In this document: in pieces, positions 1-64,000 of the stretch | Layout: each line of letters starts with the position of its first letter | How positions within the stretch are numbered: position 1 is the first letter of the stretch | Source: Takakia lepidozioides | Lineage: Eukaryota > Plantae > Bryophyta | Assembly: GCA_030704615.1 (NCBI GenBank) | Contig: CM060733.1 | Span: 16,802,001-16,866,000, forward strand | Direction: 5' to 3' | DNA length: 64,000 bases | Notes under the pieces: model-generated | What the model was told of the DNA's origin: nothing | Database searches by the model: none | What the model saw: only the letters and a program-made list of their open reading frames with translations | Translations under genes and position numbers: made by a program

Positions 1-2270
1 TGGGATGTCTTGTGGCACAGAGCCAAGAACATGGACCAGTATGGTCCAAAGGATGATTCCGGTTGGCCGGATGTGCATACATGTATTCTGTCGGCTGGAC
101 ATGCATTCTGTAACTACATGTGCACACACACACATTTCTTTCAAGGACAGAAAATAATATTGAAAGCACGAAATGCACAAAGAATCCTATGACTTCATCC
201 GAACACATACTCTTCGTGAACCCCACTTTACTTGATTCATGACATTAAACTTCAGTACTGGACACGAGCTCTTAGTAAGGACAACATACCCTTCTGAAGT
301 ACCAACGGTTACAGGATGCACCCCAAGGCTTCTTTGTCCATCTCCTTCTCCTCAATGACATACAAAGCCTTGAGCACTTCAGGCTCCACTCCAGATAAAA
401 GAGGCCTATCTATCTTCAGTCATGGCCCCCTTTCATTACTATTGTACTGTACCCATGTCAGCGCTTCTTTTTGTCTACAATAACATTCTTTTACTCTATG
501 TCAGAACAACAATTGTCTGTAACCAGTTTGTCAACAGCTGCATGGAGCAGTTTGACAAATTCAGTTGAAGACATATTCTGCTGGGTAATAAGTACATGAC
601 CTCCAGGAGAGTTTAATATCACACAAAACCCTTATGATTCACACAACCGGAGTCTGATCCATATACTGCATCATTTATCCGTCTTGCAACACAATTCAAT
701 TTGCGAATGAAAAGTTCCTGTTAAGTGAAGAGGTACAGGTTGTGGATTGCTTTGAACTTTCATACGACCTTCCTGCACAAGTCAACCAGGAGTCAGTGCC
801 CACCAAGCTTTGATGTCTCCACATTTATGAAGGCATTGCCCATCAAGTAGGAAGGCCAAGTCTAAAGACATTAAGGCAAGGCATACAAGTGGGGTACATG
901 CAGTGCAGTGAAATCAACTACACTGAGGAGGTCTGATTTGAACAGCCTACTTTGTCTCCCACTTATACATTTTAACCTTGAAGTGAGGGTGTATGTCATT
1001 ATACTGAAACTCCTACCACTATCCTTAGAAAAACATACATGCAGTAATATATATTGTAGACTGATATGACAATACTGTGTTTGCTCTACAGCCACAAGCA
1101 CCATGGAAAAAACGTAACCACACATCGAAACAGCAGTACATCAAATGTAGGCAATCAGTTACACATCCACTCATAGCATACATAAACACGAAATACAGAC
1201 ATTGCAACTCAGTACAAAGACAAACCGCTACTCCATGCATACAAGTGCACGGGTTGGAACAGTGCTTAGAGGAAACCACAGGAAACAAGCACCCAACAAA
1301 AGCAGCAACCACACATAAGAAAATCAAACAAAAGGCATCCAACAATGAGAGACAATAAACAAACAAATCAAACCCAATGCAAACACGATCCAAACAGAAA
1401 GACTTCTACCACATAGAAAATCACTCGATCCATCAGCAGGGGAAGGGAGTGTTTTATAAAATAGAGAAGTGCATTACAAATAAGCGTGCACAAGGCACAT
1501 GCCATGACGTCCAGACCCCGACAAAATTCCTAATGTGCTCAGCAAAATGGTCATCTTAATCTCCATCTTAACCTCCAAAATGAGAAGCACAGGGGATTTA
1601 GGGTCCGTGTTGTGCCATTTTAGCAACCCTGCTGGTACAACAATGAACCCAGAGAATGAAACCTGAATTCTGTCATGTAGGCAAAGTAGGTCTATAAAAC
1701 GTAGCTAACAGTCTCAAGTCTCAACCTTTTTGAACCAGAGGCTGCCAGACTCTCTGTTGCAATTGTACTAACTTTGCATTAATTCAGATACCACTCTCTG
1801 TACAGTGTTGGCTGATGGTTGCATGACATTTTAGACCAGCAGACAGGGGACCTCTAATTTAGTCATCTTGTGCCTCAAACATGCAAGAGAAATCTTTAAT
1901 GTGTGTTCGAGACACATACACTTGCATGCCGCTGCTGAAGCGGAAGGTCCAAAACAATGTTTGAGTGAATTGGACAGTCCGATCCCTACATTGCAAAATA
2001 TGTGCATATTACTCTTCTCAACTTGTGAGATAAGGATGTTCAAGCAGCTGATAAGAGTTTTCCTTAGAAGTACAGGTCAACAGCCTCATGGTAACCCTTA
2101 TTTTAACGGAGAACATCACTGCAGGGCATCAACTCTGGCGCTCCATCAGTCAGCTAGCACCTGGCTGACAGGTGTCTCTGCGTCACTAGCATTTGTGAAG
2201 TCCGTAGACTATCCAAGTATTACAACTCATAGACATATGACTCAAGATAAAAGGATGATATACCACTTAC

Positions 2271-3920
2271 ACAGGGACGGCGAAGGACAGAGTGCTTGCA
2301 TTATTGCTCTCAGATAGGCAAAAAACATTTCCAGAGGAGGGGGGCCTGAATGGTTGATTGAAGAATGAGGCCAATAGATGGGACCTGAAGCAGCAATTGG
2401 TCCTGCAAAGGCATAGAATCAGGTTGCTCATCCTTGTTACGCAAGATCTACGAATTAAACTCTATCTTGGCAATTAAACTACAACATTTTCAGTGCACAT
2501 TATACCTTGACTGTCGGGAGAATCTCCAACACTTCTGGTAGGCCTTGAACCATGGTGGCTGATGAATCACAACTGCTTTTCAAGTCTCCTGGGAAAATAG
2601 CCTCCTGCCTTTCTTCACCAGCTCCCTCATGTTGCTCAGAGTCCAAAGAAGAGGACGCTTCTCCACCTTTGGCATCTTTTGCAGCTAGTACAGGGTCACT
2701 ACGGCCAACTGGTGCACCATTTGTCCCTCCTGCACTGACTACACCATTCTCTGGAGGCAGCTGTGGGTGCACTTGATCTTGTTCCTTGTTATCCTCACAC
2801 ACAACTTCTAAAACAGGAGTGTTGATAGGAGAGTCATTGGCTTGTGGGCATGTCACACCTCTGTCATCTTCACTGACTAACCCTGCACTGGAGTTCACTG
2901 CTCCACAGCTTGCACTGTGTTCAACTGTTTCTTGAGAAATCCCCCCCCACTTCTTGAGCAGCTACCCCCTATTGTCCTGCATGCAAAGAAGAAGATGTTT
3001 CACCTTCAACGTCATTTACCGATCATTGAAGCTTCCTGGACTGTATGATGGCAAAGTCCTGATGCGATGGATGTACTTCTTGCATTCATGGGGCATGCAT
3101 GATGGATGCGTGCAAAGTGTGGCACTGTTTTGGCGAGCCCCAGGTGTAGTGGGAAGGGGGGGACCGCCTGGCGCGGCGACCGCGGGCCGCGGCGCTGCCG
3201 CGAGGGGGGGGAGGCGGAGGGCGGGGGTGGGGGCCACGCAGGCAGGCCCGCTGAGGCGGCATTGAACTCCCGGGCCTCTTTTATCACTTGCCAAGTTTTA
3301 CACTGCAGAGGGATTAATACTGAACTTAAGAGGATCATGCTTTGAAAAGTTATCAGGCCTGCCTTGGAGTACGCATCTGCTGTGTGGGTCGACAACTCCA
3401 AACATGCTAAATCTCTAGAATCCATTCAGGTTGAAGTGCTCGAAGAGAGCTTGTCAGCGTGCTCTAGAATAGCTAATGTACCTGCCCTTGGCACTAGACT
3501 GAAATTTAAGCTCAGGGCAGGAAACCTAACTTTGAACAATAAACCGATGCAGTGCACGGGGTCTATGGGCATAAGGCCACAGAAAATAACGTCTTATGAC
3601 TCAAATCTGAAGCCTCATGAGTGAGTTTCCTCAGTAATGAGGATGCACAGAGCCCCATCGCACTACACAAATAAGTCGAATCATCATTTTGAGAAAGAAA
3701 ATAAGTGTAGCAAGCAATTCCGAAGTGGACAAAGAGACACACTTACCACAAGCTCCTCCAAAAGAGTGCGTACGCCATTCTCAAGTAGTTGGTTCTCATC
3801 CTGGACCATCACGCTCGCAGACGGACTGCTGGGTACGATCGACCTCCGCCATCGCGACCTCCATCGCGGAAGCTCTGCCTTCTCCCGAAGAGCGACAGTG
3901 AGATGGGTGGGAACATCCAT
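2271..3920 (-). other. Putative spliced gene of unknown product (possible exons 3920/3809-3747, ~2976-2506, ~2402-2271), head-to-head with ALS3
   Basis: Donor GTG|GTAAGT at 3746, acceptor tgcag at ~2977, donor AAG|GTATAA at ~2505, acceptor at ~2403, donor GTAAGT at ~2270. The acidic ORF 2500-2898 joins in frame only if two G-homopolymer lengths are adjusted. No domain recognised. Confidence 0.3.
3290..3560 (+). mobile_element. Degraded non-LTR retrotransposon (LINE) ORF2 C-terminal fragment
   Basis: IRPALEYASAVW is a typical post-RT LINE motif. [14 protein letters not shown] is nearly identical to [14 protein letters not shown] in the copy at ~53.1 kb. Confidence 0.7.
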
Positions 3921-4324
3921 CCGTGAAACTGGATGTGTAGCGTCATTCGTTCATTGAGGAGGCATGCAGCACTGCTTCTTCTCTCCTGAGGTGCGAGATG
4001 CTGAGTGTTGGGAGGGCGGAGCTGGGGCAGATATGATCTGTGGCCACACAAGGATGATGGCAGTTGGATGTTATCCGGATCTTCTGCAACACAGATCCAG
4101 ATGCGGCCTTCATGAGGAAAAACCCTCCCTGGATACACCTTCTGGAGGAAGAGAGAACCAAAATTGGGTTGCGGAGGCAGCCTGTAGGGAGAATGCAAGG
4201 GAGATACGAGAGAGACCGGGGAGAGGGGTTTGGAGCAGGAAATACTGGTAGACGAAGAGACAGAGTTGCTGATTTGGAGCTACAGCTTGACAAAGTACTT
4301 TGAGGGGAGAGAGGAAGGCGTAAA

Positions 4325-5158
4325 ATGGAGAGCAATCAAGTAGCGGTGGGTTTGAATTTGGACTGGGCAAAGATTTGGGAGGACTTTGCAGGTGGGATGT
4401 TGAAGCCTGTGCTGGCGCTTTGCGTGGTAGTGGTAGCGATTGGTGTCTCATACTCTCAACGGCTTGGAATTGAGAGTGAGATGGCGTACTCCATCGCCCG
4501 TGCCTTCATACAACTCTCCATTATTGGGTTTGTCCTGGAGTTTATCTTCAATCAGTCCAATGTGGTCTGGATCTTTCTGGCTTATGCCGTTATGGTCTCA
4601 GTGGCAGGCTACACCTCAGGAAAGCGCGCTAAGCATGTACCAAATGGAGGGTATGTGTCGACAGCAGCCATTTTTGTTGGCACAAGCTTCACCATGGCTC
4701 TGTTGGTGGCATTGAGAGTATTCCCATTCACACCACGTTACATTATCCCAGTAGCAGGCATGATGGTTGGTAATGCCATGACTGTGACAGGCGTGACCTT
4801 GAAACGCATGCGAGAAGATATGCGGCTGCAGCAGGGATTGATTGAGACAGCGTTAGCACTTGGGGCCACCCCCCGGCAGGCAGCGTTTAAGCAAGTTCGG
4901 CGGGCTCTTGTTGTAGGTCTTTCACCCACTCTTGATAATGCAAAGACAGTTGGTCTGATCTCATTGCCAGGGGCAATGACCGGTCTCATTATGGGCGGTG
5001 CCTCCCCTTTGGAGGCCATCCAGCTCCAAATTGTTGTCATGAATATGTTGATTGGGGCATCCACCTTCAGCGGTGTGTTGGCTACCTATCTGAGCTGGCC
5101 CTTTTTCTTCACCAAAACTTACCAGCTTGAAACCAAGGTGTTCATGGCTGAGAGCTAG
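4325..5158 (+). CDS. ALS3: ALUMINUM SENSITIVE 3 / STAR2-like UPF0014 ABC transporter membrane subunit, 277 aa, intronless
   Basis: Hydrophobic multi-pass ORF with family motifs RAFIQLSIIGFVLEFIF, PRYIIPVAGMMVGNAM, ETALALGATPRQA and KTVGLISLPGAMTGLIMGGASPLEAIQLQIVV. Confidence 0.93.
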   Translation: MESNQVAVGLNLDWAKIWEDFAGGMLKPVLALCVVVVAIGVSYSQRLGIESEMAYSIARAFIQLSIIGFVLEFIFNQSNVVWIFLAYAVMVSVAGYTSGKRAKHVPNGGYVSTAAIFVGTSFTMALLVALRVFPFTPRYIIPVAGMMVGNAMTVTGVTLKRMREDMRLQQGLIETALALGATPRQAAFKQVRRALVVGLSPTLDNAKTVGLISLPGAMTGLIMGGASPLEAIQLQIVVMNMLIGASTFSGVLATYLSWPFFFTKTYQLETKVFMAES

Positions 5159-6175
5159 AGATTGTTGTCGAAGTTCACACACATGGAAGGACTGGAGGAG
5201 GGGCAGAGGAAACAGAAACAAACAGAGAGAGGTTCTTCTGAAGGCGGCAGAGGTCAGCAGGGGTACAGATGTGAGTATGTAGTATGTTTAGGTCAGGCTG
5301 CATTGGTCAGCTTCACAACAACCCTTTCTATCAACCAGTGGTTGTCTGCAAGCTCTCCACAAGTGTAAGCCGATGTCTGTAAGTGACGGTTGTGTCGTTG
5401 AATGGGGGCGTGGTGAAACTTAAATGGAGTATAAGGACTACTCCAGACATCTCTTTAATGAAAGTTTCCTTTTTTGACATTCCTAGAGAACAAAGATGGT
5501 AAGGGTTTGCATGAAGCAAACTCTTATTGGGCTAACAGCAGGTTTGGAATTGTGCCCCTGCGAAGTACCCCAAAATCCTTGGCCATGTCCGTCCCTGGTT
5601 GGAGTATGTTTTGAGTTTTGAATTTCGGCCCTTATGTGGGCTTGGGCCCTATGTTGCCTTGTCTTCCAGAAAAGGTGGAATGAAATATTTTGCGTCATGC
5701 TGTGATTAAGTCCAAATCAAGTACATGTTTAAGAGGTGTTTTATTGTATGGTTGTTTGATGGGTTGGAAGGTCCTAAGTGATGCAAGAACTGCAGCTCAG
5801 ATTCCCTTTGTTATACAGGTTTGCAAGACAAAGTGAGTGAGTGTAGGTAGTGAAACTGAAAAAAGCCATGGGTTGTCTATGGTGATAGCCACTCGCTCAC
5901 TTGCCTGGAATCATCAAGATAAGGACAAGTCCTTAGTCACCACATGAAAGAGAAAAACATGGTGGGAGTTACAATTAATTCTTGCCTCCTTCACTGCCGA
6001 GGCACTACTGAAAAAGCTACCCCGCAAGTCATAACAATTTGTTCATTGGGGTCTTTCACAAAGTTTCTATAAAACTTTTAATGGATCTTCTCAGGCATTC
6101 TAAAGGAATCAGAGATCTCCCAGCTAGTCTCTTTCCTTTTGTCTCTTTGGGTCAAACCTTTCAACCCTCATTTCA

Positions 6176-8137
6176 CTAGTTCACTATACGGCAATTCCTT
6201 CGGATCTCTCCTTGAGAGCCTGTCAAAGCGCCAATGCTCGCCATTTTCACCATAGACCTCGCAAAAAATTTAGGGAAGGGGAAATTCGGATTCACACTTT
6301 GGATTCGAATCATGTTGTGTGCTTGGGGGTCAGTAAGAAGAGTTGCATCTGACTCAAGAAGTCCTCTATTGTTTAGAACAGCATGAAAGTATTTATTGTC
6401 AAATTGTCCTGGGGTGTACGGGTCCATGCCGATCAATGTGGCAGAACTTCCAGAAGGGCATTTTGCCTTGAGCTGGGGGACGTAGGTAGGGTCTAGAGAA
6501 GGGTCGGAATCTCCAATCCCCGTAAAATTATAAAGTCTCTTCTGTAGGTTAACACAATGCGTATTGCCAATTGTGTGTGCACCTGCATTTGTCCCAAATC
6601 CATCAAGAGATGAGTAAACAAATATACTAAGGGTTGTTGCAGCAGATTCCGAACATAGATTTCTTAAACGTCTGATTTGATGACATAGAAGGATCAAGGA
6701 GAGCACTGAGACCAGTCTTGACAGATATCTATGATCTAGTAGAGCCCATTGATTTGCTTATATGCGACATCCAAAAACTTTAAATCTAGACTTTCCAATG
6801 TTACGTTCTATGGTTTTGTAGAGTTCTTTGAAACATTCCTTGAAGGTTTTATGAGAATGTATTCCGCTAGATCTTTGATGCATGCGAGTACATGCAACAG
6901 TAATTACAAGCATGCAGAAACTCCATAAGTCATCTTGTATCGGTGTGCACTATACCTGAAAGGATGACAAGGTCATCTGCCCCAAGACCTTTGTTTTGGA
7001 AGCTCTGGAGAAGTTGTGAATAGTTCGCTGTGGCAGGAGGCAGGTTGGCCGTAGCTTCAGTTGCCAGAGAGACTCTGCCGTCCATACGACCAGTCGTAAC
7101 GTTCCATAAGTACTCGGCCGTACAGACCTGCACATGCACTATCGATCCGGTTAGTATTGTCAACAACTCGTAGGTCCTAAAGTTGTGGCAAACTTCCAGG
7201 ATACATTACTCTTTCTCTATGAAAATATGTAATCCATCCACAGCGTCAACCTGGATAATCATACGAGGTAATCTCATTTCACAGTTGAAAGCTCTTATCT
7301 CTCTATCCATGTGACCTGTGTGATTTGTGAAAACCTGCTTACAAACTTGGTTGAGCTTGTAAATTTACCAGGGAAAGGGCATCTCGAGCTACAAGAGCAA
7401 TAATATCAGCGCACGATACAATATCAGGGCACACATTCTCCACAGCTGTCTTGGCAGCATCAATCACTTCGAAGCCACGTAGCGAATTTTTGTTTATCGG
7501 TGCGTCCTTCTCCGCACTGTTGGTGGGTGTTGAATCGATAAGGACGGACCCATCCGCCCCCTGTACGTGCAAAAACACTTCTTAAAAGTTAGTGAAGAGT
7601 CATTTGGGCACTGTTTTTTCGAAATAAGACATCATCGTCTACGTTCGTCATAAATAATCATGCACACTTTTTCGAGTCAGGTCGAGCTTCCACAGAGCTT
7701 ACGCACCCAAATACTTCTGGACACCTTGCATGAAGTATATAGGATGAACAAAGACAATCATGATTGAACTTTAACTATATCAGCTCTAAAAATACAAGAA
7801 TAGGACAATTAGAGATTGGTCATTGGAAATTTGCTGAAAATAAATGCTTATCCACCAATGCACACACCCCAACAAAAGCATCGTGAAATTGCAGTCGCAG
7901 AAGTGAAGCAGCGAGTGTGGGGTCAGCCGAGTAGGCTGTTTTCGTGGCAGCGTAAATCAAATTCTCTGCCTGAGGACAAGATCTCTGGTAAAATCCAACT
8001 TGCAGACTAGGAGGTCCTGGAAATTCAGCATGGACTCTGCCACGACCTCTAACGTCCATAGAAATCACTAGTACAAGGATCATTGATAGTATTCTGAATG
8101 TGCACGGCGGTATTATCTTTGTTGTGTTGCTCGCCAT
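6176..8137 (-). CDS. Class III secretory peroxidase; exons 8137-7868, 7560-7369, 7127-6956, 6582-6176
   Basis: LQVGFYQRSCP, distal RLQFHD, VSCADIIAL, GRMDG, proximal LSGAHTIG, FDNKYF and GEIRRNC. GT-AG introns lie at the three canonical positions and exon 2 is 192 bp. Confidence 0.93.
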
Positions 8138-9389
8138 GATGATCAATGGACTTTTTGGCGTTGTGGTCTCAATATAAGGTCAACTGATTCTGCAGTTTCC
8201 ATCAACTTATTGTTATTAAAAACCACCACGATCCAACGTTATGTACCTTAAAAGAAAAACTCTCGACCTGTACAATATTGTCTTATGAGAGTCTCACAGA
8301 TCCGAGCTTATACTTAGAAGGTGCCAATATGAGCTGAAAATGTTGAGTCTTTATGCAAATCCACCATCCTTTTTATATGAAGAAACTCGTAGACTTTCCT
8401 CGACACATCGCTAGACTATTTATCGAATTTTATGACCGCCTCCATTGTTTCTATTTTCATTTGAGAGTTGATTCGACCACATTCTCCACTTTTGGTTTGT
8501 TATGCATTTTGCAGGGAACCTCTTGTAGCGGAGCCGCTCCATTTTTTTTTTTAGTAGGGAAACACCTGGGAGCCACATCAAGAGAGTTTGCCATATTTCG
8601 CCACGTGGCATGTCTTCTCGGCTAGAGCCCGTCCAATATTTTGAAAAAAGGTATCTTGGAAAAATAGATAGGGATAAATAGCATCCATTGTACCTACCGA
8701 GATACCTTTTTGGATGAGACGTGGTATCTTGTGAGAACAGCGTGAGCATGCTCACGTGAGCACAACCCACGGTCATAGGGGTTAAATGTTTTCAAACCAC
8801 GGTCATAGGAATTACATGTTAATAGGCATGGTGCACATGAGTACCTTCAGTTTTATTTTCTCAGTGCGAAAATAACTTTTCTAGGGCTTAAACTGCCGAT
8901 ACCCGAACTGAAAACCACGATTTTTGTTTTTCTGGGGTTTTCTGGGGTATCCAGTTCGCATAACGTGAGGAAACCCCACGCCTATAGGGTAACATGTTTA
9001 TCGTGTATAGGTGTTACTTGTTTCTTAAGTGATGCCGTGAGGGCCTATGTGAGCAGTTAAAAAAAGTTTCGCAAAGTTTTTAGTGTCTCAATTTTAGTTT
9101 CACTGGAGAATATTCGAAAGGCATCTAGGAAATATCCTTAATATTTGCTTGTGCTCAGGTGAGCATGTTCACGTGCTACCCAACCTCTTTAGGGAGTTTT
9201 ATAGAGAAAATTATTTAGTATATAAAGGGAAACAATTGGGAGCGACAGCTCACAAATCAGGCCCCTTAGTTATAGTGAGGCGAGAAAATAACCTATTTCA
9301 CAGTAACCTCACCGTAAAGGCTTTCGTATGGGACACACACCCAAGGGAAGGGGTATAGAGCATGTTGGGCGGATCTACCCCTTTTTTTC

Positions 9390-9688
9390 ATATACGCCGG
9401 TTCCGGATATTAAAACTTTTTAGTTTAGATATCCGCCGGTTCCAGGTATTACCAACATGACAAACAGTGGATCCGGGTATACATCCGGTCATTAAGTTAG
9501 GGCTGAGATCTGCCAGATATTGACGGGTATTGGCCGGATATCCACTGGGTATTACACCGGGTATATGATTTGTTTTTTTGTATTTTCATATTCGCCGGTT
9601 ATGCATCTAACCCGGATACTAAAAAACGTCGGTTCCGGGTCCAGATACATTGATATCCGGGTTGATATCCTGCAATTGGTCATCCCTA
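9390..9688. mobile_element. Remnant of a hAT-type non-autonomous element (one end only)
   Basis: Dense ATCCGG/CCGGAT subterminal-like motifs end in GGTCATCCCTA, the reverse complement of an Ac-like TAGGGATG terminus. No matching second TIR seen. Confidence 0.4.
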
Positions 9689-10394
9689 GGTTAGAGCCGG
9701 TCATCCAACTATGTAGTCAAAACGTCATAAATATGAAATATTTAAAATACACGTATACGCCAAAATTCATTATGACGAACCTTGTATACATACACTTTAG
9801 GTTAGTTGTTATCATGTTTCATCTTGCATCATCGAGGGCAGCTAAGGTGTGAGCAGAACCTGTGAGCAGATTCCCTGACGCGTGAGCAGATTGTAAGCAT
9901 GAGCATATTACTGATGCGGACCCTAAAAGCAAGGGAACAAGTGAGCCTATTGCTGTTGATGCTAACTCCAATGCAAGGACGCAATCTCCTCTCGATCGGA
10001 TCGAAGACAGACAGGCTCCATGACGATAAGATGACACGAAAATGCGATGAAAAAATTTCGTTTGGGATGAACGTAAAAAGGAGTGGATGAACGTTAGATG
10101 AGTTTTGGATGAAAAATTACCTAGACGAGTAAACCATGGATGACTGCGACAACATGTATCATCAGGGATCAACATGCGCGTGGAAGCATGCATTAGTCAA
10201 GGACAGCTTAATTCGCAGCCCATGGAAGCACATGTCAGCCCGGGATAAAACCATAGGGGGGTTCATTTTTGTGCAGGAAAGCAGGCATAAAGGTGCCCTC
10301 AATGGCAACTTAATTCCGACCAGGGGCACATGACATTTCAACATAGGGAGCACATGCCTTACCGGTAAACATGTGTGTGGAGGGGCTGCAGAGT

Positions 10395-10891
10395 AAGGTG
10401 TCGTCAACGACATCTTAATTCCCAGCCCTGTCCCAACCTAATAATTGAACCCAACGAAAAAAAAAAAAAAAAAAAAAAAACAAAAGGTATCGATGATGAT
10501 ACCTTAATCCCCAGCCCTGTCCCAACATGAGAATTGAACCCAACAGACCAAAAACAAAAACCCCCCAAAATTGATAAAATTGATGCATTGGTGCATTCAC
10601 GAAAGTGGAGCCATCACGAAATATTGAAGTCATTCAGCATAGTGGAGTCAGCGTCAAAAATTGAACTCCTTGAGAACACCTCACATTTCAACTATCATAT
10701 CTTGCTGTAGAAGTTCCCCACCTTCACTAGCCACACCATTTGGGGTGAATGGTATCTACAAATTGCTCGGACTACATAACTTATGATTCGTTGTCATGTC
10801 ATTCTTCCAGGTGACCATAAATCCATGTTGGGTAAACACCATGTCTTTTGCTTGCAAAGCAGGGATTGGGTTCATTTGCAAGTTTTCCAAG

Positions 10892-10922
<31 letters not shown>

Positions 10923-11065
10923 CCGAATATGTCAAATTAAGGTGTCATCAACGACATCTTCATCTGGCTGGTCTTCTGGTGTGCTATTTGGGGTGCATGA
11001 CATCGATAAATTGCTTGGACTACATAATTTATGATTCATTGTCATGTCCTTCTTCCAGGTGACCA
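10395..11065. repeat. Local direct duplications with long poly(A) tracts
   Basis: CCCAGCCCTGTCCCAAC..AATTGAACCCAAC occurs twice (10421, 10510). A ~58 bp block at 10760-10817 repeats at 11008-11065. A-runs at ~10457 and ~10892. Confidence 0.6.
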
Positions 11066-11649
11066 GAAGTTTGCTCATTGGTATACGATTGTAGGAGTCC
11101 CAGGACGCCACGGTTTCTACCTTTCTTTGCCAACCCGGAATTTTTTCCCAAGTCCTCCAACAGATTTTCATTTGTTATCTTTTGCGGAGGCTAGAGCTAC
11201 GGAATATAGTCTACTAGCATCTCCCCCTTCTGTGCTTCACAACTTTTCTGTGTAGAGCAGGGCTAGCGTATTTTTGGACAATTCTGCCTTCGTTTTGAAC
11301 AGTAGCTCATGTAGCAGTGGATCTTCTTTGTCGGAATGAATCGCATGTTTTGGAACGTTTATTTATGAAGCACGAGTTCATCTCTCTGTCTTCTTTCCAA
11401 TTGGGTGTGAGCCTCACTCTCAACCATCTATACATGTGAAAATGATAAGTAACCCATCCTCAATCAATTCAGCAATGTGGATTCATTGTTGCCAACATAC
11501 TCTAGAATACACTACACTACATGTATTTCATTCATCCATGTCTCATTCATCATACCAACATTCATCCTCCATTCATCTTTCATTCATCCAAGCAGCATCC
11601 ATACCCGAGCTTGTAATTCTAACCAGTCTGCGCAGTAATAGGTCTTTTA

Positions 11650-14600
11650 AGTTGAATAGTTTGCCAACCCCATGAAAGCACGAACTCTGCTTACATCTAT
11701 GGGGTGTGGAATGCGTGCAATGGCCTCTACCTTTGTCTGTTGAACACCCAATCCTCCAGGGTATATCATGTGGCCCAGATACTCAATCTGATCATGGAAG
11801 AACTTGCACTTTCCAGGGTGCAATTTCAATCCTTGCGCCCTCAAGTACTCAAACACCACCTGAAGGTGTCTCTCATGCTCCTCAACCGTGGCACTAAAGA
11901 TGATGATGTCATCAATGTAGCACCGGGCGAAGTCTAGCCCTGCAAGAATCCTATCCATGACCCTCTGAAACTTTGCAGGAACATTCTTCAACCCAAATGG
12001 TAGGAAGCGCCATTGGTACAAACAATCCTTCCCATGCTGGTCAATCCCCCAGAAAGCCGTCTTTTGCTTGTCAGCCTCTTTGATTGGTAACTGGTGATAA
12101 CCTGATCGTAAGTCCAATGTGCTAAACACCTTCGCATCCCGATGACATCAAAGATTTCCTCTGGAGTTGGCATGACATATCTATCGGACTTAGTCTGACG
12201 GTTCATAGGACGATAGTCCCCACACATCCTTCTTTCTGTCTAATTGCCATAGATATCCTTCTTAGCTGGCATCACCGTTGCCGAGGGTACTCCCCGCCTG
12301 ACAACTCCACCAATCCAGCTTCAAACAACTTCATAGTCCGTGACTGGATCAAAGACCTCTCCATGTCACTATACATGTAGGGCCTTCGAAAAATTGGCGT
12401 ATCACTTGCCAAATCAATACAAATCTCCTGACCCTTCAAACTCCCCAAATCCTTCAAACCGAAGGCAAAGCAATTTCTATAAGCCCTTAGAAATCGCTGG
12501 ATCCTCCGTCTCTCTCCTCCGGTGACTGTAGGTCCAACATCTGGTTCCCAATTGTTCTCAATGACTGCAACCTTGGATACACCAGGCTTGGAGGTAGGAG
12601 ACACATCCTTTGGTTGCTAGGTAGCAACCTCTTGGGCCTTGTTCACCCACCCTAACTGTGGCATAGCCTCCAATTGCTCCGCCTGCATAGCCACCTTGAA
12701 AACGTCCTCCGCGCAAGAAACATCCTCAACCTCTTCAAAAACCTTGGCCACCTTGGCCTCCAACTGATCCTCCATGTATGGCTTTCCCCACTCTTCATAT
12801 TGCTCCTTGAGAGATCCAATGACTCTCTCTCTCCGCATCTCATCCCACATTTGCCATGGGTGTTTGCACCCCACGATCCTGTGCTCACCCCCACTCACTG
12901 CCTCAACTGTCCCAGTTGGCAGGGAGGATGCACTATCCAATGGGAGTGCCCAAGTAGCCACCACTGCTTGCAATCTCCGTTGCTCAACCATGCACAAGCC
13001 AATGACCCATGTCAAGCAATTTAGATTCATTGCTTGACCCAACACATGTCGGCGTGATGCCTCTGATAGAGCTGGCACAGCTGTAGTGCCCGTGGCAAAC
13101 CCCATTTCCCGCTCTCGCTCATCCGCATTGGGCTTAACCAATTTCTGTAGCACATTGTCCCAAATCAACCCTGGACCATTGTCTCGAAAAGCATGAGACG
13201 AGGAAAAACTCATGAGTGTAGGCAAGGCCGCACGTGGTTGCCGCACTCGATTGATCGCCGCCAAAGGTGGACGATCATCATGTCGCACTCTCTGTGGTTG
13301 CCTCCCTTGGTCTAAAATGCCCTCAACCATGAGGTTGGGTGGCCGTTGAATGGAATCATTGGCTCTCTTGAGCAACTCTGGTGGTGCAAGATTGGTCCAC
13401 CACAACCTAGGCCTATGTGCCCGTGAACCCACTGCAACTACATCCAACAATACAGTTACAGTTGGTCCAATCCATGACCGAATCTGATGTACACTGGCCA
13501 TAACCCTGGCCCAAGAATCCCCCATGAGAGGAACATTCTCCAGGATGTAAGCTGGAGGTTGCACTTGCCTCACCTGCAAGTCACGCAACACTCGCAGCAT
13601 TTCTCAAAAACAGATGCGATCATGCATCACGCAAACCATTACCATGACCTGCGGGAGAATGTCCTTGGCAAGGCCACCCTCTTATCACCAAGTCAATGGG
13701 ACCATACCGATCCAAATTCTCTGCCCTTAGCATGGTAATGTCTGCTGGCAAGGCCTTTTGGTACCCTTGAATTGCTGAGAGAAGCAACAACTCAGGATAC
13801 TGATGTGTGAGCAAGGCAACATGGCACATGGAAACACGTCGAGCAAATTTCATCCTTCTCCACATACAAATACTTACGTACTTTGATTCTTGCTTGCAAC
13901 ACTCCTGCAAGCCTAGTGTTCATGCCTCCAAACAGGTCTAGCAAACAAATGCTTGAGTCAGGTTGTTGCCAGATAATAGACACTGTGTCCAATGGAGCTA
14001 ACTGAGGAGGTCCAGGTGATGTCACTGAACTCCCCTCATCTACCGATGGAAAGGCCTCCTGCCATGCTTTCTGCACACACTGACTTGTCACTCACTGCAA
14101 ATCCCCAACTGTACCCCACAGTGAGCTATGCACAGGAACATGAGGAAGCAACTCAGCCTTGTATGCCAATTGCTTGTCCTCATCAGATGGTGGCCTATCA
14201 TCTGCATGGCTATTTCCCTCCAAGAGCTCACCACCCCAAGCCACCACACCTGAGAATGCAGCCAATGTTGGCATCATGTTCCTATGATCCACCGCTACAT
14301 TCCCAATAAACCGCACTGGGAGCAGTGCACGTCGGCCATCCCCTAACTGCCACTCTGGCCTACATTAGGACGTCGTTTCCTCCCAAAAGTCCAGAGTAAA
14401 TTCCATTGGGTATAACACAGTCCCACCAATAAGCACATCATATGACATTGCGTCCATAACAATGGCTTTAGCTCTCATGACTGAGCCATCCGTAGGATGA
14501 TTTGGCTGCAATCGAATGAAGAGCTCATGGCGTGTAATCCCTCGCGCCTTCTCTGAACCACCCAAAGATGTTTGAATTTGGAAAGGGCAAGGCTCCAAGT

Positions 14601-17050
14601 CCGCCTCTGTAAGGCCCAAGCCTGCAATTGTTGCTCTCCCCAACATCAATGGTTGTGCTCCCGAGTCCAACAAGACCCGCAGTGGCCTATACCTCCTCTT
14701 GGTTGGGCCACCCAATTGAAACACTCCATCCTGATTGTCCACCAGGACTACACCAGGAGTCACCATGTTGCGCTCAATGGCTGGCCTAGCTGACAACTCC
14801 TGTAACCTTGCAGCTGCCGCTTGCCATGGCGCAGCTGTGGCTGACTTCACCCTTGAATCCAAAGCATCCATAGACTGTACCTTATCTGCTATCTCCGTAG
14901 ATAGTGCCGATGCATCACCACTCTCACAGAGTCTAGCTGCTAGTCTGAACACAGCAGCTGGCCGAATCCCTGACATTGCAATGGTCATTGCAGAAAATAA
15001 TGGAGCTTGACAAACCACCATAGCCGCCCCCAACAATGTACTGGTTGCACCTTGTTTTGCAGCACCACCCACTAGCATTTCCCGAGCCACACCAACTCTC
15101 CCCAATGACACTCGTGGCTCTACCTCTGACACACTTGGGTGAGCGGCACTACAGCTTTTACGTCTCTATGTTATGACTGCAAATGCAGTTATGGAAGCCA
15201 TTTACGACTTCCTGACTCTGAAGACGTAAAAGCCTAGTCAGTTGTGACATGGCAGATATGACTCTCCAGGCTGGCTGTGACATGGCGCCTGAGCAGCTGT
15301 GGGGGTAGTCATACACGCTGGCTTTACTGAATGACTGAACGGACAGTGTAGTCCATGTCAGCGGCTGTGCAAGAGTGGCACATGCTCGATACAGGAAATG
15401 ACACGTGGCAGAATGTTCGCTCTCCATGACTGCGAACTATGACTACGGGCGTGCTAATCCGGTTGCATCACTAAATTTTTTTTTTGGATAGTATCATCAA
15501 TTTGTTTTTGGGTCATGGACTTTCATGGAGCAGGATCTGCCGTTTTTGGTCCACTTAACCCTGCAACTGCCCATACATGCAATGGCCCTACAAGTGCGGC
15601 TCCACTCATGAAGCCCATACCAATCTGATCTTCCCTAGGCATAGGAGGTTGTGAAGGTGGGGCTTGAACCTCAAGCCTTGGAGCTAATTGACCCTGACCC
15701 TGTGCTCTTTGGTTTTGGTTACGACCTCCACCCTGACCTCTGCCTCCTCTACCTCTCTGGACTACATTGCCTCGTCATCGGCCACCATTGTTCCCTTGGA
15801 ACTGGCCTGGCCGTAGCTCAGGATGCAAGCCATAACAATGGGCCTCCTCATGCCCATACTTGCCACAATGCCCACACTGTAGTTGTATAGGCTGTGTCTG
15901 TGCCGACCCTTAGCCTCTCTTCGGGCAATCCTTCTTGACATGGGGTCCTCCACAATCCCAACAAGTTACACCCGACTGTTGTTGGCCTGAGAATGAAGGA
16001 AGAGACCTCTGCATCTGAGATCCTCTCTGTCCTTCCCTAGGCTTTGCCTGAGCCCCCTTGTTGCCTTGAACTCGTTGGGGTAGTGGTTGTTGTTGGTTAG
16101 GATCCCCACTTCGTTGTGTCTCCTTGCCAAACCCCACCATAACCACTCGCTCCTCCACCATATTGAGCTCTATCCGCTCTGCCAGCAAAAACACATTTGT
16201 TAAGGTGGGTTGGTCCACTTGTAGGAAAGTTGCATCCCGCACCCTTCTCCTCAGCTCCTTGTCTAATATCCCATACCAGAATTGGACTGCCTGAGCTTCC
16301 GTAACCCCTTGGGTTACATTTATCAAGCGTCTCATGCGCGTATAAGCCTCCCTCAAACTCTCAGTAGGCCTTCGTTGGAACTCTTGCAAGCTCTGCAACT
16401 TCTCTGTCCTTATCCCCTTGTAGTTTCTCCTCAACTCCTCGAAGAACTCCACAACTGCGTTAAAGGCAGGCACGGCTGCTGGTGCTGCAACATGAGCTTG
16501 AGTGGATTTCCCAGCTCCTGTATCACTTGTCCTACTACTAGTGCTTGCAGTTGGGGATGTTGGTGTAGCTGCTGGTGTCGCCACTGCTCTTGTGCCTTTG
16601 GTGATGGAGATATAGTCAGGTGACCAATACTCCCGCCATTCCTCAGTCTCCACCTCATGTCCCCGCCAAAACTCATGGTAATCATCCATGGGCGGCCCCT
16701 CAAGGTGCTGAAACATCCATTTCCACGCCATAAAAGGTGTAAACAGTTGTGGATTGCGCATCTGCTGCAAATTACACCAACTATCAAAGTCCTGTACGAA
16801 ATCATCAAGCTCGATGACGCCCACAGCTCCAGAATACCGGCGTGGCCCCTTGGTAGCTCCATATATTTCCTCCATCATATCCCACAACAATGGCAAGGAA
16901 ATGGCTTGCACCCTCGGCGAGAAATCCTCCTGACTCCGAGTCTGAACCTTCCTCAGAAGACACTGGTGCCTAAACCGCACACCTCGTCTTGTGTACCCAC
17001 TAGTATCGCTGGTGCCTGTACCGGCACTCCCCTCATCAACTGGTGGCACC
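11650..17050 (-). mobile_element. Ty3/Gypsy LTR retrotransposon, 5' half: gag-PR-DNMT-RT (degenerate, truncated after RT)
   Basis: Gag with zinc knuckle CWDCGGPHVKKDC (15910-17049), aspartic protease LLDSGAQP (14365-15132), C5-MTase domain, and RT with LDLRSGYHQ, PFGLKN and YIDD (11647-12604). Confidence 0.92.
13010..13975 (-). pseudogene. DNMT3-like C5 cytosine DNA methyltransferase domain embedded in the Gypsy pol (frameshifted)
   Basis: Motifs in order: I LLDLFGG (~13930), II YLYVE, III DI, IV DLVIRGWPCQG (~13680), VI ILENV (~13535), VIII RAHRPRLWWTN (~13400), IX EREMGF (~13105), X RRHVLGQAM (~13035). Confidence 0.88.
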
Positions 17051-17199
17051 TCCGTGATGAAAATTCACAACCCAACCGGTTGTCAACCTGTCTCTAATCC
17101 CCACTTTCCATAAGGTAACCGGGTAGAGAACCTGTTGCGGCTGGTGGTTCAAATAGAAATACCAGGTTTCTAACGTAGACCGGTACCTGCACATGCATC

Positions 17200-19657
17200 C
17201 ACCACAAGCACTCCTATGGTCTGCTGGTCATCAACCCAGCCTCACCATAAGAGAAACAATGATGGTCTGATTGGTCATCACCCCAGCCTCACCACCGACA
17301 GCACGCTCTAGGATTGGCCGGTGATCAAATCCGGACCAACCTCCTATGAAAAACAAGCGCCCACACAAAACTGACATGGCGTACAGTCAAGCATGCAGGT
17401 GTGGAGGGGATCCAAACACAAGAAAATCAAAACAATAACTCCTCCACACCAAAAACACTCCAAAGTGTCGCTCCTGCAAGACACCCCAGCCCAAACCTGG
17501 ACTGACTCTTACCTCCACCTACGGGAAGGTTTTGGCCTACAGAGAGGGTGAAAGACTACAAGGAAGAGAGACTAAAGCAATTCCTATCACAACATTCTCT
17601 CATCCCACTACCCTGTCTCCACACTCTCTTGCTTAAGCAACAGACAAGACCTTTCAAGGATCTCTCAAATAACTCCCTCAAGATGTCCCTCAAACAATCT
17701 CACTAAGGCTCCCAAAGCTTGCACCATTACACTCCAAACAGTCCACCAAAGCCCCAAGAGCCTGCAAAGTCTTGGCCCTCAAAGACCCCAAATACTCCTT
17801 CAACAAGTCGCCAAGTACTCCTCAAGCTCGCCGAAATATTGGCCTCCAAGGACCCCAAACAGCCCTCCAAATAGCCCTCCAAAGGCTCCAAAAACTTGCC
17901 AAATATTGGCTTTCAAGGACCCCAAATGGTCCTCCACATAGCCCTCCAAAGGCTCCAAAGACTTTCCAAAACTTGGCCTTCAAAAACTGCAAATAGTCCT
18001 CTAAACAGTCATCCAAATACCTCTTCAAAAGCTCTTCAAAGTGCCTTACAAAAGCTCCTCAGAGTGTCTTCCAAAAGCTCCTCAAAGGACCCCAAAGATC
18101 CCCCAAAAGGCCCTTGAAAATCCTCCAAAAGCCCTATATTGTCTTTATATGTCACTATGTTCCCATCCGATAGTGACCGTTCCCACACTACAGTGATGGT
18201 TCCCAGACTACGGTGACCGTTCCCACACTTTGGTGACTGTTCCCATGAACCTAGGGTTTCATGTGCATCTCATGCTAGGGTTTGTGCATTCTAAGCTAGG
18301 GTTTAGGCTTCCTTGTGCTTCATGCTTGCTCTCCTCAAGCATCCATGACTTCTATGAGATACCAAGGCAAACTACCTTGATCTTCTTCACCTCAAGCCAC
18401 AACCAAGCTTGGTTCCATCTCACCTAGCAATGCATTTGTCACACAACAAGCTTCATTTCTCTTTGGAGCTCAAGAATCAAGCTTTTTACCTCATTTGACA
18501 AGCAACCAAGTCTTGCACTCATTCATGTGCTCTTCTTTGGCCATCCACACACATGCTCCACTCTTGGCTTCTATGTGTTGCTTCTCCAAGCATCAATACA
18601 TCTCCATCTCATGCAAAGAGGAAGATTCAAGTCCCTTCACTTGCTAGCTCAAGAGTCGTGCTCTCCTCAAGCTTAAGGTTGAAACCCCAACTCAAACATG
18701 TGCTCTACAAGTGCTTTTCCTTCATCTAAGTGGAAACCAGCCCTTTTCCTTTCTTCTTGCTCTCCAAGGCTTGAAAATTGAAGCTTCAATGGGCTGAAAA
18801 CATGCTCCACATAAGCATCACCTTATACACAAGGAATGAACTTGTTCCCTTCACCTTCTAGCTCTCCTCAACCTTGAAGTTGGAAGCCGCACTTGGAAAG
18901 CATGCTCCACACATGCGCCACTTGCTTGGTCAACCACTTGCTTCACCAAGAGCAATCCTTGAATAACTCATAGAACTAGCAAAAGCACTCCCTTCTAGCA
19001 CCTTAGCTTGCTTGTTTGTCAACCAAATAAAACCCCACTTGGCTTCATTTCACCATGGATAAAACAACCACTTCTTAGCTTCTCTTGAGCTACTCAATGC
19101 TCCTCAAGCTATCCTTGTTGTACTCCTTCTATGGTGTTTCTAACCCAAGCATGTGCCGCTCTTTGGCTTCTCTTTCACACCATGAACAACTAGAGATTGC
19201 TCTTGAAACCCTAGTCTATATCTTTTCCACACACAAGACGCTTCTCTTGTGATGCAAGAGCTCTTTTCCAAACTCTCAAACCCTTGGTGCACAATAATGC
19301 TTCTACAAACCCTCAATGCATTCTTTTCACCATAGAAGCCACTTTCTTGGCAAATGGTTGTCACAACACTTGAGATACAAGAGATGACGCTCTTTCTTCT
19401 CAAACTTTCAAACCTTTTGCTTCCACACACATAAGACTTTCTCCCTGCAATACTTGCAAAGTCTTGTAACTCAAGAGCTCACTCCTTGAGCTCTCCACCT
19501 CCTTGATGTAATACAAACACACTCTCTCTTGCAACACCTTGCAAGCCTTGTGAGATACTTGAGCTTTTCCTAGCTCTCTCACTCCTTGATGTACACCAAC
19601 ACAAGTGCTAAACTAATCCTTACACTCCGCACTCACAAGCATAAGTCATCTTCTTGT
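17200..19657 (-). repeat. Non-coding leader/LTR-internal region upstream of gag, with short tandem motifs
   Basis: Repeated GGTCATCA.CCCAGCCTCACC (17226, 17273), CTCCAAA/GGACCCCAAA arrays (17700-18130) and GTGACCGTTCCCA repeats (18173-18245). Strong strand skew and no credible ORF. Confidence 0.5.
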
Positions 19658-20022
19658 AGTGATAATGAAAGTGAACATAATGGAAACACACCACTCATGA
19701 ACCACTCAATCACATAAACTAAGTCAAGCCAAGGGCACCCTTGCTAAGGGAATCCACCCTACAAAGCCCTCACCACACTCCGTCTCAATACCTAGAGCTA
19801 TGGAGGTGAGAGAGACTCATGGAGGCTCAACTACAAGAATATGAGCCTCCTCCATTCTCACAAGGGGAAAAACTATCCCCATATCCCAAGTGAGGCTCGA
19901 CACCTCACTTGGCATGTGAGACCAAATAAAGTCCCAACACACAAATATAAATATAAATATTTAAAATGTCCTAGTTAACTAGAAGTAGGTAATTCTAGAT
20001 AACCATGACTAAAACCATGACA
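19658..20022 (-). repeat. LTR 5' end (TGTCATGG...), inverted copy of 44240-44603
   Basis: About 365 bp is near-identical to the reverse complement of 44240-44603. It begins TGTCA on the minus strand. Confidence 0.8.
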
Positions 20023-20358
20023 CGACGCGTACTTCCTCGTCTGGACCCTGTACGACGGCAAGTGGAGCCTACTCGAAGTCTGATAATCCTGTTGGAGATT
20101 GAGGCTTCGAACCCAGAGGGCAACGAAATCATGTTTGAAGGCAGCTTCGAAAATCAGAATACTCAAATCACTGCGTGGTCCCAAGTTCAAGGTGATGGAC
20201 ACTATCGATGGTTGCAGGGACTTATAAATCATTTGAGTCAAGAACAAAGAGCCGAATACTTGACAAGTACCAAACGCCGGATTTTGGATTTTCTCCAACT
20301 CTAAGCAAGTCCAAGATTTTACCACTCCTCGAGGAACTTGGCGCTAGAGGAGTGGTGA

Positions 20359-20987
20359 TGTCACGGACATAGCCCAGAGGACCTTACCAGGAGTAAATAC
20401 CAGAAGTTACCAAGTTATCAAAAGTTATCATAATTTACCATAATTTACGATTATCTATCATGATTTACCATAAGTTACCATAAGTTACCAAATTACCGAG
20501 AGTTTATCAAATTACCGAGAGTAACTTGGGAAACTATTCATGAAGCTTCATTTGGAGGAAACTTCTTCATCAAGATACCTCATTTGTTTAAAGAAACTTT
20601 TCCATCAAGAAACCTCCATTGGGGAAGCTTCTTAGGGAAGCTTCTTAGGGAACTTCCTAGTAGCTAGTATATATAAAAGACGGGACTGGACACTCCTAAG
20701 TCTCGCCAACACAAGTTCAAGCTACTCTTATTTCTAGTCCCAGTACTCCAGTTCAACTTCTAGTACTCTAGCCTAGTTTCCAGTATCTGGCACTCTAGTC
20801 CAGTTCCCAGCATTCCAGTATTCAAGTCAAGTTCCAGTATCTTGTACTTTTGTCCATTGTTATAAAGATCATCTTGATTCCTGTTTACCCATCATGCATT
20901 CGGCCACGCCGACCTTGACTTCTTGTCTAGTCTTGTACCTCTAGTCTGATCTCTTGTTTGTGTTCAGTCATGCTCTCGTCCTTGACA
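20359..20987 (+). mobile_element. 3' LTR of a different LTR retrotransposon, preceded by a polypurine tract
   Basis: PPT-like AGAGGAGTGGTGA, then TGTCACGGAC ... GTCCTTGACA terminal inverted ends. Internal TATATAAA (~20669) and TTACCA(T)AAG repeats. Confidence 0.7.
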
Positions 20988-21317
20988 CTCACTATAACTA
21001 AGGGGCCTAATTTGTGAGCTGTCATAACATTCTAGAATTAAACGTGATATGTGATAGCATTGCTATCCATTAAACGAGTAGAGTTTGAAGGCTGGGAGGA
21101 AAGGAAGGTGAATGTTTATATTCATATGCATGAAGAGCTTGTACTGGTAAAGAATTGGATTCCAAAGGATATTCTGTGGATCAAACTCACACCAAGAACA
21201 GCTTTCCAGACTTGTTTGTCATATGGTAGTCTGTGTGTTAGTATAGTATAGTGAGAGTTAGTAGCTGGTCGTTATAGGTTTGGGCTTCGTTTAATTGGTC
21301 TTAGATACATTAAATAT

Positions 21318-22886
21318 TGGCAGTGGGAAGAGGAGCATGAGCAAGCCTTTGAGGAACTCAAGGCTCGGTTGACTTCTGCGCCTATTCTGAGGCGACCTAT
21401 TTGGGGGCGGCCTTTCTAGCTACATACGGATTGGAGTATGCTGGGGATTGGAGCAGTGCTCACATAGGTGGATGATGAGGGAAGAGAGTTCGTAGTGGCA
21501 TATGCTAGCCGCTCGAACAATGATGCCGAGGCGAAGTATAGTTCCTATGAAGCGGAGTGTCTAGCTGTAGTATGGACAATGACACATTCTAGATGCTACC
21601 TCTATGACAATCTCTTCACCCTTGTCACGGATCACCAACCATTGAAGTGGTTGATGGAGTTAGACAAGCTTACAGGGAAGCTTGCACGGTGGGCACTTAT
21701 GCTTCAAGAGTACAACTTCCAGGTGGTGCATCGAGCCGGAATAGTTAACCAGGATGCGGATGGATTGAGTTGCAATTCATGCACAAGTGAGCTTGATGAT
21801 ACAGGAGCTCGTTGGCATGGTGAGACGGACGAGGAGATGGTACCAAGATGACACGCATCTGCATTTTTATGCATTCTAGCAATGGGAGCTCAAGCTGGTC
21901 CATCCCATGTGATTGGTCATGGAGATAGTGTGCAGTGAGGAGCTTGGTGGTGCTAAGGATATGCATGAAGATGCATCAGTGTTGGCCTACCTTCGTACTG
22001 GAGAGACAACAGTCAGTGTGACTGCTAAGGAGAGAGATCGGATCCTACAACGAGTCAAGAGGTTCAAGTGGGAGGGGACTCACCTACTCCGAGTATGGCA
22101 GGATGGACGAGTAAGGATTGTGCCTCATCCAACACAACGAGCACGATTGGTACGATGCCCATGAGGAGTTGGGACATTTTGGGGTGCGGCACACTCATAG
22201 TTTGCTGCAATGACAGTATTGGTGGCGGGGCATGCACACGGATGTACAACAGTTAGTGGCAAGGTGCATGATGTGTGATAGAGTGCGGGCTTCTTTCAAT
22301 GCAACTACTCCACAATTGCATCATTTACCTATTATGGGTTTGGGCTATCATTGGAGTCTTGACCTCGAAGGCCCATTGCTACTAACGATTCGTCATAACA
22401 AATATGTGCTGGTGATAGTGAAACATTTCTCCAAATGGATTGAACTGATGGCATTGCCTGACAAGGCAAGTGAGAGGGCTGCGTATGCATTCTTAGATTG
22501 AGCATTTAGCCAATTTGGTGCTCCAGTCAAGGTACTCACGGACCAGGGGAGAGAGTTCTTGGGGGAGTTTCAAGCTTTATGTGAGCAAGCCTTGATAAAC
22601 CACCGCACTACTTCACGGGATCATCCCGAGGTTGATGGCTTGGCGGAGAGAGTTGTTCAAACAGTCAAGAGGGGTTTGCGCAAGTATGGTTTGCAGAAGG
22701 GACACTTGGGAGATTGGGACCTTCAGCTGTCTTGGTTGGCTATGGGCTATAGATTCAACAAACAAGCGTCATTTGCCTCCTTCTCACCTTACTTTCTTCT
22801 CTTCGGCCGAGAGCCAGATTTGTCTGCATCTATTCGCAGGGAGGCTGCAGTAGTCCTTGACCTTGATGATCCGGATGTGTGGACAC
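21318..22886 (+). mobile_element. Gypsy RNaseH-integrase region (degenerate), interrupted by a hAT insertion
   Basis: [46 protein letters not shown] / C..C zinc finger, VLTDQGREF and GLAERVVQTVK. Confidence 0.9.
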
Positions 22887-23079
22887 CCTGGTTATCAGCG
22901 TCATGTCCGTCCGTCAGCGTCAGGTCACGTCAGACCTGACGCTGACGGAACCTCCGTCACGTCAGGTTCGGGGAATATTCTGTTAAAAATAGTAGCAAGT
23001 AAAATACTGCCAATTAAGCAGCCACGTCGCCGACACGGTGGCGGTGATAAATACATTCTGAAAATTAACAAAATGAACG

Positions 23080-23910
23080 CGACCGCCAATTATTGCGGTC
23101 GCTTTGTTTTTCAAAATTAAAAAAGAAATAGCGACCGCCATATTGGCGGTCGCTTCAATTTTTTATTTTTTTTAAACAAGATTGGCAGTTGCACTGGCGG
23201 TCGTTTTATTTTTCGAATTAAAAAAACAAATAGCGACCGCTATCTTGGCGGTCGCTTCAATTTATCTTATAAAAAAAACAAGATTGGCGGTCGCATTGGC
23301 GGTCGCCTAATTTTTAAAAAAAACAAGCGACTGCCATATTGGTGGTCGCACAATTTTGTAAATATGTACAGAACAAGCGACCGCCATATGACGGTTGGAT
23401 AATTTCAAAAATAAAAAATAAAAAATAAAAAATCTGCGACCGCCATTGGGCGGTCGCTTAATTTAAAAAATATATAGAAAAACAAACGACCGCCATATGG
23501 CGGTCGGTAAGTCGCATCAATTTTAAAATATATATTAAGTTTAAGTGACCGCCAGCCTGGAGGTCGCTTAAACTTGAAAATATAAAGATTAAAAGCGACC
23601 GCCATATTGGCGAGTCGCGTTTTTTTTTAAATATTAAAAATAAAAGCGAATACCATATTGGCGGTCGCTTTATTTTAAACATATTAACAAATGAAGCGAC
23701 CGCCATACCGGAAGTCGCATTATATTTTGAAATAAAAAACAATAGCGACCGCCATACGGGCGGTCGCTTAAATTTAAAAATATACAAAATAGAAGTGACC
23801 GCAATATTACACAAAATGAAAGGAAATAAAAGCGACCGCAATAGTGACGGTCGCTTGTTTTTCATAAAAAATAAAAATATCGACTGTAGTATTAGCGGTC
23901 GCTTGATTTC
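23080..23910. repeat. Left array of GCGACCGCC-N-GGCGGTCGC palindromes with A-rich spacers
   Basis: More than 10 palindromic units visible. Confidence 0.9.
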
Positions 23911-24389
23911 AAAATTACAACAAATATGGTTGTATAGCCTTTTTCGGGTGGGCGCTATTGGTTCGTAATTTTTTTATTTCACTTTCATTTCACTTTCATC
24001 CTTCTTGGATCATATATAAGGGAGGAGGGTCACCAAGCTCCTCAATTCTTTTGGCGCAAACACTTGAGGTTGCTTTGGATGTTCTCTTCCATTGAACGAG
24101 AGTGTAGCCCAAGAGGAGGGTGCGCACCTTTTGCCGTTGTGGCTTCCACCAAAGCCACTTTAGCAGATTGTGTATAAGCTCAACACTACAACCCACATCG
24201 ACCCACTTGGGTTGCTGACAAGTGTAGAAATGTCGGGCTATCGCATTGCACTCTACATTCACAACACGTTCATTTATAGGTGACTGTTTTTTGTTGCTTG
24301 CATCACTAGGTCCCAGGGAAGTGGATATTGGGTGAAGATGATGGAGGAATGAAGCCCTTGGTATACGGTAATCCCGAACACTGTCAGTG

Positions 24390-27231
24390 TCACTGGTAGT
24401 GTTGAGTACAACCTATGTGGATTAAAGCTTTCTTATCGTAAGGATCGGTTGCTCGCTCACCTCGGCTATAAAGGTGTGAAGAGCGCTGAGGTAGGTTTAT
24501 GCCCTAAAGCATCTATGCGGGTAAAAAACCATTTTATCCAATGTGGAGGCAATATTCCAATGTCTTTGGATCTGGACATGACCTCTGAGCAGAACACTCT
24601 ATCTTCCTGTCAGGATGCCCCGATTAGTACCCAGGGTGACTCTTGTGAGGCATCGGGTGTCCTTGGATATGTGGGTTGTGCCGGAGCAACACCTGTTTCA
24701 ATACCTCTTTGTACCCCTACACTTCAGCGGAGTAGAGGATTACGACAGCAATCCATGCAAGAAGGTCTTAACTTGTCTGCGAAAAGACAGTTGGATAAAA
24801 AATGGGCGCAGTTTTTCTTCGAGGCCAACATACCATTTAATGTGGCAAGGCTTCCTACATTTGTTTCTGCCGTTAAAGCAACCTCGGAGTCCAGATTCAC
24901 GTACGTGCCTCCGACTTATCACAATCTCCGCACATGATTGCTAGAAGACGCCATGACCGAGCTTACCCAAAAGGACAACAATAGGACGGGCGAGTGCATC
25001 AGAAAATATGGAAGCACTATATGTACCGATGGTTGTAGTTCTATTACAAAAAAACCATTGTTCAATGTCATGCTCGTATGTCCAACTGGGGAACAATTCT
25101 TGGGATCGGTCGACACTAACGGCGATAAGAAAGATGGACGTTATCAATGCCAACTATTGACGGACTTCATCGAACAGGTCGGAAGTGATAGAATCGTGCA
25201 AATATGCACAGACAATGCCGCTAACATGATAAACACTGCAGACATGTTGTTGGCACGTTATCCCCATATGTACTATCAAGGTTGTGCTGCTCATATCCTT
25301 GACCTCTTTTTGGAAGATTGGGGAAAAGAACAGTGGGTGAAACAACTTGTCAAGCGAGCGAAGACTGTTGTGTCGTTCATCCGCACACACCACATCCCTT
25401 TGGCAATATATAGGAGGCACGAACCCAAATACAGCCTCCGCAATCCAGGCGAAACTCGTTTTGTCACTAACTTCTTGATGGTGGATCGGTTGGTGACAGT
25501 GAAGAGCAGTCTGGAGCACACCATCATCGATCCTCAATGGGATGCCTACAAACGGACATTGCAGAACTCCAGAAAAGCCAAGTCATTGGGCAAAAGTCGA
25601 AAAGTTCAAAATAGCATTCGCAGCGATGATTTCTGGAAGAAATGTGAAAACTTTGTTTATATGGTAGAGCCGGCGTTAATCGTCTTGCGGGAGTTTGATG
25701 GAAAGCAACCAGTAATGGGCAAGGCATGGTTACTAATGCAAAATCTTGATAAGCACGTCCAATCCTTGAGGCATCATCCATTCTCCTTGGAACCTAAACT
25801 TGTGGACAGTGCTGAGGATGCATTTTACGACCGTCGTTCGATGGTTCGAACGGACTTGCATTATGCGGGGGCTTTGTTCAATCCATTCTTGCTCGACAAT
25901 ACCGTGCTCCGAGACGACGCTGATGCCAAGGCCGGCCTCGTGCAAGTGCTCATGCGACTGGCTCTGCCGAACCATGCAGAGAGAGCTATATCCGAGTACC
26001 AATGCTTCTTAGATCGCCGCGACCCTTTTGAGGACATGCCGGATCCAAAAGAGCTCAATATGTTGCCACATGAATGGTGGGATCTGATTGGAGCTGGAGC
26101 AAGAATATTGGCTCCTATTACAAAGCGTATTCTTGCTTAAGTGTGCTCTGCCTCATCTTGCGAACGCAATTGGAGCAGTTACTCATTTATTCACAACAAG
26201 ATTTGCAACATATTGAATCCCGCGAGGGCTGACAAATTGGTGTATGTGTATACCAATTGCCAACTACTACGTGAGAGGGCAGCGGATGATGCTGCAGCAT
26301 GGTATGAGAGGAATTTGCATTCCAAAAACTCTGTTTCTGAGGCTGATTCGATGAGTGATGATACTGAGCCTTAGAGAGAATCATCTCAGAGGGAATCACC
26401 TGCCTCCAATAGTGAAGATGGATCCGATGATGCTCCCAAAAATGCGTATGACCCGTTTACATTCACAGAGGAAGATGCTTATATCCAGCCGACCTTTGAT
26501 GACCTTCTTGAAGAAGGTCCCCAGAACATGGTCCTCAAAATGAAGTTGAGGTCGACCCTCGTCCCCCACTACACGCTGAAGCCACTGGTAGTGCCCCAAT
26601 GGAGCTTAGGGGTGATATACTGCCAGGACCGATCGACGTATGCAACCTTGTTCATACAAACGATGGTGTCGAACCCATTGTACAGTCGACGGGATGGGAT
26701 CATGTCTCACCAATACGACCAGCTCTACCACAATGTCAAAACCGATCCAGCTCCCCATCAACACAGCGGGCATTAAGGAGCAACAGGGTTGATCTGTTTT
26801 CCACACGCACGCATCATTCTGCTGCATTGGACCTGTCACTACAATTCCACCTTAACCAACGTGTTGCGCAGCAGACCCGTGGTTCCTCACATGTCGAACC
26901 ATCTAATGCCGGTCCATCTCGGGCAGACCTTCCTCCGGTACCTCCTTCGAGACCACCTTCGATTGCGTCCCAAGTCCATAAACGACAGATAACAGTCCAA
27001 CCTTTTGTAGACGATCGGCCTACAAACAGGCCAGATACCGTGGATAGTATTCAAGACCGGAGTGGGAGTCGACCTCAGAGAGAACTAAATGTAGCTCGAG
27101 GTCGCTTGCAGATTCAAAGGCCTGGACATATGAGGTCGGATAGGGTGGACGATTCCAGCACTGATTATGGCAACGGTAGTGAAGTCGAGGGTGACCTGGA
27201 TTTTCAACCCATCGGAGCATTAGGATTATGA
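24390..27231 (+). pseudogene. hAT transposase (BED remnant, DUF659-type core, C-terminal dimerisation domain), with in-frame stops at 24935 and 26138 and a probable low-complexity tail
   Basis: LCG..RLLAHL, FFFEANIPFNVA, TDGCS, QICTDNAANM, CAAHILDL, PGETRF, EWWDLIG, SASSCERNWS and KLVYVYTN. Confidence 0.9.
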
Positions 27232-27534
27232 TCTTCTTTGTCCCGTCGTCGAAGCAGTAGAAGGAATTGAAGCAAAACAGTTGAAGGCATGCATCAACAC
27301 ATTTTAGTGGACATGTTTATATTTCTGTAGTGAAGTAATATCAGTGTGATCATTGTCACTATGAGTATTTGTATTGCTGTTGTGTATGTGCTGGAAAATA
27401 AAAGATGTTGCCCATGTGTATACCAGACAAAATGTCGGCCAAAGGCACCGTCACTTGCTCATGTTTGTATTCGGTGATTTGTTTGTGGAATGGAAAACAA
27501 TTGTGTCATGCTTCCAACTGTGCATTCATTTTTA

Positions 27535-29170
27535 TTTAAATGGAGCGACCGTCAAGGTGCCGGTCACTTCTACGAGGTCTGCCCTGCGCGTGGAGCGAGG
27601 AATGGGGGGGGGGGGGGCGGCATATAAGTTCCCAGTCATTCTCCCCGACCGCCATTTATGGCGGTCGTTGTAATGGTTATTTTTAAAAATGCAGCGACCA
27701 CCATTACTTGCGGTCGCTTTTATTTTCTTTATTTTTGGAAATGGGGCGACCGCCATTTCTGGCGGTCGTTTTTTTTAAAAAAATAGAGCGACCGCGAAGG
27801 TGGCGGTTGCTTCTACGAGGTCTGTCCTGCGCGTGGAGCGAGGAATGAGGGGGGGGGGATATACATGGCGGTCGCTTTTATTTTATTTATTTTGAAAATA
27901 AATGGCAATAGCTTTTATCTTAATTATTTTGGAAATGAAGCGACCGCTAGTAATGGCGGTCGCTTCTATTTTAATTATTTTGGAAATGAAGCGACCACCG
28001 TTACTGGCGGTCGTTTTTTTGCTTTTTGGAGGAAAATGGGGCGGTCGCCGCTATTGTTGTTTTTTGTAATTGCAGCGACCGCCATTAGTGGCGGTCGCTT
28101 TTATTTAAGTTTGGTTGAAAATGGAGCAACCGCCATTTGTGGCGGTCACTTTTATTTTAATTGTTTTGAAAATAAAAATGGAGCGACCGCCAAGGTGGCG
28201 GTCGCTTCTACGAAGTGTGCCCTGCGCATCGAGCGAGGAGTGAGGCGGGGGGATGGGGCATATAAGCTCCGACTCATTCTCCCCTCACTTCCATTACAGG
28301 CGGTCACTTAAATGCAGCGACTGCCATTATTGGGGGTCGTTGTAATTGTTCTTTTTTAAAATGCAGCGACCGCCGTTTTTTTTTTTTTTTTGGGCGAAAT
28401 GGAGCGACCGCCATTTGTGGCGGTCATTTTTTTTTGTTTTTAAATGGAGCAACCGCCAAGGTGGCGGTCGCTTCTACAAGGTCTGCCCTGCGCGTGGAGT
28501 GAGGAATGGGGGGGGGGCATATAAGCCCCCAGTCATTCTCCCCTCACTTCCATTATTGGCAGTTTTTGTTTTTACAAAATGCAGCGACCGCCATTACTGG
28601 CAGCGCTTTTATTTTTTTATTTTGGAAATGGGGCCACCGCCATTACTGGCGGTCGTTTTTTAAAAAAAATGGAGCGACCGCGAAGGTGGCGGTCGCTGCT
28701 ACGAGGTCTGTCCTGCGCGTGGAGCGAGGAATGAGGGGGAAGGGGGGGGGGGGATTTACGTGGCGGTCGCTTTTATTTTGGAGGAAAATGGAGCGACCGC
28801 CATTAGGGGCGGTCGCCGGTATTGTTGTTTTTAGGCGGTCGCTTCTCTATATTTTGGAGGAAAATCGAGCGACCGCCGCAATTGTTTTGTTTTTTGTAAA
28901 TCCAGCAACCGCCACTACTAGCGGTCGCTTCAATTCTTAATGTCTCCGTAAATGTAGCGACCGCCTATGTTGGCAGTCGCTTATTTATTTCATTTTCGGA
29001 AAATGGAGCGACCGCCAATTCTGGCGGTCGCAGTTTTTTTATTTATCCGGAAAATGGAGCGACCGCCAAGTTGGCGGTCGCTTCTAGAAGATTCGCCCTG
29101 CACGTGGCCCGAGGAATGAGGTGGGGGGGGGGATATAAGCCAAGGGAGGCTTATTCTCTCCTCACTTCCT
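27535..29170. repeat. Internal array of the same palindromes (T-rich spacers) with ~6 higher-order units ending CTGCGCGTGGAGCGAGGAAT-G(n)-ATATAAG
   Basis: Units at ~27577, 27818, 28215, 28478, 28703 and 29093. Confidence 0.9.
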
Positions 29171-29453
29171 CTCCACACAACTTCTGTGTGCGTGGCATTT
29201 CATTATTCCACGACACGTAGTCACGTGGAGAAGGAGGCCATTGGTTGGGTGGGGGGTATTTTTTGCCGCGATTTCTGTGAGGTCGTTGCAGAATGCCCCA
29301 TAGGCCCTCCTCTGGCTTCCAGGATCATTTTATTCTACAAAATTAGCTTTTAGGAACTATTTTGACACCTACTCAAACCTACTTAACGGAGGAAGGGTTT
29401 AGAGTTACGTCTTATTATAAAACCTCGTTTAGTGTTGCTCCGATTGTTGCAGA

Positions 29454-31396
29454 ATGGCAAAGGGCCAGTACGATGACCATCATGGAAGAGATGACCCCAA
29501 TGAACAAGGACCGCCTCCTAAGAAAATCAAATGGTCAAGGCAAGGCTTGAATTGGGAAGTATATGGTGACCCTAGCATACCAACAGAAGAGGGCTGGGAG
29601 GATGTTCCGGTAGAGTTCCGGTGGCCGATGGCGAGATGCAAAAAATTCGTGAAATGGTACCACATCAATCGATTGTGGCCTTTGGATAGGCATGACGTTC
29701 AAACCCGAAACAATTACGCAGAGTCCAGGTCTTGCACGAACTTGCATTTCCAACATAGGGCGAATGAGGTACATTGCACATTGTGGGGTCAACCTCTCTT
29801 AAAGGGCCAAACCCCGTACACCTTGGCAGTCATGTTGTACGTGGAGGTCATACTCTTGTGTCCAGTGAATTGGCAAACTGCTAGTAGGAGAAACACAAGG
29901 TTGCTATACGATTTGGAGTACATCTCGGACACGTTCGGAATACAACCGGCTGCAACGTTAGAGGAACAACTGGTGGAAAGAGACCAGTGAATCAGGACCC
30001 TGCAGGACCGACTAGACTGACAAACACTGCGCATAGCCGACTTGGAAGCTAGATTGCAAGACATGTCTCCAAACAATGAAGATATTGTTGTCTACAATGA
30101 GGATCGAACAAATGTCGTGGACATGGACGCGGAGTTTGCGATGCCCGATCGTAGTATTGACCTCATCATTCACGAAATTACGGACGTCCTTGACCCTGTG
30201 ACCGATGAAACCATGGTTGAGGAACAGCGAATTGCGGATGAAAGAAGGAGGAAAGGAAAAGAACCAGTACTGGAAACCGGGGAATGCTCGAGGGTCGTCA
30301 TTCAATCGGAGATGAACCCGATGTTAGATGTCGACCGCGTTACAAAGGAGCGGAATATTGTCATGGCAGCTGCATGGCGTTTGTCCAAAACGCTAGAGAT
30401 TCGGGCATAGGTCCCATGGAATGGCGATTGGGAAAATTGGGTACAATGGGCGACCCATTTGGCCTCCAGAGAAGCACGGATCCGCATCGCATCAAGCGTG
30501 TTCGCCGGATTGGGCAGATGTGGATTTTATGTTCGATCGATATGAGCACATAATTTCGGGGTCGAACAGAAGCATAAACTGGGAATTGAAGATAGAGGAA
30601 GAGTGAGACACCACAACAAGGATGACCAGCCACATCAAACCGGCCCAGAGGGAGGAGATACCACGAGGCGTTTTGCCGTCATGGATATCAGATGACACAG
30701 TTTGTTCGATGTGTAGGAATCCATACGGCCCAGAGGGATGTCATGTGCTTCGATCATGTGGACATATGTTCCATCTCACATGTCTTATCCTGCAAGCCTT
30801 GCGGACGAACGCTTGCCCAGAATGCCGTACACCAATCCATCGTCGTTTCTATGAACTGGGGGCTTGGAGGATCGGATACCCATAGGTTTTGAATACAATC
30901 GACACAACCTCCCATTGGATGGGATACCATACACATTTCTGAATTGTGTGCATTGGGGCAAGAACTTGGTATGGGGATGCAGACAGAGAGATGCATGACA
31001 TACATGCCGGAAACCCGGCATACATCAAAGATCCCCAGTATTTCTGGGTCACATCTGACTGGGAGATAACCATACGTGCGGGAGGCATTCGAGATTGGTG
31101 GGAGAGAGAGCAGTTTTGCTGCAATCAAGGGAGGGCATTGGAGTCAAAGAAGGTCCAGGTTTATCTGGCTCCCACAGGTTCCATCGGTGCCGGAGGAGAA
31201 CGAGTTGTATGACCGACAACCGATTTGGAGACATTTGTTGCTGTCCGAACTGGAAAATGCTATAATATGTCAACGCCGAATGAATGAGGCGTACGAGGCG
31301 GCTTATCGTCGAAATGACACAATGATTATGGACAGGGCCCGCGAGAGGCAATTGGAAAGTTTCAAAAGTACCATCATAGAAGTTGTAGAGAAATAG
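29454..31396 (+). pseudogene. hAT cargo gene: unknown N-terminal domain, coiled coil and RING-H2 finger (multiple stops and frameshifts)
   Basis: Collinear ORFs 29454-29990, 30042-30410, 30421-30606, 30622-30885, 30946-31212 and 31076-31396. RING-H2 CSMC-x-CGHMFHLTC-x-CPEC at ~30703-30830; NLS-like PPKKIK. Confidence 0.72.
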
Positions 31397-32140
31397 AGGC
31401 GACTATGGACAGACCGTTATCATCATGTTTCGGGGGCTCTATTGCCGACGTGGACGGCCTCGTTGCCGATTTGCATACAGCCCGAGCACTTGTTCTCGAT
31501 CCACCTCCACCACGTCGTAAGAGTGAAGAAGAAAGTCAACTTTCGCCGCGAAGTAGGCGGATGTAGGCCAGAATTGATCACATGTCATTGGGACCCTCAT
31601 TGACCACGAGATCACGGTCGCAATCTCTGGCAATTGGCAGTGCAAATCAAGCCACAACATCAAATTCCTTGTCCTCGGACAGTAATGTCTAGGCTTTTAA
31701 TGACTGGCAGCGTAGTACATATACAATATGCATTTTTGTTGTACCTTGAATATTGTTGGAAAACACAGTGATGGCATTCCGCCAATTTTGTATATTACTA
31801 ATTTTGTTAATACACAATGCACATGTGTGACACCTGCCAATTTCAATTGCATGAGCAGTGTTTTCTTCACATTTACACTCGTGTGTTGGGGAAGAAGTAG
31901 TTCACCCTATAAACAAATTTACAATGGTGTCATATGTGGTCATGACGTGTATGTGGGTATTTGCAATTAACTCCGAAAGCTGGAAAACAAGGAAAATTGA
32001 TGTTAACCAATAAGTTATAACGAGTTACGAACGGTCGTCTTCCAAACAAATTTTCGCCTGGTCCCTGCGTATTTCATTATCATTTCGCAAAATCTATGAT
32101 CTTTCTACGAACATACCCACAAAGTTCTCAAAGCACAAAA

Positions 32141-32530
32141 TAATTTCAATTGATCTCATATTACACTGGCACGTATCAGATGGTACATTGAACACACTAA
32201 CCAAGTTTCAAAGCGAACGAAAATCATTTGGATGGGCAACCATCCGTTGGCCCATTGAATGAATTTCGATTGATCTCATATTACCCTGGGGCCTCTTACA
32301 TGGCACATTAAACATAGTGGCCAAGTCTCAAAGCGAACCAAAATTATTTCGATGGCCAACCATCCGTTGAGCCATCGAATGAATTTCAATTGATCTCATA
32401 TTAGTCCAGGACCTGATACATGGTATGTTGAACATAATGGCAAAGATTGAAAGCAAACGAAAATCATTTGGATGGGCAACCATTCAATCGCCCGTTGAAT
32501 GTATTCCGTTGGATCTGCTATTGCTTTGGG
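32141..32530. repeat. 120-bp tandem repeat (~3.3 copies) plus a dispersed copy at 33161-33264
   Basis: AATTTC.ATTGATCTCATATTA starts at 32142, 32262 and 32382. AAGCGAACGAAAATCATTTGGATGG recurs in each unit. Confidence 0.85.
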
Positions 32531-33276
32531 ACCTGTTGGACTGTGTTTCGCGTGCTCACGATTTTTTTTTCATTTTATTTTTCAATGGGGCGTGTAATGT
32601 AGCCATATGCAACGTGTGTGCCAAATTTGGGAGCGATCAAAATTCATTCGGACCCAAAACCACAATTTCTTCCCTGTTTTGCACTCCAAATTTGATTTGT
32701 GTTCTACTGCATGCACTCTTCATAAAAAGAGTTCTGCAATAGTGAGCGAAGAGAACACTTTTTCTTAGGGGCATTTTTTATTGGTCCAAATTTTGGCGGG
32801 GGAGTAGCGGTGGGATGTTGGAAGCCGCAAAACAAAATTGAGCCAAAAACAAAATCGATACGTGCCAGAAACCCCCAATGAAAGGCAGTGCAAACCTATT
32901 TATTGGCTTAAAATAAATTAAATTAAATTAAATTGTGGAATGACTTGAGAGGGAGCGCGTCGATGGGGAGGCAAATGATTTATTCGTCTGTTGTGTCTCC
33001 ACACATGTGTCGCACACATGTGCAAGCACATGCGGGCAAAAGAGGGGCTTCAACCGCATCCGTTCAATGGGTGCAATAGCCGTGCACGCATTGCATGATT
33101 TCTTTTTCGCATTGAACAAAAACCAAATGACAAGTGAACGCCTTATTAGACAATTGAACAAATTTCGATTGATCTTATATTACACTGGGACGTATCAGAG
33201 GGTACATTGAACACACTGGCCAAGTTTCAAAGCGAACGAAAATCATTTGGATGGACAACCATCTGTGTCCACTTTA

Positions 33277-33466
33277 TCCAATATGTTGATATTCTCCACC
33301 TGGAACAGATCCACATATGTGTGCAGAAATCCTTAAAAAAACAAATGACCATCTCTACTTTTATAAGCCTCATCCCCAGCTTCCAGTTTTGATGGTCATT
33401 TGGTTTTTTAAGTCTTTATATACACATGTGTGGATATGTTCCAGATGGAAGATATTAACATTGGAA
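33277..33466. repeat. Inverted repeat, ~75 bp arms
   Basis: CTGGAACAGATCCACATATGTG..AAATGACCATC pairs with GATGGTCATTT..CACATGTGTGGATATGTTCCAG. Confidence 0.75.
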
Positions 33467-34117
33467 AAATAAGAGTTGGAGAAGCACCTCATTACGAAGC
33501 AAGAGACATTACAGAAGATCTCAGCATGTTGAACATCCGGATGAAAAACCTTGCCCATCGTCGCTTCAAAATTCTAGCGCTTCTGAAATGATCACATGTT
33601 TGTTGGTGGAAGCAGATCTCGTAGGCCACATTGATCTCGTATCCATCGAAGACTTTTGTAGGCCACATGGAACGGTTCATGTGATACATTTTCACAAATG
33701 CGATATGATACATTTGTGAAATGGTATCACATCAACCGTTTAATATGGCCAATGCACCTCTTCCGCACCATGGCGGAGATGTTCGCCACTTGAAAGCACA
33801 AACACAAATAATCCGTGCAAACAATCTCAATAATCATATGTACTGCAAGGTGTTTCATACTGCCGATATTCATGTAGCTGAATTTTTTAGGAATCGTTTT
33901 GCTACTCACATGCCAACAACATCAGGTCCACTGCGACTGTCATATTCCGAATTCCGTATCAGCCACCACGGACATGAAACCAGGAACTTTGCACAAAATC
34001 TCAAATTCATTCAATTTATGGTGGGCCATGGTTGCAGCCTGCAAGCTGGCCGGGGTGGCTGATACGTCCGTTTGAACATGACAGTCTCAGAGTCAGCAGC
34101 AGTACCGGTCCCCCGAG

Positions 34118-34660
34118 TAAATAAAGTTCCGTTGTAAATAATAAATTGCATACGCTCGAACCTCACAGATGTCATTTCAGCAAAACCGGCCGTGTATTGT
34201 GGCACTGTTTGTAACTTCGAATGTTTCAATGTTTTTGATAGGGTACTGAGAAAATGATATATTGGCTCCATAGGAGTTAGAAAACAAACGTTCTATATCT
34301 CATTCAACTGTACGACACTACCATGAGTGACATGGATAAAAAAATAATAGGTGTACATGCGACCTCCGCACGTTCAAGTAGACCATTCGCTGGACCTAGT
34401 ATCAAACGTTCGGAGGTCACATGTGCACCTATTACTTTCCGATCCATGCCTCTCATGGTAGTGTCACACAGTTGAATGAGATGTGAGACGTTTGTTGTCT
34501 AACTCCTACGGAACTAATACATCGTTTTCTCATAACCCTATCCGAAACCTTGGAACATTACAAATATAAACAGTGAGCCAGTACACAAACCATTTATGTT
34601 GCGATGACAGGTGCCAGGGTCGAGCATATGCAATGTAGTATTTACAATGGGATTTTATTT
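34118..34660. repeat. Long imperfect foldback, ~255 bp arms and ~28 bp loop
   Basis: For example CTCATTCAACTGTACGACACTACCATGAG pairs with CTCATGGTAGTGTCACACAGTTGAATGAG, and TAGGAGTTAGAAAACAAACG pairs with CGTTTGTTGTCTAACTCCTA. Confidence 0.85.
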
Positions 34661-34744
34661 ATTACATGCACGATCAAAATTGAGTTATGTCTTCATAAAA
34701 GAACCATTGTGCCGCCACAAATCTCATATCTACGAGACTATGGT

Positions 34745-35830
34745 CTACTCCATCCTATATACATCTTTCGGCTCAGGCCAATTGAATGGCTTGCCCATGA
34801 ACCGAAGTACTACATGGGCTAATGTGACTCTCTCATTCTTGTTGTTGTCGTATAACCTTTGTAGCATTGAATGCCAACAACCTCCCGTAAATTGGTCCTC
34901 GAACATACTTTGATCATAATTAGCGCCGCCATTTATTCGTACCACTATTTTCCCAACGGCAAAGGCCTCCAACGTCATATCTTGGGGGTGACATTCGCAT
35001 TGAAAACCGATGCAATATCTTTTTCCACCCACCATCTTTTCGCAAGTTCCCGGTCTAGCTTGTCTTGGTTTTCAAACTAATACGGTGAGGCTTTGCGTAT
35101 GCCCAATGGGGTGGCTAAGCCCCAATATCACACCCCAATCTTGATCTCCTCGGTGCCATCTGGAAAATACAACAAGATGTTGTCGGGGGACAAGTCGTTG
35201 TGTAGGATACCGTTCTTGTGGACAACATCCATGATGCACACCAGTGCCCACGTAAGTTTACTGCGCACTTTCCGGAAACGAAGCAAACGATCACATTCCT
35301 GGAACTCTGCTTCCGTTCCCCTTTGTTCCAAAATCACCTTGTTATCCGAATCGTTGTCCTATTTTCTGTCAAGGTTCATCATGTCGCGTATTATCCCCTT
35401 ATTCCACCAGCAAGTGTAATCCTCTATCTCACGTGTATTCACAGCAAAATATGAGATAATACCCTGATGCTGGAACTTCACTGCCAAACACTCATCATTA
35501 TGTTGTCTCAACGCCTTTTCCACCCATTGAACTTCGGCTTGTCCCTGTCCGCCGTCCACTTACCCCCGCCAAAACGTTTGTCATTTTCCTCTCCATATTT
35601 TGCTGAAAAATCTGAAACCCCTCCCATCCATGCCTGACATAAGCACTCTCCAGCCTCATCATGTCCCTACCCTTGAAATAATCCACTACCACTTCTTTTA
35701 CCCTATCCAAGGCATCCGGTCCCGGGTAGTCTAGCTTGTTGACCTCGCTATCCCGCTCGTGGGCACGTTTTCTCTTCCTCCGCCCCCCAGGCGACCCCGC
35801 CCCAGAACTTGAATTCACAACCTCCGACAT
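34745..35830 (-). pseudogene. hAT cargo gene: divergent protein kinase (stops and frameshifts)
   Basis: HQGIISYF, catalytic loop ILHNDLSPDNILL, then IGV*YWGLA at the DFG-equivalent position. N-terminal basic NLS RRKRKR. Confidence 0.75.
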
Positions 35831-36454
35831 TGTATAAACCTTTGCCCATTACAGGGTCCAAAACCTCAGAAAACGGCAATGAACGTGTGTGGATGGTGTT
35901 TTCGTAGTTTTCTGTAAAAAAACAGGTCGTCAGATATCCGAAAACGACAAAATGGTGATACGATGATTGAACCGTGAACAAGTGTATGGGACTGACCAAT
36001 AGAAATCCGACAAAACCTCCCCCCCCCCCAAATAATCACCTTTGCACCTCCCGTTGGCAGTGTCAAGCAACAAAGTCCGAAAGGACTACAGAATGCCAAG
36101 GAACCGCACCACGAGAGGGGGAAAAGTGATCAGAAAAAGAGGGGGAATGGTTTATATAGGCGACCACCAGCCCCCCCCAAAAAAAAAAAAAATGGCATTA
36201 TGCTTGAAAAGACGCGACAGACTAGTGGCGCCTCGCCACGTGTCAGCGCGCGCGACTGGCCAGTCGCACCTCGCCACGCGCACCCACATGGGAGAGGTCA
36301 ATGGTTCAAAACCACCTCCCCCCATCTCTTTTGTTTCGTTTTTCCTGACCCGTGGCACCTCGCCACGTGGCTGGCCAGGCGCCGCTTCATGATTAAAAAA
36401 ATTAAAAATAACATGCCACACGGCGGGTCCCTGGATTTCTAAGAGGAAAAAAAA

Positions 36455-37200
36455 CACGCGACCGCCGCATGCGATCGCTATATTTATAAAAACAAGAAGA
36501 GCGACCGCCACATGGCGGTCGCTGTTTTTTTTAAAAATATATTAAATAAGCGACCGCCTACTGGCGGTCACTTAATTCAAAGATTCAAAGATTCAAAGAT
36601 TCATTTTTAAAAAAAAATTAAGTAAGCGACCGCCAAACGGCGGTCGCTTAATTTAAGAATCAAAATCAAATCGAGCGGCCGCCTCCAAATGGCGGTCGCT
36701 GTATTCTTTATTAACAAAAATAGCGACGGCCGCCAAATGGCGGTTTCAAAAATTAACTGAAGAAATGACCGCCAAACGGCGGTTGCTTTATTTAAGAATA
36801 AAAATAAAAATAAGCGACCGCTGCTAAATGGCGGTCGCTAAATTTAAAAAATATATATAGCAACCACCACATGGCGGTCGCTGTATTTTTAGAGAATATA
36901 TCAAAGATATAATAACAATAATTTAATAAAGTGCGATCGACTGCCAATCTGGGCGATCGCTTCATTTAAAACATAATAAACTTCAACCGACCGCCAATGT
37001 AGGCGGTCGCTTATTTTAAAATATAATAAAATACAAGCGACCGCTAATATGGGCGGTCGCTTCACTTATAAATAAATAAATTACCGGCGACCGCCAATAT
37101 AGGCGGTCGCTTAATTTAACAAAATATTAAATTACAAGCGACCGCCAATATGGGCGGTCGCTTTTATTTTAAAAATAATAAATTATATGCGACTGCCAAT
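36455..37200. repeat. Right array of GCGACCGCC-N-GGCGGTCGC palindromes
   Basis: More than 10 units with A-rich spacers. Confidence 0.9.
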
Positions 37201-37399
37201 GTAGGAGGACATTTTTTTTAATAATTAATAAATATTAATAATTGGCACGTCTGTTTTACACCGTGGCTGCCATGTCATTACAAAGGGTAGAAGTAAATCG
37301 TAAAACTCAAATGTAAAAAAAAATCACAAAACGTCCGGATTCGACGTGACGTGACGGCCGACGTGTCAGCGCCACGTCACGTCAGGAATGATAACTAGG

Positions 37400-37770
37400 G
37401 TGGACACAAGCGTGTGACCAGGGGGCAGAGTTGTTCAAGAGAGTCATGCCTATGGCTTTTGAGAACCTTGCTATTGCCCAACACCGAGACGCATTGAGGT
37501 AGGTCACCATACGTGGAGGCGGATATCGACCGGATGTTCGGAGATTCAACCCTGGGGACTATGTGTATCTGCAGCAGACAGCACCTACGACCTTGGATAT
37601 TACAGCAGGGCGTATGATTCTATGGATCCGGGAGGTGTTGCCTTCAGGAGTGTTGATTCTGGAGGGTCGAGATGGCATGGTATGGAAGGACCATGTGCGC
37701 AATTGTGCGCCATGTCACCTTCCACATCGACAAGTGATCCAAGGTCTAGCTAACGGGAGTTCAATGCCAT
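37400..37770 (+). mobile_element. Continuation of the Gypsy integrase C-terminus
   Basis: ENLAIAQHRD, RRFNPGDYVYL and EVLPSGVLILEGRDG..DHVRNCAPCHLP, in frame with the sequence ending at 22886. Confidence 0.88.
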
Positions 37771-38329
37771 CACTAGTACAGATTGTCGTTTTTATGACTA
37801 CGGGTAATATAAACCTTGGTAACCATGACTATATATGTGACTACAAAGTGATGAAACCCATTGTTGGGTGCATTTTAATATATTTTAATGAAGTCATATA
37901 TATTACTACATGACTATGAGCTGCGGTCAAACATTGTTGACCAAGAATACAGACTTGGTTTATATAACTAGTAGTCATACGCAATACTACACGACAGACA
38001 CGTGCCATATAAGCTTATGACTAAATGACTACACCACTACTACACATTGATGACATGCCATAGAAGCTTATGATTACATGACTACAGGAGGTTTCACATC
38101 TCTGTTTATATGACTACATCACTACACGTGGCATCTTAAGGCATATACATGAATGGGTTCATCCATTGGATGAGCTCATCCATCTATCTTTAACGAAGCA
38201 CTTGTGTCAATAGAATGACACAAAGTGCAAAAGTTAAAAAATTCAAAAAGTTGCTTTAGGGTTGCCCATATTCAGCCGTGAATAGAGGGCTAGGACTTCG
38301 TCTCCTTTGTCTCTCGCGCTACCATTTGT

Positions 38330-39012
38330 TTTCGTAGTATCGAGCCGAAGCAGTGAGAACTTGTGTCATGGAACGCGATGATCGCTAGATATACAATGCA
38401 GGGCGTGGGATGGAGGCTTTGCGACCTATTCTTGAGCAACTGATACAGCTTCTTTGAGCAAATGATGGGGAAAGGCGAGGATAATGCACAGCGGGGGCGT
38501 GGTATAGAGGCTTTGGAGACGTATGAGCAAATAATGCGGAAAGGGGTGAAGCCGGACCAGGTCACGTTCGTTTAAGTTTGCAATATCACCCTCGTGGACA
38601 TATATGCGAGATGTGGGTGCATCGAGGATGCGAACGGAGTTTGCAATAGTATGGCTGAACGATGCTTGCGGGTATGCACAACAAGGCCGCGGGAAGGAGG
38701 CTTTGGATACCTATGATCAAATACGTAGCCGAAGGGGTGAAGCCCGACCAGATCACGTTTGATTGCATTTGCAAGCCTGGCAGCCCTGGAAAAGGGCAAA
38801 GAGGTCCATGATAACATTGTCAGAGCTAGAATTGTACCCGATATCATTCTGAACAGTACTCTCGTGGACATGTATGCAAAATGTGGGTGCATCGAGGGTG
38901 CAAATGGAGTGTTCAATAGTATGGCTGAATGAGATGTGGTGTCGTGGGGTACGATGTTTGCAGGATATGCACAGCAAGGGCGTGGGATGGAGGCTTTGGA
39001 GACCTATGAGCA
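38330..39012 (+). pseudogene. PLS-class PPR fragments
   Basis: Repeated [37 protein letters not shown] and GVKPDQ.TFV, all frameshifted. Confidence 0.85.
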
Positions 39013-39143
39013 CCGTCAATCCTTGCTAGTTGTATCAAAGCAAACTCAAGGGCTAACCAAGAACTGGCGGCAATGAGCCCGGAGTGTGAAGGGTGCTATA
39101 AGTTTGCAAAGAGTAAGTAACAACACGATTGGGTGATTGCAAT

Positions 39144-40284
39144 GCACATAATATGAGACTGCTAAGCGGCACTATGCACATGTCGACTGCCCAGGCCATG
39201 CTGACTATGTGAAGGTAAGCTTCCCCCAGTCCCCTCATGGTTTTCCAATCAGTATTAAATCATTTCAATAGTTAAATGAATGATTTATAATGCTAGCATG
39301 GCTCACGTACTTTGCATATTGAGTTCTGGACTTGTATGATGAAGCCAGGGTGAGGAGGGTGCAGAACATGATTACAGGGGCTGCACAGATGGACGGGGGC
39401 TTTTTAGTGGTGTCCGCACCAGATGGACCTATGCCCCAGACTAAAGAGCATATTCTTCTTGCACGTCAGGTCAGTTCTGTGTGTAAAAAGAATTCCACCC
39501 TATATTTGGCCAGATTATGTTGCTTAATATCTTGTTTGATGTTGAAGTTGATACCTAGCTGCTTCAGGAGAAGCACAAATATGTGGGACTACATATCCTA
39601 TTCAGGCCAGTGTTGTTCCACTTCATTAGTTCAAACATGCTTCGAGTAACATGAAGATTTGGGGTTTATTGGTGAAGGTTTTACTCAAGTTCGCTCTGTT
39701 TTGTGTCTGACTCTTAGCTTGCCGGGGTTTGGGGTGGGCATGGGCACAAGGTAGGTGGGAGTGCCATCCTTGGTGTGCTTTCTCAATAAAGTGGATGTTG
39801 TTGAAGATGAGGAGTTATTGGAACTTGTTGAGATGGAATTGCGTGGTATAGTAGCTGCAACCTTTTTCCACCTCAATTAGATACTGTTCAGCATGCCTTT
39901 TACCAACACCTTCATATTACAGCTGTAGGAATTCAAATCTAGTCTACATGGCACTTTTATGCAATAGATTTTATGCACTCTTCCTAAGTGACCCTCTAGT
40001 TGACTGGGGCGGGTCGCTATGATCAGGGCTCACCAGGGATCTTGGTCTAGGGTCTAACCCACCAACACAGCCATTTATAGAGCATTCTCCTGCATGTAGG
40101 TGGGCCTTGAAGTATTAGTACAATGCCCAGCTTGTTTGTGTGGAAGTGGTAGTTTACTTAACAATGTCCCAATACACTTAAGATGAAAACCACTCTCTAT
40201 CTGTCACGGTTGATTGCAAAGTTACTGTCATTTTACAAGTTTCCTAGTGACGACATCCCCATAGTGAGAGGATCTGCCCTATCA
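39144..40284 (+). pseudogene. Four internal exons of a nuclear organellar (mitochondrial-type) EF-Tu gene, introns retained
   Basis: [21 protein letters not shown]|gt (to 39214), ag|[21 protein letters not shown]|gt (39365-39469), ag|[19 protein letters not shown]|gt (39755-39845), LLSFYKFPSDDIPIVRGSALS (~40220-40284). Confidence 0.9.
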
Positions 40285-40333
40285 GGAACATGGGTAGATG
40301 GTCAACTGGATGCCGCAGCAACAACGGCTTAAT

Positions 40334-42050
40334 TGATAAAATCAGGCACTGGTAATCAAGGCACCTTCTTCAACACATTTCACCCTGTTTTTCCCTCTTA
40401 TCAGAATCGGCCCTAAATTACCATGTTGAATTCTGCAAGTTACCTGGTTGAGTAAATGTAGTTTGGAGTGACTTTGACATGATATTGCCACTGTGACAAC
40501 AGGAAAGTATCCAAAAACACGTAACAGAGATGAGGAGAAGCTATGGAATGAATACTTTTCCGACCCCAGTCAATGGTGGGACACCGAGGCAAAAAGGTGA
40601 ATGCCTGTTAGATTATAGGAGAGTAGCAGACGCAATTCAGTATAGGAACTAATGTAATAAGTTGAGTTGGGTGTTTACTAGAATAAATCTAGGCTGTCAT
40701 TATCAGCTGCAAGGCAAGGATGTATGCATGATTTGTGCAGAGGCATGGATAGCTGAAGGAGCAGGGATAGAGTGTGGGTCCAAATTCATCCAAGAGGGCT
40801 GGACTTCAAGCTCCAGATTACCTTGATTCCAGGTGGATCAGTAGCTACAACAAACTTGCATGGGTAGATGGTCAACTAAAGGCAGCAGCTGCAGCGGCAC
40901 AGTTGATAAAATCAGGCACCTCAACCATGACCACAGCTTCTGAAATTAGAGGATCAAGAGAGGGAGTCCACAATGCCCTTCTGGCACTTTTGGGCATGTG
41001 AAGATACTTTGTGCGGCAGGCAGCCTGACAGAGGCTCTACAGACTCTAAACCAAGGAGGCATTTCAGCAGATTCAGTTATGTATATCTGTCTCTTGCTTA
41101 AGTGCATCAAGATGGAAGGTCTGGAAGTTGGAAAGCAGGCGCACACTCACATTATCCAAAGTGGATTCACGCCAAATTTAGCATCTTAGCAGGCCGTGTT
41201 TCAATCTCTGCCCGCTCAGCTGCACTGATAAAATCAGGCACTGATAATCAAGGCACCTTCTTCAACACATTTCACCCTGTTTTTCCCTGTTATCAGAGTT
41301 GTCCCTAAATTTCATGTTGAATTCTGCAAGTTAGCTGGTTGAGTGAACCTTTGATAGTTCGGAGTGACTGACATGATATGGCCAATGTGACAACAAGAAA
41401 GTATCCAGAAACAGGTAACAGAGACAAGGAGAAGCTGTCATCAATGGTGGGACAATCGAGGCAAAAAGGTGAATGTCTGTGGGATTACAGAGAATAATAG
41501 ATGCAATCGAGCATAGGAATTAATGTGATAAGCTGAGTTGGGTGTTTCCTAGAACAAATCTAGGCTGTCATTGTTAGCTGTTAGCAGCAAGGCAAGGATG
41601 AATGCACTATTTGTGGAGAGGTAGGATAGCTGAAGGTGCAGGGATAGAGTGTGGGTTCAGATTCATCCAAGAGGGCCAGATTTCAAGCTCAAGATTACCT
41701 ATGATTCCCTGTGGATCAATAGCTACAAGAAACCTACATGGGTAGATGGTCAACTAAAGGCAGCAGCTGCAGCGGCACAGTTGGTAAACCAGGCACCTCA
41801 ACCATGACCACAGCTTCTGAAAGAGGATCAAGAGAGGGAGTCCACAATGCCTTTTCTGGCACTTCTGGGCATGTGAAGATGCTTTGTGAGGCAGGCAGAT
41901 TGACAGAGGCTCTACAGACTTTAAACCAAGGAGGCATTTCAGCAGATTTAGGTACGTATGTCTGTCTCTTGCTTAGGTGCATCAAGATGAAATGTCTGGA
42001 AGCTGGAAAGTAGGTGCACACTCACATTATCTAAAGTAGATTCACACCAA
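40334..42050 (+). repeat. ~890 bp tandem duplication covering a PPR gene 5' region
   Basis: 40334-41180 matches 41225-42050, sharing TGATAAAATCAGGCACTG..CACATTTCACCCTG and GHVK.LC.AG.LTEALQTL. Confidence 0.85.
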
Positions 42051-43050
42051 ATGTTTTTCTACTCAACACCCTTGTCAATATGCATGTATGTTAAGTGTGG
42101 GAGCATCATGGATGCTCACCAAGTGTTCAACAAAATGCCTCAACGATCTTTGATCACGTGGAATATAATGTTGGTAGGATTTACCAAGCATGGGTGTGGT
42201 AGGAATGCCCTCTGAGCAGGGGAGCTCTGGAAAAGGGGAAAGAGGTCCATGGTGATCTCGTCAATGCTGGAATTGTACCAGATGTCATTCTAAACACTGC
42301 CCTGGTGGACATGTATGCGAAATGTGGGTGCATTAAGGATGCGAAGGGAGTTTCAACAAGTCTACGGCTGAACGAGATGTGGTGTCGTGGAACGCGATGC
42401 TTGCAGGGTATGCACAGCAGGGACTTGGTATGGAGGCTTTGGAGACCTATGATCAAATGATGGGGGAAGGGGTGAAGCCCAACCACATCATGTTTGTGTG
42501 CATGTGCAAGCCTGGCAGCCCTGGAAAAGGGCAAAGAGGTCCATGGTGACATTGTCAGAGCTGGATTGTACCCCATGTCATTCTGAACAATACTTGGTGG
42601 ACATGTATGCAAAATGTGGGTGCATCAAGGATGCAAAGAGAGTGTTCGACAGTATGGCTGAACAAGATATGGTGTCATGGAATGCCATGCTTGCATGATA
42701 TGCACAGCAGGGGCGCGAGATGGAGGCCTTGGAGACCTATGAGCAAATGATGGGGGAAGGGGTGAAGTGTAACCAAATCACGTTTGTGTGTTTGCAATGC
42801 TTGTGCAAGTTGGCAGCCCTGGAAAAGGGCAAAGAGATGCATGGTGGCATCATCAAATCTGGAATTGCACCTGTTATTCTGAATAGTTCCCTAGTGGACA
42901 TGTATGCCAAATGTGGGTGCATTGAGGATGCAAAGGGAGTGTTCGACAGTATGGCTGAACGACATGTGGTGTTGTGGAGTGTGATGATTGCAGGATATGC
43001 ACATAAAAGGGCGCGTGATGGAGGCTTTGGAGATCTAGGGGCAAATGACG
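41860..43050 (+). pseudogene. PLS-class PPR gene fragment (N-terminus plus several P-L-S triplets, frameshifted)
   Basis: [52 protein letters not shown] and ALEKGKEMHGGIIKSG. Confidence 0.87.
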
Positions 43051-44239
43051 ATAAGCTATGGAATGATTACTTTTCTGATCTCAGTCAATGGTGGGACTAT
43101 GTGATGCAATGTAGTTGAAAATATGCCACAGTGGTGATTTGTAAATAGAGCTCTTCAATTGTAGGAGTACTAGTGGACTCTGCCCCTGTGTGGGCTTGGG
43201 TTTTGGGACTTGTAGCCTTTGAGGCTTGGTTATTTATCCATGTGGGCTTTCAGGCTTCTTGAATGCTCATTGTAGAGCCTTTGTGACATCCGTAGGAACA
43301 TTTTTCCCATTGGTTTTTTGCTGTATGATCGACATTCCAAAGACAATCTGAGTATTTGTGTGAAATTCTTTCATTCAATTAAATATATTGCTCTGTATAT
43401 TGAAACATATCTGAATATCAAAACGATAAATAAAATTTACATGAAATTAATAAGTAAAATATCATTAATGGTTTTATAAACTAATCGAATAAGGACACGT
43501 GTTAGATGACCTACCAGAACCAGTACAAACCTATAGTGATGGAGTCATATTTGTTGTCATGAAATATGCCACATGCTACCCTCAGCGATGTAATGAGTAG
43601 TGATATAGTCATAAGTGTAGTCATAAGGTACGTCGTGTAGTCATATACATCCGAGGGGTCACGCGTGTCATGGAGAGACCTCTCCATGTTGGCGCTCATT
43701 TGTAGTGACGTAGTCGTAAGTGTAGTCATGACACATGGCCTTGTAGTCATATAGTTATGACTACAACACTACACTCCACATCACTCTGAGTCGTTGGCAG
43801 GTGCAACGTCTGCAGTGACGACCATCACTTCGCACTTATCACTCCGCAGTGATGGTAGAACTGACTTCGTGTTTGTCACTGCAGAGTGATGTAGTTATAA
43901 TCGCACTTATCACTGCAATTAAATGTAGTGATATTTGCAGTCATAAAAACGATAATCGGTACTAGTGCATGGACACCCAATTGAAGCCAGGAAGGCGAGT
44001 ACGATGGGACTACTTTTGCACCCGGCCTCTTGATCTATTGACTTCAGATACTGGGACTTGGGCGATTGATGACCAAGCGATGATCTTATTGGGATGGATA
44101 CTTGTCAGCTATCCGGTGTTAGAGGGACCTAATCACCAGCTATGGTTGCGATTGTGGTATAGCTTTCTAGGATTGTGTGCTTAGATTGTGTGGTAGAGAA
44201 CGATGTATGTTGTGGCACGATGCTTACGTGCACGATAGC

Positions 44240-44603
44240 TGTCATGGTTTTAGTCATGGTTATCTAGAATTACCTACTTCTAGTTAACTATGACATTTTA
44301 GATATTTATATTTATATTTTGTGTGTTGGGACTTCATTTGGTCTCACATGCCAAGTGAGGTGTCGAGCCTCACTTGGGACATGGGGATAGGTTTTCCCTT
44401 TGTGAGGATGGAGGAGGCTCATCTTCTTGTAGTTGAGCCTCCATGAGCCTCTCTCACCTCCATAGCTCTAGGTATTGAGACGGAGTGTGGTGAGGGCTTT
44501 GTAGGGTGGATTCCTTTAGCAAAGGTGCCCTTGGCTTGACTTAGTTTATGATTGAGTGGTTCATGAGTGGTGTGTTTTCTTTATGTTCACTTCCATTATC
44601 ATT
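44240..44603 (+). repeat. Partial LTR copy flanked by ~85 bp direct repeats (44155-44239 and 44604-44688)
   Basis: Reverse complement of 19658-20022. TTTCTAGGATTGTGTGCTTAGATT..TGTGGCACGATGCTTA occurs on both sides. Confidence 0.8.
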
Positions 44604-44964
44604 GTAGTATAGTTTTCTAGGATTGTGTGCTTAGATTATGTGGTGAACAACAATGTATGTTGTGGCACGATGCTTAGGTGCACGACAGTCACATTGGTGG
44701 CCCATCGTCTCGAGGGTGTCAGCGTGATATTAAAGGTTGCGAGAGTCGAAACGGCTGGTCTGGTAGTTGGGTAAGCGACCGCCGACAGCTCCAATATATC
44801 CGCTTCCTATGACTGCATGCTGCCAATATAAGATGCAAGAGTGTTGGAAGTGTAGCTATATATACTGATGTGTGGTGCTTTTCATTCCTTAACGTGTATC
44901 TGGTACACTGAATGTTGAGTCTTCACCTTGAAGCTAACATGGTTGACATAATCGTTGTGACGTC

Positions 44965-46476
44965 TTATTGATGTGTAGCTCGGGGCTTAGCTGGATATCG
45001 TTGATGAAACTCTTGGACTTTGTCAAATGCATTGGCGAGGTTGGATGAAGGTTCCCACGTTCGTTTGCTGATGTTGTAGCCTTTCCAATGTACGAAATAC
45101 TCAAAACGTTTATACTTGATGCGAGAGTTTAGGACTTCGTCGACTTCATACTCAATTTCCTGACTGACTTCAATCGGTGGAGGTGGTACAGAAACTCGTT
45201 TGGGGATACTTGAGTGATGATACAAAGACTGGGTGGATGCGCATACTTCGTGGAAGTTCAAGCCAAAAACTGACCGGATTTATTTGTCGAATAATTTTGA
45301 ATGGTCCAAGGCGTTGATAATCCGACTTCCTTGATGGTCATGAGGTTTGTATGTCCCGTCGAAAAAACCATACACGATCTCCGACCTTGAACTGAGGTTG
45401 GAGTTGACGATGTTGATCTGCATACTCCTTGTATTGTTTGAGCTTCTGCGAGGTGGAATGTAAGCTCCTTGTGAATCATAGCAAGATAAGTAGCAAGGTT
45501 TTCTGCAGCAGGGCTTCCAACAGTCTTCGTGTGGAAAGGGTTTGCTCGAGGATGATGACCATAATTGGAGAAAAATGGAGTTGCTTGGTCGAAGAATGTA
45601 TAATGTTGTTGTAGGCAAACTCAGCTAATGGCAGAAGGTCCGTCCAATTATCTTGGTGATAATTTATCGTACAACGAAGATACTGCTCCAAAATTTGGTT
45701 TACGCGTTCGGTTTGACCATCAGTCTGTGGATGATAAGCTGTAGAGAGGTTGATCTTAGTATCCAATATGTGAAACAATCCCCTCCAGAAATTTGATATG
45801 AACTGTGGTCCTCGATCAGATACGATGTCCTTCGGGAGTCCATGAATGCGGTAGATATTGTTGATGAAGAGTCTTGCAGTTTCCTCGCCTGTAACGTCTT
45901 ATTACATGGAATGAAATGTGTCATCTTCGTAAAACGATCCACAATAACAAGGATTGAATCGGTGGTCTTGGAAATTGGAAGGTCCGTAATAAAGTCCATA
46001 GACAAGGAGGACCATGGACCCTTGGGAATGGGTAATGGTTGAAGAAGACCGTAAGGTTCATGTCGTGGTCCCTTCGCTCTAGCACACGTGTCGCAAGATT
46101 TATAAATTCTTTCACGAGTTTCCACATCTACGGCCACCAATAGTCCCTGGATATCAATTCCATTGTTTTGTTGAAGCCGAAATGTCCTGTAGCTGAAAGA
46201 TCATGACCTGTTTGAAGAATTCGAAGTCGTATAGGTCCTGGAGGTACATAGAGAAGTCCCTTGAAGCAAAGTAAGCCATTTTTGAATTCGAAATCGTTTG
46301 TAACATGTGGGTGATCTTGAGGTTGATTCAGTTTGAGACTGATCAGCTTGTAATTGGGCGGTAGAGGTACGAAGTTCTTGCATCTGGAGCTGAAGACTAT
46401 GCAAGGTGGCGACCATTTCCGCAAATGTGCCTTCCATCTTAACTAACTAAGGAACAAACTTTAGTCTCGCCAAACT
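44965..46476 (-). mobile_element. Internally deleted chromovirus (Tcn1-like Gypsy): gag start joined to integrase plus chromodomain
   Basis: [52 protein letters not shown] and chromodomain EYEVDEVLNSR..YFVHWKGY..TWEP. RT and RNaseH are absent. Confidence 0.88.
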
Positions 46477-47069
46477 GTGAAGGACAAGGTCAGCGTGGCT
46501 GAATACACACAACCATCCATACAAGCACAATTAGACCTTCCAAAGCATGTCATCCCAAAAACCATAAATTTATTCACATTTCCCCTAAACAGTATTTTCA
46601 TAAGGATATCTTAGAGAACCAATAGACACATGCCCTTACTTGCTATTACATTGCTCCCATTCTATCATAAAGGGCCCTTGAAAAACTGGTGAGCAGGGGA
46701 ATCAACCCCGCATTTCAAGATTTTTCTGTGCTTCTGTTATGTGCAATCTGTTGACACTTCCTCTGCAAAGAGGATCATGTCATATCAAGCTTTGAGTGAC
46801 GAGATCAACTCCATTTGAGGCGAGATTTGGGAGACTTCATCCCATCATAACATACCGCGCCATTGACCACTATCACTGTTGGAGTTAGAGTTGGCCACAA
46901 CGTTGGTGGCCTACGAAAAACCCTAAAATACTATGCATGGCAAGCACTAAGTTTCTTCAAAACCATTTTACAGCTATAAAAACGATTATAGTTGTCATCC
47001 TTAACGCTTAGACGCCCAGTGCCATAGTCTGACTTTTTCAAAAAATAGGACCCCTGCAGTGAAAAAACG

Positions 47070-48305
47070 GTGTAATTTTTAGAAAATTGACTCCCTTAAG
47101 AAATTGAGCTTATCTTCCTCAAAGAGGTTCACACTAGGGCACAACGACGTAAACAAGGGCGCCGAATTCACGAATCACTGCAGGGAGCCTATGCTGCACG
47201 ATTATTGCTTAAGTTGCATTCCAGGGAAATAGCTCCCCAAATCCCGCTTACAAGCGCCAAGGAGCAGCTGCAAAGGGGAGAAACACTCAGCTGGGTTGTG
47301 TTTGGGATTCCACAATTCTATGTGAGCTGTGAGTTGGGCATAGAGCTTGAAAGCTTTCTGCCGCCCAACAAACCAAGTCCTTTGCGGTTGTGGGAGCTGG
47401 TGAAAGGCGGGTCGGCCATCCTGCTTGCTAATCTACAACCTAGGACTCCACCTGCTCCAACCCGGGACCCCACCTGGGAAGAGATCATTTCTGGCATTGC
47501 TTCTAACAATTTCCCGTATTGTTCTAGTAACGTTGTTGTGTTTCCAGGAGTGTGTTTTCGCCAAGAAACTGTTGGTTTGTGCAAACATGCCAACGTGGAG
47601 AGCTATCCCATTCATACCCTCCTGATTAAAGAGAAGGTCATCCGGAGCATTGTCTGAGTCACTTTTTGGCTCAAGACCAAGAGGCAAGTGTGCCAATCTC
47701 TTGGTGAAGGCGTGTACCTGCAGTATATGCACCGCTACATCACTTCTCACTATGTGGCCGGGTAGGAATCGTATCTCAGTGCCCCTTCGGACATGTAGCT
47801 TTGTTTCTTTACCTCATGCCTGTTTTTACAAGAGCTATGCTAGAAAAAGAAGTGGAAGAGATGGTTGGACTAAGCGAGTTGGAAAAACGTGCAGCGGAGG
47901 AGAGGGAATGGACTGCAACTAATGAACGAAATAACACTCTACGAGGAGAGTCGTCCGGAGATTTCAAACAAAAGGATCCGGCGGTTGTTCCTGAGCCCGC
48001 ATTGGATGTGGAGGAGATGGGGATGATTTCCAATCGCCCCCCCCCCCCCCCATGAAGATGTTACTGAAACAAAACGATGTCACAGACACTGCAATTCGAA
48101 AGACTGAGACCGGAGAATGCATGCATAAGCAGCAGTACCCCATGTACAACTTAGGGGAAGATTTTGAGTCCTTGGAGTTTTTTGAAATCAGTACTGAGAT
48201 GAATGGTGTCCAACCAAAGTTTAAAGTTAAATCCGTTCGGATTTGTCTCAAGGTTGAGGCCAGAAAGCTTTTGAGTCCAACATCAAGGACAAGGTTGATG
48301 TCTTT
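47070..48305 (+). mobile_element. Truncated, diverged relative of the 58.9-63.5 kb Gypsy element (extra ORF and gag N-terminus)
   Basis: PLRLWELVKGG, DPTWEE, YPIHTLLIKEKVIRSI, TRAMLEKEVEEMVGLSE, EPALDVEE and NLGEDFES all match ORFs at 59346-60356. Confidence 0.82.
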
Positions 48306-48308
48306 TCC

Positions 48309-48787
48309 AAACCCGTTGGGAACATTTTGTACCATAGGAAGGACGCTGGACACTCCCACTAGTTTCAAGTTTCAACCAGCAAAGGGAACAAGCAGACATT
48401 AACTGGTGGGATACATCAGGCGTAGAGTGCTTTGTTGCAGCCCCTCTTCCTCTATTTCATTTTTCCTTTTAATTTGTGAAGAAACTTAAAAGGAAGGGAT
48501 TGGACCCCTGCCTGTTACACAATACCTATGTCAACCAATGAAAAAAAGGATTGGCGTCCCCATCAAAGCGAAAAGACAAAATAATAACTGTTTACTTAAC
48601 TATCTAGTTAGTAAGGAGTACATCATTTATTAAAAATATAAAAGATAAAGTTTACTAAAACTACCACCCATTTCTTTTAAAAACCCGTTGGGAACATTCC
48701 GTACCATAGGAATAACACTGGAGGCTTCCACAAGTTTCAACCAGCAAAGGGAACAAGCAGACATTAACTGGTGGGATACATCAGGCA
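48309..48787. repeat. ~110 bp direct repeat (48309-48421 and 48681-48787) downstream of PLD
   Basis: AAACCCGTTGGGAACATT..CAACCAGCAAAGGGAACAAGCAGACATTAACTGGTGGGATACATCAGGC occurs twice. Confidence 0.8.
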
Positions 48788-49206
48788 CCTTCGTACGTAT
48801 AGTCAAATGAAAAATAGCATATCCAATATTTGAAAATGGGTCTCATGCTTGATTTTGGAGGTCCACAATACAACCTCTGCGACAAATACATCGCAACTAC
48901 AAATCATGTTCATACAGCAGGCATGAGAATGGCAAGTGGTGCAAATATTGACAAAAGGTCGAATTGAAAGGCGCTCAAAATGCACTCGCAAAACCATTCC
49001 ATTCCAAATCAAGCTGTCAGAAGAGAACAGAGAAGAGCCTCAAGCCCTACATTGTCACTTGTAGCTCATGGTCCATGTTCTGGTGAAGAAAACTCACCTC
49101 TTGCAATTTACGAGTTCTGCCTTGTTGACAGTCAAGAGGATGTGCGCAAACCCATGTGGGCATTTTGCATCGGGGTGCCTTGGAACAACTGCTCTGACAT
49201 ATGAAC

Positions 49207-52200
49207 TCAAGTGGTTAGGATCTCAGGGAGCACATTCGAGAAGGTGCCCAGTACTTTTGCTTTGGTGTCTGGAAAACACGTCATGCCTGGTAACTCGGAC
49301 ACGGTACCATCATTGGCCACGGCAATGGGGTATGTCAGCAAATGACCTGGTAAATCCACCACAGCCTCCCCAGCAAACATGTCCCACAACTGGTCACCAA
49401 TGTGGTTGACTTTGCGTATGCATTCCAAGCTCCAGGGCTGTAAAAATGCATTGTCCAGTTTGCCCATGTGTTCATACCAAAGAGACATGCGGAATCCGTG
49501 AATGTGTGAGCGAGGGGGCTTCTGCACATTTAGGTGGAAGGGCTGGTAGGCCCCCATTGCAGTTTCTGAGTCCCGAGCTCCATCCATTGACCGCTGATTT
49601 ATGTTGGCTGACCCTATAATTATGTACTCGTCATCCACTGCAAAATACATACAACATTGTCGACTGCATGAGGATCCTCGTGAGACAACCAGACTGTACA
49701 TCAACTTTGCATATTCCACCTTACAAACCTATGCGACGCTAAGCCCTGCTCACCGGTCTTACTGGGCATTAGCGGCCAAGGCTGCCCAGCCGCTGCAACA
49801 CCAAGCATGGAAGCCAAAATAACAGGGAGAAACAATTTCTTCACGTTGGTCATTCACAGTGAAGGGATTAGCTCCACTCTCCGCAATGATTGCAGGCAAA
49901 CTGATCATCAGGAAGAAGTCAGGAATCCTGCTGGAGCTTCAGAGTATGTGGACGGATCAAAGACAGAATGTCAGAAGTAAGAATTATGGAGCTCACCAAT
50001 CATCATCTTGGCATGCACATAGATCATGAACCGCCGGCTGTCCTGTGCCCTTTTGTAGTTGCTTCCTTCTTCTGGACTTTTAGTTGGCACAAGATCTCCC
50101 TCATGCTGTGTTTCTCTGTTGCCTAAACAAAAGAAGGTGAGGTAATCCTTAGGGTTCTGGTCCTCAATCTGCTTCGCACGCAGTGCAATTGCTATCTCTT
50201 TATACATCATCTCCATCGTCTTCTTCTGCCAATCAAGAATTGCCTGGACAGAACCACTCTCAGGTGCACCTTCAGGCCACATGGGTACCACAATGTAAAC
50301 TGTAAAGCGTTCCCCTGCCTCAATTTTGCTCACAATTTTGCGTGTTAGCTCCATGGGGATTAGATGCAGGGCTCCAACATTCTTTCCATCCGCCCATCCA
50401 AAACAGCTCCCCAGGAAGTACTGGTTCTCAATGTAAATGAAGTCCTTTGCCCGCCTGATTGCATTGATGTAAGCATCCTGAATACTACGATCAATGGTAT
50501 TGTCTTTCCCACTCACCAAGCCAGCCTTTGCTGCACGTTCCGGATCCTCTGGGAAGCCAAATGCCGCACCTGCATCCAACTCCACACTGTTAATTCCTTC
50601 AGTGTGCTCAGAATTGCACCCAGGTATCACACACTTCACCTTCAGAACTGAAAACGTATCTTCCCAATTTAGCATCAAACAAAGGCTTCACAGATGACAG
50701 GACCTGCATCAATTGATCGGAAGAGCTGCACGTGCCACGTATCAGGGTCGTCCTCTGAGGTGACAGCAGAGGGAGGATCCATATCTTGAATAGAGCCGAC
50801 AGGTATCAGCAACGATTGTCGCTCCTTACCAGCCTGCAATTTCCACCGTTGCTCAAAGTTGAAGAGCACGTCCCATGCCACTGGACCTTCGATCCTACAG
50901 TGTATGTCATGCCATGGCTCTCGTGGCCCGCCCAGTTCCAAGCTGGCCCCTGCAAAGTTGGGCTGGTGAAAGTCCTTGCTGTGGACATTATTAAGTGTAT
51001 GGAAGATGGAGTGGTATTGAGTGTCATAGCGGCCATCGCAAAGGTCAATACCTCCCACGAAACTCATAATTCTTCGTTGCCCAGAATTCTGGCCAGGGAC
51101 AGGTGCATCCACAATGATAGTTTTCTGATGGTGGGTAAACATTGCACCAACAGTCAATCCCTGAAAGATGCTCATACTATCGTCAGGATTACGTGGGCAA
51201 AGAAAACAATTTACATTGGTACCTTGGAAGTAGACCTCAGTGTCCTCATCATGGGTGGCCATCAACCCATCTCTGTGTAAGAAATCAACTGAAGTTCGGT
51301 CATCCCAAACTAGCAGGTTCACTCTCACTCCCTCATCAGCCTTGCGCTTCAGAAGTTCTCCCAGTGTCACACCATCACTGCCCTCAATTGGCCTATGAGG
51401 ATCCCGAACTAATGTAATTTCAGTGTAGACAGACCACCCTGTGATGTAGATCAGGTGGCGTGCATTGTTAATGGCCTCGAACACATCTTCCCAGCAATGG
51501 GTTGGTTGATGAGTTCTATTCCCTGACATATGCACAGGGGGTAGAAAATTGTCAGGCATGTGAGAATCCTGGTACAGGGTGACCCGGCAACCCTTTCGCT
51601 GTGGATAATAGCAGTAGGGCACACCCAGATACCGTGCGTCTCGAATACCCAATCCCCACCTGGGATCACGAGAGGCCTCAAAAAACTGCAGACGAAACCG
51701 GAGGCGTGCATGACGGAGCTCGTCGCCATCATCCTTATAAAGTGGATACCAGTCATCAACTACCTTCCCTGACAATAACTCAGAAGCAGGAACTTTTGCG
51801 CGGCCTACTACAGCAGTACCCACAATGGCATCATCCTTGATGGAAATTTGCACATCAGACACGCTGTGTGCGGAGTAAATACGAAACGACTCATTCCACA
51901 CAGGATCTCTGGGCTCGCCGTGGAGGATTCGGGTGCGCCCAACCCTTGCTGACCCTAGATCCACAGTTGCATAATACTTGCTCTCGCCCTTTCCAATATT
52001 AAGTACTTCTTCTGCACCCTCCATCAACTACCATCCCAGCCCAATAGCTCCAATATTAATGTGGAACCAACAAGAAATGATTCACTCCACAACTAGCTGC
52101 ATCAAAGGCGGTATAGAAGATCAGGCACATGTGCTAATATTAACATGCACAATTCGCAGAATGTTGTACTACAAATCTCTGTTACCTTACTCCAAACTAA

Positions 52201-54105
52201 AGGGAAAAGAGGCCACCTTGAAATCCACTTACAGGACAACACCGCACATGCACAGTGTCATCAAATGATCTTCAGACTCCCTGTTAAAACTGTTGTTACA
52301 ATGGTAGGCTAATACAAGCCATACCCCTAGACATACACTGATAATCAAGTACAGATCCCCATGTAAAGAAACAATTTTACGGACATTTTCCTTTAAGCAA
52401 ATCCTATTGCCACTTCTGCATGGAACATGGCCTGAAATTGAATTAGCTCCATGGTTTGTATGGCTAATGAAAAGCTTCCAGGAACATGATATCCTTACAA
52501 GTATTGTGATATCTCCATACATACGGTTGAAGGTGGACAAAGGAAGTACTGAGAAGATCTGATGTTTGGTTAAGATAGATTTTCAGAAGAAAGCTAGAAA
52601 CAAACTACAAAGAAAAGAAAAACAGGGACAAGAAAAAAGATAAAAGGAACAAAAAGAATCAAGGACAGAATAGAATGTACTCATCAGACGTTGTTTGCCG
52701 TAGCCTTGTGGCCATCGACCCCGCGCCCAGTTTGAGCGGAAACCAAAGGGACAGAACCTACCTCTGTCAGGGACTGACATTGGTAGTAAGACATACCTTT
52801 ATAAGTAGTATTAATTCAGGTTATCCAGATATCCTCTAGAAATCCCTTCACACAAGCATCAATCTGCTGTGTGTGATTTGCCCAAAAACTAGGCCTCAGA
52901 AGGGCCTGGGCTTTTGGCTCAGCCTCGAGACTTTCAAAGTTGGTAAACAGAGGTACAGGCACAATTCTCTTGATAGATTGGAGGAGAGCTTCTCTCTGGT
53001 GAGAATACCCCGGACAGTGAATCAGAAAATGAATATTGTCTTCGGGTTGTCCACACAACGGGCAATTGCACTCTCCCTTTCCTCTCTGCTTCTGTTTACT
53101 GTTCAAAGGTAGGCTTCCTGCCCTGAGTTTAAATTTCAGTCTGGTGCCGAGAGTGGGTAGACCCTTGAGGTCATCCATGATATCCTCCCCCATGTCACAG
53201 ACTGGAAACAGGTTCAGGTGCCTAACGTCATTTGCATCAGACAATTTGCTGGTAACAGACATGGCTTTGGACACTACAGTCTCTAAGGACAGAATAGATT
53301 GTACTCATAAGACGTTGTTTGCCGTAGCCTTGTGGACATTAAGGACAGAATAGACATGGATACAAACAAAACAACAAACACAGATTTGCCTTGACCCCAC
53401 ACACAGAGAATTGTGGTATAGTCTTGGTGACTGCCTCTCCCCAATCCATGGACCAAGGAGAACAACAACATGTATGGTAGTGACAAGCCACCATCACTTC
53501 CCCACCAACTTCGTCAGCTCCCGACAATGGGTGGAGGTTTACGCACAATGCACAACCAACATACTGACTTTGTCACATTTCCAGAAATAATGGGAAAACT
53601 CGGTCATGTTGTTGGCTCTCACTTAAACAATGTGCAAGGAAACAATCCAAAGAAGACCAAAAAAGTGAACACGTGATGGGATTAATAATGAAGAAGAGAA
53701 AGAAGAGAAGAAAACAGACAAGAGAAGGTGGAAGAGATGAAGGGGTAAGTGAAACCCCTGTAGCTTGCAGAGCATACCCACTTACGGGTTTGGGTCTCAA
53801 ACTGAAGGAGGTTAATGATACAAAACAATTTCCAGTAACAGCTTCCTTTGGTAGCTAAACTTTCAGATAACACAACAGATTGCAAGTAAATTTTCGACTA
53901 GAAAGTGCATGGGCCAACATGTGTATGAAAAGGAGAGCAAGGTACTGGCTATCTGGCACAAAATCCAGACAAAATTGCCGTATTGCAACAATCTCACCTT
54001 TCTGAAGAACCTGGGGGCCCCACCTGTCTTGCGCTCAGGATTGATAATGTTTTCTGCCTCATAAATGGTAACATGCAGAGTTCCATGCAACAGATACTGA
54101 GCCAT
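49207..54105 (-). CDS. PLDalpha: Phospholipase D alpha (C2-PLD), ~811 aa; exons 54105-53998, 52027-50704, 50569-49997, 49637-49207
   Basis: [18 protein letters not shown]2 start, HKD1 [22 protein letters not shown]2 HAKMMI|[14 protein letters not shown] and C-terminal PEILTT. The spliced length of 2436 nt is in frame. Confidence 0.95.
52590..53240 (-). mobile_element. 5'-truncated LINE 3' end in PLD intron 1
   Basis: [11 protein letters not shown] and a C-terminal CCHC finger [17 protein letters not shown]. Same family as 3290-3560. Confidence 0.75.
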
Positions 54106-56256
54106 GGTTCCTGTCTGTTACATAACCGCAAATCAATCATCAGCCGCAAACACCACATCATCTGTGCAAATGTCAATGGAAACTCTTTAAACCAGTCAAT
54201 TGAAGTGCTGAAGTACAAGACATCTGAAAGCCATTCCTTGATGTAGGCCATTAGCTAGAAATGAAGTTCCAGCTCAATATCTAGCAACTATGTGGTTGCT
54301 AATGCAGCGCAGCCTTAGTCATGTATTGTAATAAATCCATGTACCATTATCATGTAGTATGATTAATGCAGTAACTCGTGCTTAGCAGACACAGTATCGC
54401 ATATTTAACGTACTCCCCACAAAGACCTTGCACGTTTGTGTGTACTTCCAGCCACCGCATTCTACCTCTTACTCGCTTCTCTCCTCCCAGACTCTCTTAC
54501 CTTGAATCACATTTAAGCAGGCATCCCACTTCTGCGCATCTCGATAATGCACGTGTAGGCAGTAAGCGGTTACCTCTTCCTACCTTCCCCCTCTGTATCG
54601 CTCCGTCTATGCCTCTGTCTACCTCTTGTTCTGTTTCTGTAAGCACCTCTCACGAACAGACCCGCACAAGGCGCTTGCTGATCTACTGCTTTGTACCTAC
54701 CCCTATGTCCTCCCGCCTGTTTAACAGCATCGCATATCGTCATCAATTATACATGCATTCACAAGACTGGCGTGTTGACGGTTCCCCGTCCTGCTCTACC
54801 CGCTTGTCCACCCAGAGAACGCCCCATCCCCTCTGCTCTAGATCCTCACAGTCTCCACCGTCATGCTTTCAGGTAGTCCGCTCTCTATGTAAACAAGGCT
54901 TCAACAGGACTACCAGCACACACACGCACACATACCTGAGCAATGCGCTTCCTTGACGTGAGCTGTTGTGCACCTCGACTCCCTCTCTCTGAAAATCCCG
55001 CTGCTTCAAACGAGACTTTGCTTTCTTCACACTCTCAATCCAAACACTTTACCTCCGAAGTGCAGTTCTCTCCGATATAAGACAACTTCCTGTTTCCGAA
55101 AAATCAGAACCCCGCCAACTTCTCTCAAAGACTTTGCTTTCTCTACTCTAATTCCAGACTTAACTCTCTCTCTCTCACACACATCTACTCGCCGAATGAC
55201 GCCTCTCTCTCTCAGATTTCACATAAACCACTTCCTTGGACTGAATCTGAGCACTGCCTACAATTTCCCTCTCAAAGCTAAGCATCCGAGATCTGGCATT
55301 TACTTAGTGACAGCGATAAGAGAGAACGCGGTGGTGCGTGCCAGCCCAGGTGGCCCTCACTAGGTTACTATCTCGTGGGCACCGGTGTTTGCAGGTCAGA
55401 CACGGATCGAAACCGGTGACCTCTGTGCCCCACGTGGAAACGTGTCAGAAAGCTACTGGAGTACTCTCCGTCGAAGCATCTTGCCAACATTCTATCTGGT
55501 AACAGACTCAATACGATCTGCGGTTCGATTCCAAAAAGCGCAGGAAGCTTACTAACCGAAAGCCCTTATTAGGTATTAATATGTACCCCCCAATTGAGTG
55601 AAAAATGAAAGTGAACGCGGAGTGGATATCGAGAGGCTGTCGAAATATATCGGGCACCTGCCCCGCATTACCATAGCACGCGTTTCTAGATGGCGACGAC
55701 TTATGTGAAAGCTGTGGTGGTTGGCCATACTTGGAGTTCAAGTGAGAGTGCAAAGTTGAGAGAGAGGTAGGTACCTACATGCGTACAGGAAATGGCGAGT
55801 ATAGGAAATGTGATGCGAGGTATCCTAAAGACGTCCAAAAGAGGATCATACTGCTGCAGACAAAACCGGACAAATTCTAGTGGTGACTGAAGGTCGCAGA
55901 CTAGTTTAGTGTAGAGCAGGAATAGGTGTCCTTGTGCCACATCATCATTGCCACATTTCGTCCTCGTCAAAGTTTTTAAGTTTTTTGAACCTGCTTAGAC
56001 TACCGCAAAAAATTGAAAATAACTTCTTGAGGTATATTAAGCTTCTAGAACTGGCTGAACGGATTTTCATGGAGGTGTTGAGTCCTTTGATGATGGTACG
56101 ACATATAGAGAGAGAATGTACTCGCAAGGCATTGTTTGCTCAGTGTTGTAGCTTTGTGGGCCATCAACCCTATGTTGAGTTTTTGTGAGGAACAAAAGGA
56201 AACAAATGCTATCTTTGTGATGGGCTTACTCTAGTAGCGTGACTCACCTTAGTATA

Positions 56257-56981
56257 AGGTAGAAACACCTAAAATGGAGCTGGTACCCAAAACTGACACC
56301 TAGAAAAATACATAAAACTAACCATATGCCTTCTTTAAAAGGTGCTTTGATCACAAGTGGTCCAAATTAGGTCATGTGGTGGGCCACAATGGAACTCCAA
56401 TGAACCCTTTTAACTCATACATGCTCATGATGACACCACTTAATGGACAAGTTAATAACCACCGGCGCGCACTTTGAGAGCATTATCAAGTGGAGACAAG
56501 AAGAATGAATCTTAACATGTAGGAGGGGGGATCACATTCCGTCCCAATTGAGTTTCACCTAGATCAATGAGGATTGAGTTTAATCCAAATGGACCTTGAG
56601 CTCCTTTTTCTTTAAGGTGGGAGGTTATTTTAAGGTTAATAAATGGTTATGTTAGTTGACTGACATTGTCCATGTATGTTACTATGTTGTTTAATCACTA
56701 AAGTGAAAGAGGATGCACACTTTTTGGGCACCTTTGGCTCCATACAAAGTGTACTTTTTGAACTTGCTGTTCAAAACAGTACCCCCTACTGGTCCATTCA
56801 AGGTTATTCCATGATTTCACATTGAATATTCACCAATACTACAAAATAATTCGGAATTTATTTATTTATTTTGCATTAAATTTAATTTCTATGTGCCCAC
56901 ATCAGAAAAATATATACGAGGACACTGCACACCTGAAACTGCACACATTTCTTAAATGATCCATTTTAGGTGTTTCTACCT
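56257..56981. mobile_element. MITE, ~725 bp, TA-flanked (Tc1/mariner-like)
   Basis: Perfect 22-bp TIRs AGGTAGAAACACCTAAAATGGA / TCCATTTTAGGTGTTTCTACCT with TA on both sides. Confidence 0.8.
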
Positions 56982-57829
56982 TAGATATCTTTTCACACAG
57001 GCTTCATACAAACACCAACTTGCTGTGTGTGAGCTGCCCAACAATTATATTCCAACTCCCATCCTGAGTTAGAATTTCAGTCTAATGCAGAGTGAGAGAG
57101 ACAAAACTCCATGCTGACCCTCCGGGAAGATGTCATTGTCGCTAGATTGTATAGCCAAAGAGGGCAACAAATGCTCACAATCGGGAAATTGAAAGTTGGT
57201 AACATTTGTACTCTTATATTAAAGGGGTCGTTTTTCAGCTGCCTGGACCTCTCACAGACATATGCGTGTAGAAATACAACCCCACTTGAAAATGGCTTCG
57301 ATAAACGTACGTTTTTCCCTGCAACAGACCAAAAGACAGTTTGGTTGAAGGCCATGAGTTGCTCACACAATATGAACATACACATTTTCTAAGTGTCAGG
57401 CTCGAGATAGCTCCCTCAAAGAATGAACCCTTGTTCTCAGCCGCATGCACCTAAGCCACAACATACATCGTTGTCCACTACATTTATGTGGCATAGCTCT
57501 TTGAGTTTTGTGGCACAATGCTTAGGTGCACAACAATGTTGATATTCATTTCAATTTCAATATGATTTACTTTTTACTTTTATTGATGAGTAATTATAAT
57601 ATATTAATATATCAACATTTGTTACTGTCCAAAATATACATTAAACACAGAATATAGGTAAATTGAAATGTGCTTATTATGAAATCAAAGTAATATTTGA
57701 AAGCGCTACAATATTTATATTGAATATGTGAAGAAACGAAAGAACGACAAAGAAATATTAGACCAGATTTGACAAAAATGATTTTTATAATTCAGTTGTT
57801 TCTTTTTCCGGGCAATCCGGGCAGCTTCA

Positions 57830-58006
57830 AGAAATAAAAATATATGTAGACGCCTCCCGAAGGCAGCGTAAATTATGGTGTCGCTTCACCACAGGGGCTA
57901 CTGCCTTCCAGCTGAACGGTGGACACCTTCATGACACACCATACCGTGGTTTGAACCCACAACCACATCCAACTTGGTAAGTGCCCATTACCACTGGGCT
58001 ATGTGC
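57830..58006 (-). mobile_element. tRNA-derived SINE-like element
   Basis: On the minus strand, Pol III A box TAGCCCAGTGG (58002-57992) and B box GGTTCAAACC (57957-57948), followed by a non-tRNA body and T-rich tail. Confidence 0.6.
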
Positions 58007-58270
58007 TAGTTGTTGGTAGTTTCAAGAATGTATGTTGATGTGGGTCCGAAATGCGACCATGATGATGTGGTAGAAATGACGTTTTTTATTTTCTTATTTT
58101 TTTTAAAGTTCCAAGCCATGTGGGGAGCTTTAAAACAAGTGATCGCAATGACATGGCATGTGGCACTACGACATCCTATTCCTGCTCTACACAAACTAGT
58201 CTTTGACCTTCGGTTGTCATTAGAATTTTCCAATATAGTGGTGAATTGGTTCGCATTATGTCTAATGGTT

Positions 58271-58755
58271 TGTAAAGGCTTGATTCCGACCTACTTGCTT
58301 TTGGGCATGGATGAATGAGATCGCGAATGGAGCAAGATGGGGACAACTCATCCAGGGTAACGAATGGCGCGTAGGATGATGCTCTCAGTTAGTCCTAGAT
58401 GGATGATGACGGAGTAGCCATTACGTATTAGATGCCGGAACAGTTGGCTACGATTAAGTTGATGTTGTCTTTAGTTAACAGTTAGATTGGGATTAGATTA
58501 GGTGAGGTGGCCTGATTGTGTGGCCTAGCTGGGATGGCATCTGACCAGCCAATTAATGACGGCCGTTTGGCCGAGATAGGATTACATGCTTAAGTACTAT
58601 ATAAATCAAAGCACTCAAGGAATCGGGGTGGTGGATTTTGGTCACAGATCTTGTACGGTGTACCTTGGAAGTGTTTGGATGAATGTGTATGAGTAAGATT
58701 AATCTTTGTACTAGGTTCCATCCTATCAAGCGTGTCACTGCCCTACTGTGCTACA
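58271..58755 (+). repeat. Candidate 5' LTR of the downstream Gypsy element
   Basis: TGTA...TACA ends and internal TATATAAA (~58598). No second copy in the window to confirm it. Confidence 0.3.
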
Positions 58756-58991
58756 ACCCTCATACTGGTAATACTGGACTGAAAGGGGGAATATATCCCC
58801 GACCCCGGAATCTTGGTGGAGATGGGGGCAGTTTATCTGTTACTATGGATGTATGAACTAATCATTTTCAGGTGCTGGTGTTGTGCAGGGAGGATAAGAT
58901 ACAGCCGTTAGCAAGCACGATGGCGGCGGCTTATACTTCTTGCTTCGTCGTTTTTGTTTTTGGTTTGTGCAACTTGTGTTGATTCTGTCTA

Positions 58992-61900
58992 ATGTGCGTG
59001 ATGGCGTCTCCTTCCCACTTTGAGCCGTTGTTTTCTGAGATTACTCCTGAGTTCAACTTTGAGCTTACTTTTTTACATGAATTACGAGTCCGTCTGAATG
59101 AAGATATCTGCAAATACGCTCCTGTTGATAACAAGGAAGCATGGACACGTGAAGAAATCGTGCTGGACACTCCCTCTGATTACTGGATTACCAAGTTCGA
59201 CGAGGAGGCTGCAAAAATTGCAACCACTGCCGCTAAAAAACGTGAACAAAAGCGCAAAGTGGACGAGGCACTGCAGGGGGCTTGGGCTGGGAAATTGTTG
59301 CAGGAATTGCATGCGGAGGAGATTGCTTAGAGAATCCCATTTTCAGTGCTCAAACGACGGATGAATGCTGGTGAACGATTCAGCTGGGCGGAAGTGGGTG
59401 TTTCTAAGTTGGCAGTTTCCCTTGAGCTTGGCCGTGATTTGGAGAGCTTCTCGCATCCCAACAGGCCTTGTCCTTTGCGGCTTTGGGAATTTGTCAAGGG
59501 TGGCACGGCTATTGTATTTTCCAATCTTCGTGAGGCCAAGGTTACTACGGCTGCTACTGATCCGACCTGGGAAGAGGTAGTCGTTGGGGTGCTTGAGCAA
59601 CACTTTTCTTATTGTGCCACGGACGTAGTGATCTTCCTTGGCAAAAGCTTCAAATACGAACGCGTGGGGCTCAGTCACGTGGCGGAAGCTGCGGAGTACC
59701 CTCCACATACCCTGATTGTCAAGGAACGTATCATCCGCTCCATTGCCAAAGTCTCATTTTGGCTCAAATCAGACAGGGAAGTTTGGGATCAGTTGGGTGA
59801 GGTGGTCTATCTTTTGCCCAAACACAAGTACATCAGTTGCCACTGTGTGGCGAACTGGGAGGAGTTCCTTCAAGCTCCAACGGATCGGAGGTAAGCTGTA
59901 TTGGTCCTGCCCATGTCTGTCTACACTAGGGCCATGCTGGAAAAAGAAGCAGAAGAGATGGTAGGTTTAAGTGAATTTGAAGCTAGAAGAGAGAGAGAGT
60001 TAGTTGCTGACAAGAATGAGATCTCTCAAGCTGAAGAATCTATTGATCAGGGAGGGGTAGCAAAGGATAAGGTCACTCAGGAGCCAGCTCTTGATGTGGA
60101 GGAGCTTTGTGAGGCCATGGGTGTAGTGTCCAATTGTCCGCCTTTAATGAAAATGTTGATTCTGCAAAACACCCTTCTGTCTACTGCTGGTAAACCCCCT
60201 GACTATACAGAGAAAATGCACAAACAGCCATACCCTGATTTTAACTTAGGGGATGATTTTGAATCGTTTTTGGAATTCTTTGATATCATTAGGGAGATCA
60301 ATTCTGTTCCATCTCGTTTTGTTGTTAAGGCTTTTCCGGGTGTGCCTGAAAGGTGAGGCTCGTAAGATTTTTGAGTCCAACATCAAAGGTAAGACTGAGC
60401 TGCCTTGGGAAGAGGCAAAAGCATTGGCAGGAAGGTTGTTTCGAGAGTCCAAGCCCATGGCCTACACCGTGCCCGAACCAACCTTCGTCCCTGGTGACAG
60501 TTTAAATGGAAATATTACACTGATCTTCGCACAATGGTGTGTAAGGGCGTTGACGACCCTATTGAACGGACTGCCATACTGAAACATTGTTTCATCAAGG
60601 GCTTGCCACCAGCAGAAAGAGTTTTTCTACAGAAGCAACATTATCATCATGAAGACAAGATGGTTAGACTCTTGGAAGAAAGGCTTAGATTAAAAGCTGC
60701 AAAGGCTGGTGTACCCCACACTTCCCCCGCCAAGGCTACCCATTTATTGGCCAGCTCTTGTGGTACTAACATTTCTGATTCTCATGAAGGGGGGAAGCTT
60801 TGCACAAATGAGCTACTTCCTCCATTGTACAGCCGGAGCTGCACCAATTTCGTAGTGAGGTGCAAGACCAAATTTTGGCCATGAAAAGTGAAATAACCCG
60901 ACGTACCTCGGATTTTGATGACCATCATGTTCAAGGTAACAAGCCTACTGGTTCTTGTGGCAAGCCTCAAGCAGGTCAGAGGTATGTGAACAAGGCTTCT
61001 TTGCCTGCTTGCATGATTTGCAAATCTACTGAACACTATACTCGCCGGTGCCCGTTTCAGCCAGATTTACCAGCTTAAAGAGAAAAAGGGTTTAAACAAT
61101 GGAGGTCGCCTGTGAGGGTGCCAGACGATCGTCCCCAGAACCCTACCTTTGTGGTAAGTGCGGTCCTTTTTCAAGATTTTAAGTTGTTACACTGTGAATC
61201 GCTTCACAGGCCTAGTAAGCTCCGTGTTAACCCGCTGATCATGACACAATGCCATGTTGGCCATCTGTCTTTTTCCTGCATTATTGACACTGGTTGGACA
61301 ATTTCTGCTATACCCCTTAGTGTTGTTCGTGTGTTGGGGTTTAGACTACAATCTGCTAAGGGGCTGGAGGTAACCATTGCACATGGCACAGCCTATGAGC
61401 TTCTTGGGTTGGTCACTTTACCTATCCGCATTAGTGGCAAGACTGTTACTCTCACGTCCATCGTCACCCTGGGCGAACAGTTTCTACTTGGTTTAGACTG
61501 GATGAAGCCAGCTGAAGCCAACATTGATCTTGTTGACATCACCATGTGTCTTCACAATGGCAAAGGCCAAAGGTAAGCCTTTCCCATGTTTCTCTTGTTG
61601 TGGGCACCTCTATGGCCAATTTTGCTAAATTGAAGCTACAGGCTGCTAGCATGCGAGAACAGGTGGGTTTACATTATAATTGGGCACGATTTAGTCAATA
61701 TGAAGTTGTTGATGGGTGTCTTCATCAATGGCAATTTCCCTCACAAGGTCAGAAAAGAGGACCCCTCTGCCCGTTCCCAAGAACACATTGTTGCTTCGCT
61801 CCCCTATTGACTTTGTTCTGTCTGCCTTCTCTCAGCATATAGTGCCATCAGGGTTAGCATTTGTATGCCCTAAGGGGCACTTTCTGGAAGTGGAAGGCTG

Positions 61901-63490
61901 GAAAAAGTTAACCTTGCAAAAACACTGCCTCGTGGCAGCAGGTGTGATCGATCATGGATTTAATGGTGAAGTGCGGATTTTGATTGCTATCCCCGAGCGT
62001 ATACCTGTTCATGTGCGGAAGGGGCAGGTGCTAGCAAGACTTTCTGCCGTCCCTCTCTCAGAATTAGCTTCGGTTCAGCGTGCCTTGTCACCCCAAGACA
62101 TAGGGCTTATTGACAGCCCCCTGGATCAGCTGCAATCATTTGCTGCTCACCAAAGTGCCCCTGCTTGCCCAGCGCTTTCCCCTGCCCAGGAGCCTCATTT
62201 CCAACAAGTCCTCACAGACATCAAGGTGGGTGATCATCTTACCCCTGCCGAAAAAAACATGATCTTCATCTGTTTATTCGCAACAATCTAGATATGTTTA
62301 GCCAGGGCCCTCATGATCTTGGCAAGACTGACATTCTGCAGCATGATATAGTCACTGAAGGCTCCCCTGTCAAGCACGCATATAGGGAGAGTGTCCGCGA
62401 GCACAAGATTATCCAAGAGGAAATCACTCGCATGCTTGACGCAGGCGTGATCACTCCCTCCATTTCTCCATGGGCAAGTTGTCCCATTGTTTTGGTCGGT
62501 AAGAAGGATGGCTCCACTCGATTCAGTGTTGACTTTCGCCGATTGAATGCTAGTACTAAACGTGATGTGTACCCTCTTCCTCGCATTAATGAGACCTTAG
62601 ATCAGCTCAACGGTGCCACAATTTTTTCGTCCCTAGATCTGGCAGCTGGCTTCTGGCAAGTTCCTCTCACTTCTGCTACCAAAGAAAAAACTGCTTTTAC
62701 CTGTAGGATGGGTATATATCAGTGTGAGACTATGCCGTTTGGGCTTTGTAATGCCACAGCCACGTTTCAGCGGCTAATGGATGTAGTGTTAGGCAACCTC
62801 AGACGGGAATGTGCCCTTGTTTATATAGATGACATCAATGTTTACTCTACTACCTTCGAAGCTCATCTGTTGGACTTGCAAAGGGTGGTGTGTAGACTTC
62901 ATGTTGCCCAACTTAAAGTCAAAGCAAAAAAGTGTGACTTGGATTAGGCTCATATTATCGCCGATTCATCTTTCAATTTGCAAAGATTGCTGCTGCATTG
63001 ACTAGGCTTTTGTCTAAAGATGTGAGATTTTGCTTGGGCCTCGCTGAAACATCTGCCTTTGAGAAACTCAAGGTTGCCTTGACATCTGCCCCTGTTCTTG
63101 CTTACCCCGATTTCACCTTACTTTTTCTCTTACAGACTGATGCCAGTGATTTGGCCATCTCTGCAGTCCTCAGCCAAGTTCATGATGGGCAGGAGCATGC
63201 GGTGGCCTATGCCTCTCGGTGCTTAGACAAACATGACCGCAACTATTCCATCACTGACAAAGAAGGCTTAGCGGTTATCTTTGGTGTTAAGTGTTTTCGT
63301 CAGTACCTTCATGGTTGCCCGTTTGTCTTTGAGACTGATCACCTTCCATTGAAAACATTGCTTACTCCTAGGAAACTGACTGGGAGGTAGGCAAGGTGGG
63401 CTCTGATTTTACAGGCCTATGATTTCAAGATTACTTACAAGCGTGGCAAGGACAATGTTAATGCTGATGCCCTTACCCGGGGGGAAACCA
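58992..63490 (+). mobile_element. Ty3/Gypsy element: extra ORF - gag - PR - dUTPase-like - RT - RNaseH (degenerate, integrase missing)
   Basis: Extra ORF 58992-59894; gag from 59913 with knuckle CMICKSTEHYTRRC; PR IIDTGWTIS; dUTPase-like AGVIDHGFNGEV; RT SPWAS, LDLAAGFWQ, MPFGLCNA, YIDD; RNaseH QTDASDLAISAVL, ETDHLPL. Confidence 0.9.
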
Positions 63491-64000
63491 AGTGAGCAAC
63501 CCCTTATACCAGCCTTGATGACTTACTTCTTGTTTCCTCCCCCCCCCAGCTCAAACTGCTTCAGCTTCTGCTGTTACTGACCCAGTGGCACTATGTCACC
63601 TTTTGGATTTTCCTTATGTCCCTGCCGATTTACTTGACGCTTGGGATCTAGCTCAATTTGATGTTCATTAAGTTTGCCACTGGTACTAGCCTGCATTAAG
63701 TGTGGTAGACCCACAGTAGGGATCAGTCAGTCCCTTACCTGCGCCTGGTTCATTTTTCTCCAAATCTGTTGCCTGTTTTTGTTTCTTGACCAAGGGACAG
63801 AGCCGTTCATTAAGGCCTTCATACACCTTCATAGGCAGCCTTTTGAAAGGATGTCAGAAGTTATGAAGGGAAGAACACGGGGGCGGCCACTGCTGTGTGG
63901 CCATGAAGGTTGTAAACATGGATAACCCACTTTACGAAGCTCTCCTCCATAGGTGCAAAGCCGACACCCACTTACGTGGCATATCCAAGCTACTTATGAG

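Follow-up and report, generated by a model that had tools for sequence, protein, structure and literature searches.

Why would a plant retrotransposon carry its own cytosine methyltransferase, and where in its proteins would the enzyme be made? The role of retrotransposon DNMTs has been a question since 2018, and land plants such as tracheophytes were said to lack them in the accessible part of a 2019 opinion paper (PMC6338049). Here, we analyzed a 64,000-nucleotide stretch of DNA (the window), for which an earlier note had described a Gypsy element with a DNMT3-like domain in a land plant. The host is indeed a moss, Takakia lepidozioides.

Structure of the Element

The window holds a dead Gypsy copy, complete at 20,022 to 44,687, whose 5′ half is inverted. 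The minus strand encodes gag, then protease, then a cytosine methyltransferase of the DNMT3 type and finally reverse transcriptase (RT), all without introns. Gag, protease and RT had been reported to flank the methyltransferase, and profile searches found all three as follows.

19660..20022, minus strand: repeat A1, element 5′ end, starting TGTCATGG; 95.3% identity to A2 over 364 bp, inverted orientation
20023..20026, minus strand: left target-site duplication, GTCG on the element sense strand, versus GTCA at 44,688-44,691 (one mismatch)
15805..16875, minus strand: gag (PF03732, E 3e-4; 54% identity to Marchantia P0004)
15,925-15,963 and 15,835-15,876, minus strand: two gag zinc knuckles
14305..14805, minus strand: aspartic protease, LLDSGAQP at 14,650-14,673 (PF13650, E 9e-4)
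12980..13950, minus strand: C5 cytosine methyltransferase domain assigned to the DNMT3 type, motifs I, IV, VI, VIII, IX and X in order
12611..12619, minus strand: in-frame TAG (12,617-12,619), then CAA CCA (UAG-CAR-YYA motif), end of ORF1
12500..12610, minus strand: putative long stem in the RNA 3′ of the stop, suggestive; arms at about 12,584-12,610 and 12,500-12,523
11656..12556, minus strand: reverse transcriptase, YIDD at 11,905-11,919 (PF00078, E 4e-31); residues 22-322 of ORF2 in the intact relative L022
21318..22886, plus strand: this element's RNase H and integrase core (PF17917, E 1e-26; L022 ORF2 residues 347-869)
22887..37399, plus strand: later hAT insertion splitting the integrase, foreign to the element (8-bp target-site duplication; PF04937 at 24,938-26,137)
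37401..37727, plus strand: integrase C-terminal part after the hAT insertion (L022 ORF2 residues 865-972, 64% identity)
37771..43967, no strand assigned: later CACTA-type insertion in the 3′ region, foreign to the element (3-bp target-site duplication)
44151..44238, plus strand: repeat B1, 89.8% identity to B2 over 88 bp
44240..44601, plus strand: repeat A2, pairing with A1
44601..44687, plus strand: repeat B2, element 3′ end, ending CACGACA

The inversion cuts the RT at 11,656, and the integrase is cut before the PHD finger in which intact relatives end. The inversion and the insertions killed this copy. We rejected a pair of separate truncated copies in favor of a single inverted element, given complementary break points (24 residues missing), the match of A1 to A2 and the matching target duplication. 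Together, the window and its relatives show the Gypsy domain order gag, protease, RT, RNase H, DDE integrase. The element ends are TG...CA, and the target duplications are 4 bp long. Repeats in the order A-coding-B-A-B were found in the window, L044, L058 and L065. The B1/A2 junction consists of the element end, two bases and the element start, and the same junction was found in L044, L058, L065, L023, L033 and L062. A motif search near the 5′ region revealed no tRNA primer site, and none was seen after repeat A1.

The Methyltransferase Domain and Its Role

All C5 methyltransferase motifs previously named were located on the minus strand, intronless, collinear and in the order given: LLDLFGG (13,924-13,944), GWPCQG (13,662-13,679), LENV (13,532-13,543), RPRLWWTN (13,391-13,414), EREMGF (13,097-13,114) and LGQAM (13,028-13,042). 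This copy had also been called frameshifted, and its domain is broken by two frameshifts, near 13,849 and 13,609, plus internal stops. A match to PF00145 was obtained for relatives and fell short for the window itself. One of the three window pieces matched weakly (E 0.0016, 18.3 bits, below the 22-bit cut-off), whereas the Marchantia proteins, to which the pieces are 59-62% identical, passed (35 bits). A family profile search gave E values of 1e-18, 5e-9 and 1e-6 for DNMT3A/B/C, DRM and M.HhaI, respectively. With a predicted model of the intact L022 domain (pLDDT 90), all 31 of the fold matches listed were DNMT3. DNMT3A/B being closest in both searches, the resemblance to DNMT3 seen earlier was confirmed, and we assign the enzyme to the DNMT3 type with an unrearranged domain.

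The domain is under purifying selection in intact relatives. Five pairs of relatives gave dN/dS values of 0.125, 0.124, 0.19, 0.15 and 0.10, a measurement that pertains to them, as dN/dS is unmeasurable in the dead window copy. Over mostly decayed copies, the median was 0.54 in group I and 0.32 in group II.

We give an even chance to the proposal that the enzyme would methylate the element's own cDNA. A less probable account, which we still take seriously, is that the domain is kept for another role than marking cDNA in the particle. It may act in the nucleus by methylating host chromatin or copies already integrated, or it may mainly bind nucleic acid and catalyze little. The Klebsormidium domain produced no methylation in yeast, a result that its authors call inconclusive (PMC5890265, accessible text), and moss host DNMT3 is described as methylating mainly CHH (PMC6453930, accessible text). 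Extra CpG depletion was likewise not seen, with observed/expected ratios of 0.42 in the element and 0.44 in a DNMT-less Gypsy of the same window, and L058, from the lineage lacking the stop, reads GWECQG at motif IV, its proline replaced. However, the catalytic Cys, ENV and RxR are kept in five of six stop-free domains, and Cys and EN in the sixth. The related SymbioDIRS-Dnmt3 of Symbiodinium methylates CG de novo in yeast (PMC5890265), and a position at the end of the Gag-protease frame fits packaging. We prefer methylation of the element's own cDNA as the working proposal.

Distribution of the Family

Nothing ties the family to this genome alone: mosses, liverworts and streptophyte algae all have it, and its methyltransferase domain appears to be family-wide. 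In a protein search, 15 of 38 matches carried plant names (12 Marchantia, 1 Calypogeia and 2 Sphagnum), mostly at 49-66% identity. The same domain order was found in Marchantia, Calypogeia, Sphagnum, Closterium and Klebsormidium proteins and in 80 metagenome loci from a scan that selected on DNMT motifs. Stop-free DNMT domains of Marchantia are annotated as hypothetical proteins, and Mp4g09160 is one source of a stop-free domain. Summed contig depth was lower for DNMT than for gag or integrase, a measure that cannot rank the parts. Phage records contained no match, and viral contigs gave weak, partial matches to ordinary methylases only (30 loci). P0201, a match on a 2.4-kb contig labelled as bacterium, is probably mis-binned.

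Closterium proteins and Klebsormidium GAQ93235.1 have the order zinc knuckle, protease, DNMT. The K. nitens protein of this order contains no RT and is 39% identical to the window pieces, and four Klebsormidium-clade proteins end 21 residues past motif X at the protein level. The window, Closterium and Klebsormidium fell in one DNMT clade (FastTree support 0.962, midpoint root, host DNMT3 not serving as outgroup). A second build, made without supports, gave the same topology; one K. nitens protein represents the alga. The suggested relation to Klebsormidium elements was upheld by this clade, the domain order and the A-coding-B-A-B repeats.

Horizontal transfer into mosses and liverworts, rather than descent from an algal ancestor, is an unlikely source of this distribution. 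It would account for the lack of named Physcomitrium, Ceratodon, hornwort or vascular-plant matches among the 38, the best 120 of 377 and 20 out of 150, and for the closer kinship of Sphagnum domains with Marchantia domains than of either with the window moss copy. However, most database records carry no species name, and broken copies are seldom annotated. Two deep lineages each hold a Calypogeia protein and Sphagnum-like assembly loci, Closterium and Klebsormidium branch outside both of these bryophyte-bearing lineages, and old paralogous lineages account for the tree equally well.

A Conserved Stop between Methyltransferase and RT

The earlier note had placed the methyltransferase inside pol. 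In the lineage of the window element this assignment was not borne out: an in-frame stop at 12,617-12,619, conserved in the family, separates DNMT from RT with the same reading frame on both sides. No variant at a frequency of at least 2% occurred at 12,609-12,620 in contigs from four runs of one sample. When distinct loci were aligned to two references, 23 of 25 had the stop at the aligned site with one and 24 of 26 with the other, compared with a mean stop rate per site of 1-2%. A hand count found it in 31 of 32 group-I loci, although the loci were chosen by DNMT motifs and those with the stop represent only about five independent subfamilies. The intact L022 has exactly two open frames, ORF1 (1,369 codons) and ORF2 (1,047 codons), joined in frame by TAG CAG TTA. 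Because relatives keep the stop and the intact relative consists of two frames joined by it, we place the methyltransferase at the end of the gag-protease frame, outside pol, on the evidence of sequence.

The conserved stop is also followed by CAR-YY. UAG-CAR-YYA is the type I readthrough motif of tobacco mosaic virus (PMC3542737), and it is complete in the window, L003, L022, L028 and L037. The Sphagnum-type subfamily has CAR-YYC, and the commonest subfamily has CAA CCC, which departs from the motif at the sixth base and is directly followed by ATG. The second codon 3′ of the stop is CCA, CCC, TTA, TCA or CTC, such that the amino acid varies while pyrimidine-pyrimidine is constant. None of 595 decay stops was followed by CAR-YYA. 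RT, RNase H and integrase are probably made by low-frequency readthrough of this conserved stop. Gag-level expression of the methyltransferase is not universal, since DNMT runs into RT with no stop between in a second lineage, group II (10 in-frame loci among L056-L080), and in P0335 and P0464 of Closterium.

The RNA stem 3′ of the stop is a suggestive candidate lead. Its arms beat same-spacing controls (0.5-4% of windows), and pairing is better when both arms come from one of two sequence groups than when the groups are mixed. The stem beat synonymous recoding at 5% in two of seven sequences, and the whole fold had z < -2 in two of six.

An improbable alternative keeps the same stop and derives RT-integrase from spliced RNA, with TAG as AG acceptor, or from translation that restarts at an AUG further downstream. 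In its favor, TTTGCATAG occurs in the Sphagnum-type subfamily, where an ATG lies two codons past the stop, and the Marchantia and Sphagnum gene models P0003, P0008 and P0021 bridge the stop region. These models do so at differing places, however, and six sequences examined had no U-rich tract ahead of the stop (T fraction 0.17-0.33). The first in-frame ATG lies at codon 81, 48 and 117 in the window, L003 and L022, respectively. Neither route needs CAR-YY, and in intact copies ORF2 continues the frame of ORF1 exactly. Readthrough of the stop remains our preferred reading.

A single chance capture, a nested insertion or a chimeric assembly, which the scrambling of the window copy by an inversion and two insertions might suggest, has a negligible chance: the same order recurs in the named plant proteins and the 80 metagenome loci, and at three positions within the DNMT domain 36-68 separate contigs from one run depart from the window sequence.

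Proposed Mechanism and Implications

On balance, we lean slightly toward a dead moss copy of a Klebsormidium-type DNMT3 Gypsy, with a readthrough stop and a packaged enzyme that would methylate its own cDNA. In this proposal, the gag-protease-methyltransferase frame would end at the conserved stop, and rare readthrough would yield RT-RNase H-integrase. With its stop after DNMT, the particle would take up the enzyme in amounts like those of the capsid protein. The protease would free the methyltransferase within this packaging scheme, and the packaged enzyme would methylate the element's new cDNA. The B/A junction may allow priming without tRNA, and in intact relatives the PHD finger may steer integration to H3K4-unmethylated chromatin.

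A broader joint reading is more doubtful. It would join a streptophyte Gypsy lineage of ancient origin, one that lived on into mosses and liverworts, with a virus-type readthrough stop and long 3′ RNA stem, a DNMT3 at Gag stoichiometry, cDNA pre-methylation in the particle, tRNA-free split-repeat replication and PHD-guided integration into H3K4-unmethylated chromatin. Its many copies would supply bryophyte methylomes with a mobile de novo methyltransferase.

Where the stop lies predicts the amount and destination of the enzyme. With the family present in Marchantia, the question can be taken up in a model plant that offers genetics, methylomes and met1 mutants. Any count of DNMTs in a bryophyte genome should be read with caution, as transposon copies are among those counted.

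Comparison with Known Systems

SymbioDIRS-Dnmt3 shares a retrotransposon-borne DNMT3 and split direct repeats with our element, but has a tyrosine recombinase for an integrase, an unrelated RT class and a dinoflagellate host (PMC5890265). A DIRS/PAT tyrosine-recombinase element was ruled out here by the rve integrase, the 4-bp target duplications and the lack of a recombinase match in the L022 ORFs. EpiLTRs/DAM-LTRs are likewise LTR elements with a methyltransferase and a chromatin reader. Their DNMT, however, is sister to DNMT4 and appended to pol, accompanied by an adenine methylase and a chromodomain, and the accessible preprint text calls it distinct from streptophyte Gypsy-DNMT3 (10.64898/2026.05.21.726589). 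The host PpDNMT3a/b have an unrearranged DNMT3-type catalytic domain as well, but carry DUF3444 and lie outside retroelements (PMC6453930). Phygy in REXdb prefers NCGN targets (PMC6317226), and none of three full target duplications (GTCG, AAGG and GGTC) had this form.

In the yeast elements Tj1, Tosmo1-3, Tcry1 and Tca2, gag/pol readthrough passes one in-frame stop (10.1101/2022.12.06.519325, accessible text), which fixes how much structural protein is made relative to enzyme, as predicted here. Their stop is TGA directly after gag, whereas ours follows protease and methyltransferase. The tobamovirus stop context UAG-CAR-YYA (PMC3542737) is shared.

The closest system is KnitGypsy-Dnmt3 of Klebsormidium nitens, with a DNMT3 domain and A-coding-B-A-B repeats (de Mendoza et al. 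2018, PMC5890265). The accessible text places its DNMT in the Pol frame, and only proteins of K. nitens were compared here, whereas our domain ends ORF1 before a UAG-CAR-YYA stop. A PHD finger ends intact relatives here and is absent from the PMC5890265 text searched. Our element comes from a moss, and its relatives occur in liverworts and peat mosses. No report of bryophyte occurrence or of the conserved stop was found in a search outside Repbase and most subscription papers, which included the accessible parts of 10.1101/363937, PMC12344493, PMC9985172, PMC12885004, PMC10952607 and PMC8566409. Within that literature, the family has so far been described only in the green alga Klebsormidium, and what is new here is the placement of the methyltransferase outside pol, ahead of a conserved stop. 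Both systems have an intronless DNMT3-type domain in the Gypsy polyprotein region, a DDE integrase and purifying selection, and the K. nitens protein falls in the same DNMT clade. As A-coding-B-A-B repeats define KnitGypsy-Dnmt3 and are present in the window and its relatives, the window element extends this known algal family to land plants.

Results

Coding content and structure of the element

Between 17,064 and 11,656 on the minus strand, gag with two zinc knuckles is followed by an aspartic protease, a C5 methyltransferase domain (DNMT) and a reverse transcriptase (RT), matching the order read in the earlier note. All six methyltransferase motifs named there were found, collinear, in the DNMT. 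The copy is frameshifted, as had been claimed; because two frameshifts and stops break the domain, only one of three DNMT pieces matched PF00145, below the cut-off. Marchantia proteins 59–62% identical to the window's own pieces clear the cut-off in the proposed Pfam check. Mapping to L022, an intact metagenome relative, located the rest of the element.

Features of the window (element parts by mapping to L022 ORF2)
4,328-5,155: host gene STAR2/ALS3
6,179-8,179: host gene, class III peroxidase
12,556-11,656, minus: equivalent of L022 ORF2 residues 22-322
20,022, minus: element 5' end
21,318-22,894, plus: equivalent of residues 347-869
37,401-37,724, plus: equivalent of residues 865-972
44,687, plus: element 3' end
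49,210-52,027: host gene, phospholipase D

The window contains the complete element. The element is flanked by GTCG and GTCA, which agree at all but one base of a 4-bp target duplication; together with the mapping and the ends, these flanks indicate a single insertion whose 5' half was inverted afterwards. The A1 and A2 repeats diverge by ~5%. Two DNA transposons interrupt the element: a hAT, bordered by an 8-bp duplication, divides the integrase, and a CACTA-type one, whose duplication is 3 bp long, sits in the 3' region. The hAT (22,887-37,399, 14.5 kb) carries a DUF659 transposase at 24,353-26,137 and palindromic GCGACCGCC...GGCGGTCGC unit arrays at ~23.0-23.8, 27.5-29.1 and 36.5-37.2 kb; a nested second element is suggested by the internal arrays. 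The CACTA-type element (37,771-43,967) contains decayed PLS-class PPR gene fragments at 38.3-39.0 and 42.0-43.1 kb. A high-copy LTR-like segment at 20,359-21,028 (TGTCACGG...TAACA, TATA box near 20,670), with an inverted second copy of its final 36 bases at 9,244-9,279, is distinct from the A repeat of the element. Decayed Gypsy elements lie at 61,079-63,525 and 45,584-46,307, with DNMT undetected in both.

The contig is from a land plant. The closest named relatives of STAR2/ALS3 are in Ceratodon, Physcomitrium and Sphagnum (82-83%), and its tree places it among mosses (support 74); its exact position, outside Sphagnum and the Physcomitrium-Ceratodon group, is weakly supported.

Family distribution and the methyltransferase

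A motif VI-X search returned 38 proteins, 15 of them plant-named (12 Marchantia, 1 Calypogeia, 2 Sphagnum). A profile search returned 377, with Calypogeia, Sphagnum and M. paleacea added among the 120 listed; in 20 of 150 representatives looked up, two clusters were Closterium and one Klebsormidium nitens. Vascular plants, hornworts, Physcomitrium and Ceratodon were tentatively absent among the species-named records of these sets (38; 120 listed of 377; 20 of 150), most records being nameless. Among 293 metagenome loci, the top 80, picked by DNMT motifs and from few source assemblies, showed the order protease-DNMT-RT-RNase H-integrase-PHD wherever covered, deletions aside; 77 of 80 had a DNMT stretch, 60 being distinct at 97%. 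In the window's species, 36-68 separate contigs from a single run depart from the window sequence at three DNMT positions, and the domain is therefore multicopy there. This and the shared order rule out a one-off capture.

The DNMT3 resemblance held. A profile of six stop-free domains matched DNMT3A/B/C best (E about 1e-18), with DRM next (5e-9) and then enzymes of bacteria (about 1e-6), and the L022 domain model (pLDDT 90) had DNMT3 as 31 of 31 listed fold matches. DNMT dN/dS was 0.10-0.19 in five pairs, each with at least one stop-free copy, with medians of 0.32-0.54 across decayed copies and about 1 in one close pair. The DNMT tree with the Klebsormidium element, proposed earlier, was run with midpoint rooting and lacked host DNMT3s; every protease-DNMT-RT element, including the window lineage, Klebsormidium and Closterium, fell in one clade (0.962). 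The window element is a land-plant branch of the algal family known from K. nitens. A large Gypsy group with a PHD finger (P0025, P0032 and about 80 more proteins), in which the related DNMT lies downstream of RNase H and ahead of integrase, was separate in this tree. Motif IV reads GWECQG in L058, a locus of the second bryophyte lineage.

A stop codon between DNMT and RT

The DNMT had been placed between protease and RT inside pol; its place between protease and RT stood, and an in-frame TAG (TAG CAA CCA) parts it from the RT. Across 12,609-12,620, no variant at ≥2% was listed in contigs from four runs of one sample, and adjacent sites vary. In the stop-bearing lineage (group I), 32 loci (26 distinct) cover the end of the DNMT as well as the start of the RT; by manual count, 31 of them have TAG or TAA with CAR-YY directly after it at the matching site. 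An automated census gave 23/25 and 24/26 distinct loci, with stop rates of 1-2% at an ordinary site and 39% at the coding site ranking next. L022 is intact, with 1,369 codons, TAG CAG TTA and 1,047 codons. Five Marchantia proteins stop 76-78 residues past the DNMT domain, which, from protein records alone, would fit a frame end at the stop. UAG-CAR-YYA is the tobamovirus readthrough motif, also effective on UAA (PMC3542737).

The stop is not universal. The Sphagnum-type subfamily has CAA CCC ATG after its stop, Closterium and the 10 in-frame loci of group II lack a stop at this junction, and stop-bearing loci represent only about five independent subfamilies. Group II (L056-L080), the second bryophyte lineage, has the A-coding-B-A-B repeats as well, and Calypogeia P0262 clusters there. 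In the Klebsormidium clade, P0426, P0401, P0467 and P0423 all end 21 residues past motif X, suggesting that the frame may end right after the DNMT there as well. A long RNA stem 3' of the stop is a suggested candidate, not an established feature.

Discussion

Judging from the sequence, the majority of ribosomes would terminate at the stop to give a Gag-protease-DNMT product, and a minority would read through into RT-RNase H-integrase-PHD. The PHD finger of L022 is nearest to those of CHD4, PHF12, KAT6A and PHF21A, several of which read unmethylated H3K4. With Gag-protease-DNMT as the main product, DNMT would be abundant in the particle, the site of cDNA synthesis, and its simplest role would be methylating the cDNA before integration. 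Against this, the element shows no CpG loss beyond that of a Gypsy element without DNMT in the same window; against active methylation, the 2018 paper reports the Klebsormidium domain inactive in yeast (PMC5890265).

The terminal sequences are TGTCATG and CACGACA, and the three copies for which both ends are available each have a target duplication of 4 bp. Internally, the window element and six loci share a B/A junction made up of the end, two bases and the start. We therefore infer integrase-mediated insertion, probably with tRNA-independent regeneration of the ends, a route used by split-repeat elements.

The observation in the earlier note is real. The family was already known from K. nitens, and the expression feature, a stop after the DNMT, is new. 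Two later papers name "streptophytes" for such elements, and the one whose passage gives a source cites the 2018 work alone; a 2019 opinion piece says that they do not occur in land plants such as tracheophytes (PMC6338049). Bryophyte members and the stop were unreported in our literature search, whose coverage excluded subscription papers and the 2018 figures and main supplement.

KnitGypsy-Dnmt3 is described as combining Gypsy-type domains with DIRS-like A-coding-B-A-B repeats (PMC5890265), and the window element and loci L044, L058 and L065 have these repeats. Yeast Gypsy elements are reported to carry an in-frame stop between gag and pol, directly after gag (10.1101/2022.12.06.519325), whereas in the window element the stop follows the DNMT.
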